This document shows, in pieces, positions 1 to 49,351 of a stretch of DNA of 49,351 bases; within the stretch, counting starts at the first letter, position 1; every line of letters begins with the position of its first letter. Source of the stretch: Patescibacteria group bacterium (GTDB lineage Bacteria; Patescibacteriota; Minisyncoccia; Phycocordibacterales; JBAYGS01); the NCBI GenBank assembly GCA_038078755.1, contig JBBTSQ010000025.1, positions 7,099 to 56,449 of the forward strand, in the 5' to 3' direction. The notes beneath the pieces were generated by a model. That model made no database searches. It was not told the origin of the DNA and was given only the letters and a program-made list of their open reading frames with translations. Position numbers and translations under genes: made by a program.

Positions 1-33
1 TCGCTTCGCGACCGCTCGACTTATCTCCTCTTA

Positions 34-375
34 TTATTGTGAGTTGTCTGTTGTTGGTTGTGGGTTTATTTCCTCCGTACTCGTCGCAGGAAGCACCTCT
101 AATCCACCATCAGTATCGAACTTCGTCTTCAAATCATCCACATTTTTACTAAAATTATCCGAGAATTGGGAGAATGATTTTTTGAGCGTATCAAACGGCC
201 CCGGCGCATCAACAGCGGGCAATGTATCCGTATTAGGAGTGGAAAAAGTCAGGGCGCGATTGGTCGAAAGCCATATACCAATAATCGCCACCACCAACAC
301 GATCGTCGTACCGATAGCAATCCGCTCGCGCACCACCGCTGGCTTATTTCGTACGTTTTGTAAAAAATCAGACAT
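34..375 (-). CDS. small membrane-anchored hypothetical protein (113 aa)
   Basis: ATG ORF with one TM helix (IAIGTTIVLVVAIIGIWL). The C-terminal tail PQPTTDNSQ is encoded by an A/C-only word tract (about 35-70). No family recognised. Confidence 0.45.
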   Translation of the reverse strand: MSDFLQNVRNKPAVVRERIAIGTTIVLVVAIIGIWLSTNRALTFSTPNTDTLPAVDAPGPFDTLKKSFSQFSDNFSKNVDDLKTKFDTDGGLEVLPATSTEEINPQPTTDNSQ

Positions 376-424
376 TTTTTGCTCTCCCCATTTAGAAATT
401 AGGAATTATAATTTAGAAATTGTG

Positions 425-1054
425 TTAGATTCTATCTAACACTACAACCTCGGCTTCTTTGCCTTCCAAATCTTTTTTCTTGAGCGTCAATTTATCTATC
501 GGCTTCACTCCCTCCTCGCCCGCTTCTTTCAAAAACGCTTTGAGCTCCTTACTTCCCGCCTCGCCATAGTGCATCGGAATAATCAGCTTTGGCTCGAGCG
601 CCACCGCAAGCTTGTACGCTTCTGCAGGAGAAAGCACCCCGTCGCCGCCGATCGGCACAAACAAAATATCAATATCATCGATCGCCCCTTTTGCATCAGA
701 TGAAAGCTCGGCACCGAGCGCACCCAAAAAACATAAGTTCATATTTTCAAGCGTCACACTATAGATAGTATTGATACGCTCTTCACCGCCTTCCAAAGAT
801 TTCGATGGCACGCCTTTGATAAACACACCTTTGACCTCATATTCTCCGGGACCGACAATCGCAAACGGCGTGCGATCGCCGTGAGTCACTTGCTCAATAC
901 CGTTGTAGTCGCGAGTATTGAGTGACACCAACGCAATGTCCGCCCCAAAACGCGTCTGGGGCAATTTTGATTCTTTGGAAATGGGATTAAAGGCTAGAAT
1001 CTTCTCGCCAAACTGCACCTTAAAAAATTCAGAGCCGTGGTAGGTGATGATCAT
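425..1054 (-). CDS. MBL-fold metal-dependent hydrolase (UPF0173-like)
   Basis: 209 aa. The N-terminus MIITYHGSEFFKVQFGEKILAFNP and the later LFVPIGG..PMHYG pattern are typical of the small beta-lactamase-fold hydrolase family. Confidence 0.65.
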   Translation of the reverse strand: MIITYHGSEFFKVQFGEKILAFNPISKESKLPQTRFGADIALVSLNTRDYNGIEQVTHGDRTPFAIVGPGEYEVKGVFIKGVPSKSLEGGEERINTIYSVTLENMNLCFLGALGAELSSDAKGAIDDIDILFVPIGGDGVLSPAEAYKLAVALEPKLIIPMHYGEAGSKELKAFLKEAGEEGVKPIDKLTLKKKDLEGKEAEVVVLDRI

Positions 1055-1120
1055 GATACTAAGAGTATAATAAAAAAACTGACAACATACAACTTACAAT
1101 CAGAAAAAAGGAGAAAGTAT

Positions 1121-1158
1121 GGAAAAAGAAAAAACGCGACCGTTGAGTTGGTCGCGTT
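1121..1158 (-). terminator. rho-independent terminator of the 1185-1823 ORF
   Basis: Stem AACGCGACC/GGTCGCGTT, followed on the minus strand by a T-run. Confidence 0.6.
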
Positions 1159-1184
1159 GCGAGACAGTGTCACATGTTTCGATT

Positions 1185-1823
1185 CTATTTCCAGAGAGCA
1201 CTGTCCGGAGCTCGGGAAAAGACACTGAGAGGTTCCTGACACAACCAAAAAGTGAGGATAAACGGACCTGCTCCATCAGCATTAGCCGTATGTGCTCGTA
1301 AGTGAGCCTTCAGCTCATCCACAGAAAGAGGTCTACACCCCAGCCGTTTTGTCGGCTGAGCGTTTGTCCCCAAACGAGTTTTGATGATTTTGTTTTTTGG
1401 TAGCTGATCAAACCGCTTGGAGATAAACCCTTCGATGTCGGTTACAACCGCCACATCCCGAATTGGACCCAACAGGGGCTTGTGCTGATTCAGCAGTCTG
1501 CGCGGGGGGTGATAAAAGTCTGCGTGTGGAATGATCTGATCAGTGACCAACACAGTGTAGCTAGCACCACCATCAACCGATGGCGACAGTAGCCACACAT
1601 GTTTCTGATCATCACTGGCCAAGAGCTTAAAAGAATTGACCGAATCACCTTCGAAACGAAGAATCGCTCGAAAGGTATCTGACGAAGCAGAAACAAACGA
1701 AGCCCACTCACCTTCACGGTAATAACGAATCTCTACCACGACGGAAAAGGAAACAGGAACATCCGCCCTTATCCCCTTGTCCATCCGCACCAACATCTGC
1801 GTGACATTGAACGTGTATTGCAT
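1185..1823 (-). CDS. orphan hypothetical protein (212 aa)
   Basis: Long ATG ORF with its own consensus promoter and terminator. No motif recognised. Confidence 0.5.
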   Translation of the reverse strand: MQYTFNVTQMLVRMDKGIRADVPVSFSVVVEIRYYREGEWASFVSASSDTFRAILRFEGDSVNSFKLLASDDQKHVWLLSPSVDGGASYTVLVTDQIIPHADFYHPPRRLLNQHKPLLGPIRDVAVVTDIEGFISKRFDQLPKNKIIKTRLGTNAQPTKRLGCRPLSVDELKAHLRAHTANADGAGPFILTFWLCQEPLSVFSRAPDSALWK

Positions 1824-1850
1824 AATTTTTTAAGAACCTTTCTATCTTCT

Positions 1851-1880
1851 ATTATACTATAGTATGTACCAATTTGTCAA
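1851..1880 (-). promoter_or_regulatory. sigma70-type promoter TTGACA-18-TATAAT for the 1185-1823 ORF
   Basis: The minus strand reads TTGACAaattggtacatactatagTATAAT, then GAAAGG about 12 nt before the ATG. Confidence 0.6.
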
Positions 1881-1895
1881 GTAAATTGGTGGTGT

Positions 1896-1930
1896 GTCAA
1901 AATAGCCTTATAAAACAAGGCTATTTTGAC
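1896..1930. repeat. 35-nt palindromic hairpin, family shared with 45008-45042
   Basis: GTCAAAATAGCCTT-ataaaac-AAGGCTATTTTGAC, a perfect 14-bp stem lying 15 nt upstream of the -35 box. Confidence 0.8.
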
Positions 1931-2025
1931 GAAAATTGGGCTATACAAAATTAATTCGATTAATTTTGTCGCCCGAATCCACCTAGGTGGATTTTAGGGA
2001 GATGAAATTGAAAGCAGGTTGGCGG

Positions 2026-2069
2026 GGCCAATAAGGCGAGTTTTGTCGACAAAACTCGCCTTATTGGCC
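2026..2069. repeat. perfect 44-nt palindrome
   Basis: GGCCAATAAGGCGAGTTTTGTC|GACAAAACTCGCCTTATTGGCC in a divergent intergenic region. Two more hairpins lie at about 1944-1969 and 1975-1994. Confidence 0.85.
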
Positions 2070-2119
2070 ATTTCTGTCGTCTGTGCTCTGACGTCTCTTG
2101 TCTTTCCCCCCCCCCTCGA

Positions 2120-2147
2120 TTGACACCTCCCCACTTTTGAGTATACT
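2120..2147 (+). promoter_or_regulatory. candidate promoter TTGACA-16-TATACT upstream of rpsA
   Basis: Sequence cgaTTGACAcctccccacttttgagTATACT. It implies a leader of about 250 nt before the rpsA ATG at 2401. Confidence 0.5.
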
Positions 2148-2400
2148 AAACGCTCATCCATTAATAGTCCGGAGTTTGGATAACGCCGTTGGTGACATGG
2201 GTCTTGTGTGCCGATTCTCGCCACCATCGACCAGTAATAACTTGGGGTTTCCAGTTGGATGCAATTCGCGAAGCAAGCGAGTATCACGACCAAAATGTAT
2301 ATGGAAATACATTGCGGGAGCGAACGGAGCTTGCGACAAAGAAGTGCGCCGACTGGAAGCTCCAGGACTCAAAACGGAAGCCAGATTCTGAAATAATAAT

Positions 2401-3627
2401 ATGGTATTAGGAATTTTTTCACGCAAGAAAAAGGAAGAAGTAAAAGCAGAGGCAGAAGTTGTTGCAGAATCTGCAGTTGCTGAATCATCAAAAAAGGAAT
2501 CTGCGCCAAAGGCAAAGGTTGCAAAAGCAAAAATTGAGGAGTCGGCCGAAGCGGTCATTCCCCAAAAACTGACCATGATGGATCAGCTGTTGTCTGACAG
2601 TGCAAATCCTCCGGCAATCGGCGACTTGGTTGAAGGTCCGGTCATTGCCATCGACAAATCTGGCGTCTATGTCGACCTTGCCCCAATCGGCACGGGCATT
2701 ATCTACGGTCGTGAATACATCAACGCCCGCGACATCATCAAAAAGATCAACATCGGTGATACCATCGCCGCAAAAGTAGTCGATACCGAACACAAAGAAG
2801 GCTACATCGAGTTGTCACTCAAAGAGGCTCGCCAAGCATTGATCTGGAGCGAAGCAGAAGATATTATCAAGAACAAAACCCTAGTTGAGCTTACCGTAAA
2901 AGAAGCCAACAAGGGTGGTTTGATCATGGAATGGCAAGGTATTGTCGGTTTCCTCCCTGCATCTCAACTCAAGGCAGACCACTACCCTCGCGTACAGGAT
3001 GGCGACAAAGATCGCATTCTTGAAGAATTGCGCAAATTGGTCGGCACACGCCTCACTGTCTCGATCATTGGTTCAGATCCGAAAGAGGGTAAATTGATCT
3101 TCTCTGAAAAGAGTCCGGTAGAAAAGGAGAAGGAGAAAATGACCGTCAAGTATAGTGTTGGCGATGAATTGGTCGGCGAAGTGACTGGTCTCGTAGACTT
3201 TGGTATCTTCGTGAAAGTCGAAGAAGGTCTGGAAGGCTTGGTACATATTTCTGAAATTGATTGGGCGCTCGTCGAGAATCCAAAAACACTCTACAAGATT
3301 GGCGACAAGGTGCGCGTGAAAGTGATTGAGGTCAAGGATGGTAAAGTATCGCTTTCAATCAAAGCGCTCAAGGAAAATCCATGGAAAGAAGCAGCCAAGA
3401 AATACAAGAAGGAACAAGCGGTAACTGGCGTGATTATCAAATTCAACAAACACGGCGCACTCGCTTCTATTGAAGAAGGTGTAGCGGGCCTCGTGCATGT
3501 GTCAGAGTTTGGTAGTGAAGACGTGCTTCGCAAAAAGCTCGAACTCGGCAAAACCTATCCGTTCAAGATTACGCTCTTTGATCCAAAAGAGCAGAAGATG
3601 ACGCTGTCGTTTGCCGGAACGAAGTAG
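2401..3627 (+). CDS. rpsA: 30S ribosomal protein S1 (four S1 domains)
   Basis: Repeated S1 OB-fold signatures (GDLVEGPVIAIDKSGVYVDL, GDELVGEVTGLVDFGIFVKV, AVTGVIIKFNKHGALASI). It has a K/E/A-rich N-terminal extension, so the start could be later (MMDQLL). Confidence 0.9.
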   Translation: MVLGIFSRKKKEEVKAEAEVVAESAVAESSKKESAPKAKVAKAKIEESAEAVIPQKLTMMDQLLSDSANPPAIGDLVEGPVIAIDKSGVYVDLAPIGTGIIYGREYINARDIIKKINIGDTIAAKVVDTEHKEGYIELSLKEARQALIWSEAEDIIKNKTLVELTVKEANKGGLIMEWQGIVGFLPASQLKADHYPRVQDGDKDRILEELRKLVGTRLTVSIIGSDPKEGKLIFSEKSPVEKEKEKMTVKYSVGDELVGEVTGLVDFGIFVKVEEGLEGLVHISEIDWALVENPKTLYKIGDKVRVKVIEVKDGKVSLSIKALKENPWKEAAKKYKKEQAVTGVIIKFNKHGALASIEEGVAGLVHVSEFGSEDVLRKKLELGKTYPFKITLFDPKEQKMTLSFAGTK

Positions 3628-3653
3628 TAAAATTAAGAAAAGGTGAAAAGAGA

Positions 3654-3697
3654 AAACCCCCTGCGACGGCCCATTTAGGCACGTCGCAGGGGGTTTT
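3654..3697. terminator. bidirectional terminator hairpin
   Basis: AAACCCCCTGCGAC...GTCGCAGGGGGTTTT between the convergent rpsA and 3703-3891 ORFs. Confidence 0.8.
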
Positions 3698-3702
3698 GCT
3701 TT

Positions 3703-3891
3703 TCAAAAGCACTGGCTGAAGAGATGCACAGCAAGCGCGCCCAAAAGCACGGTGGGTGGCAGTATGCCGAACACTACACAGATCACCTTGTGATCTCGCC
3801 GCTCACACTCACGCGTCTCGATCACCGCATACCACAGCCAGCCGAAGACACCGACAGTAAACACTACCCACCTCCACACATCGTAATTCAT
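3703..3891 (-). CDS. small two-TM hypothetical protein (62 aa)
   Basis: ATG ORF with two hydrophobic segments, flanked by terminators. Weak support. Confidence 0.35.
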   Translation of the reverse strand: MNYDVWRWVVFTVGVFGWLWYAVIETRECERRDHKVICVVFGILPPTVLLGALAVHLFSQCF

Positions 3892-3960
3892 ACAAAACCT
3901 TTCTCAAAGATGTTCTACTCTAATCAAAGCATACCCAACAAAATCACACAATCAAAAGAA

Positions 3961-3996
3961 AAAGCCCCGCCCTCGAGAGTACTCGGGGCGGGGCTT
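3961..3996 (-). terminator. GC-rich terminator hairpin after the 4004-4954 ORF
   Basis: AAAGCCCCGCCC...GGGGCGGGGCTT. Confidence 0.65.
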
Positions 3997-4003
3997 CGCG
4001 TGA

Positions 4004-4954
4004 TCATTTTTCGGCAATCTCCGACACTTCCCTCTTAAGCCAAAACTGCGTCAGCTCGGAAAGTTTTGCGATTCCTGCGAAAAGACTCAAACCCTGAATC
4101 GGCGAATCAACGTTGTGCGGGCTAAACTCAAATCCACATCGCCCGCCAGCTACCCGATCAAATGACCCGTCGATTCCAGTAGCGTTTCCCGGACAACTGA
4201 AATGAATCCCCCGGGCATCCAAACACTTGTGAAATGCGTACGGATCAGACGGCTTACCCATCATAGTGGCATAAGCGATCATCACCGCTTCCGACACTTC
4301 GCATATCAGCGCATCTTGTCGCGCCTGAGGCAAACTTTTGATGTAGTCCACCGCATCAGGACTGAGTACCCCAAAGACACCCGATCCTGATTGTCCCGGT
4401 TCGGCATTACACCGCACCGTGAGTGTCTGCCACTGAGTAGTCGGAAGATCAATTTCGGGAGGAAGATCCAGTATCCACAAGAGAATCACCAAACTCGATT
4501 GCAAAGCGTGAGCAGAGGTCCAATCACACTCTCTTTTCTTGCCAGAGCCATTACAGCTATAGCATTTGGCGCCAGACAATGGCTGTTTTTTCTGCCCATC
4601 GCAATACTGGCAAGCCTCGTGCGTATCAAACCAGATCACCGGCACCTTTGCCCAATATTCCACAAATGGGTCGCCTGATCTGCGGGGTTGTTTGACCAAT
4701 GCGCGATTGAAACCAAAGGTATCAGCAGAAAATGATCCGCAAAATTCGGAGTTGAGCAAGTCACCTCTCAGACCGTACATCTTCTCGAGATGCGCGACTA
4801 CCGGCGCAGTCGACGAGACATCTTCGAGCCCTGCCAGATACGCTTCGTGAATGCGAACGATGATCGTCGTATCCGAGCTTCGCCACCGCAGTTGATACCA
4901 ACACGCAATCGACTCATCCAAAAGCATCCGCGTCTTCCTCTGTGCAGAGTTCAT
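4004..4954 (-). CDS. orphan protein with DnaJ-type CxxCxGxG zinc-finger motifs (316 aa)
   Basis: Start re-chosen at the ATG giving MNSAQRK, because the longer ORF reads through a word tract. Contains CQYCDGQKK...CYSCNGSGKK. Locally GC-rich, with many shadow ORFs. Confidence 0.55.
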   Translation of the reverse strand: MNSAQRKTRMLLDESIACWYQLRWRSSDTTIIVRIHEAYLAGLEDVSSTAPVVAHLEKMYGLRGDLLNSEFCGSFSADTFGFNRALVKQPRRSGDPFVEYWAKVPVIWFDTHEACQYCDGQKKQPLSGAKCYSCNGSGKKRECDWTSAHALQSSLVILLWILDLPPEIDLPTTQWQTLTVRCNAEPGQSGSGVFGVLSPDAVDYIKSLPQARQDALICEVSEAVMIAYATMMGKPSDPYAFHKCLDARGIHFSCPGNATGIDGSFDRVAGGRCGFEFSPHNVDSPIQGLSLFAGIAKLSELTQFWLKREVSEIAEK

Positions 4955-5005
4955 TGTGTACCTTTCTTTGTAAAGTTCAAATTCTAGATACACTCTACTC
5001 CTTTT

Positions 5006-5135
5006 AAGAAAAACTAACAACAAACAACTCACCACCAACAATCAGAGTGAAAAGGATCGATTATTCACTTCAAATACTCGATTCTTTTCACTTTCAGATC
5101 CTGTTGTATGTTGTCAGTGGTAAGTTGTAAGTTTG
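5006..5135. repeat. inverted pair of A/C-only word tracts around a 15-bp hairpin
   Basis: Forward arm AAAAACTAACAACAAACAACTCACCACCAACAATCAGAG. Reverse arm TCAGATCCTGTTGTATGTTGTCAGTGGTAAGTTGTAAG. Central stem AGTGAAAAGGATCGA/TCGATTCTTTTCACT with one mismatch. Confidence 0.85.
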
Positions 5136-5137
5136 TC

Positions 5138-5755
5138 CTACAACCCATTAAACTCACTCATTGCTTTGTCGCGACCGTGCTCGACGAGGACAGAGAGGCC
5201 TTCAGCAACTTTCTTTGCAGACTTTTTAATCAGTTCTAATTCGGCTTTTTTGAATGGGTCGACAATAAAATCACCGATCAATTTTTCTCCGGACGGTTTT
5301 TTTAATTTGCCCGATGCAGTTGAAGGCGAAATCCCCATTCGTACCCGCACAAACGCTTCCGTGCCGATCGCTTTAATAATCGACTCGACGCCCTTGTGTC
5401 CACCAGAACTTTTATTAAAAGAAATTTTAAACTTACCAATTGGAATATCGAGGTCATCGTGAATCACCACCAGATTTTCTGCCACACCCCCTTTGAAAAC
5501 TTTAGACTTCGCCACTTTGACCAGAGACTTCACCGAAAGCCCCGACTTATTCATAAAAGTCTCGGGTTCAACAAGTGTTACTTTGTTTTTTGCCACACCC
5601 CCTTTCGAGACCGACGCATTTATTTTTTTATCCAACACAAAGTCATCTGCTGAAATAGATTTGGCAAATACACCCAGCACAATCCTGCCCGCGTTATGAC
5701 GAGTGAGCGCGTATTCCTCTCCGGGATTTCCGAGACCAACGATGATGTAGTGCAT
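5138..5755 (-). CDS. pth: peptidyl-tRNA hydrolase
   Basis: MHYIIVGLGNPGEEYALTRHNAG N-terminal signature. ORF-track residues 1-32 (5756-5851) are read-through of a stop-free word tract. Confidence 0.9.
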   Translation of the reverse strand: MHYIIVGLGNPGEEYALTRHNAGRIVLGVFAKSISADDFVLDKKINASVSKGGVAKNKVTLVEPETFMNKSGLSVKSLVKVAKSKVFKGGVAENLVVIHDDLDIPIGKFKISFNKSSGGHKGVESIIKAIGTEAFVRVRMGISPSTASGKLKKPSGEKLIGDFIVDPFKKAELELIKKSAKKVAEGLSVLVEHGRDKAMSEFNGL

Positions 5756-5760
5756 AGGGG

Positions 5761-5858
5761 GAGTATATAACAAACAACTAACAACACACAACAGACCAGA
5801 AACCGACAACCCACAACAAATAACTGACAACTCACAACATACAACAAACAATCAGAAG
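5761..5858. repeat. long A/C-only word tract
   Basis: CAAACAACTAACAACACACAACAGACCAGAAACCGACAACCCACAACAAATAACTGACAACTCACAACATACAACAAACAATCAGAAG. Confidence 0.85.
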
Positions 5859-5871
5859 AGAAAATTCCCCG

Positions 5872-6195
5872 AAATTAGGTTAAAGGCTCAACCCTGAATA
5901 GCCTGTCGGGTTGAGCCTTTAACCTAATTTTAACTAAAAACCACTAAAAATACTGCATCAAAAATCGTGTGATAATTCTCTAAACGGCCTTGCAGTAGAG
6001 CCATGAAATGCTCGAACGGCTCACCGAAGCACCATATGTATCGAACGTATGGGTAAAGAGTAATAGGGTGTTACTGGTTCTTTTATGTAGTATGCTTGTA
6101 AGTAATAAGCATGGTGCTCGGTGAGCCGTTTAGCACTTCTACGTTCCAGTTGAGCCGTTTTTTGGCGAAAAAGCCAAAAAACGGCTCAACCGAGC
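5872..6195. repeat. GAGCC/GGCTC modular hairpin repeat, copy A
   Basis: 23-bp perfect stem AAATTAGGTTAAAGGCTCAACCC/GGGTTGAGCCTTTAACCTAATTT (5872-5930), then a body shared with copies B and C (TAGAGCCATGAAATGC..GAACGGCTCAC). It ends in an 18-bp stem GTTGAGCCGTTTTTTGGC/GCCAAAAAACGGCTCAAC. Confidence 0.8.
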
Positions 6196-6295
6196 CAATA
6201 AATCCCCCATTGTGCAAAATATCGATCGGTAGTACAATAGCGCCACTCTCTGCTGTATTTCTGACAGGCACGATTGGTTTCCTAGCCCATATTGT

Positions 6296-6901
6296 ATGTC
6301 TCTCGACCCCATCTCACCCACCCCAACCGAATCGCTCACCCATCCCACTCGCAAAAGTGAGTGGCAAGAACTCCTCCGTTTTGCGCTCACCGTACTTATT
6401 GTTGTCGTTCCTATCAGACTCTATGTTGTCCAGCCATTTATCGTCTCTGGCGAATCAATGCACCCAACTTTTAGTGATGGCGAATACCTCATCGTTGATG
6501 AAGTAAGTTACCGTTTCCAAAAACCAACCCGAGGCGAGACTATTATTTTCCGCCCACCACTTAATACCAAAAAATTCTACATCAAACGTATCGTCGGACT
6601 GCCGAAAGAGACTATCTCAATCTCCGACACAAAAGTTATCATCAAAAATGCCGACAATCCGGACGGATTCATTCTCGACGAATCATATGTCAAAGTCCCG
6701 TGGTCAAGCACACTCACCAAAACGCTCGGCGACAATGAATACTTTGTCATGGGCGACAATCGATCCGCCAGCTCGGATTCACGAGTGTGGGGAGCATTGC
6801 CAGAGGACAACATTATCGGCCGACCGCTCGTCCGTCTGTATCCATTGAAAACCATCGAGGCATTTCCGGGCACAAGCATGCAAAAGACGTCTACCAATTA
6901 A
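6296..6901 (+). CDS. lepB: signal peptidase I
   Basis: N-terminal TM, SGESMHPTF serine box and GDNRSASSDSR box. Confidence 0.9.
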   Translation: MSLDPISPTPTESLTHPTRKSEWQELLRFALTVLIVVVPIRLYVVQPFIVSGESMHPTFSDGEYLIVDEVSYRFQKPTRGETIIFRPPLNTKKFYIKRIVGLPKETISISDTKVIIKNADNPDGFILDESYVKVPWSSTLTKTLGDNEYFVMGDNRSASSDSRVWGALPEDNIIGRPLVRLYPLKTIEAFPGTSMQKTSTN

Positions 6902-6911
6902 CTCGCGCCGT

Positions 6912-8144
6912 ATGAAAAAACAGAAAAAAACAATCACGCCAAAAGAATCAAACACTGCCTACAGCGACATCGACACGGCAGCCGAAGTGGCGGTCTACTA
7001 CGGCTTCACTCCGCAAAAAACGCCCACCATCAAAAAAGATGACATGGCGCAAGCAAAACACATTGAAAGCGCGGACGAAAAAAAGGCACTTCCTCTCGGC
7101 TGGGACACCTTAAGTCTCGAGGGACAATCAGCGCTCATCCGCGAATACGTCGATAACAATTGGCATAATTTACCGCAACCGCTCACCCACTATCACAAGG
7201 GGCCGTTTGCCATCGACGGCAAACCGGCAAAAAAAGAAAGTCGAGAGATGGAATGCTATCTTGAAATCATCGGCACGCACAAAAGCATCGCCGAAGCGAT
7301 TATTATCGAGACCGCCATCGCCATTTTGAAAGAAGAAGGTTATGACGATCTCCATCTTGAGATTAATAGTATCGGCGATCGAGAATCATTTTCTCGTTTT
7401 ACCAAAGAACTGACTGCCTACTATCGAAAGCATATCAATGACCTCCCCGCCGCGTGCAGACAAGCGATGAAATCGAGTGTCTTCAGTCTCTTGTCGTGCA
7501 GTGAACATGAGACGTGTAAAAAATTGGCGGTAGATGCACCGCAATCAATCAGCTTTCTCTCTGAAGCCAGCCGGCATCATTTTCAAGAAATTTTGGAGTA
7601 TTTAGAGACGCTCGATATTCCCTACACTATCCAAAATTTACTAGTCGGCAATCCGAGTTTTTCATCGGGGCCAGTATTTGAAATCAGAAATGATGGTTGT
7701 GCGCGAGGTAAAGGCGTCGCCCCGCTTGCGGTCGGCTGTCGATACGACGGTCTGGCCAAAAAGCTCGGCGCCAAAAAAGAAATTCTGGGCGCGTGCGCCG
7801 TGCTCCATTTCAAAAAGCCGACCGGTGAAAAAGCCAATCATAAAGTCAAAAAACCGGAAGTGTATTTCATCCAGCTTGGGTTTGAAGCGAAACTAAAAAG
7901 TCTCAAAGTGATCGAGGTACTCCGCCAAGCCAAGATCCCAGTGCATCAAGCGCTCTGTCGCGATCGCATGGCCACCCAAATCGCCATCGCCGAGAAATCA
8001 AAAGTGCCATTCCTCTTGATTATGGGACTGAAAGAAGCGATGGAAAACGCGGTCATCGTGCGCGACATGACCGACCGATCACAAAACACAATCAAAATTG
8101 AAGATGTGCCGGCGTATCTGAAGAAGTTGAAAGCGCAGAAGTAG
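6912..8144 (+). CDS. histidyl-tRNA synthetase family protein, divergent (HisRS/HisZ-like)
   Basis: HisRS-like order INSIGD...PVFE...GCRYDGL, plus a C-terminal anticodon-binding-like domain (VYFIQLG..FLLIMG). Several class II catalytic motifs look substituted. Confidence 0.65.
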   Translation: MKKQKKTITPKESNTAYSDIDTAAEVAVYYGFTPQKTPTIKKDDMAQAKHIESADEKKALPLGWDTLSLEGQSALIREYVDNNWHNLPQPLTHYHKGPFAIDGKPAKKESREMECYLEIIGTHKSIAEAIIIETAIAILKEEGYDDLHLEINSIGDRESFSRFTKELTAYYRKHINDLPAACRQAMKSSVFSLLSCSEHETCKKLAVDAPQSISFLSEASRHHFQEILEYLETLDIPYTIQNLLVGNPSFSSGPVFEIRNDGCARGKGVAPLAVGCRYDGLAKKLGAKKEILGACAVLHFKKPTGEKANHKVKKPEVYFIQLGFEAKLKSLKVIEVLRQAKIPVHQALCRDRMATQIAIAEKSKVPFLLIMGLKEAMENAVIVRDMTDRSQNTIKIEDVPAYLKKLKAQK

Positions 8145-8175
8145 GAAGTATAAAGTAAAAAGTATGAAGCACGAG

Positions 8176-8214
8176 AAAAGCCCCCGAAATTGCTCCGCAA
8201 TTTCGGGGGCTTTT
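8176..8214 (+). terminator. rho-independent terminator
   Basis: AAAAGCCCCCGAAATTGC-tcc-GCAATTTCGGGGGCTTTT. Confidence 0.8.
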
Positions 8215-8328
8215 CCCTTCAACGGCTCACTGCTTTAAAAGAATGCCCCAGCACCTTTGGCACAAAGGCGTTGGGGCATTCTTTTTTCTGAGCCTCTGTA
8301 GAGCCATAAAATCATCTTTTTAAATTAC

Positions 8329-8357
8329 TTGACTTTTTGTGTGACTTGGTATATACT
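8329..8357 (+). promoter_or_regulatory. promoter TTGACT-17-TATACT
   Basis: TTGACTttttgtgtgacttggtaTATACT upstream of the 8436 ORF. Confidence 0.55.
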
Positions 8358-8435
8358 ACACACCAGAAAGGTACCGAAGTGCGAATCATCGCCGTTGCCA
8401 AAAGCGCCTGCTTTTGGACTTCAGACTCTTGTTCT

Positions 8436-8789
8436 ATGAAAAACCTACACATCTTTTTCTGTTTTCTCTCGGTTCTACTGATAGGGATCAATCTCCTAAT
8501 GCTGATAGATACAGATGGCCGAATCTGGTTGGTGTTGAGCTTTATTCTAACTCTCGGATTCACTTTTGAACGCGATGAACCTGTCACAACGACACTTCTG
8601 AGCTTCTTCTGGATGATGACACTGGGTGCTGTTACAGCACGTAATTTTCAACACCCACTTGAAGTGAGCACTGGTACTTTCGTATTTGTATGTTTTGGAT
8701 TTGTGTTTATGTGCTTTTCGTTCATTCATGGTTTTCGCTCCCTGATTAATTCAACACCGAGGATCGGTGTGCAGGAATCAGCCAATTGA
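8436..8789 (+). CDS. small polytopic membrane protein (117 aa)
   Basis: Start re-chosen at the ATG giving MKNLHIFF. Three to four hydrophobic helices. Followed by a terminator. Confidence 0.45.
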   Translation: MKNLHIFFCFLSVLLIGINLLMLIDTDGRIWLVLSFILTLGFTFERDEPVTTTLLSFFWMMTLGAVTARNFQHPLEVSTGTFVFVCFGFVFMCFSFIHGFRSLINSTPRIGVQESAN

Positions 8790-8806
8790 CCACCCCTAGA
8801 CTCCCT

Positions 8807-8838
8807 CGCCGTCCGGCTTCCGGACGGCGTTTTCTTTT
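8807..8838 (+). terminator. rho-independent terminator
   Basis: CGCCGTCCG-gcttc-CGGACGGCG followed by TTTTCTTTT. Confidence 0.75.
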
Positions 8839-8904
8839 CCCCTCTTCCAACCTCCCTCCCTAAGCACGCAGGGCGGTTTGATTCCTCTTATCAACAGCGA
8901 GCGA

Positions 8905-9046
8905 GAATCACTTCTGGTGTATGTCGCGGAGTTTCGCCAGCATGGTCTGTCAAGAGATGTGTCTGCACATAATCTTGACAGTGACGAAACGAGCGTAGGA
9001 AAAGCCGGTGCTGGCCGGCTTTATCCGCGTACGCCAGAAGTGATTC
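8905..9046 (+). ncRNA. candidate structured RNA or MITE-like element (three-way junction, about 142 nt)
   Basis: 19-nt terminal arms GAATCACTTCTGGTGTATG / CGTACGCCAGAAGTGATTC whose two differences are G-U compatible only on the plus strand. Inner stems are CTGTCAAGA/TCTTGACAG, GTTTCG/CGAAAC and AAAGCCGG/CCGGCTTT. Confidence 0.4.
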
Positions 9047-9056
9047 GAGGGAGCAT

Positions 9057-9085
9057 TTGCATCAAACCACTCTGCGTGCTATACT
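9057..9085 (+). promoter_or_regulatory. promoter TTGCAT-17-TATACT for rpsU
   Basis: TTGCATcaaaccactctgcgtgcTATACT, 10 nt before the rpsU ATG. Confidence 0.6.
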
Positions 9086-9095
9086 CTCCCCCACT

Positions 9096-9344
9096 ATGGC
9101 TATCAACGTAGAAATCACCAAAAACGCATCAGAAACAGGACTGTCAGTCCTGCGCCGTTTTACCAAGCGCGTCCAAGGCTCGGGTATCATCCCGCGCGTA
9201 AGATCACTTCGCTACAATCAGCGCGTGCTCTCCCACTACAAAAATAAAATGAAAACGCTTGAAGGCATCAAGAACCGAGCAGAAAAAGCGGAGTTGATGA
9301 AGCAGGGCAAGCTCGTAGAAGAACCAAGAAAGCGCGGTCGTTAA
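9096..9344 (+). CDS. rpsU: 30S ribosomal protein S21
   Basis: 82-aa basic protein, MAINVEITKN..LRRFTKRV..; start set at the ATG at 9096. Confidence 0.85.
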   Translation: MAINVEITKNASETGLSVLRRFTKRVQGSGIIPRVRSLRYNQRVLSHYKNKMKTLEGIKNRAEKAELMKQGKLVEEPRKRGR

Positions 9345-9463
9345 AATAAGCAAAACAACATCATCTACTTCGTTGCTTCGCTCGTTTGCTCCTGCAACGT
9401 ATTTGTATACGTTTTAGTCGCAAAGCTCGCTCGCGCCTCGTATCTAAAATTGTTTTGCTTATT
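9345..9463. repeat. long intergenic hairpin with 14-bp perfect outer stem
   Basis: AATAAGCAAAACAA (9345-9358) pairs with TTGTTTTGCTTATT (9450-9463). Inner stem AACGTAT/ATACGTT. Confidence 0.75.
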
Positions 9464-9473
9464 TACACACCAC

Positions 9474-9869
9474 ATGACGAGTCCCGACAATTTTCACATA
9501 CACATCAAAACAAAAAGCAACCCGTCACCTGACCGGTTGCTTTTTGCTTCTATCAAAGAAGCGATCTTAGGGAAAGACTATGACCTTGCGGTCATTCTCA
9601 CAACGCCAAAAGAAACCCAAAGGCTCAATCGCGATTACCGACAGAAAGATTCCCCCACCGACATCTTGAGTTTTCCAATTAATTCATTCGAGGGTGAAAT
9701 CTACCTCGACATTGAAACCGCCAAAGTCGAGGCGCCAAAATTTGACCGTCCGATTGAAAACTTTTTGCCATTCTTATTTATCCACGGATGCCTCCATTTG
9801 AAAGGAATGGCACATGGTAGTACAATGGAGAAGATCGAGGCCAAATTTCGAAAAGAATTTGGCATCTAA
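9474..9869 (+). CDS. ybeY: rRNA maturation endoribonuclease YbeY
   Basis: HGCLHLKGMAHG zinc-binding H-x3-H-x5-H motif; 131 aa. Confidence 0.85.
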   Translation: MTSPDNFHIHIKTKSNPSPDRLLFASIKEAILGKDYDLAVILTTPKETQRLNRDYRQKDSPTDILSFPINSFEGEIYLDIETAKVEAPKFDRPIENFLPFLFIHGCLHLKGMAHGSTMEKIEAKFRKEFGI

Positions 9870-9874
9870 ATGAT

Positions 9875-9970
9875 CAATTAACAATTTCCAATTTTCAATC
9901 AATTTTCAATCACATAATTTAAATATTTCTTAGTTGATTGAAAATTTGATAATTGATAATTTGAAATTAC
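9875..9970. repeat. imperfect AT-rich inverted word tract (TTCCAATTTTCAAT class)
   Basis: Left arm CAATTAACAATTTCCAATTTTCAATCAATTTTCAATCAC. Right arm GTTGATTGAAAATTTGATAATTGATAATTTGAAATTAC. Confidence 0.75.
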
Positions 9971-9982
9971 TACCCCGTAGTC

Positions 9983-11161
9983 ATGGCACGCAACATCGCA
10001 GTCGGCATTGATATCGGTACCTACCAGATCAAGGTGGTCGTGGCAGAGCTCGGTAAAGAAAAGACCACTCCGCATATTATCGGAATGGGTTTTGCCGAGT
10101 CCAAAGGCTTGCGCCATGGCTATATTGTAAACGGCAGTGATGCGATAAAAAGTATCAAGCAGGCCGTCTCCCAAGCCGAGAAAATCGCTAAAGTGCCGAT
10201 CAAACGTGCTCACATTTCGGTCGGTGGTATTGGACTATCATCGATTACCTCAAACGGTGTTACCACCGTGACTCGCGCCGATCTCGAAATCACCGATCTC
10301 GATATCAAAAAAGCTATCGAAGTGAGTAAAAATGAAATTCCGCAATCTTTTTCACTCAATCGCCGAATCCTCCATACTATCCCGCTTGAATACAAAATTG
10401 ATGGCCAAAAAGTGTTTGGCAAACTGCAAGGAATGAAGGGGGCGAAGCTCGAAGTCAAAACACTATTCATCACTTCGCTTGAGCAACATTTGGAAGAGCT
10501 AATTTCCGTAGTGGAAGAAGCGGGAGTGGAAATCGAAGACGCTATTGCCGCGCCGATTGCATCAAGTCTCGTCACCCTTTCTAAACAACAAAAAACTGCT
10601 GGGTGTATATTGGCAAACATCGGCTCCGAGACGGTATCTATCGCTGTGTTTGAAAACAATATTCCAGCATCACTCGAAGTCTTCCCATTTGGATCGACCG
10701 ATATCACCAACGACATCGCCCTTGGCCTCAAAGTATCACTCGAAGAAGCCGAACGTCTAAAAGTGGGTGGTACCATCGACTCCAACCAGTCTCGCAAAAA
10801 ACTCGACGAGATTATCGTGGCGCGCTTGTCAGACATTTTCGAACTGATCGAAGCGCATCTGAAAAAAATCGGGCGCAACGGTCTTTTGCCTGCCGGCATC
10901 ATCATCACCGGTGGCGGATCAGGTATTGCCACCATCGAAGACTTTGCCAAAGCCTCGCTCAAACTCCCATCACGCATCGGCAATATCGCTTTTGGTCCAA
11001 GCTTGGGCGATCGCTTTAAAGACGCGACATGGTCGGTGGCATATGGTCTCTGCATCTTGGGACTTTCTGGAGAATCTGACGGGATGAAACATGGCGCTGG
11101 ATTACAAGGCAAAGAGGTTATTACAAATGTTGGCAGATGGTTTAAACAGTTTTTACCCTGA
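9983..11161 (+). CDS. ftsA: cell division protein FtsA
   Basis: Actin-like ATPase: VGIDIGTYQIKVVVAE phosphate-1 motif and IIITGGGSGI. Confidence 0.9.
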   Translation: MARNIAVGIDIGTYQIKVVVAELGKEKTTPHIIGMGFAESKGLRHGYIVNGSDAIKSIKQAVSQAEKIAKVPIKRAHISVGGIGLSSITSNGVTTVTRADLEITDLDIKKAIEVSKNEIPQSFSLNRRILHTIPLEYKIDGQKVFGKLQGMKGAKLEVKTLFITSLEQHLEELISVVEEAGVEIEDAIAAPIASSLVTLSKQQKTAGCILANIGSETVSIAVFENNIPASLEVFPFGSTDITNDIALGLKVSLEEAERLKVGGTIDSNQSRKKLDEIIVARLSDIFELIEAHLKKIGRNGLLPAGIIITGGGSGIATIEDFAKASLKLPSRIGNIAFGPSLGDRFKDATWSVAYGLCILGLSGESDGMKHGAGLQGKEVITNVGRWFKQFLP

Positions 11162-11204
11162 GTACAGGGAGAATTAAGAATCAAGAATTATGATTCATGA
11201 ATAA

Positions 11205-11235
11205 CTGCCCCGTCTAGCTTCGCTAGACGGGGCAG
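11205..11235. terminator. terminator hairpin after ftsA
   Basis: CTGCCCCGTCTAGC-ttc-GCTAGACGGGGCAG. Confidence 0.75.
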
Positions 11236-11254
11236 TTTGAATATTTTGCTAAAG

Positions 11255-11282
11255 AAAAATCCGCTCGAGCGCAAGGCTTGAG
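11255..11282 (-). terminator. terminator-like hairpin, direct repeat of 11899-11928
   Basis: AAAAATCCGCTCGAGCGCAAGGCTTGAG. Two further hairpins stack at about 11290-11330 and 11346-11380. Confidence 0.55.
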
Positions 11283-11390
11283 TATAAAGTATAGAGAATC
11301 CCCCGAAATCACAAAGCGATTTCGGGGGATTCTCTGTGTGTAATAAAAAAATCCATCGAATGATACACTCGATGGATTCTACGAAAACTA

Positions 11391-11837
11391 TCAATTGATT
11401 CGAGCTGGCCACATGTGAGCTGGTTTGTCTAAAAGCTCCGCAGGGATGTTCGGTAAAAGGAAATCATCATCAACCTCGGTAATCATACAGCGAGCAAGCC
11501 CCACTCCAACAGCATCACCAGAGTATTGACCAATCCACGTGTTACCGTGCTTCACAGTAAAAGAATACTTGATGATATCCTTACGTCTGTCGTAATGTTT
11601 CGTAAACGATACCTCGCGATCGCTCACAGAGATATCTTTGAGCACTGACTCACCACAGGTATCCAACATATATCCCCTGAGGTTGTTCCTCGATTGTCGT
11701 TGGTCGGAAAAAATTATTCCCGCAAACATGGTTTGAAACAAACCTTCATTGATGGTAACCACGGCACCCTCGATAGGCACACAAGCCAGTCCAAGATACT
11801 GCCGGTTTTGAAAGAACACACCTTGAATCAAGAACAT
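11391..11837 (-). CDS. orphan hypothetical protein (148 aa) inside the ftsA-ftsZ spacer
   Basis: ATG ORF antisense to the division genes, bracketed by near-identical 25-nt repeats. No motif recognised. Confidence 0.45.
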   Translation of the reverse strand: MFLIQGVFFQNRQYLGLACVPIEGAVVTINEGLFQTMFAGIIFSDQRQSRNNLRGYMLDTCGESVLKDISVSDREVSFTKHYDRRKDIIKYSFTVKHGNTWIGQYSGDAVGVGLARCMITEVDDDFLLPNIPAELLDKPAHMWPARIN

Positions 11838-11898
11838 AAATAAACCTTTCTTTTTGTATCCTTTCTAACAATACTCTCACCAAGACAAAAGTCAATAA

Positions 11899-11928
11899 AA
11901 AAATCCGCTCGAGCACAAGGCTGAGCGG
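11899..11928 (-). terminator. rho-independent terminator, direct repeat of 11255-11282
   Basis: The minus strand reads CCGCTCAGCCTTGTGCTCGAGCGGATTTTTTT. Confidence 0.6.
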
Positions 11929-11963
11929 AAAATGGAAACCTGTGGTTAGGAGGGTGGTGACCG

Positions 11964-12179
11964 TCATCCCCACTGACCATTATTGACAGCATAACTGTGA
12001 TTCACAGTACAATGGGAATTACTATCGTTCCTAAACCAGCACCCGCCGTGAATACAAACGACCGATGGCAACTCGTGTATAGATTTGTATTCCACACACT
12101 CTGGCGTGATTTCTAGGCCACGCGGGCTCCAACGTATAGTTACTACGTCTTCATAGCCTCCCACCTGATTTTGCGACAA
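11964..12179 (-). CDS. small Cys/His-containing hypothetical ORF (71 aa, TTG start)
   Basis: Only an ORF with a non-ATG start. Weak support. Confidence 0.25.
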   Translation of the reverse strand: MSQNQVGGYEDVVTIRWSPRGLEITPECVEYKSIHELPSVVCIHGGCWFRNDSNSHCTVNHSYAVNNGQWG

Positions 12180-12422
12180 CCTCCACAGGCATCCGCTACC
12201 AGTCTACAGATATCAGATAAAAAGTAAAGCCAAAGCATGAAACAAAACTAAGCAAAATCAAGGCTTTCCTTTTTAAACGCTGGTGGTATCATTGGAGAAA
12301 CAAGTTCTGCGTTATTGGGAAATAGCGTAGGCGGTCTCACGAAAAATCAGAAATGTTTTCGTGGTAGTTCTGTATCTGCGGAATATACTAGCCTCGACGA
12401 GAGTAATTTTTTCATAATTATC

Positions 12423-13616
12423 ATGCCACATATCACACCAGAAGTAGAAACATTTGCCCGCATCAAAGTGTTGGGCGTTGGCGGTTCGGGCAAGAACGCC
12501 TTGAATCATATGGTCAACTCCAAAGTGCGCGGAGTTGAATTCATCGCGGTCAATACTGATGCGCAAGACCTCCATAATTCTCTCGCCAAACGAAAGATTC
12601 ACATTGGTAAAAACTTGACCCGAGGACTCGGCACCGGTATGAATCCGGAGCTCGGCAAGCGAGCGGTTGAAGAGACCAAGGAAGAAATCCAAGAAGCGAT
12701 CAAGGGCGCGGATATGGTCTTTATCGCCGGAGGAATGGGTGGTGGTACCTGCACCGGTGCGGCGCCGGTGGTTGCCAAGACTGCCAAAGAGCTCGGGGCG
12801 CTGACTGTGGCAGTGGTCACCAAGCCGTTCTTTTTTGAAGGTGTGCAAAGAATGCGTCTCGCTGAAGCAGGATTGGAAGAGCTCCGAAAATCAGTCGACG
12901 CAATCATTGTTATTCCCAATGATCGCCTCCTCGCCTCAATTTCCAAAGATACCACCGCCAAAGCCGCCTTTGCCATGTGCGACGAAGTGCTCAAGCAAGC
13001 GGTAGAAGGCATTTCAGACTTGATCACCACTCCCGGTATCATCAATATCGACTTCGCTGATATTCGCGCCGTGATGGACAACGCCGGAAGCGCCTTGATG
13101 GGCATCGGCACCGCCTCTGGTGAAAAGCGCGCTGAAGAAGCCGCCAAAGCCGCTATCAATTCTCCCCTCTTGGACCTTTCAGTCAATGGCGCCAAAGGCG
13201 TGCTGTTCTCGATTGCCGGCGGAGATGATCTGACCATGTTTGAAATCCAAGAAGCGGCAAAAGTGATTACTGAATCAATCGACCCCGGAGCAAAAGTGAT
13301 TTTCGGTACCGTACGCGATGAGAAACTAAAGAAAAACGAAATTCGTGTAACAGTTATTGCTTCTGGTTTCCCAGAAAGTGTGATGCGTCGATCACTCTTT
13401 GGCGACAATGCTGACAAACAAGGCAAGATGTTTACCGTCGGTGCTACGGTGACCCCCGCTCCTGCCATAATAGAAAAGCCAGCGCCAAAAACAGAGCCAA
13501 CAAAGATGGCCGAGCTAGCAAAAAGTGTTGTTGACGATAAAAAATCTGCTCGCACTGACGACGATGATGATTGGGGCGCGGTACCGGCCTTTTTGAGACG
13601 ATCGAAGCTCAAGTAG
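12423..13616 (+). CDS. ftsZ: cell division GTPase FtsZ
   Basis: GVGGSGKNALNHM and GGMGGGTCTGAAPVVA tubulin signature, with the conserved C-terminal peptide DDDDDWGAVPAFLRR. Start set at the ATG giving MPHITPE. Confidence 0.95.
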   Translation: MPHITPEVETFARIKVLGVGGSGKNALNHMVNSKVRGVEFIAVNTDAQDLHNSLAKRKIHIGKNLTRGLGTGMNPELGKRAVEETKEEIQEAIKGADMVFIAGGMGGGTCTGAAPVVAKTAKELGALTVAVVTKPFFFEGVQRMRLAEAGLEELRKSVDAIIVIPNDRLLASISKDTTAKAAFAMCDEVLKQAVEGISDLITTPGIINIDFADIRAVMDNAGSALMGIGTASGEKRAEEAAKAAINSPLLDLSVNGAKGVLFSIAGGDDLTMFEIQEAAKVITESIDPGAKVIFGTVRDEKLKKNEIRVTVIASGFPESVMRRSLFGDNADKQGKMFTVGATVTPAPAIIEKPAPKTEPTKMAELAKSVVDDKKSARTDDDDDWGAVPAFLRRSKLK

Positions 13617-13659
13617 AAGCTAGATTCAAGAATTAAGATTCATGATTCATGAATAAGAC

Positions 13660-13890
13660 CTAAACCAGTGAGCCTTTAAACTAATTTTCACCAAAAAACG
13701 TTAAAAATCGCCTCGTCAAAAACCGTGTCAACATTTCCCAAACGGCGTTGCCATTAAGGCACAGAATGCCTGAACGGCTCACTGGTTTTGGCCTCAAAAG
13801 GAGTGAGCCGTTCAGTGCTTTTAAGCCTACATAGAGCCACGCCACAGGAAAAAGTGTAAAATATGTTGCAACAGAGCCATTTTTGACATC
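13660..13890. repeat. GAGCC/GGCTC modular hairpin repeat, copy B
   Basis: Carries only the right arm of the terminal hairpin (GAGCCTTTAAACTAATTTT), then the shared body with a 13-bp stem CTGAACGGCTCAC/GTGAGCCGTTCAG, ending ACAGAGCCATTTTTGAC. Confidence 0.75.
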
Positions 13891-13900
13891 TTCAATAGTC

Positions 13901-13933
13901 ATAAAAAATACCGACCATTTCTGGTCGGTATTT
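13901..13933 (-). terminator. rho-independent terminator of the 13944-14528 ORF
   Basis: AATACCGACCA-tttc-TGGTCGGTATT with a T-run on the minus strand. Confidence 0.7.
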
Positions 13934-13943
13934 GCGTAACGAT

Positions 13944-14528
13944 TCAAGTTTCGAGCTTGAGCGACAGGTTTCCTTGAAGAATTTTCTTCTCAAGTTCACC
14001 GAAAAAAATGGCGACCGATGAGTGGCCCATAAAAAACGCCCCTCGGTCATACATCATATGACCAAAACCATCACAAAACCGTCCGGCAATTTCATCTTCT
14101 GAAGGCGGGCACTTACACCTCTGCTGTGCAAACATAGTCCACAACGCACGCACATGAGCATTACTCCCCCACAAGATTGCCCCCACATCGGTCAAGAAGT
14201 CTTGGCCGAGCGTAATACGATCATGTGAATGGCGAACCCACACCACCCACAGAGGATTCTTTTCGTCAGGCGCTTGGAGTATGAGGTGGACCGACCACCA
14301 ATCATCAGCATGCCCCGCCATTGCCGAAAAATTACGGGCATCAAACTCAAAATGTTTGATGGTTGACTGCAGAGCTGGCACATGTCGAAACGTTCGGGCA
14401 TGATCCATGACAACGACACACCATGCAGGCAAGATTCTCTGCCAGTGAATGGGAATTCTGCCATACATACGCGTTACGAATCGCTCAACCTCATATCCAT
14501 CTTGAGTTTCAGTTGTGATAACCTTCAT
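13944..14528 (-). CDS. orphan hypothetical protein (194 aa)
   Basis: Start re-chosen at the ATG giving MKVITTETQDG. Trp/His-rich, no family recognised. Confidence 0.5.
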   Translation of the reverse strand: MKVITTETQDGYEVERFVTRMYGRIPIHWQRILPAWCVVVMDHARTFRHVPALQSTIKHFEFDARNFSAMAGHADDWWSVHLILQAPDEKNPLWVVWVRHSHDRITLGQDFLTDVGAILWGSNAHVRALWTMFAQQRCKCPPSEDEIAGRFCDGFGHMMYDRGAFFMGHSSVAIFFGELEKKILQGNLSLKLET

Positions 14529-14606
14529 ACAACTCCCCTTTCCCTTTTCTAAGTGCAGTTCTACAAAAACAGTAGCAAAGACGATACAAAAAAGCAACGA
14601 AGAGAG

Positions 14607-14705
14607 AAAACTAACAATTCACAACACACAACTAACAACAAAACCTCTACCACTCACCTGTATTATTTTTCTGATTGTACGTTGTAAGTTGTAAGTTGTT
14701 TGTTA
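14607..14705. repeat. inverted pair of A/C-only word tracts
   Basis: Forward AAAACTAACAATTCACAACACACAACTAACAACAAAACC. Reverse TCTGATTGTACGTTGTAAGTTGTAAGTTGTTTGTT, which runs into a TATAAT box. Confidence 0.85.
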
Positions 14706-14752
14706 TAATTGGTCTCATACTTGTATTTGCTTCTATTCATAATTCTTAAATC

Positions 14753-15691
14753 ATGAATCTTGATTCTTCTTTGTACGATCTCGCAATTGTTGGCGGCGGG
14801 CCAGCAGGTGCCGCCGCCGGAGTCTACGCGTCGCGCAAACGCTTGAAGACGGTCTTTATCACCAAAGATTTTCAAGGCCAGAGTGCTGTCTCCGAAGGCA
14901 TTGAAAATTGGATCGGTAGTGTCAAAATATCCGGCACCGATCTCGCTAAAAATCTCGAAACGCATCTTCGTGCCTACGCGGGAGATGTTGTCACCATCAA
15001 AACAGGTGAACTCTGCGAATCGGTCTCAAAAATTCCCGAAGGCTTTTCCATCAAAACAAAAACTGCTGAATACCGCGCAAAAACAGTCTTAATCACCACC
15101 GGCAGTTTCCGCCGGAAACTTGAGGTGAAGGGCGCTGACATTTTTGAACACAAGGGGCTCACCTATTGCGCCACTTGCGACGGCCCACTCTTTGCCGATG
15201 CAGATGTAGTGGTGGTCGGCGGTGGCAACGCCGCCTTTGAAACCTGTGCCCAACTCCTCGCCTATTGCAAAAGTGTTACCCTCATCAATCGCAGTAATGA
15301 TTTCCGTGCCGATCCGGTGACTGTCGAAAAGGTTTTGAAAAATCCAAAAATGCGAGCAATCAAAAACGCTATTCCAACCGAAGTTAAGGGTGATAAATTT
15401 GTCACAGCATTTGTCTATACCGACGCAACTACTCAAAAGCTCGTTGAAATCCCAACGACTGGCATTTTTGTGGAAATTGGACTGCTCCCAAATACCAGTT
15501 TTGTAAAATATGTCGTCACGCTCGATAAATGGAATCATATCGTTGTTGACCCACGCACCCAGCGAGCAAGTACACTCGGCATCTGGGGAGCTGGGGACTG
15601 TACGGATGGTTTGTATCATCAAAACAATATCGCCGCCGGAGATGCCGTGAAAGCGCTTGAAGATATTTATAATTTTTTACACACACAGTAG
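14753..15691 (+). CDS. trxB: thioredoxin-disulfide reductase
   Basis: GGGPAG FAD motif, CATCDG redox centre and VVGGGNAA NADPH motif. Confidence 0.9.
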   Translation: MNLDSSLYDLAIVGGGPAGAAAGVYASRKRLKTVFITKDFQGQSAVSEGIENWIGSVKISGTDLAKNLETHLRAYAGDVVTIKTGELCESVSKIPEGFSIKTKTAEYRAKTVLITTGSFRRKLEVKGADIFEHKGLTYCATCDGPLFADADVVVVGGGNAAFETCAQLLAYCKSVTLINRSNDFRADPVTVEKVLKNPKMRAIKNAIPTEVKGDKFVTAFVYTDATTQKLVEIPTTGIFVEIGLLPNTSFVKYVVTLDKWNHIVVDPRTQRASTLGIWGAGDCTDGLYHQNNIAAGDAVKALEDIYNFLHTQ

Positions 15692-15788
15692 GGAGAGATT
15701 TATGATTCATGATTCATGATTTATGAATAAAGAAAAAGCTTCGACTCTGTACTTTCTACTTTTTACTTAATACTGTATACTTAGATAT

Positions 15789-16217
15789 ATGACACTACCT
15801 ACAATGCAGAAAAAAGAATATGTTGCGTTTATATTTGCCCACTTCGCGCTCTTTGTGGTGTTCGTGTGGTTTGGTTCACTGAAATTTTTTGACTTAAGTC
15901 CTGCCAACCCCCTCGTTGATGCCCTCCTCAAAGAAACCTTGCCGTTCATTTCTTTCAACACCTTCATTATGATTTTGGGTGGATGGGAGGTGCTGATCGG
16001 TGTTCTGTTTATCATCCCAAAGATGGAGAAAATAGCACTGATCCTTTTGATTCCGCATATGGTGGTGACCATTATGCCTCTGTTTCTTTTGCCTGATATT
16101 GCGTGGAAAGGATTTTTAACCCCAACCCTTGAGGGTCAGTACATTATTAAAAACATCGTTATCATCGCTCTCGCCGCCTCTATGTTTGCGGATTTGAGGA
16201 AGAAGCATTTGAAATAG
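15789..16217 (+). CDS. DoxX/YkgB-like (DUF417-like) membrane protein
   Basis: 142 aa with four TM helices. The FVWFGSLKFFDLSPANPLV pattern resembles that family from memory. Confidence 0.45.
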   Translation: MTLPTMQKKEYVAFIFAHFALFVVFVWFGSLKFFDLSPANPLVDALLKETLPFISFNTFIMILGGWEVLIGVLFIIPKMEKIALILLIPHMVVTIMPLFLLPDIAWKGFLTPTLEGQYIIKNIVIIALAASMFADLRKKHLK

Positions 16218-16288
16218 TCTTGGGAAAGAATCTTTATTCGATCCTAATTACATGGAAACACGTCCTCAATAAAAAGTTGAAGGGTTAT

Positions 16289-17167
16289 TTAAAATATGTG
16301 TTCATCCCTATATGGAATTTCAACCTCTTTTAAAATTCCACTATCCCAGTTATAGAAGTATATCTTAGCCTGATGGAGATTTTCTTCTTGGACTTTGAAC
16401 GCTTCTTCTTGAGTTATATTATCTCCCACTAAAATTAAAATTAATTGACTGACACCTAGCGGCGCAAGTTTTGTCTTCTTTCTAGCGATTATAAATCTTA
16501 TGGCCTCATAATTTTTTGAGGATATATACTTTATCTCTATTGCCGTTGGTTTCTTACTATTTTTTAAATATACCACCCCATCGACAATAACACTCTTTTC
16601 ATGATTAGTTATTTTAACTTGAGATTTATATCTATCTGCATATCTGTCAATCAAATTAGTTTGTACCACTTCTTCTATTCGATATATCTTTTGGTATCTC
16701 TTAATAACCTCCTCTTTTGTGGACTTAGGAACAACTTTGTGAACTCCAGTTTCTACATTCAAAGGCTTATCTTTTGTCACCAAACCCTCAATGACTTTAT
16801 CATCCTCCTTGGTCTCCTTTATTCTTTGTTGTTTTATCTCAGATTCAGTGGCACCCTTTATTTTTACTGGCTCACCTTTTACACCACCAGGACCAACCTC
16901 CGTCATTCTATTTCTAATAAAATGATCTATCGCCTCGTGATGTTTTTGAAGTAAAACTAAGCAAATAATGAGAATAGAAGCCGGCCACGATACTAGAACT
17001 AATTTTGTATAATCATTTATTACTAAAAGAAGTTCTGAAATCCTGATTCTCCCACTAAACAGATCAACCATTATCGAGGTGAGTATAAACCAAAAAAAGA
17101 AAGTAAAAATAGCACAAAATGTTTGTTTAATTATTTCTTTAGAAGATTCTGTATTATCTTTTTCCAT
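16289..17167 (-). CDS. membrane-anchored protein with C-terminal PD-(D/E)XK-like nuclease motif (292 aa)
   Basis: Two N-terminal TM helices. The C-terminal segment IEEVV...VIVDGVVYLKNSKKPTAIEIKY gives D-x14-E-x-K. The ORF starts 16 nt after the tRNA-Glu 3' end. Confidence 0.5.
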   Translation of the reverse strand: MEKDNTESSKEIIKQTFCAIFTFFFWFILTSIMVDLFSGRIRISELLLVINDYTKLVLVSWPASILIICLVLLQKHHEAIDHFIRNRMTEVGPGGVKGEPVKIKGATESEIKQQRIKETKEDDKVIEGLVTKDKPLNVETGVHKVVPKSTKEEVIKRYQKIYRIEEVVQTNLIDRYADRYKSQVKITNHEKSVIVDGVVYLKNSKKPTAIEIKYISSKNYEAIRFIIARKKTKLAPLGVSQLILILVGDNITQEEAFKVQEENLHQAKIYFYNWDSGILKEVEIPYRDEHIF

Positions 17168-17183
17168 AAATACTTAAAACCTG

Positions 17184-17255
17184 TGACCCTACGGGGAATC
17201 GAACCCCGATTACAGCCTTGAAAAGGCCGTGTCCTAACCGTTAGACGATAGGGCC
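17184..17255 (-). tRNA. tRNA-Glu (anticodon UUC)
   Basis: GGCCCTATCGTCTAACGGTTAGGACACGGCCTTTTCAAGGCTGTAATCGGGGTTCGATTCCCCGTAGGGTCA. Cloverleaf with loop CTTTCAA; no encoded CCA. Confidence 0.85.
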
Positions 17256-17351
17256 ATACCGAAATGATACTATAGCATTTTTATTATTTATAGGGAAGTG
17301 AAATATGCTTGAGCGGTTGAATAATATAGTGTAATATATACCCAAAGATTC

Positions 17352-18365
17352 ATGTTATCTACTTACATACAATCAAATAAAGATTCTAGTGATTTCTTGA
17401 TAAAAGCCAAACTAGCCACCGGCTCATGGCAAATATTATCCAAAATAACAGGGGTGTCCCCAAGAACTCTTCGTAATTGGTACTTATGCCAATCTTCCAT
17501 ACCCCTCGATAGTCTCAAACTACTAAGTAACCACTTGGGAGTGTCTCTGCCCAAATATAAAGCAATCGACATATTGAGACTAAAAAGAAACGCTGCAAAG
17601 AGAGGCGGCCTAAGACGCATAGCACTTTATGGTAACCCCGGGACAATCACAGGGAGGATAAAAGGTGCATTAAGATCAATAAGGACGCAATCGAAAAATC
17701 CCTATTCACCTTTTATTCAGAAAAAAATCAGCATACCCAAACGTTCATCCCAATTAGCTGAATTTGTTGGAATTTTATTAGGAGATGGTCATGTTGGTAA
17801 ACGACAAATTATAATTTCAATAGGGGCGGACGAATATGGCTATACAAAGTATATTTCTAATTTAAGCTTCAAATTATTTCAGTACCGCCCATCGATAAAA
17901 AAGAAAAACGGAGTAGAGGTGTACACACTAGTCTTTTCTCGTACAGCCCTGGTGACATATATAAAAAAGATCGGACTAACTGATTCACACAAAGTAAAAT
18001 CGCAAAGTAATACTCCCCTTTGGATTCGAAATAACAAGAATTATTCCAAGGCGTGTGTCCGAGGATTATTTGACACTGATGGCTCGTTTTTTATTGATAG
18101 ACACTTAATAAAAAATTCGCTATATTACAATGCGGGTATTGCGTTCACTAATTACTCACTGCCACTACTTAAATTTTTCTACTTTACACTGGTCGCTCGA
18201 GGATTCCATCCAACAGTATCGAGTGGTAAAAATGTGTTTCTGCGACGAGATAACGAAATACGCTACTTTTTCAAAGACATTGGGAGTAATAACCCTAAAC
18301 ATTTAAGAAAATTTAGTGAATTTGTAAACAAATATCCCAAAGGAAAGGTACCGAAGAGGTCATAA
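17352..18365 (+). CDS. double-motif LAGLIDADG homing endonuclease with N-terminal HTH
   Basis: LAEFVGILLGDGHV and CVRGLFDTDGSF motifs. HTH-like ILSKITGVSPRTLRNWY. The last 24 nt overlap tRNA-Ser. Confidence 0.85.
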   Translation: MLSTYIQSNKDSSDFLIKAKLATGSWQILSKITGVSPRTLRNWYLCQSSIPLDSLKLLSNHLGVSLPKYKAIDILRLKRNAAKRGGLRRIALYGNPGTITGRIKGALRSIRTQSKNPYSPFIQKKISIPKRSSQLAEFVGILLGDGHVGKRQIIISIGADEYGYTKYISNLSFKLFQYRPSIKKKNGVEVYTLVFSRTALVTYIKKIGLTDSHKVKSQSNTPLWIRNNKNYSKACVRGLFDTDGSFFIDRHLIKNSLYYNAGIAFTNYSLPLLKFFYFTLVARGFHPTVSSGKNVFLRRDNEIRYFFKDIGSNNPKHLRKFSEFVNKYPKGKVPKRS

Positions 18366-18431
18366 CGGCGCCGACTCGAAATCGGATGGTCGGGTCAAAC
18401 CGGCACGAGGGTTCGAATCCCTCCCTTTCCG
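18342..18431 (+). tRNA. tRNA-Ser (anticodon CGA), long variable arm
   Basis: Acceptor GGAAAGG/CCTTTCC, anticodon loop CTCGAAA, T arm GAGGGTTCGAATCCCTC. Confidence 0.8.
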
Positions 18432-18463
18432 CAGAAACAAAAACCTGCTATCCTGTGCACTAC

Positions 18464-18536
18464 GCGCGGTTAGCTCAGTTGGTAGAGCATCCCCTTGACG
18501 TGGGGAGGGTCAGAGGTTCAAGTCCTCTATCGCGCA
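18464..18536 (+). tRNA. tRNA-Val (anticodon GAC)
   Basis: GCGCGGTTAGCTCAGTTGGTAGAGCATCCCCTTGACGTGGGGAGGGTCAGAGGTTCAAGTCCTCTATCGCGCA. Confidence 0.9.
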
Positions 18537-18563
18537 CCCGAAAAGCGAAGCTAGAAACCACAA

Positions 18564-19796
18564 ATGCTCATCCTCGGCATCGAAACCTCCTGCGACGAAA
18601 CCGCAGTGTGCATAGTATCCGCAACCGGCGATAAAAATTCACCTGTTTTTTCTATACTCGGAAATGCCCTTAATTCCCAGACCAAAATTCACGAGCAATA
18701 CGGCGGCGTCTTCCCCGCTCTGGCAAAACGTGAGCATTCAAAAAATTTGATTCCTTTGTTTAAAAAAGTATTAGAAGAATCAGGTTTTGAAAAAAAACTA
18801 ACAACAAACAACTCACAACAAACAACCAGAGAAGAAATTAAAAAGATGCTCGAAAAAGAACCCGAGTTACTCGAACAATTTTTACACTATCTTCCAACCA
18901 TCGAAAAACCTCCCATCGACGCCATCGCGGTCACCGTCGGTCCAGGACTCGAACCAGCACTCTGGGTTGGTATCAATTTCGCTCGCGCACTTTCCCTCGC
19001 GTGGGGCATTCCAATCATTCCAGTCAATCACATGGAGGGGCACATCATTTCTGTTTTGGTAAACAGAAATGAAATTTCCAATACCCAATTCCCAATTTCC
19101 AATTCAAAAACTAAAGACTATCAACCAATAACTAATAACTCCCCCGTCCTTTTCCCCGCTCTCGCCCTCCTCATCTCCGGAGGTCACACCGAACTCATCT
19201 TGATTGAAAGCTGGGGGAAATACAGCAACATCGGACAGACGAGAGACGACGCAGTGGGCGAAGCGTTTGATAAGGTAGCTCGAATGCTTGGTCTGCCATA
19301 CCCAGGTGGTCCTCAAATTTCCGCACTAGCAGAAATTTCGCGGAACAATGCAGAACAAACGCAGACCAATTTCAAACTTCCTCGCCCAATGCTCCACACT
19401 AAAGATTTTGATTTTTCTTTTTCCGGACTCAAGACTGCGGTGCTCTATCTCCTGAAAGACATTGGTACACCCACCAAAGCAGACAGAGAAACAATCGCCA
19501 GAGAATTTGAAGATGCGGTCACCGAAGTACTTGTCACCAAAACAAAGAAAGCACTAGAACGATATGGGGCACAAACACTGATCATTGGTGGTGGAGTAAT
19601 TGCTAACACACACATCCGGAAAGCATTTGAAAAAATGGTGACCGAATATCCGGACACAGGGCTTTTCTTCCCCAATCTCGCTTTGTCGACCGACAACGCA
19701 GTGATGATTGCCTGCGCCGGCTATATGCAACATCTGACCAAACCTTCAGAATCCACTCGAACGCCACTTGTCGCAAAAGGAAATTTAAGCTTCTAA
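18564..19796 (+). CDS. tsaD: tRNA N6-adenosine threonylcarbamoyltransferase TsaD with two low-complexity insertions
   Basis: GIETSCDETAV, VNHMEGH and ISGGHTELI motifs. At 410 aa it is about 70 aa longer than typical TsaD. Confidence 0.9.
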   Translation: MLILGIETSCDETAVCIVSATGDKNSPVFSILGNALNSQTKIHEQYGGVFPALAKREHSKNLIPLFKKVLEESGFEKKLTTNNSQQTTREEIKKMLEKEPELLEQFLHYLPTIEKPPIDAIAVTVGPGLEPALWVGINFARALSLAWGIPIIPVNHMEGHIISVLVNRNEISNTQFPISNSKTKDYQPITNNSPVLFPALALLISGGHTELILIESWGKYSNIGQTRDDAVGEAFDKVARMLGLPYPGGPQISALAEISRNNAEQTQTNFKLPRPMLHTKDFDFSFSGLKTAVLYLLKDIGTPTKADRETIAREFEDAVTEVLVTKTKKALERYGAQTLIIGGGVIANTHIRKAFEKMVTEYPDTGLFFPNLALSTDNAVMIACAGYMQHLTKPSESTRTPLVAKGNLSF

Positions 19797-19838
19797 ACCA
19801 ATGGCAAAATAGGCTCATTTTTGCTACTATGACCTAAT

Positions 19839-22040
19839 ATGGCAGAAGATAAGACATATCAAGAACCAGATATCCCAAAAGCGTTTTTGAAACCCTACAA
19901 CGCAGATGAACACGAGACTCGTATCTACAAGCTCTGGCAGGAGAGCGGTTTTTTTAATCCAGACAATCTTCCCGACCGACACAAGAAGCCCTTCACCATC
20001 GTGATGCCACCACCAAATGCCAACGGCAACCTCCATGTTGGCCACGCCCTCGCTATCACCCTCGAAGACATTATGATCCGGTTCAAACGTATGCAGGGTT
20101 TCAAGACCCTCTGGGTGCCGGGAGCCGACCACGCTGGTTTTGAGACACAAATCGTGTACGAGAAAAAATTGGAAAAAGAGGGTCGATCTCGATTTAAAAT
20201 GGATCCGCAGGACCTCTACAAAGAGATCCTTGCTTTCACCCTGGAAAACAAAGGTACTATGGAAGCACAGGTGCGCGCACTCGGCGCTTCGTGCGATTGG
20301 TCGCGAGAGAAATTCACCCTCGATCCAGATGTCGTGGCCGAGACACATCGTACCTTCAAGAAAATGTATGATGACGGACTGGTGTACCGCGGTTCACGCA
20401 TAGTGAACTGGTGTAGCAAGCACGCCACTTCCCTTTCCGACGTGGAGACCGAGAGCAAAGAAAAAATCGACCCGTTTTATTATTTCAAATACGGCCCCTT
20501 CACCATCGGTACAGCAAGGCCCGAGACAAAGTTCGGCGACAAGTACGTGGTAATGCATCCGGAAGATACACGCTACGCTGAATACAAGCAAGGTCAGCAG
20601 ATCGAGCTCGAATGGATCAACGGCCCAATCACTGCAACTGTCATCAAAGATGAAGCAATCGACATGGAATTTGGTACGGGTGTGATGACCATCACCCCAT
20701 GGCACGATGCGGTGGATTTTGGCATTGCCGAAAGACACAAGCTCGACCGAGAGCAAATTATCGATATGCGAGGCAAGCTCCTCCCTATCGCTGGCGAATT
20801 TGCTGGTATGAAGATCACCGAAGCACGGCCAAAGATTGTCGAGAAGCTCAAAGCCAAGGGCTTGCTGGTGAAAGTCGATGAGAAATACGTGCACAATGTC
20901 CCCGTCTGCTACAAATGCGAGACGGCTATCGAACCGCAGATTCTCCCACAATGGTTCGTCAAGATGCAACCACTCGCGGAGAAGGCAATCAAGGCCGTGG
21001 AAGCCGGCGAGGTAGTCTTCCAGCCCGACAATTATCGCAAGATCTTCCTCTACTGGATGAACAACACCCTCGATTGGAACATTTCCCGCCAGATTGTCTG
21101 GGGCATTCCGATACCTGCAAAAATTTGTGATTCATGTAGTTTTGCCGAACCTGATTTGGAAAATACATTGACCACCTGTCCAAAATGTAAAAATATGCTC
21201 CGTGCCGACACCGACACCTTCGACACATGGTTCTCCTCCGGCCAGTGGCCACTCCTCTCGCTTAGCTATTCAAAAGGTGCCGATTGGAAGTCTTTCTATC
21301 CGACAGATGTGATGGAGACCGGCTCCGATCTCATTTTCAAATGGATCCCGCGCATGGTCATCTTCGGCCTCTACCTCGTAGGCAAGGTGCCGTTCCACAC
21401 AGTGTACCTACACGGCTTGGTGAACGACGCTTCCGGCAAGAAGATGAGCAAGAGTAAAGGCAACGTGATCAATCCGACCGACCTCATCGTGAAGTACGGC
21501 ACCGACGCGCTTCGCATTGGCCTCATTGTGGGCAACACTCCAGGCACCGACCTTTCACTTTCAGAAAATAAAATAAAAGGCTACAAAAATTTCGGCAACA
21601 AGCTCTGGAATATCACTCGCTTTGTATTAACCAGCTGTCAGGGGATGGAAAAAATGACCCTCGACGTCCCCAACAAAGATATTTTGACTGATGAAGACAA
21701 AAAACTGATTTCAGAACTTCACGCACTGGTCGCCGATGCCACACACGATATTGAAGAATACCGATTCTATCTGGCAGCGGAAAAAATCTACCACTACGTC
21801 TGGCATACGTTTGCCGATGTGATTATTGAAGCATCAAAGGCAAAAATTGCGGGAGCCGACATATCCGCGAAACAATCTTGCCAATATACCCTGTTCTATA
21901 TTCTGATCACTTGTGTCAAACTGCTCCACCCGTTTATGCCATTTGTGACCGAAACCATTTGGGAACATCTGCCGATTGCAGACAAACAACTACTCATGAT
22001 TGAAAAATGGCCAGTATTAGAAGAAGGAAGTATGAAGTAA
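19839..22040 (+). CDS. valS: valine--tRNA ligase (short form without C-terminal coiled coil)
   Basis: PPPNANGNLHVGHA (HIGH) and KMSKSKGN motifs, with an editing-domain region; 733 aa. Confidence 0.9.
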   Translation: MAEDKTYQEPDIPKAFLKPYNADEHETRIYKLWQESGFFNPDNLPDRHKKPFTIVMPPPNANGNLHVGHALAITLEDIMIRFKRMQGFKTLWVPGADHAGFETQIVYEKKLEKEGRSRFKMDPQDLYKEILAFTLENKGTMEAQVRALGASCDWSREKFTLDPDVVAETHRTFKKMYDDGLVYRGSRIVNWCSKHATSLSDVETESKEKIDPFYYFKYGPFTIGTARPETKFGDKYVVMHPEDTRYAEYKQGQQIELEWINGPITATVIKDEAIDMEFGTGVMTITPWHDAVDFGIAERHKLDREQIIDMRGKLLPIAGEFAGMKITEARPKIVEKLKAKGLLVKVDEKYVHNVPVCYKCETAIEPQILPQWFVKMQPLAEKAIKAVEAGEVVFQPDNYRKIFLYWMNNTLDWNISRQIVWGIPIPAKICDSCSFAEPDLENTLTTCPKCKNMLRADTDTFDTWFSSGQWPLLSLSYSKGADWKSFYPTDVMETGSDLIFKWIPRMVIFGLYLVGKVPFHTVYLHGLVNDASGKKMSKSKGNVINPTDLIVKYGTDALRIGLIVGNTPGTDLSLSENKIKGYKNFGNKLWNITRFVLTSCQGMEKMTLDVPNKDILTDEDKKLISELHALVADATHDIEEYRFYLAAEKIYHYVWHTFADVIIEASKAKIAGADISAKQSCQYTLFYILITCVKLLHPFMPFVTETIWEHLPIADKQLLMIEKWPVLEEGSMK

Positions 22041-22068
22041 AATGTATAAAGTATAAAGCCTAATACAA

Positions 22069-22105
22069 AAAAGACCAGAAATTGCTTCGCAATTTCTGGT
22101 CTTTT
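22069..22105 (+). terminator. rho-independent terminator after valS, nested in AGTATAAAG / CTTCATACTT word arms
   Basis: GACCAGAAATTGC-ttc-GCAATTTCTGGTC followed by TTTT. Confidence 0.8.
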
Positions 22106-22254
22106 CCCCGTTTTAACACTTCATACTTCATACTTCATACGTTATTTCGACGAGCGAGAAGCACGTGGATGAGTACTCTCGTACACAGTGTTCGAGTCGA
22201 AGTCGAATCAACAGGCAACTGTTTTTTGTTTCAGTTGCCTGTTATACTTCCCCT

Positions 22255-22962
22255 ATGGACACTGCTCCTGACATACTCCTCTATGCGGCGCTCGGTGGCA
22301 TTCTCCCCGCCATCTTTTGGCTCTGGTGTTGGCTCCATGAAGATCGACATCCCGAACCGCGCGCCGTCCTCCTATCGGTTTTCGTATGTGGTATGGTGGC
22401 AGTACCAGTCGCCGGATTGCTTCAAAAAGCCGTGGGTCCAATGCTTTCCGGAAAATGGCCGTTGATTTTTGCGTGGGCCGCCATCGAGGAAATTCTCAAA
22501 TTTCTTGCCGCGTACCTACCCGCCCTCACCCGTCGATATTTCGATGAGCCTGTCGACGCGATGATCTACCTTATCACTGCGGCGCTCGGCTTTGCAGCCC
22601 TTGAAAATACCCTATTCATTACCTCCTCACTTTTGCACTACAGCCCAATCGAGAGCTTGGTGACAGGCAATTTGCGTTTTATCGGAGCAAGTCTACTGCA
22701 CGTCCTCACCTCGGGAGTAGTGGGTGCGGTCATCGCCATCGAATTTTATAAAGGGCGGTTTAAGCGTGAAGTGGCAACGGTCATCGGACTTATCCTCTCT
22801 ACCGGTTTGCATGCTGTCTTTAATTTTTTTATAATGGATGCACAAGGTACCGAAGTGTTCAGAGTGTTTTATGGAGTGTGGATCGCGATTGTACTACTCC
22901 TCATTGTCTTTAGTCGAATCAAGCGAATATCTAAACCAACATTTTCTCCAGTCGTTCATTAA
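22255..22962 (+). CDS. prsW: PrsW-family intramembrane protease
   Basis: AAIEEILKF, ALENTLF and HVLTSGVVGA motifs on a polytopic protein. Start set at MDTAPDIL. Confidence 0.7.
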   Translation: MDTAPDILLYAALGGILPAIFWLWCWLHEDRHPEPRAVLLSVFVCGMVAVPVAGLLQKAVGPMLSGKWPLIFAWAAIEEILKFLAAYLPALTRRYFDEPVDAMIYLITAALGFAALENTLFITSSLLHYSPIESLVTGNLRFIGASLLHVLTSGVVGAVIAIEFYKGRFKREVATVIGLILSTGLHAVFNFFIMDAQGTEVFRVFYGVWIAIVLLLIVFSRIKRISKPTFSPVVH

Positions 22963-22974
22963 TTTTATATCATT

Positions 22975-23427
22975 ATGTCAAAAACAAAACGCTCATTTTT
23001 TGAAAGACTGACCGGCGGAGTGCCGGTCGAAGAAGACAGCACCGAGACGACTGCGACCGGCAAAACAGTCGCCAAATTTGAAGAAAGCGATGGCGAGGGT
23101 GAATTGTCGGTTGATGTGCATCAGACACCCTCTGAAGTGGTCATTCGGGCGATGGTTGCCGGCGTGCGACCAGAAGATCTAGATGTGGTGATTACCCGAG
23201 ATATGGTGACCATCAAATGCAAACGAGAAAATGTCCACACGGTCGCTGATGAGGATTATTTTTTCCGTGAGTTATATTGGGGTTCTTTTTCTCGCACCAT
23301 CCTCCTGCCCCAAGAAGTCGAACCAGACGAAGCAGACGCAACCGAAAAGAACGGCCTACTCACTATTAGATTGCCGAAGATAAATAAGGGGAGACAGACG
23401 AAGCTCAAGATTAAGTCGGGGAATTAA
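22975..23427 (+). CDS. Hsp20/alpha-crystallin small heat-shock protein
   Basis: 150 aa with an alpha-crystallin domain, ending ..NGLLTIRLPK. Confidence 0.85.
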   Translation: MSKTKRSFFERLTGGVPVEEDSTETTATGKTVAKFEESDGEGELSVDVHQTPSEVVIRAMVAGVRPEDLDVVITRDMVTIKCKRENVHTVADEDYFFRELYWGSFSRTILLPQEVEPDEADATEKNGLLTIRLPKINKGRQTKLKIKSGN

Positions 23428-23516
23428 AAATGATTCATGAATTATGATTTATGATTCACGATTCATAAATGGCGATGAAATTGAGATTTAAGAATTAAGA
23501 ACCAAACCCTACATAG

Positions 23517-23548
23517 AAAAAACGGTTGAGGACTTGCCTCAACCGTTT
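23517..23548. terminator. bidirectional terminator hairpin
   Basis: AAAAAACGGTTGAGG-acttg-CCTCAACCGTTT. Confidence 0.75.
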
Positions 23549-23564
23549 CGAATTTCCGAAAGCC

Positions 23565-24188
23565 TCAGACAAACGCCACCATGCGATCGGGCGGGATGAT
23601 CGGAGGCATCGGGCGACCGGACACATAGGCTGCTTCCGCCTCAAGATCACGTTGCTCACGAACAGTCAGTAACCGTCTTTCACGGGGCGGCCAAAACGCC
23701 CAGTGATTCTGGGGTTGGAAGGGATAGATGTCCACCGAGACCTTGGTTGGGATCCGGTTGCCTACCACACCCCCACTCGTCACTTTGACCACCCGATCAA
23801 ACATCAGAAGTTCCGGTGTGTGTTTGATATGTTCACACCACCACGCCTTAACCTCTTCGATCTTGGCAGTGATTGACATCCAATCCACTTTTTCGCCGGA
23901 CTGATCCGCGCGATCGGCCAGGTGCCAAAAGATCTCAAAATGTTCTTCATACCAGCGATTGGGGTCGCCGTCAAAGTAAGGATCAGTGATTAGCCGTTCC
24001 TCGAGAGTATCCCGACCATCGTTACGAATCGTCTCGAGGTCGAGAGTATGGAACGGTCGGAAGGCAACGTATTCAAGCGTGTGTCGAACAAAATCACGCT
24101 CGACATCCACTCGTCCATCCGGCCCATTGATTGCCTGGATAAGCCACGGACACTGCCCGACCAATTCTTTCCACTTGTGCCATTTCAT
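23565..24188 (-). CDS. orphan hypothetical protein (207 aa)
   Basis: Start re-chosen at the ATG giving MKWHKW, preceded by AAGGAG. The longer ORF would cover its own promoter. Trp-rich, no family recognised. Confidence 0.5.
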   Translation of the reverse strand: MKWHKWKELVGQCPWLIQAINGPDGRVDVERDFVRHTLEYVAFRPFHTLDLETIRNDGRDTLEERLITDPYFDGDPNRWYEEHFEIFWHLADRADQSGEKVDWMSITAKIEEVKAWWCEHIKHTPELLMFDRVVKVTSGGVVGNRIPTKVSVDIYPFQPQNHWAFWPPRERRLLTVREQRDLEAEAAYVSGRPMPPIIPPDRMVAFV

Positions 24189-24273
24189 ACTGACTCCTTT
24201 CGCCATATAGGCTTTGGATTGTGAAGAACGCCGGCTTGGGGTGTACCCAATATCAACCGTATGTTCTATGTGT

Positions 24274-24302
24274 ATTATAGCATATCTGAATATAAAATGC
24301 AA
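24274..24302 (-). promoter_or_regulatory. promoter TTGCAT-17-TATAAT
   Basis: The minus strand reads TTGCATtttatattcagatatgcTATAAT. It is preceded by the palindrome AAGAATATGACTCTATAGAGCCATATTCTT. Confidence 0.55.
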
Positions 24303-24351
24303 GTATTTAATGCAAAAAGATAAGAATATGGCTCTATAGAGTCATATTCTA

Positions 24352-24390
24352 AGACAACAGCTCAACCAGGGACTGGTTGAGCTGTTGTCT
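24352..24390. repeat. perfect 17-bp hairpin
   Basis: AGACAACAGCTCAACCA-gggac-TGGTTGAGCTGTTGTCT. Confidence 0.8.
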
Positions 24391-24403
24391 GCAATCACCT
24401 TGG

Positions 24404-24569
24404 GTGCTGGGACCCAGGTGGCCGAAGACGGCCGGATCGGTCACGACTCTTGCCTCGTCGTCACTCGGCAAGGTCTCGACCCCAGCTCGCGGTTTCGCTT
24501 ACTAGCGAAACATCGCTCCGCTTTTCGAACCTGGGTCGCGAGCAAAGTAGTTTGCTCGCTTCCCAGCAC
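24404..24569 (+). other. tRNA-Phe-derived mirror element (tRNA-like multi-helix segment)
   Basis: The left end is an exact 16-nt copy of the tRNA-Phe 3' end. The right end is the inverted T-loop/acceptor part, interrupted by hairpin GCGAGCAAAGTAGTTTGCTCGC and preceded by hairpin GTTTCGCT..AGCGAAAC. Confidence 0.6.
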
Positions 24570-24608
24570 AAAATACAAAATCCGCCGATAAGGCGGATTT
24601 TGTATTTT
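24570..24608. terminator. perfect 17-bp bidirectional hairpin abutting the tRNA-Phe 3' end
   Basis: AAAATACAAAATCCGCC-gataa-GGCGGATTTTGTATTTT. Confidence 0.75.
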
Positions 24609-24609
24609 G

Positions 24610-24682
24610 TGCTGGGACCCAGGTTCGAACTGGGGACCCTTCCCTCTTCAGGGGAATGCTCTACCAACTGAGCTATCCCAGC
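24610..24682 (-). tRNA. tRNA-Phe (anticodon GAA)
   Basis: GCTGGGATAGCTCAGTTGGTAGAGCATTCCCCTGAAGAGGGAAGGGTCCCCAGTTCGAACCTGGGTCCCAGCA. Confidence 0.9.
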
Positions 24683-24775
24683 GTTATTAACTTACAACAA
24701 ACAACTGACAATCCAGACGCTTTGGTCGGGACTCCAACCAAAGCGTCGGAGCTTACAATTAAAAATACAATAACA

Positions 24776-25063
24776 TTATCTTCCGATTGATTTCAAAATC
24801 TCCGGAATGTCGGCAAACTGACTCTGCGCGCTTTTGACCGTACTGATACCGTCATTGACACCACTATAGACTTGTCCGAGCTGCTCCAAGTACGGCTGAA
24901 TAAAATAGTACGAACCAAATGACAGGCCCAAGATGACCAACCAGTAGAACAAACGCATAATCGAAGAAATTCGCGCGCTATTTCTAATCTTACGCAATAA
25001 CGTATTGTTCTCCTGCGTCAACGAAAGCGTCCGCTCTAACAATGATCGTTCCTCTGGGGTCAT
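24776..25063 (-). CDS. small membrane protein (95 aa)
   Basis: Start at the ATG giving MTPEERSLLERT; one or two TM helices (LFYWLVILGLSFGSYYFI). Confidence 0.45.
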   Translation of the reverse strand: MTPEERSLLERTLSLTQENNTLLRKIRNSARISSIMRLFYWLVILGLSFGSYYFIQPYLEQLGQVYSGVNDGISTVKSAQSQFADIPEILKSIGR

Positions 25064-25246
25064 GGGAATGAATATAGCATAATTGGAGACGACAGACAAT
25101 AAGACATTTAATACCTCGCCCATTAACAACCCATAGCACCAAGAAGATCATTCCAAAAAAGTCGAGTGAATTATTCTGAATACACCAATGAAAAAGACTC
25201 CCCTCACAACTACTTGCGGGGAAGCCTTGATGTACGCACAAGATGC

Positions 25247-25585
25247 TCAAGCTGTCAGGAGGAGTCTCTTAAATTTTGATTGCCATCTGGGACTATTTTG
25301 CCACTCATATCCCTTGGAACGCAACACCTCAGCAATATTTACCATCGTACGCGACCCAATCTCAGAAGCAGGGATACCCAGTAACTGAGGAAACTGTTTC
25401 TTGAGAGCTGGGATAACACAATCCCGCATCACCTGAGTAAAACCGGTTACAGAGTAGTAGTTGATACCAGGAAAGAGTGCGGAAACGAGTGGTATCAGCG
25501 CGTCAATACTTTTGTCCTTATCCTTCAAGGCGTCGTGTTTTTTGTCATTGACAAGCCACCAAATTACTACTATTTTGCATTTCAT
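25247..25585 (-). CDS. hypothetical protein (112 aa)
   Basis: ATG ORF; no motif recognised. Confidence 0.4.
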   Translation of the reverse strand: MKCKIVVIWWLVNDKKHDALKDKDKSIDALIPLVSALFPGINYYSVTGFTQVMRDCVIPALKKQFPQLLGIPASEIGSRTMVNIAEVLRSKGYEWQNSPRWQSKFKRLLLTA

Positions 25586-25711
25586 TTGATACCTCCGGTT
25601 TTGGGTTTAGGAATGTACTTACTTGAACCACAATAGTCCAAGATAGATTCCATTAAGATCATAGCATAAAGAAACAATTCTGTCCACCCAAAATTTAGCT
25701 TTATACATTTG

Positions 25712-25783
25712 TGCCCTCGGCCAGAGTTGCACTGACATTAGACCCTTAGGACGGGCCGGTTCTATCTGTTGAACTACGAGGGC
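25712..25783 (-). tRNA. atypical tRNA-Arg (anticodon CCU) candidate
   Basis: GCCCTCGTAGTTCAACAGATAGAACCGGCCCGTCCTAAGGGTCTAATGTCAGTGCAACTCTGGCCGAGGGCA. All four stems are good, but the D-loop lacks GG and the T-loop reads TGCAACT. Confidence 0.5.
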
Positions 25784-25825
25784 AATTAGCTACACCTGAG
25801 ACTATACCACTGATTCTCGTGAATT

Positions 25826-25861
25826 AAAAAGCCCCGTTCTGCGAAGCAGGACGGGGCTTTT
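25826..25861 (-). terminator. terminator after the nrdH-like gene
   Basis: AAAAGCCCCGTTCTGC-gaa-GCAGGACGGGGCTTTT. Confidence 0.75.
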
Positions 25862-25868
25862 CATGAAC

Positions 25869-26105
25869 CTATTTAACCCCCAGTACTGACTTCAATTCTC
25901 CCTCATCAAATCCCACCGTAAGCTTGCCGTCTATCTCAATCACCGGAACCCCCATCTGTCCGCTTTTCTCCACCATCTCCTTTCGCTTCTCCATATCAGT
26001 CGCCACATTATGTTCGGTGTACGCGATATTATGTTGCTTGAAAAACTCTTTTGCCATACCACAATAGTGACAAGTCGGGGTTGAATAGATAGTTACAGTT
26101 GCCAT
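25869..26105 (-). CDS. glutaredoxin-like protein (NrdH/Grx family)
   Basis: 78 aa with a CHYC redox motif after the first beta strand (TIYSTPTCHYCGMAKEFF). Confidence 0.8.
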   Translation of the reverse strand: MATVTIYSTPTCHYCGMAKEFFKQHNIAYTEHNVATDMEKRKEMVEKSGQMGVPVIEIDGKLTVGFDEGELKSVLGVK

Positions 26106-26162
26106 AAATGTTTACTTATATAATTTAATGAATAAGCTGGAATAGTATAGCATACATACTAT

Positions 26163-26285
26163 CTGTGCGGGTACCGGGAATCGACTATTACATAGTCAGG
26201 TGCTTTTCTCGTTTCGCAGACGAAACATAGAAAAGCCTTCCGATTCCCGCCGGAAGCAAAGCAGTTTGCTTCCTCACTCACACAG
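26163..26285 (+). other. tRNA-Gly-derived mirror element, homologous in design to 24404-24569
   Basis: Left arm CTGTGCGGGTACCGGGAATCG resembles the reverse complement of the tRNA-Gly 3' end. Right arm is TCCGATTCCCGCC + hairpin GGAAGCAAAGCAGTTTGCTTCC + TCACTCACACAG. Internal hairpin GTTTCG-caga-CGAAAC. Confidence 0.6.
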
Positions 26286-26308
26286 TCATTCGCTTCGCTC
26301 ATTACCTG

Positions 26309-26379
26309 TGCGAGTGGCGGGAATCGGACCCGCGCCCGATGCTTGGGAAGCACCAGTACTACCACTATACTACACTCGC
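26309..26379 (-). tRNA. tRNA-Gly (anticodon CCC)
   Basis: GCGAGTGTAGTATAGTGGTAGTACTGGTGCTTCCCAAGCATCGGGCGCGGGTCCGATTCCCGCCACTCGCA. Confidence 0.85.
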
Positions 26380-26419
26380 AACGTCATCATCCTAACATAC
26401 AGAAGTCGCCCCAAACAAT

Positions 26420-26794
26420 CTACCGTCGGAAAAGGCTTTTCAGTGCATCAAACGCGCTCGCCTTGGCTGGAACTACTTGCGTAGTCGTCCCCCGATCAAC
26501 TAACACCAGCATCTGTTCTCCTTCTTTTACCATGCCAAATTTCGTACGGATATCTGCCTCAATCCCCTCCTTTGTCTTTAGACGAGCAATGTCATTTTCT
26601 AATTGCCCTTTTCGAGACGACAACTCGCTGTGTTCACGCGCAACATCTTGATAGGCAGTGGTGCTCACCTGATATTTTTGATAGGCGCTGTAGGATGCTT
26701 TAGCGAGTATTCCCACAAGCACTACAAGTAGTACCACCGACAGTCGGGAGTATACTATTCGGCGAACTTTCTTACGGTGTTCAAACTCACGCAT
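26420..26794 (-). CDS. septum formation initiator (FtsB/DivIC family)
   Basis: N-terminal TM plus coiled coil, and a KEGIEADIRTKFGMVKEGEQ segment typical of the family. Confidence 0.65.
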   Translation of the reverse strand: MREFEHRKKVRRIVYSRLSVVLLVVLVGILAKASYSAYQKYQVSTTAYQDVAREHSELSSRKGQLENDIARLKTKEGIEADIRTKFGMVKEGEQMLVLVDRGTTTQVVPAKASAFDALKSLFRR

Positions 26795-27070
26795 AGGGTA
26801 AGTATAACAGGGAAGTACAAAGTAAAAAGTATGAAGTATGGGGAGAAAACCAAAAGATCAAATAACGACAACACCCCGCATTGGCAAAAAATGAAATGTT
26901 CGCTATACTACCCAGATGATTTTCAACAAGAAACACAAGAAGACGATCACCGTTATTTGGAGTATTGTTTGTGTCTTTATCATTATTAGTATGGTACTGC
27001 TCTATATCCCATCTCTCTGGCGATAGTACAAAAAAGTAAAGATTGCCTTCACAGACCGTAATCACAAGAA

Positions 27071-27106
27071 AAAACCACTTAGATGCAAATACACCTAAGT
27101 GGTTTT
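27071..27106 (-). terminator. terminator hairpin
   Basis: AAAACCACTTAG...CTAAGTGGTTTT overlapping the stop of the 27105-27359 ORF. Confidence 0.65.
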
Positions 27107-27359
27107 ACCAACGGGGATCTTTAACAAATGCCGTTCTGCGACTTGCGCGACGCAGAGTCAGGTGTCTTCCATCGCTTTTCACACTTCCACTACTCTCGGC
27201 ATCGGCACCAAATTGAGCAATGAACGCTTTTGCGATTTTTGATTGATGACATCGACACATCGTATCATCATTGGTCGCAGAGAGTATCGTGCAACATCCC
27301 GGATACTTACAAATCCGTTCGGGTGATTCGACTGGAGTAGATTTAACAGATCGTTCCAT
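27105..27359 (-). CDS. small Cys-rich (zinc-ribbon-like) protein (84 aa)
   Basis: Start at MERSVK. Contains CKYPGCC...CRCH. Lies downstream of lepA on the same strand. Confidence 0.4.
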   Translation of the reverse strand: MERSVKSTPVESPERICKYPGCCTILSATNDDTMCRCHQSKIAKAFIAQFGADAESSGSVKSDGRHLTLRRASRRTAFVKDPRW

Positions 27360-27484
27360 ACATCCTCCGTAGCAAAGTAATGAACCATATCCAGTCAAAA
27401 CAGTACTCCTATAGAGAGTAGAAGTCAACTATAATTTTTAGATCTGACCCGTCTTCTTATCTCTCTTGCTTCTGCTCTAGCATC

Positions 27485-29284
27485 TCATTCCCCCGTCCGC
27501 ATCATCTTCAAAAAGACGTCTTGTGGAATGTTCACCGTTCCACGATCCTTCATTCGTTTTTTACCCTCTTTTTGTGCCTCGCGCAATTTCATTTTTCGGG
27601 TAATGTCCCCGCCATACAAATAGCCCGTCACATCTTTCTTCATTGCAGACAATGTACGTGAAGACAAAATCCGCCCCATTGCTTTGCCTTGGATTTTAGT
27701 AGTAAACATCTGTCTTGGAAGCACATTAAAAAGTCGTTCCACTGCTTTCTCTGCGTCTTCTTGTGCTCGTTTACGAGAGACTACGCGGGTAAAGGCCGGC
27801 ACTGGCTCATCAGCAACCAAAATATCCAGTCGCACCACATCCGCCTCTCGCATTCCCTCCATTGCATACGAAATCGAAGCGAAACCAGAAGACACACTTT
27901 TGAGCTCATCAAAAAAGTTACGCATCAACTCGCGCAATGGCATCATCACCGTCACCGAATTGCGATTGTCTCCAAAATTTTCGGTCTCCCCAATCTCTGC
28001 CTCGTGCTCAAAAAGCTTTTGCAACACATCTCCCAAATATCGCATTGGGGTAATAATCTTCACCTTTGCCCATGGTTCAAAAATTTGCTCCACCAAATGC
28101 TCCTCCGGGAATTTTGATGGCGAGTATACTGTCTCGACTTTCCCCCCACGCAGATGCACTTCATAGGTAATGGTCGGACTAGTAATCACCAACTTGAGAT
28201 TAAATTCTCGTCGCAATCGTTCAGTGATAATCTCAAGATGCAACATTCCAAGAAATCCGCACCGAAAGCCCCGTCCGAGTGTGCCTGAAGATTCTTCTTC
28301 GTGGGTAAAGGATGAATCAGAAAGGCGAAGCTTTCCCAGCGCCTGTTTCAAAAAATCAAAATCATCCTGACTTTCAGGATAAATAGACGCCCACACCACC
28401 GGATTGGGACTCATATAGCCTGGAAAGGGTAACAATGGGTCCTTAAGCGCTGCCACGGTGTCACCCACCGAGGCAATCCCGGGTTGTTTAATGCCAGTCA
28501 CAATATACCCAATCTCGCCTTCACCAAGCGATTCCACTGGCACTTCGTGTGGAGAAAAAATCCCTGTTTCAAGTGCAAAAAATTTCTCGTCAGCGACTTT
28601 AAAAAGTAAGGCGTCACCTTTTGAAATCTTCCCGCCGAATACCCGAACATAGACCGTCACCCCGCGGTGGTTTGAGTATTGAAAATCAAAAACGAGTGAT
28701 CGAAATTGCCCCGAACTTTCTGTCTCGTGTTTGGGCGCCGGCACGCGAGTAATAATTTCATTCAAAAGCTCAATCACTCCTTGTCCGGTCTTGCCCGATA
28801 CTTCGAGAATATCCGAAAGTGGCACGCCAAGTAGAAGCGCGATTTCTTCTTTGACCTCCGCTACTCGTGCGAGCGGTGAATCAATTTTCGACACCACCGG
28901 TACAATGGTCAGTCCCGCCTCACGTGCCATCCCAAGAGTGGTCAAGGTCTGCGCCTGCACTCCCTGTGTGGCATCGACTAACAAAATTGAACCCTCGACC
29001 GCTTTGAGCGCCCGAGATACTTCGTACGAAAAGTCGATGTGTCCGGGAGTATCGATCAAATTCATCACATACTCCTGACCATCTTTAGTGTGCTTCATTC
29101 GCACTGGTTGCATTTTGATGGTAATCCCTCGCTCGCGCTCAAGCTCCATACTATCAAGCACCTGCGCCATCATTTTGCGCTTTTCAATGGTGTGCGTCAG
29201 CTCAAGCATCCGGTCGGCAAGCGTCGACTTGCCGTGGTCAATGTGAGCAATAATGCTGAAATTTCTGATAAAACGAGATTCCAT
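27485..29284 (-). CDS. lepA: translation elongation factor 4 (LepA)
   Basis: AHIDHGKST and DTPGHIDF GTPase motifs with a LepA C-terminal domain; 599 aa. Confidence 0.95.
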   Translation of the reverse strand: MESRFIRNFSIIAHIDHGKSTLADRMLELTHTIEKRKMMAQVLDSMELERERGITIKMQPVRMKHTKDGQEYVMNLIDTPGHIDFSYEVSRALKAVEGSILLVDATQGVQAQTLTTLGMAREAGLTIVPVVSKIDSPLARVAEVKEEIALLLGVPLSDILEVSGKTGQGVIELLNEIITRVPAPKHETESSGQFRSLVFDFQYSNHRGVTVYVRVFGGKISKGDALLFKVADEKFFALETGIFSPHEVPVESLGEGEIGYIVTGIKQPGIASVGDTVAALKDPLLPFPGYMSPNPVVWASIYPESQDDFDFLKQALGKLRLSDSSFTHEEESSGTLGRGFRCGFLGMLHLEIITERLRREFNLKLVITSPTITYEVHLRGGKVETVYSPSKFPEEHLVEQIFEPWAKVKIITPMRYLGDVLQKLFEHEAEIGETENFGDNRNSVTVMMPLRELMRNFFDELKSVSSGFASISYAMEGMREADVVRLDILVADEPVPAFTRVVSRKRAQEDAEKAVERLFNVLPRQMFTTKIQGKAMGRILSSRTLSAMKKDVTGYLYGGDITRKMKLREAQKEGKKRMKDRGTVNIPQDVFLKMMRTGE

Positions 29285-29317
29285 AGGGCAATACTAACAG
29301 AAATTGATAAAAAGGAA

Positions 29318-29571
29318 AGAATGGCTACACAGAGCCATATTTTTGACTTTCTGCCGTGGCGTGGCTCAACATAGCCATAAAAGTGCTGAACGGCTCACTC
29401 CCGCACAGTTTGCGGAAGTGAGCCGTTCAGGCATTTCATGGCTCTACTACAATACCGTTTGGAAAATTTTGATACGGTTTTTGACGAGGTGATTTTTAGC
29501 GCTTTTTGGTAAAAATTAGTTTAAAGGCTCAACCCTAAATAGCCTGTCGGGTTGAGCCTTTAAACTAATTT
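29318..29571. repeat. GAGCC/GGCTC modular hairpin repeat, copy C (body inverted relative to copy A)
   Basis: Terminal 23-bp stem AAATTAGTTTAAAGGCTCAACCC/GGGTTGAGCCTTTAAACTAATTT at 29513-29571. Body stem AGTGAGCCGTTCAG/CTGAACGGCTCACT. Opposite end ACAGAGCCATATTTTTGAC. Confidence 0.8.
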
Positions 29572-29645
29572 CGGTGAATTTTCCTTCTGGTTGTCAGTTG
29601 TTTGTTGTGAGTTGTGAGTCTGTTCTCTATCTCCCATCCGCATCC

Positions 29646-30629
29646 TCACTCCTCATCATCTGTCCCCGAAATAGTTTCTGGGTGTTGCATCTTTACTGAC
29701 ACGGTATCAGTAATATCATCAATTTCTCCACGAAAAATCCCCGCGATATTATGCCATGACTGTTTAATGCGATGATCGGTCACTCGGTCTTGAAGCACGT
29801 TGTACGTGCGAATTTTTTCTGAACGATCAGCAGTGCCGATCTGCTCTTTACGAGCTGAAGCGAATTTTTGCGCCTCTTGCTGTTCATACAACACCTCAAG
29901 TTTTGCCTGCAAAATGGACAGTGCTTTTTCACGATTCTTCGCCTGACTGCGTTCGGATGTACACCGGACATCAATACCGGTAGGTCGATGGATCAATCGC
30001 ACTGCTGTCTCTACCTTGTTGACGTTCTGCCCTCCCGCCCCGCCGGAGCGAGAAAATTCCATATCGAGATCAGCGGGATTAATTTGAAATTTGTGTTTTT
30101 TGCGTATCGGCAAAATCGCCACTGACGCGGTGGAGGTATGTACCCTACCAATCTTTTCAGTTGCCGGCACTCGTTGAATGCGATGTACCCCCGTCTCATA
30201 TCGCAATTTTTCGTACACTCCCTTGCCCTTAATTTCAAAACTGGCTTCTTTGTAGCCATCAAGATTGGCCAGTGACTCCGCCATTTTCATACAGGTCCAA
30301 CCTTTGGAGAGCGCGTACTTTTGATATATCTCCGAAAGTTCCCGCGCAAACAGCGCCGCTTCATCACCCCCCGCCCCCGCTCGCACTTCAAGAATAATTT
30401 CATTAGGTAACTCTTCTTCTACCTGTTCAGAGGCGACAATGTCTTCCATTTGTTTCAATAACTCTTTTTTCTGTTGTTCGAGCGTTGCGAGCTCTTCTAC
30501 AGCCAATTCCCGCATTGATGGATCGGTCTTCGACAATTCCAAAAGATGCGCTTCTTCCTTGAGCGCCGTCTCGTATGCCTCTGCCAAATACATCGTCTTT
30601 GGATTTTTTTTGAATTCCTCGATAGTCAT
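29646..30629 (-). CDS. prfA: peptide chain release factor 1
   Basis: PAT tripeptide (RVPATE) and GGQ ([11 protein letters not shown]). ATG start at 30629 preferred over the upstream TTG. Confidence 0.9.
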
Positions 30630-30691
30630 AATCGTTTCGCCAGAAATGGAAAAACTCAAAGCACGTCGCTTTGAGTTTTTCGTGAGATTCG

Positions 30692-30922
30692 TTATTTCTT
30701 CTTTGTGGCGGCCTTGGTCGATGTCTTGGTGGCGCGAGCCTTGAATTTCTCCACTCGGCCGGCAGAGTCGATCACCTTGTCATTGCCCGTAAAATACGGG
30801 TGGCAGGCGCTACAAATTTCCACTTCAATCTTTGGCATCGTAGAACCAAAGGCAAATGCCGTCCCGCACGCGCAGGTAATGGCTGATTTCTCTGTATATG
30901 TTGGGTGAATATCTACTTTCAT
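30692..30922 (-). CDS. rpmE: 50S ribosomal protein L31 (zinc-binding type)
   Basis: [23 protein letters not shown]. Confidence 0.9.
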
Positions 30923-31024
30923 AGCGGGTAGTATAGCATAGGAATGAAAAGGGTGCAACGGGGCAATACATACGACGAAGTATAGAGAAAAAGAGACAAA
31001 ATAATTAAAAAGACCTACCGAAGA

Positions 31025-32452
31025 CTACCGCGAAGCCAGCAAAATTGAATCGATCATCTCTTCTTGAATCTTGGTCACCCACTTCATGGCGCTCACGCCG
31101 TAGGTATTGGCACGGGAGGATTGGGTGCATTTTTTACCGGAATAATACCGACAGGCGGCATTTTTTTCGGCAGAATAGGTTTGAGCACCGGCGCCTAAAT
31201 CCGCAAGATAAAGTGACGCAGCAACGATTGCATGCTCTGGATTCCATGGATCAGCAAGGGCTGGCGAAACACCCATGATGCCACCCACCCGTTTCTTATA
31301 CAATTCCCAAGTTGAAGCGATAAATTGGGCGGGGCCCATAGCGCCACCCCATCCGACCGGACTACCGCCACTATAATCGACAATCCAACACGACACTTTG
31401 GTGTTGGTATAATCTCTGCCCAAATTAGAGGTCAACTCAATAAACGGTACGACATCTCGATTCGGGTTCATCACTCGAATCTTTGCATCGCCGGAATTGG
31501 CGCCAACACCACCGCCGGTATTTTTGTCTCGCAAAAAGCATTGGCCAATATTTTTACCGAAGCTGGCAGTACTATAATCGTAACTCGACTCTTGCATCAA
31601 AATACCGAGCACAAATGCTGGCCGTACGCCGGTCGTCCGAGCGGCTTTGACCGCGTAATCATACGCGTCTCCAAACGGGATTCCTTCACCGTCTTGAAAT
31701 TTAAATAACTTGGAGCGAATTTTTGCCACTTTAGCTTTTTGGTCGAGCACAATCTTTTGAGCAGAGGTGTATTCACTGGTCTTGAGCGCAAGTAATGTCT
31801 TTTTTTCGGCTTTTTTTCGATCGATCAAACGTTTTTGAGCTTCGACTGCTTGTCGAGCATCCAGTTCTTTGTCTTTTCGATCTTCGAGTGTGGCTTTTTC
31901 AGCTTCAGTCTGCTTTTTTTGTGTTCGCACTTCATCAAGCACCACGACCAATTCTCGATTGAGTGTTTGAAATTGATCAACCTCTGTATAAAATGTCGAA
32001 AAACTTTTCTGACCAAGCACTACTGACGGAAGTGATACGGCATCTTTATCATTTAATATCTTAATAATCCGTCCCACTGATTCAGTATTTTTATCTATCT
32101 TAGATTCCAAGCCTGACACGGTCGTACTCTTGACTTTAATATCACGAGTAAGCTGATCAATGATTCGGTTCTGCACTTTTATTTTCTGTTCGGCAATCTT
32201 AATCTGCGTATCAATGACCTTAATCTCACTTTCAATTGAATCTTTTTCTCCTTTGATTTTTGCGCTACTTTCTTGAAGGGTAGCGAGTCCCGCGCACTCG
32301 GCTCTGGCTTGAGCGTCTGCTTGTGCCGAACTACTCGCACAGAAATCCGCAATAGGGTCACTCGCGGCTTTCAGTACATCGGGAGTTATGAGTATTCCCA
32401 ATACTATGAAGAAAACTGCCTCTCGGGCTACCAATCGGACGAAACGATACAT
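31025..32452 (-). CDS. secreted coiled-coil protein with C-terminal lysozyme-like (SLT/transglycosylase) domain
   Basis: N-terminal TM/signal sequence, a heptad-rich region of about 250 aa, then LGILMQESSY and GAMGPAQFIASTW motifs. Confidence 0.6.
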   Translation of the reverse strand: MYRFVRLVAREAVFFIVLGILITPDVLKAASDPIADFCASSSAQADAQARAECAGLATLQESSAKIKGEKDSIESEIKVIDTQIKIAEQKIKVQNRIIDQLTRDIKVKSTTVSGLESKIDKNTESVGRIIKILNDKDAVSLPSVVLGQKSFSTFYTEVDQFQTLNRELVVVLDEVRTQKKQTEAEKATLEDRKDKELDARQAVEAQKRLIDRKKAEKKTLLALKTSEYTSAQKIVLDQKAKVAKIRSKLFKFQDGEGIPFGDAYDYAVKAARTTGVRPAFVLGILMQESSYDYSTASFGKNIGQCFLRDKNTGGGVGANSGDAKIRVMNPNRDVVPFIELTSNLGRDYTNTKVSCWIVDYSGGSPVGWGGAMGPAQFIASTWELYKKRVGGIMGVSPALADPWNPEHAIVAASLYLADLGAGAQTYSAEKNAACRYYSGKKCTQSSRANTYGVSAMKWVTKIQEEMIDSILLASR

Positions 32453-32577
32453 CACTACAGTATACGGGAAAATCCGAGCAAAAGAAACCAAACAGGCGCT
32501 TGTTATATTTAAGATAATGGCTCAACGGAATGCCGTCTTCATAGTACTCTGATTCAACAATTCCGCTCAATCTCGCC

Positions 32578-34254
32578 CTACAATTGACCAATTTCCTCTG
32601 TCACAATTCCCGTCTTCCAAATCTTGCGATGCAATGTAGTCCACATTTCAGACAATTCCGGACTATTAAGAGCTTTGAGTATCCCTACCCATGCCACAAT
32701 ACCAATGATTGCTGAACAGAATGCCTGCAAAAATAAACCGAGCGTGGTTGTAAGCGAAAATATCGTACTAAAATAATTCAAAGAAAGATAGGTTACAAAC
32801 CCCATAATAATTGATGCCGAAACGCTCTGGAAAAAAGTCTCTCGAAGCGGGATCAGACGAATCGGACTGTGCGGTTTCAAACCCCACCACAAATAGAGCG
32901 CGTTTACACTCATTCCGATAGTAAACGCGAGAGGTAAGACCAGTATTTTGGTGCCCGCCACATCCGACACCCGAAAGAGCGCTTCGAGAAAATAATGAAA
33001 CGAAGGAATAGTGACAAATAGATGTGACAAACCGATGCTCGACAGGATAATAATAAGCGTCGAGTATACCGATATCTGTAACGGCCGTCGGGTTTCTCCT
33101 CGCGCATAATATGCCCTGACAAATAACAACACCAGACTTTGCGCCACTACCGACACGACAAATAGTGCCAATGTCGCAGCCGTCAGACGAGTGTCAGACC
33201 ATGTAAATTCTCCCGCTCCAAGCACCACGCGCACAATATGGGCGCGCAGAACAATAAAAAGGAGTGTTATGGGGATTGACCAGAACAAGATGTGTCGAGC
33301 GGCAGTAGCCAATTGCGTGAAGAAAGCGCTTGTATTGCCATCAGTATGCAACTTTGATAACGCCGGAAAAGCAGCCAGAGAATAACTCACTCCAATAATC
33401 GACAGTGGGACTGATTGCAAATTCAAGGCAAACGTGAACACCGCGATCGAGCCTTCGGCCATTTGTGACGCGAGTGACATTAAAAATAAGATAGCAATTT
33501 GAGACAATCCGAGAGTAAGTGTGCGTGGGAGCGATACCGCCATCACTTCAGTAAATACTCGATAACTGCCACGAAACACCAACTGTGGCATTCGACCAAT
33601 TGCTCGAACCGATGGTACCTGCACCAACACATGGAGTAACGCCCCAAAGACCACCCCATAGACCAAGCCCTTCGTACCAATTTTCGGATACAACACGACA
33701 ATACCGAAAATAATCCCGAGATTGTAAACGAGCGGACTCAATGCGTATACTACAAATCGCCGATAGGCTTGAGTAATACTGCCCAGACAATTTGAAAGAC
33801 CGAGCAGTATCGGCGAGAACAAAAGGATGCGAGTAAACAGTGTTAATTGAATATGATCATCACCAGTTATTCCCGGGAAAAACCAGAGAGTCAATGCGGG
33901 AGAAAGCCACCACGCAAGAGCACCGACACAGACAATGACCGCCAGAAAGGCTGTGGCAAGTTGACTGACAAACTGTCGAGATTCAGCTTCACTATTTTTC
34001 GCCCGATCCAATAAAAAGGGTACAAGGACTGACACTGAAACAATCGAGCCGACAGAAATAAACAACAGATCAGGGATTCGAAAGGCGGCATAGTAGATAT
34101 CGAGTGTTGCCCCTGCCCCAAACGTATACGCAAGCAAGCGATCACGAAACAGCGCGAGAAGTTGCGAAAGAATAGCAAAAAATCCCAAGAGATACGCTGC
34201 CTCATGAAGGTTACCTATCTCTTTACCCAAGAGTGACAGGATTCTCTTTACCAT
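32578..34254 (-). CDS. murJ: lipid II flippase MurJ
   Basis: 558 aa with about 14 TM helices. The N-terminus LLAYTFGAGATLDIYYAAFRIPDLLF is typical of MviN/MurJ. Confidence 0.85.
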   Translation of the reverse strand: MVKRILSLLGKEIGNLHEAAYLLGFFAILSQLLALFRDRLLAYTFGAGATLDIYYAAFRIPDLLFISVGSIVSVSVLVPFLLDRAKNSEAESRQFVSQLATAFLAVIVCVGALAWWLSPALTLWFFPGITGDDHIQLTLFTRILLFSPILLGLSNCLGSITQAYRRFVVYALSPLVYNLGIIFGIVVLYPKIGTKGLVYGVVFGALLHVLVQVPSVRAIGRMPQLVFRGSYRVFTEVMAVSLPRTLTLGLSQIAILFLMSLASQMAEGSIAVFTFALNLQSVPLSIIGVSYSLAAFPALSKLHTDGNTSAFFTQLATAARHILFWSIPITLLFIVLRAHIVRVVLGAGEFTWSDTRLTAATLALFVVSVVAQSLVLLFVRAYYARGETRRPLQISVYSTLIIILSSIGLSHLFVTIPSFHYFLEALFRVSDVAGTKILVLPLAFTIGMSVNALYLWWGLKPHSPIRLIPLRETFFQSVSASIIMGFVTYLSLNYFSTIFSLTTTLGLFLQAFCSAIIGIVAWVGILKALNSPELSEMWTTLHRKIWKTGIVTEEIGQL

Positions 34255-34263
34255 AGAACCGAT

Positions 34264-36348
34264 TTATTTTTTCTTTTGAGTAGCATCCTTACTGACGGTT
34301 GGAGACGATTGCGGTCTGACCTTGTTTATTTCAGCAAGAAACGTCTTTGCGTCTTCGTAATCAGGCTTAAGTGAGAGTGCTACCTGTACCGCTTCTTTGG
34401 CAAGAGCGATGTTGCCAGCAGTTGCTTCAAGACGCGCGGTCAGAAGATAGATAAGTGGATTTTGTGAATTACGTTTGACCGCTTCGGCATAATCCGCCTT
34501 GGCACTTTCGTATGCATTGGGTATATTCAGCGGGATTACCAACTCATACACACGCGCGCGAGTAAGATAATTCTGGTAATTGGTTGCGTCGTACGCCACC
34601 GCTTGATTGGCGGCAGTATTGGCAAACCGGAACAGGGTCTCAAATTGAGCTCGAACCTCTTCAGCCTTTGCGGACGAGAGATCAGTGTTGAGCATCGCGA
34701 CCAATTGGGCCACATAGAAATCAGCAATGGCTCGCAAGTACAAATCGTTTTGACCGATTTTAAATGCCTTAACCAGATGCTGTTCACCCGCAACCGGATC
34801 ATTGGCACCGAACGCAGTTGCCCCTTTCCTGAAGTGATACGATGCCACTGATTTCTGCAGATACACATATCCAAGTGTCACCAAGGCAATAAGTGCCGCG
34901 ACAAATCCAAGTGTTGTAAATAATGTAGCGAGTGAACGACTGTTCATGGCCATCGAAGTACTCTGTATTACTCCTTCTCGAGATAGTGCGGCAAAATATA
35001 AACCAGTCACCGCAAAAGTAAGCACCATTGCCAAGATACCCGGAACATAGATCACCATTGATACCCACAGAAATGCAGTGGCGAAAAGAAGCGCCAAGGT
35101 CACTCCCCGACCCCGAGCGTCACCAGCAGGTTTTCGCAACACTCGCACCATACTAGCAACTAAAAATACCAAGAAGACTGCCCAACCGAGCGCGCCGACG
35201 ATTCCAGTGGTGATCAGTGCTGTTGGCACGAAACCAATACCATACGAGAAATCAACATTCCAGAACGGCCACGCATTAATCCCCTGCGGTTTGTTTGCAT
35301 TCCATGCAGATGAAAAGCGGTTTGGACCAACACCAAATACCGGGTCAACCTTGAGAGTTGCTACTACAATCTCTCCAGTCGATGTCCATGACGGGCGAAC
35401 TTCGACTTGAGAGATTGCCAGTTTTTCAGTCACTCGAGCGGTAAACGGCTGTGTAGAAAATACCGCGAGGTTGTCGAGAATAAAGAAGACTGATACAAGC
35501 AAAACGGCGACTGCGAGATACGGCACTTTTCGATAAACAGGCGTAGTTGTCTCTGAATCAGGGGATGAGGTTAGTCGAGAAAAGAACTGGTAGAGGGCAA
35601 AACCAATCGCAAAGATAGCGACCATTACCCACACCATAAATGAATTCACCGTCACCAACATGCAAAGTGACACAAGTAACAAAATGTACAATACAATTCG
35701 CACAAAAATCGTATGCGTCAACCGAGTCAACAATATAAGCGCAGTGATGGTTCCGAAGCCAAACAAAATAGATAAATCATACCACTTGCCAAATGTGTTG
35801 TGAGTGATATCGGTAAACACTCCCATACTTAAAAACGTCGGTCCGAATCCAAATCGAAGTGCATGAAATAGGCCGAGAATGAGCGGGGTCGATAGAATGA
35901 TAGCAAGCAAAGAAAGCGATCGTCCGGTGCTTCGGAAGAGATATGCAACAAGTGCAGTCAGCGTAGTGAGTGTGAGCACAAATCCGAATGTGCCAACCTC
36001 AAATCCGTAGCCAACTAGCCCAGTAGTCGGGTGCGCAGATGCCAACGCAGAGATTCCGTAGATTACTGGTAACGCCCAAAGTGACCACACCAACGGGGAT
36101 TTCGAGATCGTCATTTTTCGATCTTGCAATCGAGCACAGATGACCAAAAGCGCCGCCACACAGACAACGACAACCAGTGTAGTTATTTTCAAAAATTCAA
36201 ACAAAACAAATGGGGACGGAATAAACAGAAGTGGAAGTATAAATAGACCGATAGACAAGACAATAATCGCGACGTGTTCAAATCGAGAGAACGTCTTCAC
36301 ACTAACTGATGTTTCATTTGACATAGATACGTAAAAATAACGGCTCAC
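34264..36348 (-). CDS. O-antigen-ligase-like polytopic membrane protein with C-terminal TPR-like repeats
   Basis: More than 10 TM helices followed by soluble helical repeats. The start may be the ATG at 36324 rather than the GTG at 36348. Confidence 0.55.
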   Translation of the reverse strand: MSRYFYVSMSNETSVSVKTFSRFEHVAIIVLSIGLFILPLLFIPSPFVLFEFLKITTLVVVVCVAALLVICARLQDRKMTISKSPLVWSLWALPVIYGISALASAHPTTGLVGYGFEVGTFGFVLTLTTLTALVAYLFRSTGRSLSLLAIILSTPLILGLFHALRFGFGPTFLSMGVFTDITHNTFGKWYDLSILFGFGTITALILLTRLTHTIFVRIVLYILLLVSLCMLVTVNSFMVWVMVAIFAIGFALYQFFSRLTSSPDSETTTPVYRKVPYLAVAVLLVSVFFILDNLAVFSTQPFTARVTEKLAISQVEVRPSWTSTGEIVVATLKVDPVFGVGPNRFSSAWNANKPQGINAWPFWNVDFSYGIGFVPTALITTGIVGALGWAVFLVFLVASMVRVLRKPAGDARGRGVTLALLFATAFLWVSMVIYVPGILAMVLTFAVTGLYFAALSREGVIQSTSMAMNSRSLATLFTTLGFVAALIALVTLGYVYLQKSVASYHFRKGATAFGANDPVAGEQHLVKAFKIGQNDLYLRAIADFYVAQLVAMLNTDLSSAKAEEVRAQFETLFRFANTAANQAVAYDATNYQNYLTRARVYELVIPLNIPNAYESAKADYAEAVKRNSQNPLIYLLTARLEATAGNIALAKEAVQVALSLKPDYEDAKTFLAEINKVRPQSSPTVSKDATQKKK

Positions 36349-36419
36349 GCTTTTAATAATGGTGTAAGTATACTACAAAAATAATTGGTCAACTAGGGAT
36401 AAGGTGCAAAATCAAATTA

Positions 36420-36520
36420 ACAATTTACAACAAACAACTGACGACATGAGGGAAAGGGAGAAGTGAGGGACGGGTCGCGTCGCGACCCGTCCCTCTGATT
36501 GTTTGTTGTGAGTTACCCAT
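36420..36520. repeat. inverted pair of A/C-only word tracts around a GC palindrome
   Basis: CAATTTACAACAAACAACTGACGAC ... GAGGGACGGGTCGCG/CGCGACCCGTCCCTC ... TCTGATTGTTTGTTGTGAGTTA. Confidence 0.85.
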
Positions 36521-36522
36521 TC

Positions 36523-36552
36523 TTGCTTCTTATCTTACCTTTATGGTATAAT
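36523..36552 (+). promoter_or_regulatory. promoter TTGCTT-18-TATAAT for rnpB
   Basis: The TATAAT box ends 6 nt before the predicted RNase P RNA 5' end. Confidence 0.55.
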
Positions 36553-36558
36553 ACTTAT

Positions 36559-37005
36559 GGGTAATAGGTAGTTACTCGATTGTGCAATATGCCCAATCGG
36601 GAGGAAAGTCCGAACACGTCCGTGCGAAACCTGCCTATCGGTAGGTAGAGTGCGGAGGATGGTAGCGGGTAACCCCCGTCGGGAGCAATCCTCGAGGTGC
36701 GAACAGCAACGTCTGATTCCGAAAGGATAGGAATTCCGCGCAAGCGGAATGTCTTGGTGGCAACGCCAAGCTGCAACGGCCAAACCCTTACCTACGTGCA
36801 AGACCGTATCCCAGTGTGGAGCACTGGGAATGTCAAATTATCAATGCTCAATTTTCAACAGCCAGTGCTTGAAAAGTGAACACTTGAAATTGGTACTTCC
36901 AACGCTCTACATTGGTTTGAGTCGCCAGAGCCATGTGGCAACACACGGCCCAGACAAATGACTACCTTAGGCGCAAGCCTAACAGAATTCGGCTTATCGT
37001 TACCC
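36559..37005 (+). ncRNA. rnpB: RNase P RNA, bacterial type A, with an AT-rich extension
   Basis: GGGAGGAAAGTCCGAACAC (CR-I) and AGACAAATGACTACC...ACAGAATTCGGCTTATCG (CR-IV/V). P1 pairing GGGTAA/TTACCC. Confidence 0.9.
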
Positions 37006-37052
37006 AGCATCAAAAATCGCTCTTCAAACGAGCGATTTTTGCTTTCAAAAGA

Positions 37053-37355
37053 TTACACGAGTAGCTTGACTGCGTACGAGACGGTGTCTCCCGCCCAAAT
37101 GTCTTCTGCTTTTCTTACTTTTGCCTTGAGCGGTAAAAGATACGCGCTCGCTCTCCTGTCCGGAAAAATCGAACTCTTCCAGATCGTCTTACCGATAGTG
37201 ACCGACACCGGAAGTGATCCCCACCCTTTTGCCAGTCGTCCGTATTTTTCTTTTATTGTACCTGATTCTTTTTTCGGCACAATCAAAAAATGCCAGCCCG
37301 CCATCCCTGGGTAGAGCAACACTTTGGACGTTAGTTTGTATGATTTAGAAGACAT
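37053..37355 (-). CDS. DUF1905 domain protein
   Basis: 100 aa. The W-H-F..VP pattern (MAGWHFLIVPKKESGTIKEKYG) and the TIGKTIWKSSIFP..LPLKAKVRK layout resemble DUF1905. Confidence 0.65.
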   Translation of the reverse strand: MSSKSYKLTSKVLLYPGMAGWHFLIVPKKESGTIKEKYGRLAKGWGSLPVSVTIGKTIWKSSIFPDRRASAYLLPLKAKVRKAEDIWAGDTVSYAVKLLV

Positions 37356-37474
37356 CTCCCGCCAATTGTACCACTTTCAAAATGAGGCACTGTCCCGACC
37401 TTGAGCAAAAGACTTTTTTCTGCTACCGTTGTGACATCAGTGTAAAGATTTCTTTCTCTGACTGTCTTTTCTAA

Positions 37475-37505
37475 AAATTGCGCATCTATCTAATGGTACG
37501 GTGCC
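37475..37505 (+). pseudogene. duplicated 5' fragment of tRNA-Gln
   Basis: AATTGCGCATCTATCTAATGGTACGG versus AATTGCGGGATCATCTAATGGTAGGA at the real gene, including 4 nt of upstream flank. Confidence 0.5.
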
Positions 37506-37628
37506 TGTTTTTAAAGAGCGGAGCGACTATAAAAACCAGCGCATACCGATGAGTGGAGCGAATCGGTAATCCGCCACAAAAGGTGATAGTATGGATACAG
37601 TAAGTTAGCATATTTAAAGTTATATAAT

Positions 37629-37699
37629 TGCGGGATCATCTAATGGTAGGATAGTCGCCTCTGAAGCGATTCATCTTGGTTCGAATCCAAGTCCCGCAG
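37629..37699 (+). tRNA. tRNA-Gln (anticodon CUG)
   Basis: TGCGGGATCATCTAATGGTAGGATAGTCGCCTCTGAAGCGATTCATCTTGGTTCGAATCCAAGTCCCGCAG, with the U1-A72 pair typical of bacterial tRNA-Gln. Confidence 0.85.
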
Positions 37700-37829
37700 C
37701 TCGAGGAGTGAGAGCGACGAAGATACCGAGTAGAGCACTTGCTCGGTGCAAACTAAGCGTAAAAATCGCGTCGAAATGAGTACATTTTCGACGTAGACTA
37801 TTAGCTTTTTACGCAGGAAAAATATCTCA

Positions 37830-38081
37830 ATGTATTTCACCTACATTCTTAGATGCGCTGACAACACTCTGTATGTTGGGTGCACAAACAATCTCCCCCG
37901 CCGTCTGCACCAGCACAATAATTCTAAACGAGGAGCCCACTATACCAAAATACGCAGACCGGTTACTTTGAAATATAAAGAAGAATTTGCCACACTGAAA
38001 GAAGCTCGCTCCCGCGAAAGAGAGATAAAAAGCTGGACCAGACAAAAGAAATTAAATTTGATAACATTAAGCCATCTTTGA
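37830..38081 (+). CDS. stand-alone GIY-YIG nuclease family protein (83 aa)
   Basis: MYFTYILRCADNTLYVGCTNNLPRRLHQH...REREIK. Confidence 0.8.
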   Translation: MYFTYILRCADNTLYVGCTNNLPRRLHQHNNSKRGAHYTKIRRPVTLKYKEEFATLKEARSREREIKSWTRQKKLNLITLSHL

Positions 38082-38114
38082 GATAGGTTCAAACTATAAA
38101 AGTATAATTACCCT

Positions 38115-38750
38115 ATGCGAAAAATTATCACCACAACCTTTGTGACATTGGACGGCGTCATGCAAGCGCCCGGCGGACCGGAGGAGGACACTTCGAACGG
38201 TTTTAAACACGGCGGCTGGCAAGCGGCGGTGCCCATGGACGAGATGATGGGTGCCACTCTCTCGAAAGGTATGAACGCCCCGTTTGAACTACTTCTCGGC
38301 AAGACCACCTACAACATTTTTGCTTCGTATTGGCCCCACGCAAAGGTGGACAACGAAGTGGCCGTGCCGTTCAACCGCACGAGAAAATACGTCGTGTCGC
38401 ATTCATCTTTCAAGCCTGCGTGGAACAACTCGGTCTGCATCACGGGCGACCTGCCTGACCGGCAGGCAGGTGTGGTGGAACAGATCAAAAAGCTCAAGCA
38501 AGAAGATGGTCCAAACCTGTGGGTCTGGGGCAGTGGCGACCTCATTCAGACATTGCTCAAGGCACACCTCATCGACCAAATGCAGGTCTGGATCTATCCG
38601 CTCACCATCGGCAGTGGCAAGAAGCTTTTTGCCAATGGAACCCAAGCCGAGAAATTCAAACTCATTGAATCCAAGATCTCCAGCACCGGCGTGATCCTCG
38701 CCACCTACGAGCCTGCGGGCGGTTTCAAGACCGGGAGGGTGGATGAGTAA
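38115..38750 (+). CDS. dihydrofolate reductase family protein (RibD C-terminal-like)
   Basis: MRKIITTTFVTLDGVMQAPGGPEED..GGW and the later VWGSGDL pattern. Confidence 0.7.
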   Translation: MRKIITTTFVTLDGVMQAPGGPEEDTSNGFKHGGWQAAVPMDEMMGATLSKGMNAPFELLLGKTTYNIFASYWPHAKVDNEVAVPFNRTRKYVVSHSSFKPAWNNSVCITGDLPDRQAGVVEQIKKLKQEDGPNLWVWGSGDLIQTLLKAHLIDQMQVWIYPLTIGSGKKLFANGTQAEKFKLIESKISSTGVILATYEPAGGFKTGRVDE

Positions 38751-38804
38751 GTCGATATGAATACTAATCAGTTTGGGGTAGACTCGGACTCCAAGAAGTA
38801 TCAC

Positions 38805-39257
38805 ATGACAACAAAACAAATCACATTCACTGGACTGATAATTATTCCAATTCTTGCTTTGGGGTGGACTGTTTTCAGTTCTTTCTCACAGAAATCATCA
38901 ATACGGCAAGAGGGTATCATAAATACCGTAGGGCAAGTTGGCAATAATACTGTAAATAATAATTATCCGGAAACATCAATCGAAAAAGTTTTGCCTATAT
39001 TGTTAAATTCAAAATCTCTTAACTCTTACGTGCAGGAGTATGAAGTTAAGCTTGCCTATCCAAATCCTAGTACGATGTTAAATGTAACGAGTAGTGACAC
39101 AAGGATTCGAATTTCAGATATTAAACAGCAAAATTTTGGGGGTGGTATATCTGTATTTAAGGATTCAGGTATTACTTTTCCACATACCATTTTTCATGTC
39201 ACATTCATGACTGATAAAGAGGTTGGCCCTGATAGTGTCTGGTTCAACGTGAGATAA
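38805..39257 (+). CDS. membrane-anchored hypothetical protein (150 aa), AT-rich
   Basis: Start at MTTKQ with an N-terminal TM (LIIIPILALGWTVF). No family recognised. Confidence 0.4.
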   Translation: MTTKQITFTGLIIIPILALGWTVFSSFSQKSSIRQEGIINTVGQVGNNTVNNNYPETSIEKVLPILLNSKSLNSYVQEYEVKLAYPNPSTMLNVTSSDTRIRISDIKQQNFGGGISVFKDSGITFPHTIFHVTFMTDKEVGPDSVWFNVR

Positions 39258-39320
39258 TTTTCAAGAGCAGATAAATTTGTGCGTTTAGGTAAGACCCAAT
39301 ACATTGTCAAAAAACCTATC

Positions 39321-39671
39321 ATGAAAAAACACCGCATCTACACAATGATCTTCGCCAGCGTCTATCCTTTTTATGTCGCCAAGGCAAAGAAAAAAGGCCG
39401 CACGAAGGCGGAGGTCGACGAGATCATTCGTTGGCTCACGGGATACAGCCAAAAAAAGCTGGAAGCGCAGATGAAAAAGCAGATAACTATCGAGACCTTC
39501 ATTGCCGAAGCGCCCAAACTCAATCCCTTGCGGTCTTTGGTCAAAGGTATTGTCTGCGGTGTCCATGTCGAAGACATTAAAGACCCGATTATGCGCGAAA
39601 TTCGCTACCTGGATAAACTAATCGACGAATTGGCAAAAGGCAGAACAATGGAAAAAATTTTGCGGAAGTGA
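39321..39671 (+). CDS. DUF2200 domain protein
   Basis: [42 protein letters not shown] matches my memory of DUF2200. Confidence 0.65.
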
Positions 39672-39733
39672 AACCTTGGAGATTAGATTCTATGGGCATA
39701 TTGTAATTAGAAAATTAACTTAAAAACAACTGT

Positions 39734-39985
39734 ATGACCAAAAAGAGACTTGCTGGCGGTGCGGTGCATAAATTGCCAGAGGATTTAGAGAAAGCTATCG
39801 TGTCTGTGCCGAAAGCGCGGGCAATTTGGGACAACATTACTCCGCTCGCGCGCAATGAGTGGATATGCTGGGTTATTTCCGGCAAGAAAGAAGAAACGAG
39901 AGGCATCCGTATCCAAAAAGCCATCTCAAAACTCAAAGGCGGAATGCGTAGGCCTTGCTGTTGGGAGGGTTGCACTCATCGTTAG
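39734..39985 (+). CDS. YdeI/OmpD-associated family protein
   Basis: 83 aa, LPEDLEKAI...W..ITPLARNEWICWV..AKKEETR..RI. Confidence 0.6.
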   Translation: MTKKRLAGGAVHKLPEDLEKAIVSVPKARAIWDNITPLARNEWICWVISGKKEETRGIRIQKAISKLKGGMRRPCCWEGCTHR

Positions 39986-40087
39986 GCAACCCTCATATTT
40001 TTTGATAGTACTATAAGGTGGCGCCTGGTAGTAGATGCGTTTTCTGATTTACAAAAAAGCCGATTTTTCTGCCAAAACCGGTGATTT

Positions 40088-40165
40088 AAAGTTAAAGGCT
40101 CAATCCGCCGCGGCGGATTGAGCCTTTAACTTTTTCCAGCCCTCTACAGAGCCATTTTTGACTCT
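40088..40165. repeat. GAGCC/GGCTC modular hairpin repeat, compact copy D
   Basis: Perfect 40-nt palindrome GTTAAAGGCTCAATCCGCCG|CGGCGGATTGAGCCTTTAAC, followed by CTACAGAGCCATTTTTGAC. Confidence 0.8.
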
Positions 40166-40179
40166 TTAATCCAAACTCA

Positions 40180-41847
40180 CTACTTCCTCTTTCCCTTCCC
40201 ATTTCCCCGAGCAATCGAAGCCTTCACAAAGGCGGTAAATAATGGGTGTGGGTGGAGCGGGCGGGCTTTGAGCTCGGGGTGGAATTGGGTGCCGAGGAAA
40301 AATGGATGGGTATCGGTTGAAAGTTCGGCAATTTCGCACAGTGACCCATCCGGCGAGGTACCCGAAAACACCAGCCCGGCTGAAGCAAGCTCGCCGACAT
40401 AGGCCGGATTGACTTCGTAGCGATGACGGTGACGTTCTGAAATAGTATCGACACCGTAAGCTTTTTCGGCAAGAGAACCTTTGACGAGATGCGCATGGTA
40501 AGCGCCGAGTCGCATTGAGGCGCCATATCTGCCTTCCGCCAAATGCTTCTTTTGCTCGGGCATAATGTCGATCACCACTTTTTCTGCGTTGGGATTGATT
40601 TCGGCGGTGTTGGCATCCTTAAAGCCCAGCACGTTTCGAGCATATTCGATCACCAGTAGTTGCATACCATAACAAAGTCCAAAATATGGGATTTTGTGTA
40701 TGCGAGCATATTCAATCGCTTTCAATTTTCCTAGAATCCCCGACTCACCAAACCCGCCCGGCACCAATATGCCGTCAAATTTTTTCAGCTCATCCACTTT
40801 CTTTTTCTTGTCCTCAAACTCTTTCGCATTGACCCATGTCAAATTGGCTTTGACCCCGAGATTGTAGGCAGAATATTTGATCGCCTCAATCACCGACAAA
40901 TACGCGTCTGAAAGTACAAAGTCTCCAGTATCAAAATATTTTCCCACCACCGCGATATTGACTTCGCCGACGGTATTTTTGGTCTTGTGTATAAAATTGC
41001 GCCACGGCACTAAACCATCTTCTTTATTTTTGCTTTTGAGTTTCAAACGCTTGAGCACAATCTGCGCTAATTTATCTTTTTCAAAATTGATCGGCACGTC
41101 ATAGACACTATCGATATCCGGCGCCGAGATGACATGGTCAGCAAAGACGTTGCACGACACCGCGATTTTCTCTTTACGCTTGTGATCGAGGGGCGACCTA
41201 CTTCGAGCGATCAAGATATCGGGCTGGACGCCGTAGGAGTTGAGCTGACGGACCGCGTTTTGGGTCGGCCGAGTCTTCATTTCGCCCAAGGTGCTTGGAA
41301 TCGGCAAGTAGCTCACCATAATAAACAGCACATCGTTGGGATATTTTATTTTCAGCGTTCGAGCCGCCTCAATAAACAAAATATTTTGATAGTCCCCGAT
41401 CGTGCCACCGATTTCAATAATCGAGATATTGTTTCCCTCGTTGTCTGCTGATTTTTCAATCCGGCGGATAATCTCGCCAGTGATATGCGGGATCGCTTCC
41501 ACACATTTTCCTTTGTAACCTAAATTACGCTCGCGGTCGATCACGTGCTTGTAGATCATACCGCTCGTGATGTAATTATCATTCGTTAAATCGGTCTCAA
41601 GAAAGCGCTCATAATTGCCCATATCTTGATCGGTCTCAAGACCGGAATCGAGCACAAAGACCTCGCCATGTTCGGTCGGATTCATCGTACCCGCATCGAC
41701 ATTCAAATACGGGTCAATTTTAATCGGGTTTACATTAAACCCTTTCGCTTGTAGGACTTTGCCGAGAGAGGCGGTGGCGATGCCTTTACCGACGCCCGAC
41801 ATCACCCCACCGATGACGAAAATGTATTTGTGGTTCTTTTTGCGCAT
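40180..41847 (-). CDS. pyrG: CTP synthase
   Basis: GGVMSGVGKG N-terminal motif and C-terminal glutaminase GLCYGMQ...HRHRYE. Confidence 0.95.
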   Translation of the reverse strand: MRKKNHKYIFVIGGVMSGVGKGIATASLGKVLQAKGFNVNPIKIDPYLNVDAGTMNPTEHGEVFVLDSGLETDQDMGNYERFLETDLTNDNYITSGMIYKHVIDRERNLGYKGKCVEAIPHITGEIIRRIEKSADNEGNNISIIEIGGTIGDYQNILFIEAARTLKIKYPNDVLFIMVSYLPIPSTLGEMKTRPTQNAVRQLNSYGVQPDILIARSRSPLDHKRKEKIAVSCNVFADHVISAPDIDSVYDVPINFEKDKLAQIVLKRLKLKSKNKEDGLVPWRNFIHKTKNTVGEVNIAVVGKYFDTGDFVLSDAYLSVIEAIKYSAYNLGVKANLTWVNAKEFEDKKKKVDELKKFDGILVPGGFGESGILGKLKAIEYARIHKIPYFGLCYGMQLLVIEYARNVLGFKDANTAEINPNAEKVVIDIMPEQKKHLAEGRYGASMRLGAYHAHLVKGSLAEKAYGVDTISERHRHRYEVNPAYVGELASAGLVFSGTSPDGSLCEIAELSTDTHPFFLGTQFHPELKARPLHPHPLFTAFVKASIARGNGKGKRK

Positions 41848-41865
41848 GAAAATAAATCAAAATGT

Positions 41866-41888
41866 AAAAATCAAAAAGCAAAATGATA
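41866..41888 (+). repeat. left 23-nt inverted repeat bracketing the four-helix-bundle gene
   Basis: AAAAATCAAAAAGCAAAATGATA; 21 of 23 positions match the reverse complement of 42274-42296. Confidence 0.7.
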
Positions 41889-41914
41889 CTGTAAAAGTAA
41901 TAAATAGAAATGCA

Positions 41915-42286
41915 TCATCTTTTTCCTTTGAGGGTAATAATACTTGAAGCGAGCATGTTTGCGATCTGGACCAATTCACCGGACAGTGCGCTAATCTGAG
42001 CCGCAGGGCCCTTTTGCGTATCCCTAAGTAAATCAAGCCAGATTTTTGACTCATTTGCCGATTTGAGCGAATGAGTAAAGAAGTTTATGAAATCTCTGCG
42101 AGAACTCGCCGATTGTGCTTCCACATAATTTGCAAGAACACTGGTACCGCTCCGAAGTAACTGCTTTCCTAACACTCCGCAAGTGGAATCTTTAGGCAGT
42201 GTATCAATAAACGCAATGAGATGCAAAACCCATCGATACAAACGATTCTTGAATTCACTTTTAAATTTTGCCCTATCATTTTGCAC
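41915..42286 (-). CDS. four-helix-bundle protein (23S rRNA intervening-sequence protein / Avd-like family)
   Basis: 123 aa, GTG start, LRSGTSVLANYVEAQSASSRRDFINFF motif. Confidence 0.8.
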   Translation of the reverse strand: MQNDRAKFKSEFKNRLYRWVLHLIAFIDTLPKDSTCGVLGKQLLRSGTSVLANYVEAQSASSRRDFINFFTHSLKSANESKIWLDLLRDTQKGPAAQISALSGELVQIANMLASSIITLKGKR

Positions 42287-42296
42287 TTTGATTTTT
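42274..42296 (-). repeat. right 23-nt inverted repeat (overlaps the gene start)
   Basis: The reverse complement reads AAAAATCAAAGTGCAAAATGATA. Confidence 0.7.
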
Positions 42297-42313
42297 GAAT
42301 TTTAATTTTACTA

Positions 42314-43237
42314 TTATACCTTCAAATAACGTGTGACTGCCAGTGCGCTTGAAATCGCGCCCAGCACCACCCCTACCCCTACGAGAATAAGGAAAAATTG
42401 TCCGAAGTGAGCGAAGTAGTATGTATAGATATTTATTCCCGAAAAAAAGTTGGCGGTAGCAGAACCAAGCCACCTCGTCAGCGGAAAGAAGATCGCGAGG
42501 GTCAAGATACCGGAAGCAAAGCCATAAAGTATGCCTGATACCACAAATGGCCCTCGCACATATTTGTTGCTCGCGCCGACCAGTTTCATTACCGATATTT
42601 CTTCTCGAGAGATGTAGATAATCAAACGAATCGTATTGAAAGCAATGATGATCGAGATGAGGCAAAGGGCGATAGCGATCGCAAGACCGATTTTCTCTGA
42701 ACCATCGATCAGACGAGTGAGCTTGTCTATTGCCTCTTTATTTTGATAGTAGTTCACCTTGTCGATACCGGAAGAACCGTCAGCAAGCGCCAATTTACCT
42801 TTGAGAAAAGTGGCGATACCAGCGTATTCTGATGGATTCTTGGCTTTAATGTTGAGCACTGCGCCGAGCGGATTTTCAGATAATTCATCGAGAGCCTGAA
42901 GCGTCAACTGATCGTCGGCGTGCCGAGTCTTGAAATCGGTCAAGGCCTGCTCGCGAGAGGTATAAGTCACCTCGGCCACTTCCGGCAAAGTTTCGAGAGT
43001 TTTTTGCAAAGCCAGAATGTCGGTTTCCGGCGCGGTGGTGGTAAAGTAGACATTGATATCCACCTTGTCTTTGATTTGTGTAAGTGAGCCCTGAAGCAGC
43101 GCGCTTGAAAAGATAGTCGTACCCACCACAAAAAGTGTAACGGTCATCACCAACACCGAAGAGAGTGACACAAACCCATTGCGCCAGAAATTGACAAACC
43201 CCGCCTTGCACACTCGTTTTATTTTGGTCCAAATCAT
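42314..43237 (-). CDS. ftsX: cell division permease FtsX
   Basis: 307 aa: N-terminal TM, large loop, then three C-terminal TM helices. Directly downstream of ftsE. Confidence 0.85.
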   Translation of the reverse strand: MIWTKIKRVCKAGFVNFWRNGFVSLSSVLVMTVTLFVVGTTIFSSALLQGSLTQIKDKVDINVYFTTTAPETDILALQKTLETLPEVAEVTYTSREQALTDFKTRHADDQLTLQALDELSENPLGAVLNIKAKNPSEYAGIATFLKGKLALADGSSGIDKVNYYQNKEAIDKLTRLIDGSEKIGLAIAIALCLISIIIAFNTIRLIIYISREEISVMKLVGASNKYVRGPFVVSGILYGFASGILTLAIFFPLTRWLGSATANFFSGINIYTYYFAHFGQFFLILVGVGVVLGAISSALAVTRYLKV

Positions 43238-43273
43238 CGGTTTAGAAATTAGATATTAGTAATTAGAAATTTC

Positions 43274-43954
43274 TTAAAGTGCATATTTCCCTTCTTTATC
43301 ATCCCGCACTACCTTGCCATTTTCAAGCGTGATCACTCGGCGTTTGAGCGAATCGATAATACCCTTGTTGTGGGTGGTCAAAATCACCGTGGTGCCTAAG
43401 TCATTAATTTTTTTCAAAATCTGGACGATCTCGTGCGTATTGATCGGGTCGAGATTGCCAGTCGGCTCATCGGCAATAATAATATCCGGCTGATTGACGA
43501 TGGCCCGTGCGATGGCCACTCGTTGTTTTTCACCACCCGAAAGCTCGTGCGGAAAACTCATCATCTTGTGACTTAAATCAACTAAATTAAGTACATGTGG
43601 CACATCGGCGGCGATATCTTCATCACTCTTCCCCGCCGCTTCCATCGCAAAAGCGATATTTTCGTACGCGGTCTTGTGTGGGAGTAGTCGGAAATCTTGA
43701 AAAATTGCTCCGATTCGACGACGCAGTAAATTAATATCTGTACGCTTGAGCTGATGCACATCGGTTGATTCAAAAGAGACGACGCCTTCTGTCGGGCTTT
43801 CTTCTGCCAAGATTAATTTAAGTAGCGTTGTCTTGCCGGCCCCCGAATGTCCGACAATCGACACAAATTCTTTCGGCGATATCGAAAGTGTCACCTCCGC
43901 CAAGGCCACAGAATTATCGGCATATTTTTTTGATACTTTGTCGAAGTGGATCAT
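43274..43954 (-). CDS. ftsE: cell division ATP-binding protein FtsE
   Basis: Walker A GHSGAGKTT, signature LSGGEKQR, Walker B IIIADEPT. Confidence 0.9.
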   Translation of the reverse strand: MIHFDKVSKKYADNSVALAEVTLSISPKEFVSIVGHSGAGKTTLLKLILAEESPTEGVVSFESTDVHQLKRTDINLLRRRIGAIFQDFRLLPHKTAYENIAFAMEAAGKSDEDIAADVPHVLNLVDLSHKMMSFPHELSGGEKQRVAIARAIVNQPDIIIADEPTGNLDPINTHEIVQILKKINDLGTTVILTTHNKGIIDSLKRRVITLENGKVVRDDKEGKYAL

Positions 43955-44074
43955 AGGGATATTCTAACATATTTAAGAATGATTTAAGAATCAAGATGTA
44001 TGATTTAAGAATAATATAAAAAATCCCCCGACCGCACACAAGGTGCAATAGAGGGATACGAAGGGAACAAGGGG

Positions 44075-44881
44075 TCAAGACACAAGGGAACACTCGACTG
44101 CCTCACGAGCCCCGATGCAGGAGTCGCGATTGTCAGAATAGTACCAGCTGAAGCGGACCTCCGAGCTGCCCGGATGCCAGTAACCATGCGCAACCTTGCC
44201 GTCGGGAAGCCTGTTGTTCGGGAAACGCGTCCATGTTTCGGAATCCAAGAAGCCTTTGGTCGCTTTGAAGTAGGTGGCGAAGGCGATGACGTAGCCACGC
44301 AGATCGAGGAAGGTGCGCTTGGTAGCGACCATCTCGTCGGCGGAGAGACCCATCGTGTCTTCGGTCGGCCGTGCTGACCGTTCGATGAACCGGAGCGTGG
44401 GGCGTCCGGTAGCTTCACTGCCACTATAACGCGTCACATCCGTCTCCTCCCAAATGTTGGCGATCGACTTTTGGGACTTGAGAGCCTTCTCCACTGCCTC
44501 GCGGTTGGTGAGGGTGCCGGGGTCATAGACCGCGATCACCTCTTTTTTCCACGGGAGAGTTTCCGGCATCATGAACTGCTTCAAGAGGTCGGGGCGATGG
44601 CCGAAGTATTGCTCGGCGAAGTCCTCGGCTTCTTTGATCGCCTGCGCTGCATTGGTATCGGCGAAGGCGAAGCGAGGAGCTTCCACCTTCGGTGCTTCCG
44701 GCTCGGTAAGACCGAAGCCTCGACGCAGAGCGTCGGGAATCTCGGGAAGATGCTTCTCCCAATATTCGAGCTCTTCTCGATTGAGCGAGGTTGCCACATT
44801 CGCGGCGATTTTCTGACCAAGGAGAAACCCGCGAGCAACAAGCTTCGCGTCTCCTGTTTCCATCAAGGGTATACCATTCAT
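44075..44881 (-). CDS. orphan hypothetical protein (268 aa), GC-rich
   Basis: Start at the ATG giving MNGIPLMETG. Has its own consensus promoter, with many shadow ORFs around it. No family recognised. Confidence 0.5.
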   Translation of the reverse strand: MNGIPLMETGDAKLVARGFLLGQKIAANVATSLNREELEYWEKHLPEIPDALRRGFGLTEPEAPKVEAPRFAFADTNAAQAIKEAEDFAEQYFGHRPDLLKQFMMPETLPWKKEVIAVYDPGTLTNREAVEKALKSQKSIANIWEETDVTRYSGSEATGRPTLRFIERSARPTEDTMGLSADEMVATKRTFLDLRGYVIAFATYFKATKGFLDSETWTRFPNNRLPDGKVAHGYWHPGSSEVRFSWYYSDNRDSCIGAREAVECSLVS

Positions 44882-44962
44882 GGTGTTTCCTTTCCTTTTT
44901 GTTTGATTTTCCAAGGAACAGGCGAATTTTCGGCACAATGCCTCAATTTCTGTTCTGCGTAT

Positions 44963-44992
44963 ATTATATCATACTTGATAGAGAAAAGTCAA
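44963..44992 (-). promoter_or_regulatory. promoter TTGACT-18-TATAAT for the 44075-44881 ORF
   Basis: The minus strand reads TTGACTtttctctatcaagtatgaTATAAT. Confidence 0.6.
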
Positions 44993-45007
44993 GCATTTTA
45001 TGGGTAT

Positions 45008-45042
45008 GTCAAAATACCCTTGTAAAACAAGGGTATTTTGAC
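45008..45042. repeat. 35-nt palindromic hairpin, family shared with 1896-1930
   Basis: GTCAAAATACCCTTG-taaaa-CAAGGGTATTTTGAC. It lies 15 nt from the -35 box and 8 nt after the prfB stop. Confidence 0.8.
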
Positions 45043-45049
45043 ATAATAA

Positions 45050-45946
45050 CTAAGACAAATTTTTTTCGGCCGAGATAAACAGTTCGATGTCCCCTTCGAG
45101 CACCTTGTCTACTTGAGAGGTCTCGACGTCCGTGCGATGGTCTTTGACCATTTTGTATGGATGCGTGACGTACGAGCGGATTTGGTTACCCCACTCAATT
45201 GCAGTGGTTTTGCTAATATACATTCCCTTCTCACGGGCGATACGTTCTTCTTCGCGGAGTTTGTAGAGCTTGGCTTTCAAGATTTGTAATCCTTTTTCTT
45301 TGTTCTGCCCCTGACTGCGTTCGGAAGTGACATGTACAGAAAGTTTGGTTGGCAGATGCACAATGCGTACAGCCGTCTCACGCTTGTTTACATTTTGTCC
45401 GCCAGGACCGCCGGCACGAGCGGTAGTCACCTCCAGCTCATCTTCAGGAATATCCATTTCATTTGTCTTTTCAAATTTTGGAATCACCTCCACCATCGAA
45501 AATGATGTGTGGCGGAGCTGTTTGGCATTAAACGGCGAAATACGCACGAGACGATGGACACCGGATTCGTGTTTGAGCGTGCCGTAGATACCTGCCCGAC
45601 TACGTTCAGGCGGGTTTTTCCCTGAAATTTCAATCGTCACATTTCGGTAGCCTCCGTGATCGTTGGTATTTTCATGAATAGTGCTATAGCCCCAGCCTTT
45701 TTGGGCGATATATTTCTGATACATATGGAGAAGCATCCCCGAAAAATCTTCAGCGTCATCCCCGCCCGCTCCGGAGAAAATAGTCATAATAGCGTCACCT
45801 TTGTCATATTTTCCGCCACCTTCGATTTCTGATTTAAGGTCACTGATAGCCTTGAGAGTGGCTTGTGCCCGATTTTTGTCGGCCCAAAAATCGGGCGCAG
45901 AAAGCGTCGCTTCGAGATCTGCTAATTGTTTCTTTTTGTCATCCAT
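45050..45946 (-). CDS. prfB: peptide chain release factor 2 (short, no programmed frameshift)
   Basis: SPF tripeptide (RISPFNAK) and GGQ ([10 protein letters not shown]). A single uninterrupted ORF starting [12 protein letters not shown]. Confidence 0.9.
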
Positions 45947-46066
45947 TACAAACAACACTATACCAAAGATTGATTAAAAAGGTAGGTTTGCCCAGCACCT
46001 GTAGCCCAAAGGTGCTGGGTCCTCAATTTTACAACCACAGCATCGGAATGCGTGTGGGTAAAATTG

Positions 46067-46106
46067 GGAAAAGAAAACCGCCTAGCACCGTTATGGTGCT
46101 AGGCGG
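46067..46106 (-). terminator. rho-independent terminator on the minus strand
   Basis: The minus strand reads CCGCCTAGCACC-ataa-GGTGCTAGGCGG followed by TTTTCTTTTCC. Confidence 0.7.
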
Positions 46107-46461
46107 AAAAGCCTGCCGAGGCGAGTGTTAATGCAGTGACTGATGGTTGTGGGAGAGACAACCAGGGGGAGCGTATCCGGCAGAAGGCTCAGTCGGGATG
46201 CACTCAAGATGGACGTGTCGATTTTACACACCACCAAGGATCAACCGAGAACAGACATGCAAGACATCTTTTCTCTTTACCGGGAGAATACACTCCCGAG
46301 GTTATTCAACGACCCGCCTCGACAGAAAAATTCAAAACAAAGAACAGGCTACGGAGACTAGCTTGATGTAGCCTGATTAGGAAACACCGGCTTTACCCGA
46401 TTATCCCTCAAGTCTCCGTAGCAAAATTAGTATACGATATCTGCAAAAAGATGCAACTGAC
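46107..46461 (-). ncRNA. unassigned candidate non-coding RNA region downstream of the tRNA-Thr pair
   Basis: No credible ORF on the minus strand, while all three plus-strand frames are stop-free for about 215 nt. 11-bp stem CTACGGAGACT/AGTCTCCGTAG. Bounded by tRNA-Thr and a terminator. Confidence 0.35.
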
Positions 46462-46537
46462 TGGAGCCGAAGACCAGAATCGAACTGGTGACCTACCGAT
46501 TACGAATCGGTTGCTCTACCAACTGAGCTACTTCGGC
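46462..46537 (-). tRNA. tRNA-Thr (anticodon CGU), CCA encoded
   Basis: GCCGAAGTAGCTCAGTTGGTAGAGCAACCGATTCGTAATCGGTAGGTCACCAGTTCGATTCTGGTCTTCGGCTCCA. Confidence 0.9.
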
Positions 46538-46568
46538 GTACACATATATTACTACACTTAAAATTTTG

Positions 46569-46641
46569 AGCCGTTGAGCAGGATTGAACTGCTGACCTCG
46601 TCATTACCAATGACGTGCTCTACCAACTGAGCTACAACGGC
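46569..46641 (-). tRNA. tRNA-Thr (anticodon GGU)
   Basis: GCCGTTGTAGCTCAGTTGGTAGAGCACGTCATTGGTAATGACGAGGTCAGCAGTTCAATCCTGCTCAACGGCT. Confidence 0.9.
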
Positions 46642-46877
46642 AATAATTTTGATTTCAAAAACTTTCTACCCGCGGCTGATTTTAAATACAATTCATGTTT
46701 CCGAGCTTCTACAGAAGTATCATACTCTTTTGTATAAACAACTACCAGATTCTTCATTGCACTCGTAGTCCGAGTGTGTCCACCCCTATGTTCCCCTAGA
46801 CGACGAGAAAGATTGGTTGTCATACCCTTATACAACAAACCCCTCTCATCTTCCAAAACATAGACTGTATATCTCAT
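46632..46877 (-). CDS. stand-alone GIY-YIG nuclease family protein (81 aa)
   Basis: MRYTVYVLEDERGLLYKGMTTNLSRRLGEH...ARKHELYLK. The stop codon lies inside the first 10 nt of tRNA-Thr(GGU). Confidence 0.8.
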   Translation of the reverse strand: MRYTVYVLEDERGLLYKGMTTNLSRRLGEHRGGHTRTTSAMKNLVVVYTKEYDTSVEARKHELYLKSAAGRKFLKSKLLPL

Positions 46878-46890
46878 TAACTTAATGTAT

Positions 46891-46950
46891 CAACTGAGCC
46901 CCGCCCGTACCGGACTACCGTCTTCGGTACGTTCGGGCGGGTACAACGGC
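46891..46950 (-). pseudogene. duplicated 5' end of tRNA-Thr(GGU) split by a 42-nt GC hairpin
   Basis: CAACTGAGC + CCCGCCCGTACCGGACTACCGTCTTCGGTACGTTCGGGCGGG + TACAACGGC, versus the contiguous CAACTGAGCTACAACGGC at 46624-46641. Confidence 0.7.
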
Positions 46951-47042
46951 TTTATTTTGCGAACTTCGTAAGAGTACTACAATCACTCAATATTTTCAAT
47001 CAAAAGAAAAACCGCGTCGCTTTGCAACACGGTTTTGAAAAA

Positions 47043-47714
47043 CTAGCATTTGCCTCGCCAAGGAACAAAGTTTTCGGAGACACATTGCAATTGTCCCGGA
47101 GCTCCTCTTGCGATACCATCCCCATACACCGTCACGGAGGCATTTTGAATCACCCCCGCTTTGTATCGCGTCAGCGCTTCGTCGATAGAAAACCGATGCA
47201 CCAGGCGTTGAAACAAAATCAACCAGTGAGCATGAACAACCATCAGCACATTTTGTCCGGCATAGTCCCGACTCAACGTGCCCAAAAAGCTGTGAATCCG
47301 AAGTTCGATGTCCGGCCAATTCTCACCACCAATCGGTCGATAGTGATACAAGCCTTCGCGCTCTTTACGGGCGGACTCGTGTGGAAAATCTCGATCGATT
47401 TGGTCCTTGGTCATTGTGTGCCAAATACCACGCTGAGCCTCAGCGAGTCGCGGATCTTCGTACACCGAAGAAGTTCCCGGATACATAATCTTCATCGTTT
47501 CTTTTGAACGAGTGTAGTAAGAAACATACCGAACATCAAACGGACCGTACGTTTCTCGAAGAAATGCCCCCGTAATCTTTGCCTGTTCCCGACCTCGGAC
47601 AGTAAGCTTGTATTCGTGAGTTGACACATCATACTGTGCCCGCTCATCAACACTAAGCACATTACCTTCAGATTCTGCGTGTCTAACCAGGACCAACTGT
47701 CTAGGCCATGCCAT
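47043..47714 (-). CDS. histidine phosphatase family protein (phosphoglycerate-mutase-like)
   Basis: LVLVRHAESEGN catalytic RHG-type motif and a later VVHAHW. Confidence 0.8.
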   Translation of the reverse strand: MAWPRQLVLVRHAESEGNVLSVDERAQYDVSTHEYKLTVRGREQAKITGAFLRETYGPFDVRYVSYYTRSKETMKIMYPGTSSVYEDPRLAEAQRGIWHTMTKDQIDRDFPHESARKEREGLYHYRPIGGENWPDIELRIHSFLGTLSRDYAGQNVLMVVHAHWLILFQRLVHRFSIDEALTRYKAGVIQNASVTVYGDGIARGAPGQLQCVSENFVPWRGKC

Positions 47715-47793
47715 ATTTTTCCTTTCTTTTTATAGAACATTACTCTATACCCACTTTACTCGAGACACCCAAAAAGTCAACTTTAAAAAACGG

Positions 47794-49059
47794 CTAGCTA
47801 ACAGTCGGCAACGTCACTGTGAAAGTCGTTCCTTTTCCTATTGACGACATAAAAGTGATCTTACCGTTATGCAATTCAACAATCTTTTTGGTGCTGTAGA
47901 GCCCCACCCCACTTTCGTTGGGATCAACCGCGATAGCATTCGGTGCTCGATACAAGCGTTGGAAGACATATTGCTGGGCTGCTTCGGGTATACCAATACC
48001 TGAATCCGTGACAGTAAGCACCGCGTCTCCCGATTGATCACGACTTACCGATACAAATACCTTACCTTTTGGAGAATAGCGAATGGCATTGTCGACAATA
48101 TTCATCAACGCCGGTAATAATAATTTTCGATCGGCGGAAACCATGAGATGATCCGTAGTGGTTTGGAACTGCACCGGTACGCCAGAGCTTATTGAAAGAT
48201 GCCCTAGCTCTTGCACTACCGATTTGACCAGGGCGACAAAATCGATCTTTTCCAATTTCAACTTGAGCCCTTGCGCCCCAAGCTCGGCAGTCTTAAGCAT
48301 CTCATTGACAATCCCGATCGCTTCTTCAATCCGAGAGAAACTGGTCGTGAGTGTCTCCGACACATCTTTAGGTAAATCTTTGTGGGTGAGCACTTCTTCA
48401 AATCCCCACCGCGAGGCGGTCAGCGGGTTTCTCAATTGGTGTGACGCCACGGTCAAAAAGTCTGTCTTGAGCTGATCGACTTCGACCATTTCATTCAATT
48501 TTCGCTGGGCTTCATCACGTTCGTATTTTTGTCGAAGAGTGTTGTCGACAATCTGATACGCATAATACGCGATGGTACCCAAAATTACCGTATTAAAGAT
48601 GTGTTCAGTCCACACTTCATACGTCAGCGCGCTCGTTGCGTCAAAAAAAATGAATGAACCGAAAACAATAGTACTAATCAGTCCGACCACCTTCGTCGCT
48701 CGTGCATCGAGATCAACTACCGAGGCTAAGAGTGGAAACATCAATAAAAAGACAAGCGAGCTATGAATCCCTCCGGAGATATATACGAGCGAGAGGAAAA
48801 ATGCCACCCAGACATACCGGCTCAAGGTGTAGTAAATCTTTTTTTGGAAATGTTCTTGGAAATAAAATAATAGAGCATGGAAAATAAAAATGCAGAGACA
48901 GAGCAAAAAGACCACCTGGGGATCACCCATAAACACAAATGCGGATGGAATATACAGTAGCGCTCCTAAAATCAAAAAAATAACTACCAATCCAGAAATC
49001 TGGGTGACATAATAAAACTGTCTCAATTTCCAATCAGCTTTTGATGATGGGTACTGCAT
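47794..49059 (-). CDS. membrane sensor histidine kinase (no cognate regulator in window)
   Basis: About 6 TM helices, H-box FLTVASHQLRNPL, N box NAIRYSP, G boxes DSGIGIP and GVGLY. Confidence 0.85.
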   Translation of the reverse strand: MQYPSSKADWKLRQFYYVTQISGLVVIFLILGALLYIPSAFVFMGDPQVVFLLCLCIFIFHALLFYFQEHFQKKIYYTLSRYVWVAFFLSLVYISGGIHSSLVFLLMFPLLASVVDLDARATKVVGLISTIVFGSFIFFDATSALTYEVWTEHIFNTVILGTIAYYAYQIVDNTLRQKYERDEAQRKLNEMVEVDQLKTDFLTVASHQLRNPLTASRWGFEEVLTHKDLPKDVSETLTTSFSRIEEAIGIVNEMLKTAELGAQGLKLKLEKIDFVALVKSVVQELGHLSISSGVPVQFQTTTDHLMVSADRKLLLPALMNIVDNAIRYSPKGKVFVSVSRDQSGDAVLTVTDSGIGIPEAAQQYVFQRLYRAPNAIAVDPNESGVGLYSTKKIVELHNGKITFMSSIGKGTTFTVTLPTVS

Positions 49060-49351
49060 AATACAATCAATATTAAAAGGCTAGTCTGTTTGCGTATAGT
49101 ATATCGCGAAAAAAGAGAGTGTGCGAGATCGGGAGGTACAGACAAGAGACAACAGAACACAGACGGTAGACAAGAAAATAAAGTTTTGCCTCGTCCGTAC
49201 CCCTCGGCAGAGCTGTTCCCTCGAGACTTAACTGGGTATGAGACGAGGCGACGGGAAAAACTTTGTTGTAGGAGAGTCGGCTCCGCCGACACTCCTCATT
49301 CGTTGCGGATCACACCCCGAGGCAGAGCTACGGGGTATTCTCCGCAGATAC

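Follow-up and report, generated by a model that had tools for sequence, protein, structure and literature searches.

Short tandem 7-base arrays, with five fixed and two free positions, in the spacers of a groundwater Parcubacterium

The spacer at positions 5006 to 5135 of the window (the whole stretch of 49,351 nt analysed here) carries tracts of restricted-alphabet words, and it raises the question of what such tracts are and what they do beside genes. A sequence-only reading had described at least five vocabularies of such words, arranged as inverted pairs around GC hairpins, and had found no known repeat class to match them. All five vocabularies are present where it placed them. The words recur as it said, but their structure had been overlooked: the word tracts of this groundwater Parcubacterium are short tandem 7-base arrays, with five fixed and two free positions in each unit.

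The period was evident from self-matching. When lags 1-20 were scanned in intergenic DNA, 50 strong windows (at least 17/21 matches) were found at lag 7 and none at any other lag of that range, while lag 21 gave seven; ORF-covered sequence gave 10 at lag 7 and six at lag 14. TRF assigned periods of 7, 14 or 21 to about 30 of its 50 rows, so that higher-order periods of 14 and 21 nt are also seen. In a tract census of the 49-kb window and about 100 kb from relatives, the window was found to hold about 31 intergenic tracts, amounting to about 1 kb out of about 7.5 kb of spacer (about 14% of spacer DNA), in at least six unit families, and three further tracts inside genes. Arrays are 3-14 units long and each family combines a 5-nt core with two free positions (ACAACNN, AAGTANN, CCAAT/TCAATNN, TTAGNNN and WGAWTYA). 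For family a the information is 1.3-2.0 bits at unit positions 1-5 and 0.15-0.36 bits at positions 6-7, and over 33 tracts two neighbouring phases accounted for 138 of the 212 unit-to-unit mismatches, where the null gave 106 +/- 3.6. The pattern ACAACNNACAACNNACAACNNACAAYCAGA, with up to three mismatches allowed, gave nine matches in the window and none in 100 shuffles. The sequence-only reading was thus right that the tracts exceed chance low complexity, with k-mers shared above chance and strong positional and orientational regularity. The family-a arrays (ACAAC, or GTTGT in the reverse form) and the hairpin of the reported unit are as follows.

32 to 66, minus strand: array with ACAAC on the minus strand, 3' of an 87-aa ORF
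1074 to 1104, plus strand: array ending ACAATCAGAA; a sense-strand GTTGT tract between terminator-like hairpin 1133-1158 and the start of a metallo-beta-lactamase-fold gene
5009 to 5046, plus strand: left arm of the reported unit (AAAACTA ACAACAA ACAACTC ACCACCA ACAATCA GAG)
5047 to 5094, no strand assigned: central hairpin of the 5006-5135 unit (AGTGAAAAGGATCGA ... TCGATTCTTTTCACT), of moderate GC and not a GC hairpin
5095 to 5137, minus strand: right arm, 4 nt past the pth stop, predicted to pair with the left arm 5009-5046
5761 to 5858, plus strand: two tandem arrays, the first ending ACCAGAA and the second ACAATCAGAAG; on the pth sense strand a 14-unit GTTGT tract adjoining TGTTATATA-N8-ATG
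14606 to 14645, plus strand: left arm in the divergent hyp194/trxB spacer, without central hairpin
14669 to 14706, minus strand: array (TCTGATTGT...GTTGT on the plus strand) immediately upstream of trxB TGTTATAAT
24686 to 24713, plus strand: array between hairpin 24714-24750 and tRNA-Phe
29579 to 29622, minus strand: array lying 26 nt beyond the stop of the RF gene; the 59-nt palindrome 29513-29571 comes next
36413 to 36520, plus strand: unit lying upstream of RNase P RNA in its divergent spacer, with ACAAC arm 36413-36446, GC hairpin 36465-36493 and TCTGATTGT/GTTGT arm 36494-36515

Two details of the earlier description had to be corrected here, as the tract at 35-70, taken for a forward form, is the reverse (GTTGT) form, and the arm at 5095-5135 does not start with TCTGATTGT. 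The end motif ascribed to family a (ACAAYCAGAR, that is ACAA[TC]CAGA[AG]) closes 7 of the 13 arrays in the window and not the remainder, compared with 0 of 141 arrays from other phyla. In its sense orientation family a contains no stop codon and ORFs read through it; because of the tracts ORF callers over-extend genes, and pth and its neighbour run through ACAAC tracts in this way. The other families are placed as listed below.

8138 to 8169, plus strand: family c (AAGTANN), overlapping the stop of a HisRS-like gene, then terminator-like hairpin 8174-8215
9874 to 9968, plus strand: family-d unit between ybeY and ftsA, with CAATNNN arm 9874-9912, AT loop and TTGANNN arm 9937-9968
11170 to 11204, plus strand: family b (WGAWTYA, ending TGAATAA), 8 nt past the ftsA stop and ahead of a terminator-like hairpin
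13622 to 13656, plus strand: family b, 5 nt past the ftsZ stop
14734 to 14768, minus strand: family b, reverse form running over the trxB start, with 82% complementarity to 15696-15729
15696 to 15730, plus strand: family b, 5 nt past the trxB stop
15750 to 15781, minus strand: family c reversed, reading ACTTNNN on the plus strand ahead of the next gene
22026 to 22142, plus strand: family-c unit of AAGTATA arm, terminator-like hairpin 22066-22107 and ACTTCAT x3 arm, the only perfect x3 heptamer array in the whole window
23430 to 23501, plus strand: family b, two arrays, the first beginning 2 nt past the hsp20 stop
26811 to 26840, plus strand: family c; ACTTNNN tract on the divIC sense strand, adjoining TGTTATACT-N6-ATG
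43965 to 44014, plus strand: family b; reverse form on the ftsE sense strand, adjoining TGTTAGAAT-N6-ATG
392 to 421, plus strand: family e (TTAGNNN), filling a 49-nt operon spacer
43242 to 43271, plus strand: family e (TTAGAAATTAG tract), filling the 36-nt ftsE-ftsX spacer, with a near-identical tract at 17605-17640 of the Taylorbacteria contig L258
41854 to 42309, plus strand: AAATCAA-type arm 41854-41903 and inverted partner 42259-42309, flanking the entire 23S_rRNA_IVP gene

Family b indeed follows directly on the stops of ftsA, ftsZ, trxB and hsp20 (at 2-8 nt) and precedes ftsE, as had been read. The sites that hold tracts lie between stop codon and terminator hairpin, between hairpin and the next promoter or start, in short operon spacers, in a TsaD surface loop and in peripheral RNase P RNA; tracts were thus shown to sit wherever extra sequence is tolerated. 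Those inside genes are these.

18786 to 18831, plus strand: family-a array in frame in TsaD loop 1, encoding KKLTTNNSQQTTRE, 89% identical to the 46-nt tract 5002-5047
19073 to 19140, plus strand: CCAATNN/AACNAAT heptamer tract in frame in TsaD loop 2, missing from several homologues
36822 to 36890, plus strand: TCAATNN heptamers with an inverted TTGA arm, which insert about 66 nt into RNase P RNA (gene 36556-37012) within region P15-P17

The TsaD loops carry different heptamer families in different species. The RNase P RNA falls below the Rfam gathering threshold because of its heptamer insertion, which folded alone is no stabler than shuffles (z -0.3). In both molecules the tracts are tolerated as insertions, for which CPR proteins and rRNAs are known; the in-frame TsaD tracts and the RNase P RNA insertion illustrate how such repeats make protein and RNA insertions.

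Orientation proved to be the strictest property of the intergenic tracts. On the sense strand, tracts are A-rich when they lie 3' of a gene and 5' of a hairpin, and T-rich when they lie between the 3' side of a hairpin and the 5' side of the gene that follows; this rule holds for all 17 tracts with a strong A/T skew and no ambiguity, in a tabulation that had been proposed for the whole genome and was carried out here on the window. Such A/T polarity was not seen in the non-tract spacer DNA. It is the polarity of the A-tract and U-tract in a bidirectional intrinsic terminator. Replication-strand bias was ruled out: both polarities occur on one replichore, along which cumulative GC skew is monotonic, and the polarity therefore tracks genes and hairpins and not the replication strand.

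About 12 of the 31 tracts form local inverted pairs and about half are single arms, so that the inverted pairing described earlier holds for a part of them, and tract, GC hairpin and tract in succession, which had been called the typical architecture, is one among several arrangements. The strong GC hairpin is real at 36420-36520 but not at 5006-5135, where 5047-5094 is not GC-rich, nor at 14607-14705, which has no central hairpin. The folding check proposed for tract-hairpin-tract units bore out a strong structure, as three paired units fold far below shuffles (5003-5137 at -47 kcal/mol, z -6.0; 36413-36520 at -46 kcal/mol, z -6.0; 22026-22142 at -41.7 kcal/mol, z -9.9). The family-d unit 9874-9968 gave z -3.2, and the divergent hyp194/trxB unit, from which a hairpin is absent, folded weakly (z -1.3 and -2.5). 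Folding predicts that in two-armed units arm-to-arm pairing would add 15-30 bp to the central hairpin. Given that one-armed tracts make up about half of the total and that the hyp194/trxB unit is free of a hairpin, stem extension is not the whole story. A scan of positions 1-20000 matched the terminator pattern to central hairpins 1133-1158, 11203-11237 and part of 8174-8215, with 29 terminator-like sites against 23.6 +/- 5.0 in shuffles, a total not above shuffles; hairpin 22066-22107 is of the same hairpin family and fold as those matched. The heptamer arms have terminator-like polarity but are not U-runs, and the terminators' own A/T tracts already lie inside the arms. Two separate hairpin families of the window, D7 and D8, are REP-like and distinct from the tracts.

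The near-identical 24-mers at distant sites had been put down to copying. At least some copies are supported as such by their sequence, which suggests that a composite of tract, spacer and palindromic hairpin (5823-5951) was copied to its inverted recurrence at 29492-29619 (83-95% identity), and a tract probably likewise between 5002-5047 and TsaD. Much of the similarity between sites, on the other hand, is the 5-nt core shared in register and not all whole 24-mer copying; on a rough calculation from dinucleotide frequencies, a run of three variable dinucleotides common to two of about 12 arrays is near chance level.

In relatives, lag 7 was the sole repeat lag (of 4-12) detected in the Parcubacteria loci L011, L256, L258 and L259, and the shorter loci L013, L254 and L255 gave no repeat-lag signal at the same strict threshold. 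Related Parcubacteria use the same vocabularies, but families are swapped at orthologous sites. The aaRS-prsW spacer has family c in the window, its 3' arm only in L011, and families b and a in L013. Downstream of pth, L255 retains an ACAAC arm with a different central hairpin, and L254 and L256 have plain compact terminators. The window, L254 and L256 all have family b following ftsZ and preceding trxB, and relatives whose Pth is about 78% identical retain it at the corresponding gene ends.

At strain level no change in tract length was observed. A comparison of strains for presence or absence of tracts, as earlier proposed, revealed no 7-nt tract indels among more than 10 near-identical contigs (including L001-L010) or in L257, and over 313 nt of spacer with tracts no 7-nt length change was seen against a strain with about 1% diverged flanks. 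Together with the single perfect x3 array, this means that ongoing slippage must be slow. Strain contigs other than L007 are 99.9-100% identical, and what looks like a 192-nt insertion in the unit at 36474 of the NCBI MAG L007 is scaffold junk (poly-G plus N10) and no variant. The assembly of one public MAG is broken at a unit's GC hairpin. In L257 the spacers are 98-99% conserved compared with 90% for pth, all flanks being about 99-100% identical; we rejected this as a sign of purifying selection on the tracts because pth itself is a recombination mosaic.

Combined, these observations lead us to favour, with a probability of roughly 0.45, the reading that the tracts are heptamer arrays of the STRR or long-SSR kind, born by duplication and copying and selected for polarity, which flank transcript ends and reinforce or insulate them. 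Arrays would be born and remodelled by duplication in 7-, 14- or 21-nt steps beside hairpins, modules of tract with or without hairpin would be copied between loci, and selection would then retain only the terminator-compatible polarity. The main effect would be that of flanking arms reinforcing or insulating transcript ends, and many single arms may be near-neutral. Most likely, the tracts serve as arms that flank terminator or insulator hairpins. If slippage were neutral and decay followed, mismatches would be predicted at all seven positions, but not the conserved 5-nt core, the family-specific end motifs or the retention of family b.

We argued that the same features might also be expected if the tracts were platforms on which one or more single-strand nucleic-acid-binding proteins with a footprint of about 7 nt read the 5-nt cores, in RNA or DNA. 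Gene boundaries would then be marked, with the A-rich side acting in 3'-UTR protection or termination and the T-rich side in promoter-upstream or 5' effects. A 5+2 unit is the expectation for a register-specific reader, and the strict orientation (17/17), the conserved ends of family-a arrays, the persistence of family b at given gene ends while the sequence drifts and the vocabularies common to the class, with the TTAGAAATTAG tract near-identical in a Taylorbacteria contig, point the same way. The same argument has been made for TAACTGA repeats, for which cold-shock- or S1-type OB-fold proteins were proposed, S1, Csp and CsrA being named as candidate readers (MacGregor 2015; PMC4679880). We nevertheless consider this account rather unlikely, as at least six unrelated cores (ACAAC, AAGTA, CAAT, TTAG, WGAWT and AAATC) would need several or very loose readers, families are freely swapped at orthologous sites, selection for binding is improbable for 5+2 tracts in frame in a protein loop, and the window proteins that were scanned or had precomputed Pfam hits included no cold-shock-domain or other candidate beyond a ribosomal-type S1. 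Two 62-aa ORFs adjoining units, taken as trans-acting candidates, are mutually unrelated and have no Pfam match.

An unlikely proposition, in our judgement, is that a dedicated 7-nt-register factor reads or writes the 5-nt cores as a class-wide cis 'grammar' of Parcubacteria. Such a factor could be a single-strand-binding reader, or the arrays could come from templated or stuttering synthesis that leaves two wobble positions, of which telomerases offer an analogue. If true, such polar arrays, A-rich or T-rich, would set where transcripts end and where promoter-upstream zones lie in genomes with little other regulatory DNA.

Non-autonomous mobile or recombination modules, MITE-like or acting as cassette boundaries, whose inverted arms are incidentally heptameric and which sometimes carry genes, would account for the recurrence of composite modules at distant loci in either orientation. 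Inverted tracts do bracket whole genes (23S_rRNA_IVP, 41854-42309, and trxB, 14734-15730), the extra genes hyp307, hyp62 and hyp194 adjoin units where relatives have compact spacers, and the central hairpin is exchangeable while the arms stay. We regard such modules as improbable all the same: a fixed element length is absent, many tracts are single-armed, arrays vary by unit and not as entire copies, and period 7 is also found, with many variants of sequence, across phyla and within coding loops. On plain reading of the sequences, target-site duplications were not noticed, and no transposase or RAYT is on record among the called genes of the window with Pfam hits.

It is very improbable that local coding or promoter needs explain the arrays, either as back-up stops in all frames (7 being coprime with 3) or as GTTGTNN and TTGANNN units supplying -35-like TTG hexamers to extended -10 promoters downstream. 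Families b and e do have stops in every frame and begin 2-8 nt past stop codons, but the idea fails for stop-free family a, through which ORFs read. At trxB, pth, hyp307, the MBL-fold gene and the prsW gene of L013, GTTGT units and a -10-like hexamer are 16-17 nt apart, yet units fall at the right -35 distance in 5 of about 11 cases, which is no better than the 3/7 that 7-nt phasing alone provides, and tract-free relatives have ordinary TTGACG or TTGACA -35 boxes at the corresponding promoter.

Contingency loci, that is hypermutable repeats switching genes by gain and loss of units, come to mind as the tandem repeats lie near promoters and starts, like the short repeats that act as contingency switches in Haemophilus and Moraxella (PMC4679880). 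This can hardly hold for degenerate arrays of which one only is a perfect x3, with no length difference among more than 10 strain-level contigs or in L257, beside housekeeping genes (ftsA, ftsZ, trxB, pth and RNase P). Chance low-complexity drift in AT-rich spacers, which has nothing but low complexity itself in its favour, has next to no probability against a unique period of 7, nine pattern matches to none in shuffles, 17/17 orientation and a non-random mismatch phase.

Patescibacteria are a phylum with small, streamlined genomes, in which repeat tracts filling about 14% of the spacer DNA are hard to write off as junk. To our knowledge, the question of how bacterial heptanucleotide repeats arise and what they do goes back to the description of STRR sequences in 1990. 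The present case extends heptanucleotide repeats into Patescibacteria and adds three constraints, namely the 5+2 unit, the polarity relative to hairpins and gene ends, and rapid swapping of families without strain-level length change.

The sequence-only reading had noted that REP, BIME, ERIC, CRISPR and MITE do not match, and this misfit holds, or in the case of MITEs probably holds, although all of them are likewise intergenic, repeated and often hairpin-forming. REP and BIME were rejected, as the arms are direct heptamer arrays without a conserved 20-40-nt palindrome, and CRISPR, as the window has no 23-50-nt repeats with unique spacers of similar length; with regard to MITEs, one composite module occurs in 2-3 copies, has no fixed length and showed no target-site duplication on reading. 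Rfam models matched only tRNAs and RNase P RNA in the window, apart from a few weak, unrelated hits far below gathering scores (E 0.0009-0.049), of which MIR8562 (31.8 bits vs 211) overlaps the tract unit 22016-22145. The unit-number polymorphism of phase-variable SSRs was not found among L001-L010 or in L257. Rickettsia palindromic elements (RPE), reportedly described by Ogata and co-workers in 2000 as inserted in frame in protein genes, are similar in that loops of conserved proteins accommodate them in frame and RNA genes also harbour them, but are 100-150-nt palindromes of fixed sequence and not arrays of 7-nt units. Bidirectional intrinsic terminators share the polarity, the intergenic position and arms able to pair and lengthen the stem; the arms of the window differ in that they consist of phased heptamers over 20-100 nt and lie beyond the A/T runs belonging to the hairpin itself, and the same layout occurs in divergent promoter spacers, where terminators are not needed.

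Closer likenesses are found among tandem repeats. Long SSRs with 5-11-nt units, heptanucleotides being most abundant, have been attributed to polymerase slippage over a 7-nt contact, as far as the account in PMC4679880 goes (Mrazek et al. 2007). The preferred 7-nt unit is common to both, but those repeats are perfect or nearly so and longer than chance, whereas the tracts of the window are degenerate at two fixed positions and unchanged in length between the near-identical strain contigs compared. Intergenic TAACTGA direct repeats occur in Beggiatoaceae, cyanobacteria and Bacteroidetes, with one favoured exact heptamer mostly just upstream of start codons in forward orientation; Cyanothece strains differ in 7-nt steps (MacGregor 2015; PMC4679880). 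They are alike in being spacer heptamers with an orientation bias relative to genes and occasional copies in ORFs, but the window has many families, free positions, tracts on both hairpin sides and the A-rich form downstream. TAACTGA itself is present in the window as four single copies, none in tandem.

The STRR heptanucleotide sequences of heterocystous cyanobacteria, said to have been described by Mazel and co-workers in 1990 and by Vioque in 1997, occur there in tandem with the consensus units CCCCAGT (STRR1), TTGGTCA (STRR2) and CAACAGT (STRR3), none of which is found in tandem in the window. ACAACNN arrays as such are common in cyanobacteria. The window differs in its degenerate 5+2 units against near-perfect STRR units, in its short arrays with a lineage-specific end motif and strict hairpin and gene polarity, in its small-genome patescibacterial host (a Parcubacterium, no cyanobacterium), and in the place of the RNase P RNA insertion, P15-P17 in the window and P12 for STRR. 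What the two have in common is tandem 7-nt units, several families per genome, a mostly intergenic position and tolerance inside the RNase P RNA gene. The heptamer type is known from cyanobacteria and is apparently unreported for Patescibacteria, as a non-exhaustive literature search gave no report of heptamer repeats in CPR or Patescibacteria. Lag analysis and TRF showed head-to-tail 7-nt units, in many dispersed, mainly non-coding arrays of several families, and only the near-identity of units within an array is lacking, two adjacent positions being nearly free. Thus, although no known class had been recognised for them, the tracts belong to the heptanucleotide tandem repeats (STRR/long SSR), of which they are a degenerate, multi-family and polar variant.

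All the tracts listed by the sequence-only reading, which had assigned the restricted-alphabet words in the spacers to at least five vocabularies, were found in the window, where we identified them as heptamer arrays. About 30 of the 50 Tandem Repeats Finder rows had a period of 7, 14 or 21, and intergenic DNA contained 50 windows with at least 17/21 self-matches at lag 7, seven at lag 21 and none at any other lag from 1 to 20. In ORF-covered sequence, lag 7 gave 10 such windows and lag 14 gave 6. The family-a pattern matched nine times in the window and never in 100 shuffles. About 31 intergenic tracts were counted, which occupy 1,009 nt of the approximately 7.5 kb of spacer. The unit has a 5+2 structure: in the phased unit of family a, ACAAC followed by NN, the information content is 1.3-2.0 bits at each of positions 1-5 and only 0.15-0.36 bits at positions 6 and 7 (52 units), and the other families are of similar make-up (AAGTA+NN, CCAAT/TCAAT+NN, TTAG+NNN, WGAWTYA and AAATC+AA). 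In 33 tracts the two best adjacent phases held 138 of the 212 mismatches between successive units against a null of 106 +/- 3.6, a value reached in 0 of 5,000 permutations, and as this test is independent of our own choice of phase it confirmed the unit structure. Only one array in the window is a perfect threefold repeat. Family-a arrays begin near AAAACTR and 7 of 13 end in ACAA[TC]CAGA[AG], after which the sequence is usually rich in purines; two such arrays stand in tandem at 5761-5858. TGAATAA closes each of the family-b arrays that follow ftsA, ftsZ and trxB.

Exact matches to the window proteins are present in the MAG GCA_964364845.1 and in contigs of Hainich groundwater metagenomes (filter fractions of 0.1 and 0.2 µm), and the gene map was built from gene calls and Pfam hits of these contigs. 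It includes S1, pth, a signal peptidase, a HisRS-like gene, ybeY, ftsA, ftsZ, trxB, tsaD, a class-I aaRS, prsW, hsp20, divIC, lepA, two RF genes, murJ, pyrG, ftsEX and nine tRNAs. Among the named homologues of TsaD and of Pth, the best belong to Candidatus Parcubacteria, Paceibacterota, Taylorbacteria and Patescibacteria. The tract analysis covered this one 49-kb window and about 100 kb from relatives. Compared with three of these (L254, L256 and L259, loci of related Parcubacteria with the same gene order), the window has extra small hypothetical genes (hyp307, hyp62, hyp194 and hyp148) and kilobase-long spacers in two stretches, at positions where the three have spacers of 50-110 nt:

3703-5137, insertion bordered by heptamer units
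13617-14752, insertion bordered by heptamer units

Each tract was tabulated against the nearest gene end. All 17 tracts with a strong A/T skew and an unambiguous neighbour, paired arms being counted separately, followed one polarity rule, the sense strand carrying the A-rich form (ACAAC, AAGTA) on the 3' side of a gene and the T-rich form (GTTGT, ACTT and so on) on the 5' side. With the dyad as reference, the hairpin or centre always has the A-rich arm on its 5' side and the T-rich arm on its 3' side, whichever strand is read. In the direction of transcription a stop is followed by the A-rich tract, then by the hairpin, the T-rich tract and a promoter or start, and divergent spacers also run from A-rich to T-rich on the plus strand. 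Non-tract spacer DNA had no such polarity (skew -0.05 upstream, -0.06 downstream). Since both polarities are present on one replichore, the rule tracks genes and hairpins and not the replication strand.

The T-rich tracts often adjoin an extended -10-like motif, TGnTAnnnT, as at pth, divIC and ftsE. The end of this motif is 6-8 nt from the ATG, NNCCCT often comes next, and there is no Shine-Dalgarno sequence, which suggests that many mRNAs of the window are leaderless; GGAG-type sites are found at other genes, such as hyp87 and hyp112. The pth promoters of L254 and L256 read TTGACG/TTGACA, about 17 nt, TACAAT/TAGAAT, N8 and ATG. In the window the motif precedes these gene starts:

5755, pth
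19839, aaRS
26794, divIC
29284, lepA
38115, ribD_C
43954, ftsE
46877, GIY-YIG

An 81-nt direct repeat of 73% identity (1850-1930 and 44962-45042) lies upstream of two unrelated minus-strand genes. It contains TATTATAC, a TTGACA-like box and the hairpin GTCAAAATA(G/C)CCTT(A/G)TAAAACAAGG(C/G)TATTTTGAC, and possibly acts as a promoter or operator module common to the two genes.

In units that have two arms, the arms are predicted to pair around the central hairpin:

5003-5137, unit of -47 kcal/mol, z -6.0
9872-9970, unit of -19.3 kcal/mol, z -3.2
22026-22142, unit of -41.7 kcal/mol, z -9.9
36413-36520, unit of -46 kcal/mol, z -6.0

Local pairs account for only about 12 of the tracts, and roughly half of all tracts stand as single arms. 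The divergent unit at 14600-14710 lacks a hairpin, and its predicted folding is weak (z -1.3 and -2.5). The assembly join in GCA_964364845.1 failed at the GC hairpin of unit 36413-36520: its contig L007 has a scaffold gap of poly-G junk and N10 at 2698-2810 (about window 36474). The central hairpins are modular families in themselves:

8174-8215, 11293-11335, 22066-22107 and L255 3180-3215, a family of terminator-like hairpins AAAAGCCCC[CA]GAAATTGC ... GCAATTTCGGGGGCTTTT at several gene ends, with GCCCC[CA]GAAATTGC at the three window sites
5872-5930 and 29513-29571, a 59-nt palindrome, with a similar one at 40088-40133, as a second family

In L255, a related locus, a hairpin of the AAAAGCCCC[CA]GAAATTGC type replaces the central hairpin of the pth unit, and hairpins therefore act as exchangeable modules.

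Tract pairs also bracket two whole genes, trxB and a 23S_rRNA_IVP-family gene. The inverted family-b tracts around trxB (14734-14768, overlapping its start codon, and 15696-15729) are 82% complementary over 34 nt, and L254 and L256 have the same arrangement in diverged sequence. Pairing of the 5' and 3' ends of the trxB mRNA through these tracts is conceivable, with the caveat that family b is nearly self-complementary anyway (TCATGA core). The 23S_rRNA_IVP gene (41915-42286, minus strand, between ftsX and pyrG) is flanked by 50-nt inverted heptamer tracts of 78% complementarity (bracket 41854-42309), and looks as if it occupied the centre of a tract-centre-tract unit. A further heptamer-like family, ACAGACA/TGTCTNN, gives a 40-nt inverted match between the two ends of the window (2073-2112 and 49131-49170), and occurs in the related loci L255 (2440-2490) and L011 (18720-18770).

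A dispersed repeat of about 190 nt was found in three copies of 75-84% identity (5860-6060 and 13660-13870, plus strand; 29360-29580, minus strand), with a family-a tract upstream of two and a family-b tract upstream of one. It carries GAGCCTTTAAACTAATTTT, CAAAAACCGTGT, TAGAGCCATGAAATGC and the inverted pair CTGAACGGCTCAC/GTGAGCCGTTCAG, and might represent either a MITE or a gene for a small RNA. Two related motifs, (C)TAYAGAGCCAT and AACGGCTCAC, are repeated near 8226, 8300, 24330, 29330, 36340 and 40150.

Tract insertions are tolerated inside an RNA gene and a protein gene. No protein gene was called across 36349-37628, and a bacterial class A RNase P RNA was found at 36556-37012 (plus strand; 92.2 bits, E ~1e-28), which default thresholds overlook because its score falls just below the Rfam gathering score of 100. 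The shortfall is due to large insertions relative to the model, with about 66 nt in the P15-P17 region composed of TCAATNN units and an inverted TTGA arm. TsaD (Pfam E 4.6e-79, the match split into three stretches) contains two in-frame tracts. Loop 1 is built of ACAACNN in the window, of AATT[TC]C[TC] in L011 and the Taylorbacteria contig L258 and of AAGTNNA in L259, and has no tract in the related locus L013; loop 2 is wholly absent in several homologues.

On the minus strand, tRNA-Phe and tRNA-Gly are each followed immediately by a structured stretch of about 200 nt (24389-24608 and 26150-26307), and both stretches are conserved in L011 (14570-14830 and 17500-17780). Each ends with a second copy of the tRNA 3' portion, e.g. 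GGTGCTGGGACCCAGGT at 24403-24419, and they resemble att-site remnants or an unusual tRNA-linked RNA.

No tract length differences were observed among strain contigs of 99.9-100% identity; in a strain contig, L002, 10 nt replace 5396-5444 of pth, an in-frame difference of 39 nt. The close strain L257 (Pth 95% identical as protein) shares the 14-unit array and the 5006-5135 unit, from which it differs over 313 nt by 4 substitutions and by no indel. In this strain pth (window 5138-5755) is 90.3% identical in nucleotides, 22% of third codon positions differing, between flanks of 98-100%, with diverged patches at gene positions ~37-160 and 315-620; pth is a recombination mosaic between strains, and owing to this patch the comparison carries no inference on tract selection. 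Between species the tracts turn over. In L255 (Pth 90%) the ACAAC arm that follows the pth stop survives in diverged form, as does a TCTGGTTGT arm; the central hairpin is a different one, and upstream of pth a TGTCT-type tract replaces the GTTGT array. In L254 and L256 (Pth 77-80%) the spacers are compact and the terminators plain. Both keep family b downstream of ftsZ and of S1, and the reverse form of this family upstream of trxB and of the MBL-fold gene. The aaRS-prsW spacer holds family c in the window, its 3' arm only in L011 and families b and a in L013. Among lags 4-12, 7 was the only one detected at a strict threshold in L011, L256, L258 and L259, and none was detected in the shorter loci L013, L254 and L255.

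We propose that the arrays would arise by duplication in steps of 7, 14 or 21 nt, that tracts, with or without their hairpins, would be copied as modules, and that the survivors would have the polarity of the A- and U-flanks of bidirectional terminators. Paired arms would add length to the stems of terminators or insulators, and arms that stand alone may be close to neutral. Three features are left unexplained by this account: the conserved core of 5 nt, the array ends specific to a family, and the persistence of one family beside a particular gene end. All three fit a protein that reads the arrays with a 7-nt register, a reader being what MacGregor proposed for TAACTGA repeats (PMC4679880), or a mode of synthesis in which two positions are left to wobble; but the many unrelated cores, and the presence of the same structure in a protein loop, speak against a single reader. 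Readings of the tracts as mobile elements, contingency loci, back-up stops or a supply of -35 elements are weaker.

ACAACNN arrays of four units are common in Cyanobacteria, Bacteroidota, Acidobacteriota and Planctomycetota, where they are mostly homogeneous; a number of matches from other phyla end just before an ATG, and 0 of 141 end in ACAAYCAGAR. Among metagenome contigs chosen by this end motif, 12 of low GC (0.38-0.51) have the A/C arm first with a GTTGT arm within 150 nt, and 13 have the reversed order (12 at 53-70% GC, one at 47%). No tract matched a curated Rfam family, and the literature searched contained no report of such repeats for CPR or Patescibacteria. The tracts are neither REP/BIME nor CRISPR elements, nor phase-variable SSRs, the strain contigs compared having no change of tract length. 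With MITEs in mind, one composite module was seen in 2-3 copies, with no fixed length and no target-site duplication noticed in the sequences read. They differ from STRR proper and from the TAACTGA system, whose units are not in tandem in the window. They nonetheless behave as members of a broad class to which they belong, that of bacterial heptanucleotide tandem repeats (STRR, TAACTGA repeats, long SSRs).

Follow-up and report, generated by a model that had tools for sequence, protein, structure and literature searches.

The 49,351-nt stretch of DNA analysed here (the window), from a Patescibacteria group bacterium, raises the question of what a short, AT-rich gene directly behind a tRNA-Glu gene encodes and how it came to lie there. 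The gene is a 292-aa ORF (16289..17167, minus strand; ATG start, stop codon at 16289-16291) for a predicted membrane-anchored protein with a PD-(D/E)XK fold. On the same strand, tRNA-Glu(UUC) (17183..17255, minus strand) was identified with ARAGORN and matched Rfam RF00005 at 61.7 bits; its CCA is not encoded, and according to ARAGORN it is the sole UUC isoacceptor gene in the 792-kb genome. A spacer of 15 nt (17168..17182, minus strand) separates the tRNA 3' end from the ORF, the start codon beginning at the 16th base past the tRNA end, as the sequence-only reading had placed it. That reading had also judged by eye that the gene lies in an AT-rich island, and the computed values bear this out. 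In 500-nt windows across positions 16001-18000, GC is 33.6-38.0%, whereas the rest of the window is at about 42-53%. GC averages 45.5% over the whole genome but drops to 35.1% in the range 16218-18341 and to 32.4% in the nuclease gene. Among all 879-nt windows of the genome, the gene ranks in the lowest 0.1%, which makes it a strong compositional outlier. As both its GC3 (0.27 versus 0.469 +/- 0.073; fifth lowest of 644 ORFs) and its GC12 (0.35 versus 0.454 +/- 0.041) are deviant, the compositional deviation is more than an amino-acid effect.

The C-terminal domain of the protein (residues 151-292; 16292..16717, minus strand) is predicted to adopt a restriction-endonuclease fold, as had been suspected from a D-x14-E-x-K signature. 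In the AF2 model of the domain alone (pLDDT 88.4, pTM 0.84), a helix (6-33), three strands (34-41, 46-53 and 62-69), a second helix (75-91) and a fourth strand (95-102) form the alpha-beta-beta-beta-alpha-beta core of the PD-(D/E)XK superfamily, and the full-length model (pLDDT 70) has the right topology. Consistent with that fold, the leading Foldseek matches in the PDB are all PD-(D/E)XK proteins: Can2 (8q3z; E 3e-4, TMq 0.47), AF1548 (1y88; TMq 0.51), PspGI, PaqCI, Nt.BspD6I, NucS/EndoMS and an R2 endonuclease domain. These neighbours are distant, with a TM of about 0.5 and 11-16% identity. Among the viral structures of BFVD, the named matches include a restriction endonuclease, Cas4 and endodeoxyribonuclease I, while most of the top-ranked ones are unnamed.

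The putative catalytic codons are those for E165 in an IEEVV motif (16673-16675), D196 in a VDG motif (16580-16582) and, 14 residues further on, E211 (16535-16537) and K213 (16529-16531) in E211-I-K213, all on the minus strand. Their placement, with Glu in helix 1, Asp in strand 2 and (D/E)-x-K in strand 3, is that of the superfamily, and E165, D196 and E211-x-K213 are the putative metal-binding and catalytic set. Conservation was counted over 78 family clusters at 50% identity. All 78 retain D196, 77 retain E211 and 73 retain E165, and residue 185 (K185 here) is Lys or Arg in 76; position 213 is Lys in 62 clusters and Arg in 16, the latter a caveat to the assignment and unusual for a canonical catalytic lysine. 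The signature is thus present, and its Asp, Glu and Lys are the family's most conserved positions across these clusters.

The Arg variants at position 213, together with the RNA-cutting arenavirus cap-snatching endonucleases that appear among the Foldseek neighbours, might instead mean that the protein is no DNA endonuclease but a membrane-tethered protein that binds nucleic acid, perhaps to hold or sense DNA there, or that cleaves RNA, possibly tRNA. In that case the protein and tRNA-Glu would be linked by function and not only by transcription, as their conserved adjacency could suggest, and a binding role would suit the sister proteins, in which the same anchor carries a winged-helix-like domain in place of the nuclease domain. 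However, the acidic triad and the basic residue are almost invariant, which argues for catalysis. In addition, gene order is the sole tie to tRNA-Glu, and promoter sharing explains the short spacers more simply. Given the above, a binding or RNA-cleaving role is very unlikely.

The N-terminal half of the protein likely holds it at the membrane. The two N-terminal TM helices proposed earlier coincide with two peaks in a 19-residue Kyte-Doolittle scan, 2.14 at residues 16-34 and 2.40 at residues 56-74. TM helix 1 (residues 17-37; 17057..17119, minus strand) is helical in the AF2 model, and TM helix 2 (residues 56-73; 16949..17002, minus strand) has an SWPAxILI core conserved in 39 type-A anchors. 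It is followed by a highly conserved, basic juxtamembrane motif, KHHEAIDHFIRNRMTEVGPGGVKG (residues 75-98; 16874..16945, minus strand), which is predicted to be cytoplasmic and in which I80, F83, I84, R87, M88, G92, G95 and K97 are invariant in the A1 alignment. The motif is common to the sister proteins with a winged-helix domain, one of which, P0053, comes from a 1.25-kb contig only, with no tRNA on it. The charged linker that leads to the nuclease domain (residues 99-150; 16718..16873, minus strand) is poorly conserved, variable across alignments and largely disordered in the model, with a pLDDT of 28-63 per 10-residue block over residues 91-150 and below 50 at residues 87-101 and 129-149. 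Elsewhere in the family, the nuclease domain is found fused to three unrelated N-terminal anchors with 2-3 TM helices each.

Over the 39 type-A anchors, K+R residues average 2.7 for the N-terminus, 1.0 for the loop and 4.05 for the part behind TM helix 2. By the positive-inside rule, both ends of the protein, and hence the nuclease domain, would face the cytoplasm, an assignment made from charge counts alone. The single-TM family members without TM helix 1 are consistent with the same orientation. Taken by itself, the window protein has a weak charge bias, which would leave room for an outward-facing domain in a surface-exposed DNA-scavenging or uptake nuclease. Such an enzyme would break down DNA from the environment or from a host, to salvage nucleotides or for natural transformation, much like the membrane nucleases of mycoplasmas or EndA/NucA of competent Gram-positives, and might be needed by ultra-small symbionts without nucleotide synthesis. 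The host genome of 792 kb is of the CPR type, the protein is always membrane-anchored whatever the anchor, and PMC12115388 describes other reduced bacteria as acquiring precursors by membrane nucleases. However, the K+R counts across the family favour a cytoplasmic C-terminus, the same anchor carries winged-helix domains in sister proteins, and competence genes are not linked to the gene at any locus. Moreover, a search of 200 other genomes of the order, with the same genus and family represented, did not find the gene, a distribution that misfits a core nutritional function. A scavenging role therefore appears unlikely.

The protein matched no family in Pfam or NCBIfam and no defence model in PADLOC, the last having been proposed as a check. 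With hmmscan at E<=1 it gave chance matches only, NERD and other membrane-associated PD-(D/E)XK Pfam families being absent. For 44 family members, Pfam likewise gave scattered chance matches, with isolated weak ones to HSDR_N_2, PDDEXK_14, YqaJ and Tox-REase-2, and searches of the PDB by sequence, with phmmer and with a profile of the 44 sequences, gave no meaningful match. The family, about 78 clusters at 50% identity, is absent from all libraries searched and is unannotated. Two known types of effector were considered and set aside. For a CBASS effector, the window shows no cyclase close to the gene, and the homolog at L022 follows a complete CBASS operon (cyclase, 1.5e-66; E2, 7e-23) already having an HNH-SAVED effector (6e-72). 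For a Can2/Card1-type CARF nuclease, the N-terminus consists of two TM helices and a linker, and no CARF was found in Pfam or PADLOC.

Kinship with the Shedu-type DUF4263 proteins, which the sequence-only reading had offered as an example, did not hold up. A divergent Shedu (SduA, DUF4263) member with a transmembrane sensor domain would be built along the same overall lines, one gene encoding a variable N-terminus ahead of a C-terminal PD-(D/E)XK domain (bioRxiv 10.1101/2023.08.10.552793). However, neither PF14082 at E<=1 nor the PADLOC Shedu model was detected in the protein or the 44 family members, the top 50 Foldseek matches include no Shedu chain, and the Shedu survey makes no mention of membrane anchors (bioRxiv 10.1101/2023.08.10.552793). 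Membership in Shedu is therefore extremely improbable.

The distribution of the gene suggests that it was acquired horizontally. The nuclease is 64-71% identical to its copies at L001 and L003, versus only 43-51% for the TsaD and ValS of those hosts, indicating horizontal transfer. Conversely, G121 is without the nuclease gene though its TsaD is 77% and its ValS 89-92% identical. The homologs all have 28-35% GC, below their flanks (33-54%) in all but one locus, and in the distant type-B relatives the GC is below the flanks in two of three loci. The gene was also not found in GTDB contigs, and searches of IMG/VR, INPHARED phages and PLSDB plasmids gave no relatives and so no transfer vehicle. 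With its patchy distribution, its identity excess over TsaD and ValS and its deviant GC, the gene is apparently a horizontally acquired accessory gene at a variable tRNA flank, much as had been proposed. Two homologs have neighbours of a defence type, the CBASS operon at L022 and, at L003, a weak terminase match and a ParB-methylase gene. However, L022 is the only one of the nine type-A loci that lies beside a recognised defence system, and the neighbours of type-B relatives are ordinary metabolic genes. The downstream ORFs of eight homolog loci are without mutual similarity, providing no conserved partner gene.

The linkage to tRNA was compared at nine type-A loci. A same-strand tRNA is directly upstream in five of them; it is tRNA-Glu in four, and at L023 it is cut by the contig edge, leaving the 3' part only. 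The tRNA lies 12-30 nt upstream of the nuclease gene in the window and at L001, L004 and L023, and 137 nt upstream at L021, the spacers at the homolog loci being 12, 26, about 29 and 137 nt. The tRNA-Glu genes in front of the nuclease gene include both the UUC and the CUC isoacceptor, and the outer neighbours differ. At three type-A loci and at the type-B loci, tRNA-Glu is absent; a tRNA-like stretch upstream of the L003 homolog was not recognised as a tRNA. In close relatives, the same slot holds other content: G121 has a different AT-rich two-gene cargo behind tRNA-Glu, in the same trxB-DUF417 frame, and G003 has ArsR and RadC. Deviant composition and variable content are thus combined here as in tRNA islands. 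The mark of a tRNA-integrated island, a second copy of the tRNA-Glu end (<=3 mismatches), was not found, and there is no integrase or recombinase between tRNA-Glu and DUF417. A 16-nt inverted repeat (16227-16242/17372-17387; 15 of 16 bases) brackets the gene and the tRNA; as it has no counterpart in L001, L003 or L021, it was treated as a chance occurrence. The sequence-only reading had placed the nuclease gene and a LAGLIDADG homing endonuclease gene in one island. In another genus, a 41%-identical LAGLIDADG ortholog occupies the same tRNA-Ser/tRNA-Glu spacer without the nuclease, so that the two genes have separate histories; by this comparison, the LAGLIDADG gene is a separate, older resident.

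Recurrence behind both isoacceptors with different outer neighbours, along with the transfer signature, might also point to a selfish site-specific element. Much as with a free-standing homing endonuclease or an addiction gene, either the nuclease or a partner acting in trans would help the cassette to insert or persist at the 3' flank of tRNA-Glu genes, which would account for its conserved position in unrelated genomes. Indeed, the source genome has insertion hot spots at tRNA 3' flanks, and a serine recombinase of 582 aa adjoins tRNA-Glu(CUC). However, a homing enzyme has to search along the chromosome, which a membrane anchor does not fit, and the cassette is without terminal repeats or a displaced tRNA end. 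As no empty and filled site pair was found and tRNA-Glu is missing at the three type-A loci and the type-B loci, a selfish element is improbable.

Expression of the nuclease gene likely depends on the tRNA. The 15-nt spacer has no room for a separate promoter and contains no terminator; no terminator-like hairpin was found 3' of the nuclease gene. By direct reading of the sequence, a putative extended -10 element of tRNA-Glu, TGcTATAGT (17269..17277, minus strand), lies 13 nt 5' of the tRNA 5' end. It was not called by a consensus promoter scanner because it has no -35 match; at the equivalent position, L001 has TTGATT-N17-TAGAAT. Most likely, transcription from the tRNA-Glu(UUC) promoter would read through into the nuclease gene, and processing of the tRNA 3' end would free an mRNA whose leader is very short. 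For a nuclease that may be toxic to its own cell, however, a strong tRNA promoter is an unusual choice.

Taken together, we consider the locus to be a functional, horizontally mobile accessory gene for a membrane-tethered PD-(D/E)XK nuclease, most likely with a single-gene barrier or abortive-infection role, with a probability of about one half. The predicted fold, motif conservation, composition, patchy distribution, transfer signature and tRNA linkage behind this reading are supported by prediction and comparison; we further infer the topology, co-transcription with the tRNA, DNA as the substrate and a role in defence. The two TM helices would form a helical hairpin that anchors the protein in the cytoplasmic membrane, followed by the conserved basic juxtamembrane helix, the flexible linker of ~50 residues and the nuclease domain, probably on the cytoplasmic side. 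The nuclease may provide innate immunity from a single gene, cutting DNA of phage or other foreign origin as it arrives at the inner membrane face, or it may act in abortive infection, kept at the membrane until a trigger activates it; an anti-phage role is plausible but unproven. In a wider scenario, promoter-less single-gene cassettes in the CPR, the nuclease gene among them, would be captured site-specifically at tRNA-Glu 3' flanks, be expressed as tRNA-mRNA co-transcripts and spread to distantly related hosts without a recombinase in cis, the nuclease degrading DNA as it enters at the membrane. This is decidedly unlikely as a whole; if true, tRNA promoters would serve defence cargo in an integron-like way, and DNA degradation at the membrane entry point would be a defence principle absent from the libraries searched.

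The defence repertoire of the CPR/Patescibacteria is poorly known. If the activity is real, the family would be a candidate single-gene immune module for these bacteria, and an unannotated family of restriction-fold nucleases, membrane-tethered in nearly all full-length members, whose anchors were independently recruited at least three times. Such recurrent recruitment suggests that the location of the nuclease, rather than a recognised sequence, helps to discriminate foreign from own DNA. The tight, recurrent coupling to tRNA-Glu provides a testable example of an accessory gene borrowing a tRNA promoter, and a nuclease better conserved between hosts than ValS and TsaD marks active gene flow among ultra-small bacteria.

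The PD-(D/E)XK phosphodiesterase (restriction-endonuclease-like) superfamily was surveyed by Steczkiewicz et al. 2012 (PMC3424549). The family described here shares its predicted alpha-beta-beta-beta-alpha-beta core, with Glu in helix 1, Asp in strand 2 and E-x-K in strand 3. It differs in three ways: sequence searches, the one with the 44-sequence profile included, detect no member family, about a fifth of the clusters have Arg in place of Lys, and an anchor of 2-3 TM helices carries the domain in full-length members. In structure, the C-terminal domain comes closest to Can2, Card1 and Cdn1 (VC1899/DUF1887-type) and AF1548 (8q3z, 6xl1, 9u49, 1xmx and 1y88), at Foldseek probabilities of 0.93-1.00 and a TMq of 0.47-0.51 for Can2 and AF1548 and 0.40-0.42 for Cdn1 and VC1899. 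Unlike those CRISPR ancillary nucleases and AF1548, the window protein has a membrane anchor as its N-terminus and no CARF or other cyclic-nucleotide sensor, and at 11-16% identity there is no match at the sequence level. Like Shedu, it is encoded by a single accessory gene and combines a variable N-terminal module with a C-terminal PD-(D/E)XK domain, and genes of both kinds can sit in defence islands (for Shedu, bioRxiv 10.1101/2023.08.10.552793). However, the DUF4263 (PF14082) domain that defines Shedu was undetected here, and the defence function here is putative.

With tRNA-flank islands, the locus shares a deviant, strain-variable cargo at a tRNA 3' flank, though here that cargo is a single 0.97-kb gene with no integrase and no direct repeat of the tRNA end. 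The thrU-tyrU-glyT-thrT-tufB operon of E. coli is a tRNA operon ending in a protein gene. The nuclease gene is probably co-transcribed with its tRNA as in such operons, but the partner here would be cargo rather than a housekeeping gene.

The nuclease gene, an ORF of 292 aa called at 16289-17167 on the minus strand, lies directly behind tRNA-Glu(UUC) (17183-17255, same strand; Rfam 61.7 bits) with a spacer of 15 nt, as the sequence-only reading had described. The AT-richness it had noted held up on computation, with GC falling to 34-38% at 16001-18000 against about 42-53% in the rest of the window. Relative to its own assembly (791,691 bases in 46 contigs, 45.5% GC), the gene's GC of 32.4% is among the lowest 0.1% of windows of equal length, its GC3 of 0.27 (vs 0.469 +/- 0.073) ranks fifth lowest among 644 long ORFs, and its GC12 is 0.35 (vs 0.454 +/- 0.041). 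As GC3 and GC12 are both low, synonymous positions deviate too, and the bias is not merely the effect of a protein rich in Lys, Ile and Glu. A 16-nt inverted repeat with 15 of 16 bases complementary (16227-16242 and 17372-17387) flanks the gene plus tRNA-Glu; it lacks a counterpart in three homolog loci and is therefore probably due to chance.

The protein has the two N-terminal TM segments claimed for it (hydropathy maxima at residues 16-34 and 56-74), and the proposed D-x14-E-x-K motif is present as E165 ... D196-(14 residues)-E211-x-K213. The full-length AlphaFold model (pLDDT 70, 13-sequence alignment) comprises a long helical hairpin (residues 3-37 and 43-88), disorder at residues 87-101 and 129-149, and a C-terminal domain ordered H-E-E-E-H-E-H-E; modeled alone (residues 147-292, with 11 sequences from the fetched loci), the domain reached pLDDT 88.4 and pTM 0.84. 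Restriction-endonuclease-fold nucleases held the leading ranks throughout in Foldseek against the PDB, the best being Can2 (8q3z, E 3e-4, TMq 0.47) and AF1548 (1y88, TMq 0.51), followed by PspGI, PaqCI, Nt.BspD6I, VC1899, NucS/EndoMS and the R2 endonuclease domain. The best viral matches in BFVD were mostly unnamed; among those with a name are restriction endonuclease, Cas4 and endodeoxyribonuclease I. Across the aligned C-terminal domains of 78 family proteins, conservation peaks at six positions: D196 (78/78), E211 (77/78), 213 (K in 62, R in 16), E165 (73/78), K185 (K or R in 76/78) and 249 (D or E in 71/78). The domain model, the structural matches and motif conservation lend good support to a predicted PD-(D/E)XK fold with an intact catalytic signature, with the Arg at position 213 as a caveat. 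An RNA-directed enzyme or a non-catalytic tether appears quite unlikely. Given its conservation with a near-invariant catalytic motif, the gene is probably intact and functional.

The protein has no match in Pfam, NCBIfam or PADLOC and none by sequence in the PDB, where a 44-sequence family profile likewise found no relative; it carries neither a CARF nor a SAVED domain, and no cyclase lies close by. A word-indexed search returned 13 full-length relatives (40-72% identity, each about 290 aa, all metagenomic), and searching 1.84 billion representatives exhaustively with HMMER yielded 78 clusters. The same nuclease domain sits on three N-terminal membrane modules that are unrelated to one another: the type-A anchor of the window gene (DxYxKLILSSWPAxILI...HHEAIDxFIxNRMTEVGPGGVKG), a second (QKIIGGLSVF...GGLIIASEDFMKFLAA) and a third (MNFSNKFK...FPIISEISIFG). 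The type-A anchor is also found on another C-terminal domain with weak winged-helix (HTH_45) matches in about 15 clusters (P0038, P0043, P0045, P0046, P0053, P0056, P0057, P0062, P0064, P0066, P0073, P0075, P0080, P0087 and P0089); this swapped domain of about 110 aa follows the anchor and its conserved juxtamembrane motif. These proteins make up a second unannotated family, membrane-tethered and putatively DNA-binding. The anchor and effector swaps suggest that tethering to the membrane is constant, with anchor and effector as exchangeable modules. Mean K+R in 39 type-A anchors is 2.7 before TM1, 1.0 in the loop and 4.05 after TM2, and the helix missing from single-TM family members is TM1, both favoring a cytoplasmic location for the nuclease domain.

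The family profile found no nuclease gene in 200 further genomes from its order, among them G121 (same genus) and G003 (same family, another genus), nor in GTDB contigs. Compared with the window's proteins, locus L001 has a nuclease 64% identical, TsaD 48% and ValS 43%; in locus L003 the nuclease is 71% and TsaD 51% identical, ValS not being on that contig. The corresponding values are 77% for TsaD and 89-92% for ValS in G121, and 52% and 63% in G003. Since the nuclease surpasses TsaD and ValS in identity between distant hosts, yet is missing from closer ones, its status as a horizontally transferred accessory gene is well supported. All homologs are 28-35% GC, below their flanks (33-54%) in all but one locus, and the distant type-B relatives fall below theirs in two of three loci. 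No relatives were found in IMG/VR, INPHARED phages or PLSDB plasmids, and the gene is bounded by no integrase and no tRNA-end repeat; that it is a selfish site-specific element is rather improbable. In L001 (7187-14124), tRNA-Val(GAC), tRNA-Glu, the nuclease, tRNA-Phe, ValS and TsaD are kept within 7 kb, in an order and orientation that differ from the window in this distant relative, pointing to local rearrangement around a tRNA-rich region.

In G121 the trxB-DUF417 gene pair framing the tRNA-Glu region is kept and a different AT-rich block (30-35% GC, two ORFs) follows tRNA-Glu, while G003 has ArsR-like and RadC genes there; the differing cargo marks the tRNA-Glu 3' flank as a variable slot. 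Of the two ORFs in the G121 block (L018 6064-7396), one is 188 aa long and contains a HEPN-like stretch (RKLRNRIH, Rx6H), and the other has 215 aa; Pfam and PADLOC gave no significant match for either. On contig C41 of the window's own genome, a large serine recombinase ORF of 582 aa (about 3781-5529, complement) terminates some 35 nt away from the 3' end of the other tRNA-Glu gene, tRNA-Glu(CUC) (5489-5563), which suggests an element integrated at that tRNA. A 511-aa serine recombinase of G121 overlaps the end of tRNA-Ser(CGA) (L018 1761-5589 and 5568-5657), with a LexA-like repressor and further phage-like ORFs behind it, and the region is probably a prophage or integrative element. tRNA flanks thus appear to be insertion hot spots in these genomes.

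The nuclease and an HTH-LAGLIDADG ORF (17352-18365, plus strand, between tRNA-Glu and tRNA-Ser) had been proposed as cargo of one acquired island; transfer stood for the nuclease, and the shared island did not. G003, which lacks the nuclease, has a LAGLIDADG ortholog (41% identical, E 1e-86; L019 2491-3699, minus strand) in the same tRNA-Ser/tRNA-Glu spacer, indicating that the ORF is older than the nuclease. G121 lacks the ORF, and its two tRNAs are separated by just 78 nt. These comparisons make the ORF look conserved and long established, not newly inserted by homing.

The tRNA-Glu(UUC) upstream of the nuclease is the genome's sole UUC gene and hence housekeeping, not cargo. A same-strand tRNA lies directly upstream in five of nine distinct type-A loci with upstream sequence: besides the window, tRNA-Glu(UUC) in L001/L002 (12 nt) and tRNA-Glu(CUC) in L004/L005 (26 nt) and L021 (137 nt), and in L023 a tRNA of unconfirmed isotype, its 3' part alone being on the contig (about 29 nt to an upstream in-frame ATG). 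No tRNA-Glu was found upstream in L022, L024 (116 nt of upstream sequence) or L031, and an L003 stretch ending GGGGTCACCA was rejected as a tRNA by ARAGORN and Rfam alike. Linkage of the nuclease to tRNA-Glu is well supported by these arrangements. Spacers of 12-30 nt are too short to hold a nuclease promoter; a putative extended -10 element (TGcTATAGT, 17269-17277) is read ahead of tRNA-Glu, and no terminator was found in the spacer. The simplest reading is that tRNA-Glu and the nuclease would be co-transcribed, followed by tRNA 3' processing. Apparently gained by horizontal transfer, the window copy would then be a lone gene expressed from the transcription unit of tRNA-Glu. In the spacer that separates the tRNA 3' end from the nuclease start codon, L023 has a perfect 18-nt palindrome, ATTCGTGCTAGCACGAAT (about 34-51), and L004 an imperfect version (about 77-98); it may form a hairpin that serves in processing or attenuation.

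We infer DNA as the substrate and defense as the role. In favor of defense, the gene is AT-rich, patchy and transferred, it sits in a hot spot, and two homologs have neighbors that fit such a role. In L022, a metagenome contig probably from a relative of the window's group, the homolog directly follows a short, complete CBASS operon (3-2519; HNH-SAVED endonuclease effector, CD-NTase cyclase and E2-like protein), and the L003 homolog adjoins a weak terminase match and a ParB-methylase gene. Against defense, the PADLOC check that had been proposed returned nothing for the protein, there is no conserved partner gene, type-B loci have ordinary gene contexts, and an enzyme that could be toxic would be under the control of a strong tRNA promoter. 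A role in scavenging or DNA uptake is unlikely.

The observation of the sequence-only reading was thus confirmed and its interpretation in part supported. Its example of a possible family, Shedu, is a highly improbable home for the protein. Shedu is defined by the domain DUF4263 (bioRxiv 10.1101/2023.08.10.552793). That domain is undetected in the window protein and 44 relatives. The protein belongs to an unannotated family of predicted restriction-fold nucleases, membrane-tethered in nearly all full-length members.

Follow-up and report, generated by a model that had tools for sequence, protein, structure and literature searches.

Homing endonucleases are, to our knowledge, thought to persist in essential genes only by way of self-splicing introns or inteins, or else between genes. 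Enzymes of the LAGLIDADG class make site-specific double-strand cuts at sites of ~20 bp. The stretch of DNA analysed here (hereafter the window; 49,351 nt of a Patescibacteria group bacterium, contig JBBTSQ010000025.1) holds a LAGLIDADG gene whose end lies within a tRNA-Ser gene. How does such a gene come to share sequence with a tRNA gene, and was the tRNA gene its target? We conclude, with a probability of about 0.78, that positions 17322-18365 (1.04 kb) form an intron-less homing-endonuclease cassette that sits within the tRNA-Ser(CGA) gene and has overwritten its 5' third.

The enzyme and its sequence context

The endonuclease ORF lies on the plus strand at 17352..18365, begins with ATG and encodes 337 aa. 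The first-pass annotation had given this length and had started the feature at 17256; a plus-strand ORF of 337 aa is present, but it starts at 17352, and 17256 is the first base past the neighbouring tRNA-Glu. Both LAGLIDADG motifs reported earlier were recovered, ILLGDGHV (D145; codon at 17784-17786) and GLFDTDGSF (D243; codon at 18078-18080), and the two predicted catalytic Asp residues are invariant in a 43-member family alignment. The profile search proposed in the first pass matched Pfam LAGLIDADG_3 (PF14528; 26.6 bits, cut-off 22.5), in the second domain only. An AlphaFold2 model of the 337-aa protein (pLDDT 91.6; <50 for residues 333-337) showed a double LAGLIDADG fold with the tandem alpha-beta-beta-alpha-beta-beta-alpha arrangement. 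Using this model in Foldseek, we observed that the best solved matches were the TliVMA intein endonuclease (7qsu; E 1.7e-10), I-Tsp061I (2dch; target-normalised TM-score 0.73) and I-DmoI, and that I-AniI and I-SceI also matched.

The two LAGLIDADG domains (~aa 133-327) follow an N-terminal HTH/helical region (~aa 1-120). An HTH had been proposed there before, and we found a sub-threshold Pfam match to HTH_3 (E = 0.011), weak profile matches to Xre-type repressors and a confident helical domain in the model. We obtained a dN/dS of ~0.10 for the ORF against its 68%-identical copy at locus L023. The GC content of the ORF is 0.33-0.42, versus 0.45-0.54 in flanking genes. As judged from its sequence, this ORF encodes an intact enzyme with two LAGLIDADG domains and an additional HTH domain at the N-terminus, predicted to cleave and to home.

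No intron core was found by Rfam in the whole window at gathering scores, or in 16800-18900 at E<=10, in agreement with the earlier reading that intron context was lacking. A ribozyme core around the ORF, the mark of a group I/II intron-encoded gene, was not seen. The tRNA is continuous, and the ORF does not form part of a host protein. This LAGLIDADG endonuclease gene lies in neither an intron nor an intein, and in that sense is free-standing. It is the only ORF in an insert of ~1 kb, in which no integrase or transposase was found. Integrases duplicate the 3' end of a tRNA; here the duplicated piece is the tRNA 5' end, and the pairing of an integrase with a direct repeat of the tRNA 3' end that marks a tyrosine integrase island was not observed.

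A low-GC ORF of 292 aa at 16289-17167 was considered as part of the element and rejected; it has no homolog at the L023, G001 and G002 loci and was therefore treated as separate. We also rejected a viral origin, since IMG/VR held only 11 distant relatives, 21-29% identical and matching in the core only. In NCBIfam no dedicated family was found; only archaeal intein-containing proteins matched, through their endonuclease domains.

The tRNA genes at the locus and in relatives

To the left of the cassette, and outside it, lies tRNA-Glu(UUC) (17183..17255, minus strand; ARAGORN and Rfam), 100% identical to the copy in the same-genus genome G001. The divergent Glu/Ser(CGA) pair is conserved in this order, recurring in G001, G002, G008, G034, G037, G054, L023 and L030. 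The next segment, 17256..17292, aligns with the G001 and L023 spacers and is the surviving part of the old Glu/Ser spacer. Divergent promoters probably lie here, one candidate being TGCTATAGT (17269-17277, minus strand). A promoter scan gave only a 9/12 match, at 17298-17325. The cassette leader (17322..17351, plus strand) is AT-rich, and we saw no evident Shine-Dalgarno sequence in it.

On the right, tRNA-Ser(CGA) occupies 18342..18432 on the plus strand without interruption (ARAGORN; Rfam, 47.5 bits), and tRNA-Val(GAC) follows at 18464-18538 on the same strand (ARAGORN and Rfam). We confirmed the overlap described in the first-pass annotation: the last 24 nt of the ORF (18342-18365, GGAAAGGTACCGAAGAGGTCATAA) are the first 24 nt of tRNA-Ser(CGA). 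This dual-use segment (18342..18365, plus strand) reads as the last seven codons and the stop (GKVPKRS*) and also as tRNA positions 1-24, with the TAA stop at positions 22-24. These positions form the acceptor 5' strand, the D-stem 5' strand and the D-loop, and the segment is the replacement 5' module of the tRNA. Relatives use the same frame with a G[KGE]VPK[RW]S tail in the family alignment, and the -24 overlap recurs at L023, L026, L028, L033, L048 and L050. The genome has 39 tRNAs, among which this is the sole tRNA-Ser(CGA), and of its five tRNA-Ser genes only this one carries an endonuclease. The endonuclease-linked tRNAs are the genome's only Ser(CGA) and its only Tyr, in keeping with retained function.

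Between the old spacer and the leader we identified a probable decayed, stranded 5' fragment of a former tRNA-Ser (17293..17321, plus strand; GGGAAGTGAAATATGCTTGAGCGGTTGAA) that ends in the D-loop. It matches positions 7-23 of the resident-type tRNA-Ser(CGA) of G001 at 14/17 bases with a 5-nt insertion (shuffle p = 0.004; sense score 11 versus antisense 5), and it is conserved in the same place at L023. Similar decayed fragments occur in G002, G054 and L030. To search more widely, we used a library of 145 tRNA-Ser 5' ends with an antisense control. At 10 of 77 loci a fragment covering tRNA-Ser positions 1 to 20-28 was found upstream of the ORF with a score above every antisense control; the other 67 had no fragment above control scores. 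The sense score exceeded the antisense score in 53 loci versus 19 with the reverse (Wilcoxon p = 3e-6). A search for partial tRNAs with an nhmmer tRNA-Ser profile gave only weak matches, none significant by itself (E 5-21), a short way upstream of several ORFs. When we looked upstream of the ORFs for a direct repeat of the linked tRNA's first 40 nt, the only strong hits were complete tRNA-Ser(UGA) genes, in the Omnitrophota and Planctomycetota arrays noted below. These data suggest, from sequence comparison, that the endonuclease sits inside a former tRNA gene and not merely beside a tRNA.

We next consider the linked tRNAs themselves. Two tRNA D-arm alleles were seen in Nitrospira: one in the genomes that carry the endonuclease, with the ORF intact in five and truncated in one, and the other in four empty genomes (6/6 versus 0/4). 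At tRNA positions 1-7 and 28-88, any differences are limited to a few bases of the variable arm. The truncated copy stands beside an intact tRNA. No stranded fragment was found at the Nitrospira loci, where the left break lies in the upstream gene. Within this genus, presence of the endonuclease goes with replacement of the tRNA segment from position 1 to ~27. The linked tRNA of G054 is likewise chimeric, matching the resident type only from position 28 on. Among linked Ser(CGA) tRNAs of the clades near the window, D-arm identity is 0.76, versus 0.57 among unlinked ones; for the rest of the tRNA the values are 0.71 and 0.68.

The tRNA-Ser(CGA) of the window is identical to the L023 copy at 88/92 positions. 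It cannot be aligned with that of G001 and gives no BLAST match there, although 23 tRNAs are at least 95% identical between the two genomes. Nor did BLAST match Ser-GGA, Ser-UGA, Gly-UCC or Ala-GGC in G001, and for Thr-CGU it gave a partial match at most. Between this genome (G000) and G001 the difference extends over the whole tRNA-Ser(CGA), beyond positions 1-27, and downstream synteny is not shared either; a larger replacement or a rearrangement would look the same here as co-conversion. We also evaluated the window-type D-arm as a marker of occupancy in this order and rejected it, because G008 carries this D-arm without an endonuclease, at an empty site.

The Glu/Ser(CGA) site is occupied in this genome, G002, G054, L023 and L030. 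The comparison with relatives suggested in the first pass revealed an uninterrupted tRNA-Glu/tRNA-Ser junction with a normal tRNA in G001, G008, G037 and G034 (spacers of 77, 66, 68 and 108 nt); G001 belongs to the same genus. The gene is thus polymorphic for presence at one homologous site among related genomes, and not an ordinary resident gene conserved at the locus, an outcome that the first pass had named as contrary to its reading. Homologs were found in 9 of the 61 genomes of the order and were missing from 52. Several families have the gene at the Glu/Ser(CGA) site. In G002 the same spacer also holds a partial tRNA-Glu duplicate.

The tie to tRNA genes extends well beyond this order. 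We took the 80 best relatives from public genomes, which span several phyla. In 73 of them a co-oriented tRNA-Ser starts between -148 and +40 nt relative to the ORF stop, and at one further locus (L034) the tRNA-Ser is cut by the contig end. This supports, and sharpens, the earlier suggestion that tRNA genes act as landing pads. Short paralogues sit before tRNA-Tyr, among them the genome's own paralogue (56.6 bits against Pfam LAGLIDADG_3), which adjoins its only tRNA-Tyr. We mapped the linked tRNA onto the endonuclease tree and counted 19 changes, compared to 51.6 with shuffled labels (0/200 shuffles as low); clade and tRNA anticodon go together. Even endonucleases with just 30-40% identity keep the same position. 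Approximately 997 clusters at 50% identity reach E<=1e-30, and species-representative genomes hold at least 559 loci. Records carry the labels Patescibacteria, Omnitrophota, Nitrospirota, Planctomycetota and others, and Omnitrophota and Planctomycetota have Ser(UGA)-[endonuclease]-Ser(CGA)-Ser(GGA) arrays. Overall, the association of this protein family with tRNA-Ser (and tRNA-Tyr) genes holds across phyla. Full-text literature searches returned no paper on LAGLIDADG genes tied to tRNA-Ser genes. The two GIY-YIG ORFs noted earlier in the window are real (Pfam GIY-YIG, E 3e-19 and 5e-10) and near tRNA genes: one (46632-46877, minus strand) overlaps the 5' end of tRNA-Thr(GGU) by 10 nt, and the other (37830-38081, plus strand) starts 130 nt past tRNA-Gln.

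Proposed mechanism and alternative readings

We propose that the enzyme cuts endonuclease-free tRNA-Ser alleles near the D-loop/D-stem boundary (~positions 20-28). Double-strand-break repair from an occupied allele would then copy in the leader, the ORF and the replacement 5' module, which would comprise the acceptor 5' strand and the whole D-arm. The rest of the tRNA may sometimes be copied by co-conversion, as appears to be so in this genome. The rebuilt tRNA would stay functional, and splicing would be unnecessary because a spare copy of the displaced part comes with the element. The occupied allele would be immune to cutting, we propose, because its D-arm differs. The old 5' end would remain upstream together with the native promoter, from which the ORF and the tRNA are probably now transcribed jointly.

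An unlikely alternative is that the HTH-LAGLIDADG gene is a domesticated resident, no longer selfish, that serves the adjacent tRNA gene, for example as a DNA-binding regulator of its promoter or a maturase-like helper for the ORF-tRNA transcript, and is kept by host selection. The strong purifying selection (dN/dS ~0.10), the extra HTH domain, the recurrence at the Glu/Ser(CGA) site in several families and the deep conservation of position across endonucleases 30-40% identical would all fit such a role, and LAGLIDADG maturases do exist, with the bI3 maturase and I-AniI among the fold-search matches. A resident helper is harder to reconcile with the lack of a homolog in 52 of 61 related genomes, with a site that is empty beside a normal tRNA in four relatives, and with the single endonuclease among five tRNA-Ser genes. 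Both catalytic Asp residues are invariant, one Nitrospira genome keeps a truncated copy beside an intact tRNA, and the stranded fragments and replaced D-arm are what insertion scars would look like.

It is less probable still that the endonuclease is a passenger, riding along with, or settling after, a site-specific recombinase or small gene-end-replacing elements of this phylum that disrupted the tRNA. Such an origin draws on the partial tRNA-Glu duplicate in the G002 spacer, on tRNA genes being classic integrase targets, and on a case in which a stranded tRNA fragment and a new copy were ascribed to an integrase-type element (Sugahara et al. 2012, PMC3293823). Against it, the ~1 kb insert holds the endonuclease ORF alone, without integrase or transposase. 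The 3' end of this ORF is the tRNA 5' module, endonuclease clades track the tRNA anticodon, and it is the 5' end that is duplicated, not the 3' end as with integrases. We assign a similarly very low probability to a plain free-standing endonuclease in the spacer, whereby the resident tRNA is untouched, the fragment is a chance similarity and the 24-nt overlap an accident of the first stop codon. The window's fragment is indeed weak, most loci have none, stop positions in relatives vary from -148 to +40, and G008 has the window-type D-arm without an endonuclease. Chance would nevertheless have to account for the shared fragment in the same place at L023, ten unambiguous fragments at other loci, chimeric tRNAs in G054 and Nitrospira with a break at ~position 27/28, and a window tRNA-Ser(CGA) that is not the sister species' gene.

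Returning to the cassette reading, we consider the odds slightly better than even that it represents a distinct class of intron-less homing element. Elements of this class would invade long-arm (class II) tRNA genes, tRNA-Ser and tRNA-Tyr, and overwrite the 5' third with a carried module, which in some clades doubles as the ORF's last codons and stop. They would thereby spread D-arm alleles horizontally between species and phyla. RNase P, in cleaving the joint transcript, would separate the ORF from its stop codon and so link translation of the ORF to tRNA 5' processing.

Relation to known systems and significance

The best structural and sequence matches of the window enzyme are the archaeal rRNA-intron and intein LAGLIDADG enzymes. 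In those systems an intron or intein keeps the host gene working. The monomeric double-motif members (I-Tsp061I, 2dch; I-DmoI; TliVMA, 7qsu) share its fold and paired catalytic acidic residues, but the window enzyme has an extra N-terminal Xre-like HTH domain and, without an intron or intein, brings a replacement gene segment. The Allomyces atp6 element, reportedly described by Paquin et al. in 1994, is said to be a fungal mitochondrial mobile endonuclease ORF that replaces a gene end. The window resembles elements of this type in an ORF fused to or abutting the host gene, a foreign terminal replacement and an old segment left as a pseudo-fragment. However, they replace the 3' (C-terminal) end of organelle protein genes, whereas the window cassette replaces the 5' third of a bacterial tRNA gene.

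Phage T4 SegB is a free-standing GIY-YIG homing endonuclease encoded in the T4 tRNA gene cluster, a case of 'intronless homing' (PMC2330249), and like the window gene it stands among tRNA genes. We take as a likeness that SegB recognises a conserved tRNA-gene motif, that its donor allele differs from the target, and that gene conversion carries it, along with neighbouring tRNA sequence, into genomes lacking SegB (PMC2330249). SegB differs in being a phage enzyme whose recognition site is the T-psi-C stem-loop and whose gene has intact tRNA genes on either side (PMC2330249). The window enzyme is a LAGLIDADG of cellular genomes with only distant relatives in viral contigs, and its cassette is lodged inside one tRNA gene, where the ORF end doubles as the tRNA 5' end and a 5' fragment is left stranded.

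At tRNA-Thr(GGU) of Caldiarchaeum subterraneum, an insertion of ~1.9 kb stranded a fragment of the tRNA and gave rise to a new copy (Sugahara et al. 2012, PMC3293823), and a feature at position 24/25 varies within the population (PMC3293823). The likeness is an insertion at a tRNA gene with a stranded fragment; unlike the window, this locus is archaeal, its element is of integrase type according to the authors, its new copy has an intron, and a homing endonuclease is not mentioned (PMC3293823). LAGLIDADG endonucleases have also been reported in insertion sequences of CPR rRNA genes (PMC11270868). These share the host phylum, the enzyme superfamily and a conserved RNA gene as target, but they lie in intervening sequences of rRNA genes, and tRNA is unmentioned (PMC11270868).

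For annotation, our data suggest that overlaps between such ORFs and tRNAs, and stranded fragments, should not be taken for errors or pseudo-tRNAs. The enzymes are compact and their natural targets predictable, which makes them possible meganuclease scaffolds. The element would represent a third solution for an essential RNA gene, in which the element carries a spare copy of the displaced part. It would also act unseen as a driver of turnover in tRNA-Ser sequences and a source of stray tRNA fragments, and may explain differences in tRNA-Ser genes between close relatives.

The LAGLIDADG ORF in the tRNA-Ser(CGA) gene

The 337-aa LAGLIDADG ORF (17352-18365, plus strand) is flanked by tRNA-Glu(UUC) (17183-17255, minus strand), tRNA-Ser(CGA) (18342-18432, plus strand) and tRNA-Val(GAC) (18464-18538, plus strand), each called by both ARAGORN and Rfam. 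As proposed in the first-pass annotation, the ORF shares its 3' end with tRNA-Ser(CGA): its final 24 nt (GGAAAGGTACCGAAGAGGTCATAA) are tRNA positions 1-24, and its TAA stop falls within the D-loop. The assignment of the product as a LAGLIDADG protein and the absence of intron context were upheld. The product scored above the Pfam LAGLIDADG_3 cut-off and has two motifs with D145 and D243, both invariant across a 43-member alignment; an Rfam search returned no intron core. The AlphaFold2 model (pLDDT 91.6) contained two LAGLIDADG domains after a confident N-terminal helical/HTH domain, with the final five, tRNA-encoded residues disordered. Foldseek ranked the TliVMA intein endonuclease, I-Tsp061I, I-AniI and I-DmoI highest, and a profile search of PDB sequences agreed, with additional weak matches to Xre-type HTH domains.

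GC content was lower at 16250-18350 (about 0.31-0.42) than in the surroundings (0.45-0.54). Directly after tRNA-Glu lies a low-GC ORF of 292 aa (16289-17167, minus strand) for which no Pfam match exceeded the cut-off and no homolog was present at the counterpart loci in a Taylorbacteria genome (L023), the same-genus genome (G001) or another relative (G002). This ORF appears to be an island gene of its own. The window also encodes two small, single-domain GIY-YIG proteins of 81 aa (46632-46877, minus strand) and 83 aa (37830-38081, plus strand). The former ORF overlaps the 5' end of the co-directional tRNA-Thr(GGU) (46568-46641) by 10 nt, the same geometry as that of the LAGLIDADG gene and tRNA-Ser; the latter begins 130 nt past tRNA-Gln.

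At least 559 relatives of the endonuclease turned up across species-representative genomes, and we surveyed the loci of the best 80, from records labelled Patescibacteria, Omnitrophota, Nitrospirota, Planctomycetota and others. The earlier suggestion that tRNA genes act as landing sites was supported: in 73 of the 80 loci a co-oriented tRNA-Ser (anticodon CGA, UGA, GGA, GCU or ACU) started −148 to +40 nt from the ORF stop. The exceptions were one locus with the tRNA lost at a contig end, three with an opposite-strand tRNA-Ser, one with tRNA-Arg and two with none nearby within the contig. The tRNA start mostly lay 0-60 nt (at most 69) past the equivalent of residue 321. The ORF stop varied among relatives, and some ORFs ran through the entire tRNA. 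We mapped the identity of the linked tRNA onto a maximum-likelihood tree of 90 endonucleases: it required 19 changes, compared to 51.6 for shuffled labels, and none of 200 shuffles was as low. Among 1.84 billion cluster representatives, a profile search matched 997 at E ≤ 1e-30. Viral contigs held only distant relatives, and an NCBIfam search found no family dedicated to these endonucleases.

Homologs occurred in 9 of 61 genomes of the order, nearly all adjoining a tRNA gene. One paralogue is present in the window's own genome (G000; 792 kb, 46 contigs): a 276-aa HTH-LAGLIDADG protein (Pfam LAGLIDADG_3, E 3e-15) at contig C43:3270-4150 (locus L002 1408-2286, minus strand). Its ORF immediately precedes tRNA-Tyr(GUA), the only tRNA-Tyr of the genome, and extends 38 nt into that gene, with a TAA stop that overlaps the anticodon. 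Together with the tRNA-Tyr-linked copies of G010 and G002 it formed one clade, and the tRNA-Tyr group was a single clade on the 90-endonuclease tree. A D-arm-like piece, GGGTACTTTAGTGGAAGTAC, ~55-75 nt upstream of the paralogue's ATG may be a stranded fragment.

Empty sites and stranded tRNA fragments

The divergent tRNA-Glu/tRNA-Ser(CGA) pair is an old feature of the window's order. We observed that the site was empty in the same-genus genome (77-nt spacer) and in G008, G037 and G034 (66, 68 and 108 nt, respectively). It was occupied in the window, with 1086 nt separating the two tRNAs, and in L023, G002, L030 and G054, with endonucleases 68%, 41%, 41% and 38% identical to the window's, respectively. 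This distribution points to a site-specific mobile gene and not an ordinary resident gene.

Searching upstream for a second copy of the 5' end of the linked tRNA itself returned only complete neighbouring tRNAs. For each of 77 ORFs, we compared the 260 nt upstream with 145 tRNA-Ser 5' ends and scored the matches, with antisense as the control. Sense exceeded antisense in 53 loci and the reverse held in 19 (p = 3e-6). Ten loci exceeded every antisense control, with clean fragments spanning tRNA positions 1 to 20-28 and ending 7-94 nt upstream of the ORF. In the window, 17293-17321 (GGGAAGTGAAATATGCTTGAGCGGTTGAA) aligned with the G001-type tRNA over positions 7-23, with 14 of 17 bases matching (shuffle p = 0.004). 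L023 shares this fragment, down to its 5-nt insertion, and similar decayed pieces were present in G002, G054 and L030. The window fragment ends in the D-loop, likewise the location of the ORF stop in the new tRNA. These sequence data indicate that the endonuclease gene is inside a former tRNA gene, beyond mere adjacency.

Gene order around the pair also varied. The tRNA-Glu/endonuclease/tRNA-Ser/tRNA-Val block was inverted relative to the flanking orf142 and tsaD when the window (15789-19796) was compared to L023, and in G001 tRNA-Val-tsaD and tRNA-Glu/tRNA-Ser were on separate contigs. In locus L003 (G002:C2), the space between tRNA-Glu and the endonuclease holds a second, partial tRNA-Glu copy (46 nt, 98% identical). 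GC-rich structured sequence separates it from the full-length tRNA-Glu, ~145 nt away.

Replacement of the tRNA 5' module

Between G000 and G001, 23 of 39 tRNAs were at least 95% identical and tRNA-Glu was 100% identical, whereas BLAST of the linked G000 tRNAs, Ser(CGA) and Tyr, gave no match at all in G001. The tRNA-Ser(CGA) that G001 does carry is of another type, which resembles the stranded fragment; the entire tRNA-Ser(CGA) differed from the window's, as did the downstream synteny. The window and L023 showed the opposite picture, with tRNA-Ser identical at 88 of 92 positions and tRNA-Glu at only 61 of 75. The linked tRNA of G054 matched the resident type from position 28 onward only. Pairwise identity of the D-arm segment GTACCGAAGNGGTYATAACGG was 0.76 in window-near clades compared to 0.57 in unlinked Ser(CGA) tRNAs; the remainder of the tRNA did not differ (0.71 linked, 0.68 unlinked). 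G008 has an empty site yet a window-type D-arm; this allele is either native somewhere or outlasts endonuclease loss.

Most other G000 tRNAs were 95-100% identical in G001. BLAST against G001 also gave no match for tRNA-Ser(GGA), Ser(UGA), Gly(UCC) and Ala(GGC), and at most a partial one for Thr(CGU); further tRNA replacement or assembly gaps may account for these. A tRNA-Ser(ACU), with A at position 34, was called by ARAGORN at G000 contig C2:6167-6254, 185 nt from tRNA-Ser(GCU) and 95% identical in G001.

We also compared one locus across ten Nitrospira genomes (upstream gene 86-94% identical in nine, ~75% in G074). The tRNA-Ser(UGA) D-arm was TAGGAAAGCGGTTTAATCCT in the five genomes with an intact 335-aa endonuclease (G061, G081, G100, G064, G074) and in G070, where it is truncated to 73 aa; in the four empty genomes (G082, G090, G080, G069) it was TGCTAGAGTGG[T/C]CGAATAGA. 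Positions 1-7 and 28-88 were alike in both groups, except for a few variable-arm bases, and one occupied genome retains the empty-type variable arm. The mobile unit therefore ends, on its right side, at about tRNA position 27. This is the cleanest case of module replacement, and it fixes the cassette's right end. No stranded fragment was found at the Nitrospira locus; the left break is within the upstream gene. The G070 copy (L120, G070:C268) has an internal deletion of ~0.5 kb that left the first 73 endonuclease codons, and its adjacent tRNA-Ser(UGA) keeps the endonuclease-type D-arm. It looks like a decay stage of the homing cycle.

Proposed mechanism and known systems

We observed the anatomy of the insert, its site specificity, its presence/absence polymorphism and the replaced module. 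In the mechanism we propose, the enzyme would cut endonuclease-free tRNA-Ser alleles near the D-loop/D-stem boundary. Repair would then copy in the leader, ORF and new 5' module, with a variable extent of co-conversion, and the new D-arm would confer immunity to cutting. A tentatively assigned old promoter, lying upstream of the stranded fragment, may drive a joint ORF-tRNA transcript, from which RNase P would free the tRNA, removing the ORF stop codon.

Gene-end replacement is a known trick of fungal mitochondrial mobile ORFs. Among working systems, T4 SegB comes nearest: this free-standing endonuclease recognises a motif in tRNA and, in spreading, takes tRNA genes with it. It differs in being GIY-YIG, phage-borne, located between genes and directed at the T-arm (PMC2330249). 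In Caldiarchaeum, a stranded tRNA fragment with a new copy was attributed to an integrase (PMC3293823). tRNA goes unmentioned in a study of endonucleases within CPR rRNA genes, and our literature searches found no description of this tRNA-Ser-linked LAGLIDADG family. The mechanism proposed here would be a form of intron-less homing, which is already known. For this family, the window is a bacterial example in which the sister genome's site is empty.

Follow-up and report, generated by a model that had tools for sequence, protein, structure and literature searches.

A heptanucleotide tandem tract in the tsaD gene of a Patescibacteria genome, probably written over a linker of constant length

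In a Patescibacteria group bacterium the gene tsaD contains a tract of short, imperfect heptanucleotide repeats. The reading which we prefer, with rather more confidence than doubt, is that this tract is a tandem array similar to the STRR sequences of cyanobacteria, that it comes from the population of such arrays which fills the spacers of this genome, and that it has overwritten the DNA of a protein linker without changing its length. For TsaD itself the tract is probably without function: it would be a by-product of a genome-wide process of period-7 repeats, which the loops of TsaD tolerate unusually well. The window which we have analysed is a stretch of 49,351 nt; its relevant features are given in Table 1.

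Table 1. Period-7 tracts and associated features in the window
Feature	Position	Strand	Basis
tsaD, coding for 410 aa and containing three period-7 tracts	18564..19796	+	ORF; Pfam PF00814 E 4.6e-79
Site-1 tract: A-run, CT, (NACAACN) units, CAGAG; residues 77-90, KKLTTNNSQQTTRE	18792..18833	+	TRF, nucleotide identity, model
Residues 91-116 (26 residues), remainder of the extra segment with respect to E. coli; helical hairpin, not tract-derived	18834..18911	+	alignment A1 and AF2
Site-2 tract 1, (CCAATTY)n in a disordered loop, encodes EISNTQFPISNS	19070..19110	+	TRF period 7, 4.7 copies
Site-2 tract 2, (AACTAAT-like)n, encodes ..YQPITNNS	19116..19141	+	period-7 scan; member of repeat family D1
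Intergenic twin of the site-1 tract; transcribed from the minus strand as the 3' G/U arm of a long compound hairpin, with UUUUU after it	5004..5047	+	
Arm of GTTGTNN units, inverted counterpart of the 5004-5047 tract	5097..5135	+	repeat families D5, I19; RNA fold
Longest ACAACNN member, about 12 units, immediately upstream of the pth start codon	5766..5860	+	TRF periods 7, 14, 21
ACAACNN member, same A-run start and CAGA end	1069..1108	+	
Inverted ACAACNN / GTTGTNN arm pair between divergent genes	14603..14713	.	
Compound terminator-like hairpin: G+C-rich hairpin between an ACAACNN arm and a GTTGT arm	36413..36525	.	
ACAACNN member, A/C version on the minus strand, adjoins a copy of a 200-270-nt repeat	29583..29622	-	
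ACAACNN member adjoining tRNA-Phe	24686..24716	+	
ACAACNN member, A/C version on the minus strand	37..68	-	

The window has about 30 imperfect tandem tracts of period 7, partly of period 14, against 0.9 in shuffled sequences, which favours the main reading; many of these arrays are also listed by TRF. Periods 5, 6, 8, 9 and 10 give 0–5 tracts each. As in STRR-like repeats, period 7 is in surplus compared with other periods and with chance, and related units are dispersed in families which are chiefly intergenic. Nearly all the tracts are found in spacers, where they often flank terminator-like hairpins as inverted arms. Of the 12 members of the ACAACNN family one is the tsaD tract; the other 11 appear to be intergenic. 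Their shared ends, A-run-CT ... ACAA[C/T]CAGA[A/G], are also in favour of the main reading. The copies differ in the number and order of their units: they have in common only the units and the short end motifs. Other heptamer families in the window are AAGTATN, ATGATTC/AAGAATT, CCAATTY and TTAGAAA. The twin of the tsaD tract lies between pth (5138–5755, Pfam E 3e-48, a match which fixes its start codon) and an ORF with its first ATG at 4954; the RNA fold of 5000–5140 on the minus strand has -47.4 kcal/mol (z -5.9). An Rfam search of the window gave only tRNAs above thresholds, and a permissive search of 29280–29680, where one copy of the 200–270-nt repeat is found, gave only sub-threshold matches to miRNA-like hairpins.

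The identity of the host protein is clear. It matches a PDB TsaD sequence with E 5e-72, and its AF2 model (pLDDT 85.5) has a TM of 0.86 to 4wq5 in Foldseek. It has the Kae1/TsaD fold, the metal-binding HMEGH and the GPG and SGGHT motifs, which are invariant in alignment A1. The first of its three tracts was found by TRF at 18792–18826, either with period 7 (5.0 copies, 75% match) or with period 14 (2.5 copies, 90% match); it has at least three head-to-tail 7-nt units, as in STRR-like arrays. A preliminary description of this DNA had noted that the tract is in frame, that it is the same sort of sequence as the intergenic A/C tracts, and that it shares 24 nt and a similar end with one of them. 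All this is confirmed. Positions 18793–18816 and 5009–5032 are identical in 24 of 24 nt, with 0 expected from 100 dinucleotide-preserving shuffles; the similarity extends to 41 of 46 nt (5002–5047 and 18786–18831) and both copies finish in ..ACAA[C/T]CAGAG. With the whole window shuffled in this way the identity looks more surprising than it is, because both sequences sit in a low-information family with a dozen members in the window. When the family's own 7-nt units are shuffled, a common word of 24 nt or more has P = 0.003, in support of the main reading, but the true P is higher because this null ignores the 14-nt alternation of the family. A word of 22–25 nt from the tsaD tract is also present in unrelated contigs (GC 60% and 39%); a metagenome scan with the 22-mer gave three unrelated contigs only.

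The same description took the tract for a discrete element, inserted in tsaD as part of about 40 additional residues with respect to E. coli. Residues 78–116 (39 aa) indeed have no counterpart in E. coli TsaD, where they fall between chain residues 70 and 72, but only about 14 of them come from the tract. The rest is a helical segment conserved in all 25 Parcubacteria TsaD of alignment A1, with the consensus IKKILEREPELxExFLExIPTIEKP, in which L96, E99 and P116 are invariant; in the model, helices 86–95 and 100–112 have pLDDT 93–94. KREH and GPGLE are 67 residues apart, and 52 of 106 Parcubacteria TsaD share the modal length of 66–68; relatives with another tract or without any have a linker equally long. 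Since this is the usual length in the phylum, the sequence at site 1 was replaced, not inserted. The comparison of orthologs, which had been proposed as a way to disprove an insertion, does so: they have the segment, and in two of them (L004 and L008) it is non-repetitive. Nor is the tract a discrete element: what tsaD contains is a lone array of 7-nt units without partner arm, no terminal inverted repeat or palindrome was found in the alignments or the fold, no target duplication is visible at its borders in the alignments, and no RNA structure is predicted for it (z +0.46). The idea that it cannot create stop codons in any frame must also be given up: with its 2 T the tract has TAA after AAC in one sense frame, and one of the antisense frames is closed too. 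Absence of stops is no general route into genes either, as most in-CDS tracts of our survey leave just one or two of the sense frames open. As to a position in a surface loop, the AF2 model places the tract in a coil with helices on either side, where the confidence is lowered (mean pLDDT of 68 over residues 81–90). In the model the period-7 tracts of TsaD fall in coil or disordered segments, in line with the main reading.

The comparison with relatives, whose loci are designated by L numbers, gives evidence on both sides. In linkers of the same length an ACAACNN array is found in the window and in L003, an AATTTCT/AATTCCC array in L001, L006 and L007, and a sequence without repeats in L004 and L008, which supports overwriting. 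Over residues 71–98 the window and L001 have 43–50% nucleotide identity, against 75% overall; the replacement is a discrete one. The valS-prsW spacer also favours the main reading: its heptamer families in the window and L001 are different from those in L092, L003 and L004. Against it, the site-1 tract of the window is identical to that of L003 in 35 of 42 nt, versus 49% at four-fold sites, and its peptide is as conserved as the rest of the protein, so that the tract is not evolving freely. Another point against the main reading is that the AATTTCT array of L001, L006 and L007 has kept its synonymous positions (8/9 and 8/10 identical, background 38–44%, P ~0.008), which could indicate selection on the nucleotide sequence. 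A common ancestry for the peptide ISNSQFLISN of these three species is weakened by the presence of the same peptide family in the other loop elsewhere.

Two features go beyond the preliminary description: the 7-nt periodicity itself and two further tracts in a second loop of TsaD. Residues 170–191 of this loop have pLDDT <50 in the AF2 model. It has 44 residues in tract-bearing lineages versus 20–21, it is missing in L008 and in 19 other TsaD, and it is a true length-variable hot spot. In tract 1 of this site the window differs from strain L092 (94–98% identical) by seven substitutions clustered in 17 nt with no indel, which is in favour of the main reading; the L092 form is that of L003 and L004. 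All three units change together, from the sub-family ..ATC to ..CCC, with no gain in periodicity. From the alignment of these two sequences, length-neutral overwriting is directly visible here. A donor for the rewritten sequence was not found within the 49-kb window, which is a point against it. Depending on the lineage, the AATTYCY family is found in loop 1 or in loop 2.

A survey of 49 Patescibacteria species places these tracts in a wider context. Their intergenic density at period 7 is 4.83 per 10 kb, versus 0.75–1.7 for control periods. In tsaD the density is 5.6 times higher than in other coding sequence (P ~1e-9), an enrichment which tolerance alone leaves unaccounted for and which thus weighs against the main reading; 31 of the 49 species have no tract in tsaD. 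The 147 tracts comprise 99 different heptamers: the process which makes them is generic. Loci with a tsaD tract have 2.77 tracts per 10 kb outside the gene and loci without it 0.76 (P 0.003), in support of the main reading; the tsaD tracts follow a genome-wide propensity. Perfect arrays within coding sequences, (AAGTTCC)x4 in L006 and (ACACCAA)x5 in L056, point to recent expansion and to arrays which may still be growing elsewhere. No variants in unit number or length were found among 4 and 6 cluster members, nor with respect to strain L092, and this is against the main reading. The other 48 tsaD genes are intact through their tracts, and in the only gene with a frameshift (L026) the break lies outside the tracts. 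A contingency locus with phase variation was rejected: there is no frameshifted tsaD at a tract and there are no unit-number variants. In the searchable literature we found no report of heptanucleotide repeats of period 7 in Patescibacteria.

The following course of events would explain these observations. In all Parcubacteria TsaD a flexible linker of set length joins helix 1 to a lineage-specific helical hairpin. In the ancestor of this genome and of its relatives with at least 83% identity, an ACAACNN array may have overwritten the linker DNA with its length unchanged. Short-patch templated copying, with priming at the flanking A-run and purine-run, might have done this, either as ectopic gene conversion or as template switching; slipped-strand mispairing within the array would keep its units alike. 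Only versions which keep the reading frame and have no stop on the sense strand are observed. Their survival would be due to the hydrophilic, disordered residues which the A/C-rich strand encodes, in a coil that leaves the fold unaffected. Homologous recombination between related lineages then spreads or swaps the alleles. No donor for the site-1 tract was identified; the copy at 5004–5047 is only 41/46 identical, and this counts against the scheme. A wider interpretation, which we hold only tentatively, is that Patescibacteria have an active, sequence-independent process which writes and rewrites 7-nt-periodic tracts in weakly constrained DNA (spacers, terminator arms, protein loops), often with conservation of length; dispersed tracts would act as mutual templates, and the loops of TsaD, more than those of ValRS, would be the preferred coding targets. 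If true, it would mean a lineage-specific mutational or conversion mechanism which makes and turns over protein insertions, or heptamer sites shared for some nucleic-acid-binding factor.

A simpler origin would be in situ: replication slippage and homogenisation of units would produce the tract alone, with no copying between loci, and the 24-nt identity would be convergence in a low-information vocabulary. The many heptamers of the survey suggest a generic slippage bias, perfect arrays do exist in L006 and L056, unrelated genomes contain the same 22–25-nt word, and the null with P = 0.003 is blind to the 14-nt alternation; heptamer over-representation in many bacteria is ascribed to polymerase slippage in PMC4692102, citing Mrazek 2007. 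However this origin appears unlikely to us: 12 members of one family with common start and end motifs in 49 kb, a 24-nt word which is improbable even within the family, the joint shift of seven positions in three units of site 2 towards a form no more periodic, and the presence of the AATTYCY family in either loop all speak against it.

Retention of the tract for a function is still less probable. The tract, as an unstructured, A/C-only stretch of the tsaD mRNA, might bind a factor or pair with the G/U arms of spacers, its run of ANN codons might make TsaD synthesis sensitive to t6A, or it might be a slippage-prone switch. The strong and specific enrichment in tsaD, the conservation of tract sequences above the synonymous background, the lack of pairing potential of the tract itself and the regulator binding proposed by MacGregor for TAACTGA repeats (PMC4679880) are compatible with it. 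Yet the loops hold many unrelated heptamers, most species lack the tsaD tract, frameshifted or length-variant alleles were not found at the tracts, no promoter-like site was found in the site-1 region and terminator-like sites are not more frequent there than in shuffles. The t6A sensor was demoted to a minor rival: ANN codons are 64% of the tract versus 29% in the rest of tsaD because the tract is A-rich in composition, and the tsaD tracts (44% A) are no richer in this base than the tracts in other genes (53%). A small mobile or selfish element of RPE or MITE type, inserted in frame and surviving because it lacks stops, is hardly credible. It would account for near-identical intergenic copies with shared ends, for a tract in frame in a surface coil and for the longer second loop of tract-bearing lineages, and RPEs are found in frame in many Rickettsia genes (PMC10969869). 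Nevertheless site 1 has no net insertion or gain in length, the tsaD copy is a simple repeat of 40 nt with no palindrome or partner arm, no terminal inverted repeats or target duplication are visible in the alignments, it has a stop in one sense frame, and the variable number and order of units define no full-length element. The overwriting of the linker by an array of the spacer population remains our preferred reading.

The closest known systems are the heptanucleotide repeats of cyanobacteria, Beggiatoaceae and Xanthomonas. STRR are short tandemly repeated repetitive heptanucleotide sequences found in Calothrix, Nostoc and Anabaena. The Patescibacteria tracts resemble them in their tandem 7-nt units and in the presence of few families per genome, with many dispersed copies, mostly intergenic. 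They differ in phylum and in their A-rich, imperfect units with 5 fixed and 2 variable positions, partly in a 14-nt super-unit; furthermore, they are often inverted arms at terminator-like hairpins and recur in the loops of a conserved enzyme. Another likeness is with the cryptic simplicity which Tautz, Trick and Dover reportedly described in 1986, simple sequence generated by slippage in coding regions. In both cases slippage-like turnover produces locally repetitive DNA, which builds up where the protein is unconstrained and shows concerted evolution, but the Patescibacteria tracts keep a strict 7-nt register. As 7 is not a multiple of 3, every 7-nt array is read in all three phases.

The heptamer repeats of Calothrix are cited in PMC4692102. 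TAACTGA direct repeats are found in marine Beggiatoaceae and in some Cyanobacteria and Bacteroidetes (MacGregor 2015, PMC4679880). They are also heptamers, in 2–6 copies, mostly intergenic and near start codons; they lie within or overlap with about 25 ORFs, stop codons limit their orientation and the copies in ORFs lie at the periphery of the protein. There, however, a single heptamer dominates and the copies in ORFs are at protein ends or in hypothetical proteins (PMC4679880), whereas Patescibacteria have many heptamers, in internal loops of TsaD and ValRS, recurrent across the phylum and with evidence of length-neutral overwriting. The repeats GGGAATC of Xanthomonas and GGGGA(T/C)T of Nostoc also form intergenic arrays, 0–50 bp from ORF ends and some of them inverted, and arrays in the same spacer vary widely in length and sequence among close relatives (PMC4692102). 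They are G-rich and form quadruplexes, which the A/C-only tsaD tract cannot do. RPE and MITE repeats are similarly common to spacers and coding sequences and are tolerated in frame where the fold allows it (PMC10969869), but RPEs are palindromic, about 150 bp long, conserved in full length and add length, while the tsaD tract is non-palindromic, has 40 nt and gives no gain in length at site 1.

Heptanucleotide repeats are an old, unexplained trait of a few bacterial groups, which is now extended to Patescibacteria. Here a natural experiment is available: the loops of one conserved enzyme have been repeatedly written in differing heptamer families, strain pairs capture a clustered, length-neutral rewrite, and spacers swap their cassettes. 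The origin of the repeats, by slippage or by templated conversion, can therefore be tested on public metagenomes. For annotation, peptides such as ISNSQFLISN should be taken as translated repeats, not as motifs. The tracts point to one source of the lineage-specific protein insertions in the reduced genomes of Patescibacteria.

The tract in the first-loop linker of tsaD is a heptanucleotide array, and throughout the phylum the loops of this gene attract arrays of the same kind. An autocorrelation scan of the window gives 30 tracts of period 7, against 0.9 in shuffled sequence and 0–5 for periods 5, 6, 8, 9 and 10; Tandem Repeats Finder recovers the same arrays. They are made of imperfect tandem 7-nt units and belong to the families ACAACNN, AAGTATN, ATGATTC/AAGAATT, CCAATTY, TTAGAAA and AAAGCAA. 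The ACAACNN family, which includes the linker tract, has 12 members and is partly organized as a 14-nt super-unit ACAACAA-ACAACTN; most members start with a run of A followed by CT and finish in ACAA[C/T]CAGA[A/G]. Nearly all tracts in the window are intergenic and many are inverted pairs which flank a terminator-like hairpin. The only solid coding sequence with such tracts is tsaD, which has three.

The inverted heptamer arms extend terminator-like hairpins, and two arm pairs enclose a whole small gene. A non-coding repeat of about 200–270 nt, with two strong hairpins, has three copies which are 75–84% identical; each is preceded by a heptamer tract, which for one copy is of another family. 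The repeat may represent either a small RNA gene or a miniature mobile element. Apart from tRNAs, no Rfam family exceeds its threshold in the window; when 29280–29680 was searched permissively, only sub-threshold matches to miRNA-like hairpins appeared. A G/U-rich heptamer leader reaches up to the ATG of pth, with no recognisable Shine-Dalgarno in it.

Coordinates of the tsaD tracts and associated features in the window, in the close strain L092 and in other compared loci
Feature	Locus	Position (nt)	Remarks
tsaD ORF	window	18564–19796	410 aa
tsaD tract 1	window	18792–18833	ACAACNN
tsaD tract 2	window	19070–19110	CCAATTY, translates to EISNTQFPISNS
tsaD tract 3	window	19116–19141	
24-nt word in tract 1	window	18793–18816	AAAAACTAACAACAAACAACTCAC
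Exact copy of word	window	5009–5032	intergenic
Third copy of word	window	1074–1097	3 mismatches
Ungapped similarity	window	5002–5047, 18786–18831	41/46 nt
Intergenic twin	window	5004–5047	3′ arm of compound hairpin
pth	window	5138–5755	
G/U-rich leader	window	5756–5860	minus strand, ~90 nt
Arms extending hairpins	window	22020–22148, 36413–36525, 9867–9970	
Arms enclosing a gene	window	14734–14767 with 15696–15729	928 nt between arms
Arms enclosing a gene	window	41854–41903 with 42259–42308	355 nt between arms
~200–270-nt repeat	window	~5860–6040 (+), ~13660–13870 (+), ~29330–29585 (−)	
valS–prsW spacer	window	22017–22221	204 nt, hairpin ~22068–22105
valS–prsW spacer	L092	5498–5563	65 nt
Block upstream of tsaD	window	16218–18564	LAGLIDADG-like ORF 17352–18365
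Block upstream of tsaD	L092	1464–2045	
Exact tract word	L089, L091, L090	2817–2838, 5360–5381, 339–360	22–25 nt
Array within tsaD	L006	10492–10531	
Array within tsaD	L056		~aa 193
Array within tsaD	L045, L043, L025		
Frameshifted tsaD	L026	6001–7213	
ValRS with His_Phos_1	L015, L028, L043, L047	8073–10829, 7532–10285, 7669–9906, 8091–10937	

The identity of the 24-nt word with its intergenic copy, pointed out in the preliminary description, is confirmed: none is expected in dinucleotide-preserving shuffles. Shuffling the ACAACNN family's own units gives P = 0.003, under a null which ignores the 14-nt alternation. The similar ends hold as well, since both copies finish in ACAA[C/T]CAGAG. The same word is present in two unrelated metagenomic organisms. 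The identity argues for a kinship of the two copies, but falls short of proving either to be the source of the other. The intergenic twin belongs to a 120-nt compound hairpin transcribed from the minus strand (−47.4 kcal/mol, z −5.9), with U5 directly after the arm, downstream of pth. In tsaD the tract stands without a partner arm and no RNA structure is predicted for it (z +0.46). Of the unrelated contigs with the exact word, one is a ribosomal-protein operon with 60% GC, where the word lies in the spacer just upstream of a putative rplB; the other has 39% GC.

The host ORF is TsaD according to Pfam (E 5e-79), solved TsaD structures (E 5e-72) and its AF2 model (pLDDT 85.5, TM 0.86 to E. coli TsaD). 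The tract is in frame and encodes KKLTTNNSQQTTRE, residues 77–90. It had been considered an inserted element, unable to create stop codons, within about 40 additional aa. However it holds two T and reads AAC TAA in one sense frame, so a stop is possible. Residues 78–116 have indeed no counterpart in E. coli TsaD, but residues 91–116 are a lineage-wide feature unrelated to the tract: they are conserved in 25/25 aligned Parcubacteria TsaD (consensus IKKILEREPELxExFLExIPTIEKP) and form two confident helices in the AF2 model. Hypervariability is confined to the linker of some 14 residues ahead of residue 91, and concerns its sequence, not its length. In 52 of 106 homologs KREH and GPGLE lie 66–68 residues apart; in the window the distance is 67.

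The organism is one of the Patescibacteria, of Parcubacteria type, and the closest TsaD matches are found in MAGs of this group; a groundwater contig is 99.98% identical to the window over 14.4 kb. Among the compared loci, L003 (83% protein identity) has the same ACAACNN array in the linker with 7 point changes, L001 (79%) has an AATTTCT/AATTCCC array of equal length, while L004 and L008 (75–71%) have a non-repetitive linker, one codon shorter. Aligning the orthologs, as had been proposed, reveals a segment at this position in the relatives too, non-repetitive in L004 and L008; by the standard set in the preliminary description this refutes an insertion. Nucleotide identity between the window and L001 is 43–50% at residues 71–98, compared with 75% for the whole of tsaD, which points to a discrete replacement. 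Judging from these alignments, site 1 was rewritten and not inserted: a heptamer array has taken the place of an existing linker whose length is normal. In L004 and L008, residues 66–113 (linker and helical hairpin) show 38–44% nucleotide identity to the window, against 73% in the whole gene, which suggests a recombined (mosaic) segment.

The second loop of TsaD (residues ~169–193) is disordered, with pLDDT below 50. Its length ranges from 20 to 58 residues: 44 in the window, 20 in E. coli (counted in the alignment) and 20–21 in 19 homologs; L008 has no second loop. Its heptamers depend on the lineage: a Taylorbacteria genome has a perfect (AAGTTCC)x4, L007 has GGAATTA units and the window CCAATTY. 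Perfect or near-perfect arrays occur within tsaD in L006, L056, L045, L043 and L025, for example (AAGTTCC)x4 and (ACACCAA)x5; slippage by one unit there would put a gene that is normally essential out of frame. The tsaD of L026 is frameshifted near residue 56, away from any heptamer tract, probably by a sequencing error.

We surveyed period-7 tracts in the tsaD loci of 80 GTDB species, of which 49 belong to the Patescibacteria and 31 to other bacterial groups. The loops of tsaD carry tracts far above expectation. In Patescibacteria there are 4.96 tracts per 10 kb in tsaD (27 tracts, in 18/49 genes), 0.89 in other coding sequence (binomial P 1e-9 for the tsaD excess) and 4.83 in intergenic regions; the corresponding values in the other bacteria are 0, 0.48 and 1.69. 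Control periods 5, 8 and 10 show no enrichment in tsaD, with 0.4–0.55 throughout Patescibacteria coding sequence. Other coding sequence holds 32 tracts, of which about 12 fall, by position, in the large gene that directly follows tsaD, confirmed by Pfam as ValRS in 8/8 genes tested. Outside tsaD, loci with a tsaD tract have 2.77 tracts per 10 kb, those without one 0.76 (P 0.003). The 147 tracts correspond to 99 distinct heptamers, A-rich on one strand. These results indicate a process with a specific period but no specific sequence, whose strength depends on the genome and which over-targets tsaD loops. In several Patescibacteria a His_Phos_1 (histidine-phosphatase) domain interrupts the class-I synthetase domain of ValRS (Pfam E 1e-30 to 2e-54), and heptamer tracts are present in several of these ValRS genes as well.

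L092 is 94–98% identical to the window and its site-1 tract is unchanged. In the second loop there are 7 substitutions in 17 nt and no indel, vs about 97% identity in the rest of the alignment (~440 nt): L092 has AATTATC AATGATC AATTTTC, the window AATTTCC AATACCC AATTCCC. The L092 form is that of L003 and L004, so the window form is derived. All three units changed sub-family together, which looks like a short templated patch, unlike independent mutations. The valS–prsW spacers of both strains cannot be aligned. The window version is built of an AAGTATN arm, a hairpin and an ACTTCAT arm and resembles L001; in L092 there are two arms, ATGATTC and GTTGT, and the likeness is to L003 and L004. 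Each version resembles a different, more distant relative and is thus mosaic or swapped; spacer cassettes are traded among lineages. After hsp20, about 85 nt of heptamer arrays separate the stop codon from a terminator in the window; L004 shares the terminator and lacks the arrays. The AATTTCT arrays of L001, L006 and L007 (61–63% protein identity) are identical in 8/9 and 8/10 third codon positions, against a background of 38–44% (P about 0.008), and other lineages carry this family in loop 2 rather than in loop 1. Simple inheritance is therefore a less likely origin than recurrent acquisition or refreshing. The two strains also differ by a rearrangement of the block upstream of tsaD: in the window it consists of an unknown ORF, tRNA-Glu, a LAGLIDADG-like ORF which stands free, tRNA-Ser and tRNA-Val, while in L092 there are only the three tRNA genes, in different order and orientation.

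The reading with the best support combines three elements. A period-7 process common to the lineage would generate the arrays, slippage being the idea put forward for the bacterial heptamer excess in a passage of PMC4692102 which cites Mrazek 2007; dispersed arrays of one family would template each other by short-patch conversion or template switching, rewriting weakly constrained DNA with no need for a change in length; selection would retain only in-frame, stop-free versions in coils tolerated by the fold. The data show the periodicity, the families, the replacement at equal length, the clustered rewrite, the swapping of cassettes, the disordered loops and the link to genome-wide density; that arrays were copied, in which direction, and that they lack a function is inferred. 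Slippage acting purely in situ we consider unlikely as the whole explanation. A function of the tract selected at the RNA or DNA level would agree with the enrichment in tsaD and with the slow divergence of the tracts, but the heptamers are diverse, 31/49 species have no tsaD tract and the tsaD tracts are not especially A-rich, so we give it a small probability. The true mobile element initially proposed has hardly any probability left: there is no gain in length, no defined full-length sequence and no palindrome.

Among the closest known systems are the heptanucleotide STRR repeats of heterocystous cyanobacteria. The tsaD tract resembles them in unit size, dispersal, location in spacers and unknown origin. 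The same likeness applies to the GGGAATC repeats of Xanthomonas and GGGGAYT of Nostoc (PMC4692102), and to the TAACTGA repeats of Beggiatoaceae, also present in about 25 ORFs, where stop codons constrain them and they lie at protein peripheries (PMC4679880). The present case differs from these systems in phylum, in having many heptamers, in the inverted arms which flank hairpins and in that a conserved enzyme has had its internal loops colonised recurrently. The palindromic elements of Rickettsia are the known example of in-frame repeats within genes (PMC10969869); the tsaD tract lacks their defining features. In the literature searched we found neither a link of Patescibacteria or the candidate phyla radiation to heptamer repeats nor an account of repeat-derived TsaD loops. 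The 24-nt identity is real and non-trivial, and as originally stated the finding has a moderate interest. The broader pattern, with a hot spot in tsaD, length-neutral rewriting and cassette swapping, is apparently new and could be tested with public data.

Follow-up and report, generated by a model that had tools for sequence, protein, structure and literature searches.

The region beside tRNA-Phe in the window, by which we mean the whole 49,351-nt stretch of DNA that was analysed, is probably (about two chances in three) one copy of a family of miniature insertion cassettes of ~130-210 nt that occur in Patescibacteria and carry no open reading frame (ORF). The initial annotation, made from the letters alone, had described this copy as a shadow of the tRNA; it is one member of what is apparently an undescribed family in the ultra-small Patescibacteria/CPR bacteria, with gene-less, hairpin-rich units of ~130-210 nt.

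Layout of the copies beside tRNA-Phe and tRNA-Gly

In the window, tRNA-Phe is followed by an inverted copy of its 3′ end split by a hairpin, by further hairpins and by a direct copy of the same 3′ end (Table 1), an arrangement that scores 93 bits against the family covariance model. The parts described in the initial annotation were borne out: A and C form an exact 16-nt direct repeat (GTGCTGGGACCCAGGT), the inverted copy consists of the two arms B1 and B2, HP2 lies at most 2 nt from the T-stem/acceptor junction, the HP1 hairpin is present, and the helices GCTGGGA/TCCCAGC, GGCCG/CGGCC and CTTGCC/GGCAAG all occur in the minimum-free-energy fold of the copy (z = -7.5). B1 spans the start point of the repeat within the tRNA, and its equivalents at other loci match their own local targets, while B2 could pair with either copy A or the tRNA itself. 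By analogy with the topA loci described below, A is probably the displaced native 3′ end of the tRNA and C may have been supplied by the insertion. Conservation between this copy and that of relative L024 begins exactly at the GCTGGGA of A, and the variable stem of the P2/P3 domain has been entirely replaced in sequence in L024 with its pairing kept.

The 17-bp hairpin T1, which had been taken to separate the element from the tRNA, is real and turned out to be the centre of a larger perfect palindrome whose 26-nt arms (24561-24586 and 24592-24617) reach into the tRNA acceptor strand. The outer arm of its stem is U-rich on both strands, and from its sequence T1 is a putative bidirectional terminator; a simple terminator scanner left it unlisted because its T run sits inside the stem. 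The T1 stems are the same in L024, where the loop alone differs, and T1-like hairpins accompany the His, Arg and Gly copies of other genomes.

The design recurs at tRNA-Gly in a reduced copy that lacks the P2/P3 domain and scores 53 bits. That this recurrence is not due to chance, as had been argued, is upheld by the two covariance scores and by the finding that both window motif patterns exceed shuffles. An orthologous Gly copy in L024 carries a compensatory change in HP1 from G-C to A-T. The other seven tRNAs of the window showed no such copies by repeat comparison or with the covariance model. A repeat, TATTATAGCATA, upstream of both copies in the window was considered and rejected as a part of the element; on the minus strand it reads as TGCTATAAT-type, and its occurrences are read, from sequence, as putative extended -10 promoters of the downstream minus-strand genes.

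Table 1. Parts of the Phe and Gly copies in the window, with positions, strand and evidence
Feature	Positions	Strand	Evidence or remark
tRNA-Phe(GAA), target gene	24609-24682	-	ARAGORN; Rfam 68.7 bits
Phe copy, C (last 16 nt of tRNA-Phe)	24609-24624	-	direct repeat
Phe copy, T1, 17-bp hairpin, U-rich tail on both strands	24570-24608	.	self-complementarity; analogues elsewhere
Phe copy, B2, inverted copy of tRNA acceptor 3′ strand and discriminator (TTCCCAGCAC)	24560-24569	.	
Phe copy, HP2, hairpin GCGAGCAAA-gtag-TTTGCTCGC	24538-24559	-	all 9 pairs covary; 99% paired
Phe copy, B1, inverted copy of T-loop and T-stem 3′ strand (TTCGAACCTGGGTC)	24524-24537	.	
Phe copy, HP1 domain, AGC-tc-GCG / GTTTCGCT-tact-AGCGAAAC / at-CGC-tcc-GCT	24484-24522	-	helices 1-3; double changes in 11/14 pairs
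Phe copy, HP1 hairpin, GTTTCGCT-tact-AGCGAAAC	24492-24511		
Phe copy, P2/P3 domain, GGTCAC...GACC around a hairpin with variable stem and conserved apex (CTCGTCGTCACTCG)	24439-24481	-	
Phe copy, small extra hairpin GGCCG-aaga-CGGCC	24420-24433	.	Phe lineage only; compensatory change to GGTCG/CGACC in L024
Phe copy, A (exact 16-nt direct copy of tRNA-Phe 3′ end)	24404-24419	-	direct repeat
tRNA-Gly(CCC), target of second copy	26308-26379	-	ARAGORN, Rfam
Spacer (22 nt) between Gly copy and tRNA-Gly	26286-26307		
Gly copy, whole, reduced, without P2/P3 domain	26160-26285	-	covariance model 53 bits
Gly copy, B2	26274-26285		
Gly copy, HP2, GGAAGCAAA-gcag-TTTGCTTCC	26252-26273		compensatory changes relative to Phe copy
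Gly copy, B1	26238-26251		
Gly copy, HP1 domain	26202-26236		
Gly copy, HP1 hairpin GTTTCG-caga-CGAAAC	26211-26226		
Gly copy, small hairpin	26184-26196		
Gly copy, A	26160-26183	-	direct copy, 83% identical

A covarying core shared across the family

A two-hairpin pattern returned 32 loci from ~185,000 species genomes, nearly all of them metagenome-assembled genomes (MAGs) of Patescibacteria, together with 44 metagenome loci, and covariance model R1 gave 103 matches in Patescibacteria genomes and metagenomes, 85 of them non-redundant, in a census that is biased toward conserved copies because the family was discovered by exact motifs. The copies share a core of ~90 nt with covarying hairpins, as had been proposed as a check on the helices: 97.3% of cells in the alignment are paired and 20 of the 23 pairs show double changes, a level reached by none of 500 shuffles. 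The family signature is the HP2 stem GCAAA/TTTGC with its G-N-A-G loop (C-U-N-C on the sense strand). In HP1 the GTTTCG/CGAAAC stem is invariant and a 2-nt bulge and an internal loop are conserved, the sense strand of P2/P3 carries G.U wobbles and tandem G.A pairs, and the alignment also includes conserved unpaired nucleotides. The helix closing A on B was clear in about one-third of copies by a crude test, and the mean perfect complementary run between them was 6.2 nt compared with 5.1 nt in shuffles, a modest excess from a crude search; we do not claim that this helix is universal. Three further readings were set aside, namely a kissing interaction between the HP1 and HP2 loops, for which the alignment, checked by eye, showed no covariation, and the identification of HP1 as a K-turn or as group II domain V, with which neither the sizes of its loops nor its conserved bases agree.

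No ORF was found inside the element, where 135-205 nt lie between the repeats, and clustering of neighbouring ORFs across the 32 flanking 8-kb genome loci revealed no recurrent integrase, transposase, recombinase family or reverse transcriptase. The neighbours that do recur are all housekeeping genes (topA, dprA, the rpoA-rplQ-rplM-rpsI operon, mur and ruvA). Two scans of 2.9 million viral contigs with different motifs returned zero matches to the family, and a phage or satellite origin was therefore dropped. Searches of the window and 18 related loci against Rfam 15, at gathering and at permissive thresholds (to E ≤ 10), placed no family over the element; the matches obtained were to tRNAs, one tmRNA and one group I intron, all outside it, and the sub-threshold matches were hairpin noise from miRNA models on the T1 palindrome. 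The literature searched likewise contained no account of such an element, in agreement with the earlier statement that no class of this architecture has been described.

Target genes and evidence for insertion

Roughly two-thirds of the non-redundant copies (56 of 85) lie tail-to-tail behind a convergent tRNA. The scan of other genomes that had been recommended was thus positive and, with the covariation of the helices and the empty sites described below, supports the earlier suggestion that the region is the att-like footprint of a small element at tRNA 3′ ends. Among these, 43 are within 130 nt of the tRNA 3′ end and cover 14 amino-acid specificities, and the other 13 are later units of arrays. 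The implied restriction to tRNAs was not sustained: seven copies lie at the 3′ end of topA and six at that of rpsI, where HP2 lies 0-8 nt from the stop codon and the arms are copied from those genes and bear no tRNA likeness. The arms thus vary with the target (tRNA-Phe, Gly and Lys, topA, rpsI and others), and since the same core is found at topA and rpsI with gene-derived arms, the resemblance to a tRNA is a side effect of arms taken from the target. The direct repeats run to the gene end and measure 16 nt (Phe), 24 nt (Gly) and 52-64 nt (topA), within a family range of 15-64 nt.

The topA loci carry the clearest record of what has been exchanged. Copy A of L029, the outer one, codes for KKECPNHRPDKIKK followed by a stop, which is the C-terminus of the closest TopA relatives (85-91% identical), and the current gene end, SSKACPNHNPHKLKQ followed by a stop, resembles another lineage; the outer copy is the native C-terminus, and an orthologous version of foreign origin is now in use. 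Identity between A and C is just 70-76% in L016 and L029, and most of the differences fall at third codon positions (13 of 15 in L016, 11 of 16 in L029), so that the two copies are not duplications made on insertion. An identity matrix of nine blocks did not split into all-A and all-C groups, as would be expected of an ancient duplication in place of import. Empty sites, for which a comparison of relatives had been recommended, are present after topA in the relatives L085, L086 and L087, and the site in L088 is filled. Taken with the native outer end and the foreign current end, the empty sites indicate that the unit is an inserted, horizontally moving cassette.

Units also occur in tandem, two exact in L020 and three exact plus one older in L063, in arrays that come from MAGs and could in principle be assembly artefacts; older units, nested or truncated, are present in L024, L029, L043 and L088. 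Tandem Repeats Finder reported nothing on the topA loci because the flanking repeats there are gene-end duplications and not arrays. All near-identical strains of the window organism, represented by contigs from Hainich groundwater, where samples ERZ1292619-25 contain this genome, have both the Phe and the Gly copy, and both are common to relatives L024, L043 and L083, which implies that movement is rare on short time scales.

Strand preference and alternative explanations

The strand was settled by per-copy folding energies and by the conserved mismatches of P2/P3. The gene-sense strand, which is the reverse strand and the tRNA's own, folds better in 35 of 36 copies, an asymmetry that is perhaps partly compositional, shuffle z-scores being similar on both strands; conserved positions form G.U wobbles and tandem G.A pairs on this strand, compared with A.C and U.C mismatches on the plus strand. 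The pairs of HP1 and HP2 are almost purely Watson-Crick (10 G.T and 9 A.C among 859 cells), numbers that are uninformative as to the strand and fit a folded form of DNA and of RNA alike. A promoter for the element was sought on both strands and none was found. HP2 is followed by a T run in L012, L013, L014, L018 and L020, and at most loci a terminator-like hairpin, either T1 or HP2 with its U run, stands upstream of the core.

These observations bear on the possibility, which we regard as improbable though not negligible, that the core is a structured RNA serving the host, carried by tRNA, topA and rpsI transcripts in their 3′ trailers or 3′ UTRs and freed through read-through and processing. 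The role of the A:B helix would then be simply to seal and shield the RNA or, where the target is a tRNA, to attract RNase P, RNase Z or the CCA-adding enzyme, and the insertions would be the way in which a useful RNA module spreads, so that this explanation is compatible with an insertion cassette. Small RNAs that are linked to tRNAs or derived from 3′ UTRs are an established category, and the strand preference, the conserved G.U and tandem G.A pairs typical of RNA, the strong covariation and the conserved unpaired nucleotides would all be expected of one. The window and L024 have nearly unchanged cores with compensatory changes, and flanks that cannot be aligned, and from this comparison purifying selection for a host function could equally be responsible. 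Such an RNA would, however, have to be made past the terminator-like hairpin at most loci and from no promoter that we found, its HP1 and HP2 stems would contain G.U no more often than A.C, which is unusual in RNA, and it would be sporadic in distribution (the exact motif in 32 of ~185,000 species genomes), with a copy number that varies between loci, up to four at one locus, with many truncated copies and with no Rfam family.

The earlier proposal of a tRNA-like RNA on the plus strand, convergent with its cognate tRNA, fares far worse. On that strand one can indeed draw an acceptor-like stem of 7 bp, a T-like stem and TTCGAA, but the plus strand is the less stable one in 35 of 36 copies, has the A.C and U.C mismatches at conserved positions, and has no promoter that we found, with two strong hairpins directly upstream. 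As had been expected of a tRNA scan, ARAGORN and Rfam found the minus-strand tRNA-Phe alone and left the plus strand of 24404-24569 blank; neither ARAGORN nor RF00005 and RF00023 (E ≤ 10) made a tRNA or tmRNA call over 24404-24569 or 26160-26285 on either strand. Together with the topA and rpsI copies, whose arms are not tRNA-like, these results make such a gene hardly credible. Leftover attL/attR sites of large integrative elements (prophages or ICEs) with a deleted interior, the core being former attP arm DNA, are very unlikely and largely refuted. Direct repeats of the tRNA 3′ end that begin in the T-loop, with the gene end restored, are the classic picture of a tyrosine-integrase island, and tandem copies exist. 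Against this, one 90-nt covarying core recurs across many lineages, at 85 sites and in every case at full miniature size, and never beside integrase or phage genes or in viral contigs; separate deletion events would not arrive at a single structure, and the covariation reflects selection on the hairpins themselves. A chance arrangement or a decaying local inverted duplication of tRNA-Phe would account for the local repeats and nothing more, and is refuted by 85 covarying copies at unrelated targets.

Comparison with known systems

The insertion cassette proposed here resembles P4-type tyrosine-integrase islands and prophages in its sites, which are the 3′ part of a tRNA (with a T-loop crossover) or the 3′ end of a protein gene, and in carrying a replacement 3′ end, leaving the displaced end as a direct repeat and inserting in tandem or nested. 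It differs from them in size (130-210 nt compared with 5-100 kb), in the lack of an integrase or any ORF, in its covarying hairpin core and extra inverted copy of the target, and in its absence from viral contigs; att-like repeats of the gene 3′ end with the gene restored were found, and no integrase lies between them. With CTXphi attP(+) and integron attC it shares a target- or site-like duplex formed by two inverted segments of one strand, a strand choice marked by mismatches or extrahelical bases, and small units that can be ORF-less, as empty integron cassettes are. In contrast to those sites, it has no XerCD/dif-like or attC cores and its arms vary by target; in the alignment HP1 reads GTTTCGN...NCGAAAC, where T-C-G at positions 4-6 violates the RRR of RYYYAAC ... 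GTTRRRY, as does the partner site.

MITEs and Correia, RPE, REP/REPIN and BOX elements are likewise small, non-coding, multi-copy and hairpin-rich, and often lie at gene ends, sometimes as terminators, and the present family is small, non-coding and multi-copy (85 non-redundant copies). MITEs, however, have family-wide terminal inverted repeats and a short target duplication of fixed length, neither of which was found here, where each target supplies its own 'inverted repeats' and the duplicated stretch is 15-64 nt of the gene 3′ end. IS200/IS605 PATEs or REP/RAYT have subterminal hairpins recognised by a Y1 HUH transposase and insert, without duplication, next to a fixed tetra- or pentanucleotide. 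The present family shows hairpins and strand asymmetry, but its insertion brings a long block of repeated sequence, no fixed word marks the target, and a Y1 transposase gene was not seen nearby. Homing introns and inteins also enter conserved genes through flanking gene homology and keep gene function, and in Rhs/CdiA 'orphan' toxin ends an incoming 3′ end pushes the old one downstream; unlike these, the cassette has no evident splicing, endonuclease or toxin/immunity cargo and keeps the gene by duplication.

An internal segment that is complementary to the target and spans the insertion point is also known from the guide tetranucleotides of IS200/IS605, IS110 bridge RNA, the group I IGS and the group II EBS. 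Here the corresponding segment would be B1, which has 10-14 nt, 2-5 of them upstream of the repeat; its role as a guide is hypothetical, and, unlike the guide-using elements, the cassette has no associated transposase or recombinase gene and no match to bridge RNA or intron models. At tRNA targets the coaxial acceptor-like and T-like helices with a TTCGAA loop recall tRNA-like RNAs (tmRNA, YrlA/Y RNA, viral TLS and mascRNA), but there was no model match, and the likeness is gone at the topA and rpsI copies, which argues that it was inherited from the target.

Proposed mechanism and implications

On the insertion-cassette reading, the unit would be placed within a conserved gene or at its 3′ end, and along the gene strand the order would be the gene body, a cassette-borne replacement C of the last 15-60 nt with the stop codon or discriminator, usually a terminator hairpin, an arm B that is reverse-complementary to the target on both sides of the insertion point, the conserved core with its three covarying helical domains (HP2, HP1 and P2/P3), and finally the displaced original end A. 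At tRNA targets the insertion point would lie in the T-loop, so that A and B would contain T-stem and acceptor sequence and form the closing acceptor-like helix that gives the element its likeness to a mirror tRNA. Spread between genomes would probably proceed by recombination inside the duplicated block, either site-specifically, through a putative enzyme acting in trans, or by homologous recombination once DNA has been taken up, in which the gene body and copy A would act as the two homology arms. The machinery may recognise the structured core of the gene-sense strand in single-stranded form, as DNA or as read-through RNA, and arm B may aid target alignment.

A bolder version of this scheme, which we put forward tentatively and consider rather doubtful, is a new class of protein-gene-free cassette guided by nucleic acid, in which B would pair with the target across the insertion point, the core would recruit a host enzyme or one supplied in trans or would itself be catalytic, and the unit would be inserted together with a spare gene end. 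That spare end would keep essential genes intact and, when DNA is taken up, would act as the other homology arm in the cassette's passage from species to species. Because an arm matching each target across the insertion point adjoins the conserved core, a guide-directed mechanism is open to direct test, and such a mechanism, if real, would be of interest to genome engineers.

If the insertion-cassette reading is correct, the family would be an unrecognised kind of selfish or semi-domesticated DNA in streamlined CPR genomes, a gene-less insertion that essential, conserved genes (tRNAs, topA and the gene for ribosomal protein S9) can tolerate since a replacement end comes with it. It would account for stray partial tRNA copies and mirror-tRNA structures that could otherwise be mis-annotated as pseudo-tRNAs or novel RNAs, and its copies would be natural insertion markers for strain tracking. 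It would also be direct evidence of horizontal exchange of gene ends among CPR lineages, in which the C-termini of topA would be mosaic.

Two elements of one design

Every sequence feature described in the initial annotation was recovered at its position, including the recurrence of the design at tRNA-Gly, where both hairpins are recognizably the same modules and differ by compensatory changes from those beside tRNA-Phe. Nothing similar was found at the remaining seven tRNAs of the window. The window originates from a cellular genome; it codes for ValRS and LepA and contains nine tRNAs. Its assignment to groundwater Patescibacteria follows from the occurrence of identical proteins and contigs (Hainich aquifer metagenomes; NCBI GCA_964364845.1). 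The two 16-mers of the Phe copy are identical to each other, and the outer one may, by analogy with topA, be the displaced native tRNA-Phe end. A perfect palindrome with 26-nt arms is centred on T1, the hairpin between the Phe copy and the tRNA, and extends into the tRNA. Directly outside the outer 16-mer lie two strong back-to-back palindromes, probably terminators, which together with T1 box in the element; they are missing in the relative L024, which has in their place the remnant of an older element, a second copy of the tRNA end and another terminator.

Upstream of both elements the window holds a common 12-mer (TATTATAGCATA / TAGTATAGCATA), which was rejected as part of the element: TGCTATAAT-like on the minus strand, it is interpreted as extended -10 promoters serving the minus-strand genes that come next, a 207-aa ORF and a glutaredoxin. 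ARAGORN also calls a tRNA-Arg(CCT), as it does between the Phe and Gly tRNAs of relatives L024, L043 and L053; the Rfam tRNA model misses the window gene even at E<=10, and its T-loop region, GTGCAAC, is off the usual TTCGA type. The gene seems to be an atypical tRNA that has been conserved.

Features of the window, the shared core and individual loci
Feature	Coordinates	Strand	Remark
tRNA-Phe(GAA)	24609-24682	minus
Exact 16-nt direct copy of tRNA-Phe 3' end	24404-24419
Inverted copy of tRNA-Phe 3' part	24524-24569		split by hairpin 24538-24559
Hairpin and smaller helices	24492-24511 (hairpin)		present in minimum-free-energy fold (z = -7.5)
Hairpin T1	24570-24608
Outer palindromes	24323-24350; 24352-24390		14-nt and 18-nt arms
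tRNA-Gly	26308-26379		same layout as Phe copy at 26160-26285
Common 12-mer	24273-24284; 26143-26154
tRNA-Arg(CCT)	25711-25783	minus
Core order		plus orientation	P2/P3, HP1 domain, variable arm, HP2
P2/P3 domain		plus orientation	GGTCAC(A/G)(A/G)ATAA-[variable stem]-CTCG(C/T)CGTC(G/A)CTCG-[stem]-TTCCGCGACC
HP1 domain		plus orientation	GCC-tc-GCG / GTTTCGNN-loop-NNCGAAAC / at-CGC-tcc-GGC
Array behind tRNA-Lys	L063:11963-12520
Non-coding target	L009:3830-4085; L026:4207-4490
Group I intron	L025:3576-3804	minus	Rfam, 58.9 bits
tRNA-Glu with two elements	L010:2267-2543
Tail-to-tail elements	L015:7038-7219

A covarying core defines a family

In a set of contigs representing one genome per species, the two-hairpin pattern matched at 32 loci. 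Patescibacteria MAGs account for nearly all of them (Kaiser-, Nomura-, Moran-, Taylor- and Yonathbacteria, Paceibacterota, Saccharibacteria). Metagenomes added a further 44 loci, and 2.9 million viral contigs gave no match. Alignment of the loci showed that the conserved core reaches well beyond the two hairpins, and a covariance model built from it gave 103 matches, 85 of them non-redundant; these numbers rest on exact motifs for discovery, mostly MAG or metagenome contigs, and rough E-values. The helices covary strongly, with 97.3% of cells paired and changes on both sides in 20 of the 23 pairs, values reached by none of 500 shuffles; slid controls drop to ~40% paired. The HP2 loop is kept in diverged copies although the whole stem is exchanged. 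Family size and covariation together exclude chance or a decaying tRNA-Phe duplication. Two matches, L004 and L019, lie in MAGs labelled Burkholderiales and Bdellovibrionales in their record titles; either these contigs are mis-binned or the element occurs outside Patescibacteria, and the L019 contig has a CPR-like dprA-topA neighbourhood.

Both window copies are present in all close strains. Between the window and L024, near-identity runs from the outer copy through the terminator to the tRNA and the flanks beyond are unalignable, the few differences inside the element being compensatory or in loops: GGCCG/CGGCC has changed to GGTCG/CGACC, the P3 stem has been exchanged entirely with pairing retained, and in the Gly HP1 a G-C pair is replaced by A-T. 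Such a pattern could reflect purifying selection that maintains a functional structure, or the element could have been acquired recently from a common mobile pool. Elements stand at the same tRNAs in a deeper relative, L043, and for the Gly locus in L083 as well, with arms that match their own, different tRNA sequences.

Target genes and arms

The expectation that copies adjoin tRNA 3' ends held for 43 of the 85 copies, which lie within 130 nt of the 3' end of a convergent tRNA (14 amino-acid specificities), and for 13 more that are second to fourth array units behind a tRNA. The element is not confined to tRNAs: seven copies adjoin the stop codon of topA and six the stop codon of rpsI, the gene of ribosomal protein S9. 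A few are next to 3' ends of unidentified nature, and seven are cut off by locus ends. In each case the end of the adjacent gene is found beyond the core in direct orientation (copy A: 16 nt for Phe, 24 nt for Gly, 52-64 nt for topA, 10-17 nt for rpsI), and a shorter inverted copy (arm B) lies between HP1 and HP2, spanning the start point of the repeat. At tRNA targets the repeat starts in the T-loop, so that A and B consist of T-stem plus acceptor sequences and give the impression of a 'mirror tRNA'. The topA and rpsI arms consist of coding sequence and bear no likeness to a tRNA.

In two genomes, L009 and L026, the 3' end next to the element belongs to a ~200-280-nt non-coding stretch with a conserved end (...GGAGGTTCTAAC(A/T)TCGTGTAG..CTCCAC), without an Rfam match or convincing ORF, which may be an unannotated RNA gene also used as target. 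At L025 a group I intron adjoins the element, with a copy of the element's arm between them; the neighbouring tRNA probably carries this intron, which would account for ARAGORN missing it and imply that tRNA association is undercounted. In L010, tRNA-Glu stands between two elements, the usual one behind its 3' end and another that pairs, through its HP2-side arm, with the initial bases at the tRNA 5' end, a rare case facing a gene start. At L015 two elements stand tail to tail across one common terminator-like palindrome, so that one has the other as its 'target'.

Units also accumulate. L020 has two exact units in tandem, and L063 has three 100%-identical 152-nt units behind tRNA-Lys that all open with the tRNA's final 15 nt; a fourth, older unit of another subtype follows them. 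The array either arose very recently, through repeated insertion or amplification, or is an artefact of assembly. Older units, nested or truncated, occur in L024, L029, L043 and L088.

Replacement of the topA end

At topA, copy A and the current gene end both specify a full C-terminus and close with a stop codon of their own. The two differ at 15 of 57 nt in L016 (13 at third codon positions, one amino-acid change) and at 16 of 54 nt in L029 (11 at third positions). They are therefore orthologous gene ends, each shaped by coding constraint in a lineage of its own, and did not arise by duplication at the time of insertion. In L029, outer copy A encodes the peptide of its closest TopA relatives (85-91% identical; ...CSKKECPNHRPDK(L/M)K(K/Q)), and the current end (...SSKACPNHNPHKLKQ) resembles another lineage, e.g. 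P0011. The comparison of relatives for empty sites that had been proposed yielded three whose contigs carry no element after topA (covariance model, filters off) and a fourth with an element 8 nt past the stop and a truncated second unit. Foreign current end, native copy A and empty sites together indicate that the inserted unit imports a replacement gene end. Along the gene, the unit therefore comprises foreign end plus stop, HP2, arm B, HP1 domain and P2/P3, with the native end pushed downstream.

Among 120 TopA proteins of Moranbacteria and relatives (P0001-P0120), two C-terminal types, ...CPNHRPDK... and ...CPNHNPHK..., occur intermixed, whatever the overall identity of the proteins. By replacing gene ends, the element may have caused part of this mosaicism; L087 has an NPHK-type end without an element.

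Relative stability of the two strands

The plus orientation adopted in the initial annotation proved the less stable one: the sense strand, that of the target gene, is more stable in 35 of 36 copies (mean difference -7.5 kcal/mol; Wilcoxon p about 1e-10), a gap that may be partly compositional because shuffle z-scores are alike for both strands. Support for the sense strand comes from P2 (GGTCACAGA/TCCGCGACC), where A.C mismatches on plus are G.U wobbles on sense and neighbouring pairs covary, and from the P3 apex, where tandem U.C/C.U mismatches become tandem G.A/A.G pairs.

The folded form is either a single DNA strand or a read-through RNA. Both alternatives stand, given that HP1 and HP2 consist almost wholly of Watson-Crick pairs, G.T and A.C being about equally rare (10 vs 9 of 859 cells), that no promoter was found for either strand of the element, that strong hairpins flank the window Phe copy, and that in DNA, too, no mismatches are more stable than G.T and tandem G.A. 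In the predicted fold of a whole sense transcript, copy A is paired with the 5' acceptor strand of the tRNA and arm B with the 3' part of the tRNA itself, so that on thermodynamic prediction tRNA end and copy A would be formally interchangeable, in an intron-like topology.

Integration and relation to known elements

The distribution is sporadic across CPR lineages, and no mobility gene is associated with the element. Integration would proceed by recombination inside the duplicated block, in one of two ways. A trans-acting enzyme that works on the folded core could catalyse site-specific recombination with crossover at the P2/block boundary, the target being aligned by arm B, 10-14 nt complementary to it across that boundary. 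Alternatively, homologous recombination could follow DNA uptake, with gene body and copy A serving as conserved sequence on both sides of the cassette, which would account for the preference for highly conserved genes and for the native copy A in L029.

The closest analogue in logic is a tRNA-integrating genomic island, which shares the T-loop crossover, restored gene and displaced end; unlike such islands, the element spans 130-210 nt, lacks an integrase, and combines a core of covarying hairpins with an inverted copy of the target. It has neither the family-wide terminal repeats nor the fixed-length duplication of a MITE, and lacks the defining features of integron attC sites, of tRNA and tmRNA, and of every Rfam family. 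Sites that work as a folded strand (CTXphi attP, attC) and elements that use a guide (IS200/IS605, IS110 bridge RNA, intron guide sequences) offer mechanistic analogy only. The literature searched contains no description of such an element, in agreement with the earlier statement that no class of this architecture is known. A mechanism of a new kind is the less likely case, but its chance is substantial. We file the element as a miniature, non-autonomous integrative cassette, and conclude that the finding is real and wider in scope than the initial annotation supposed.
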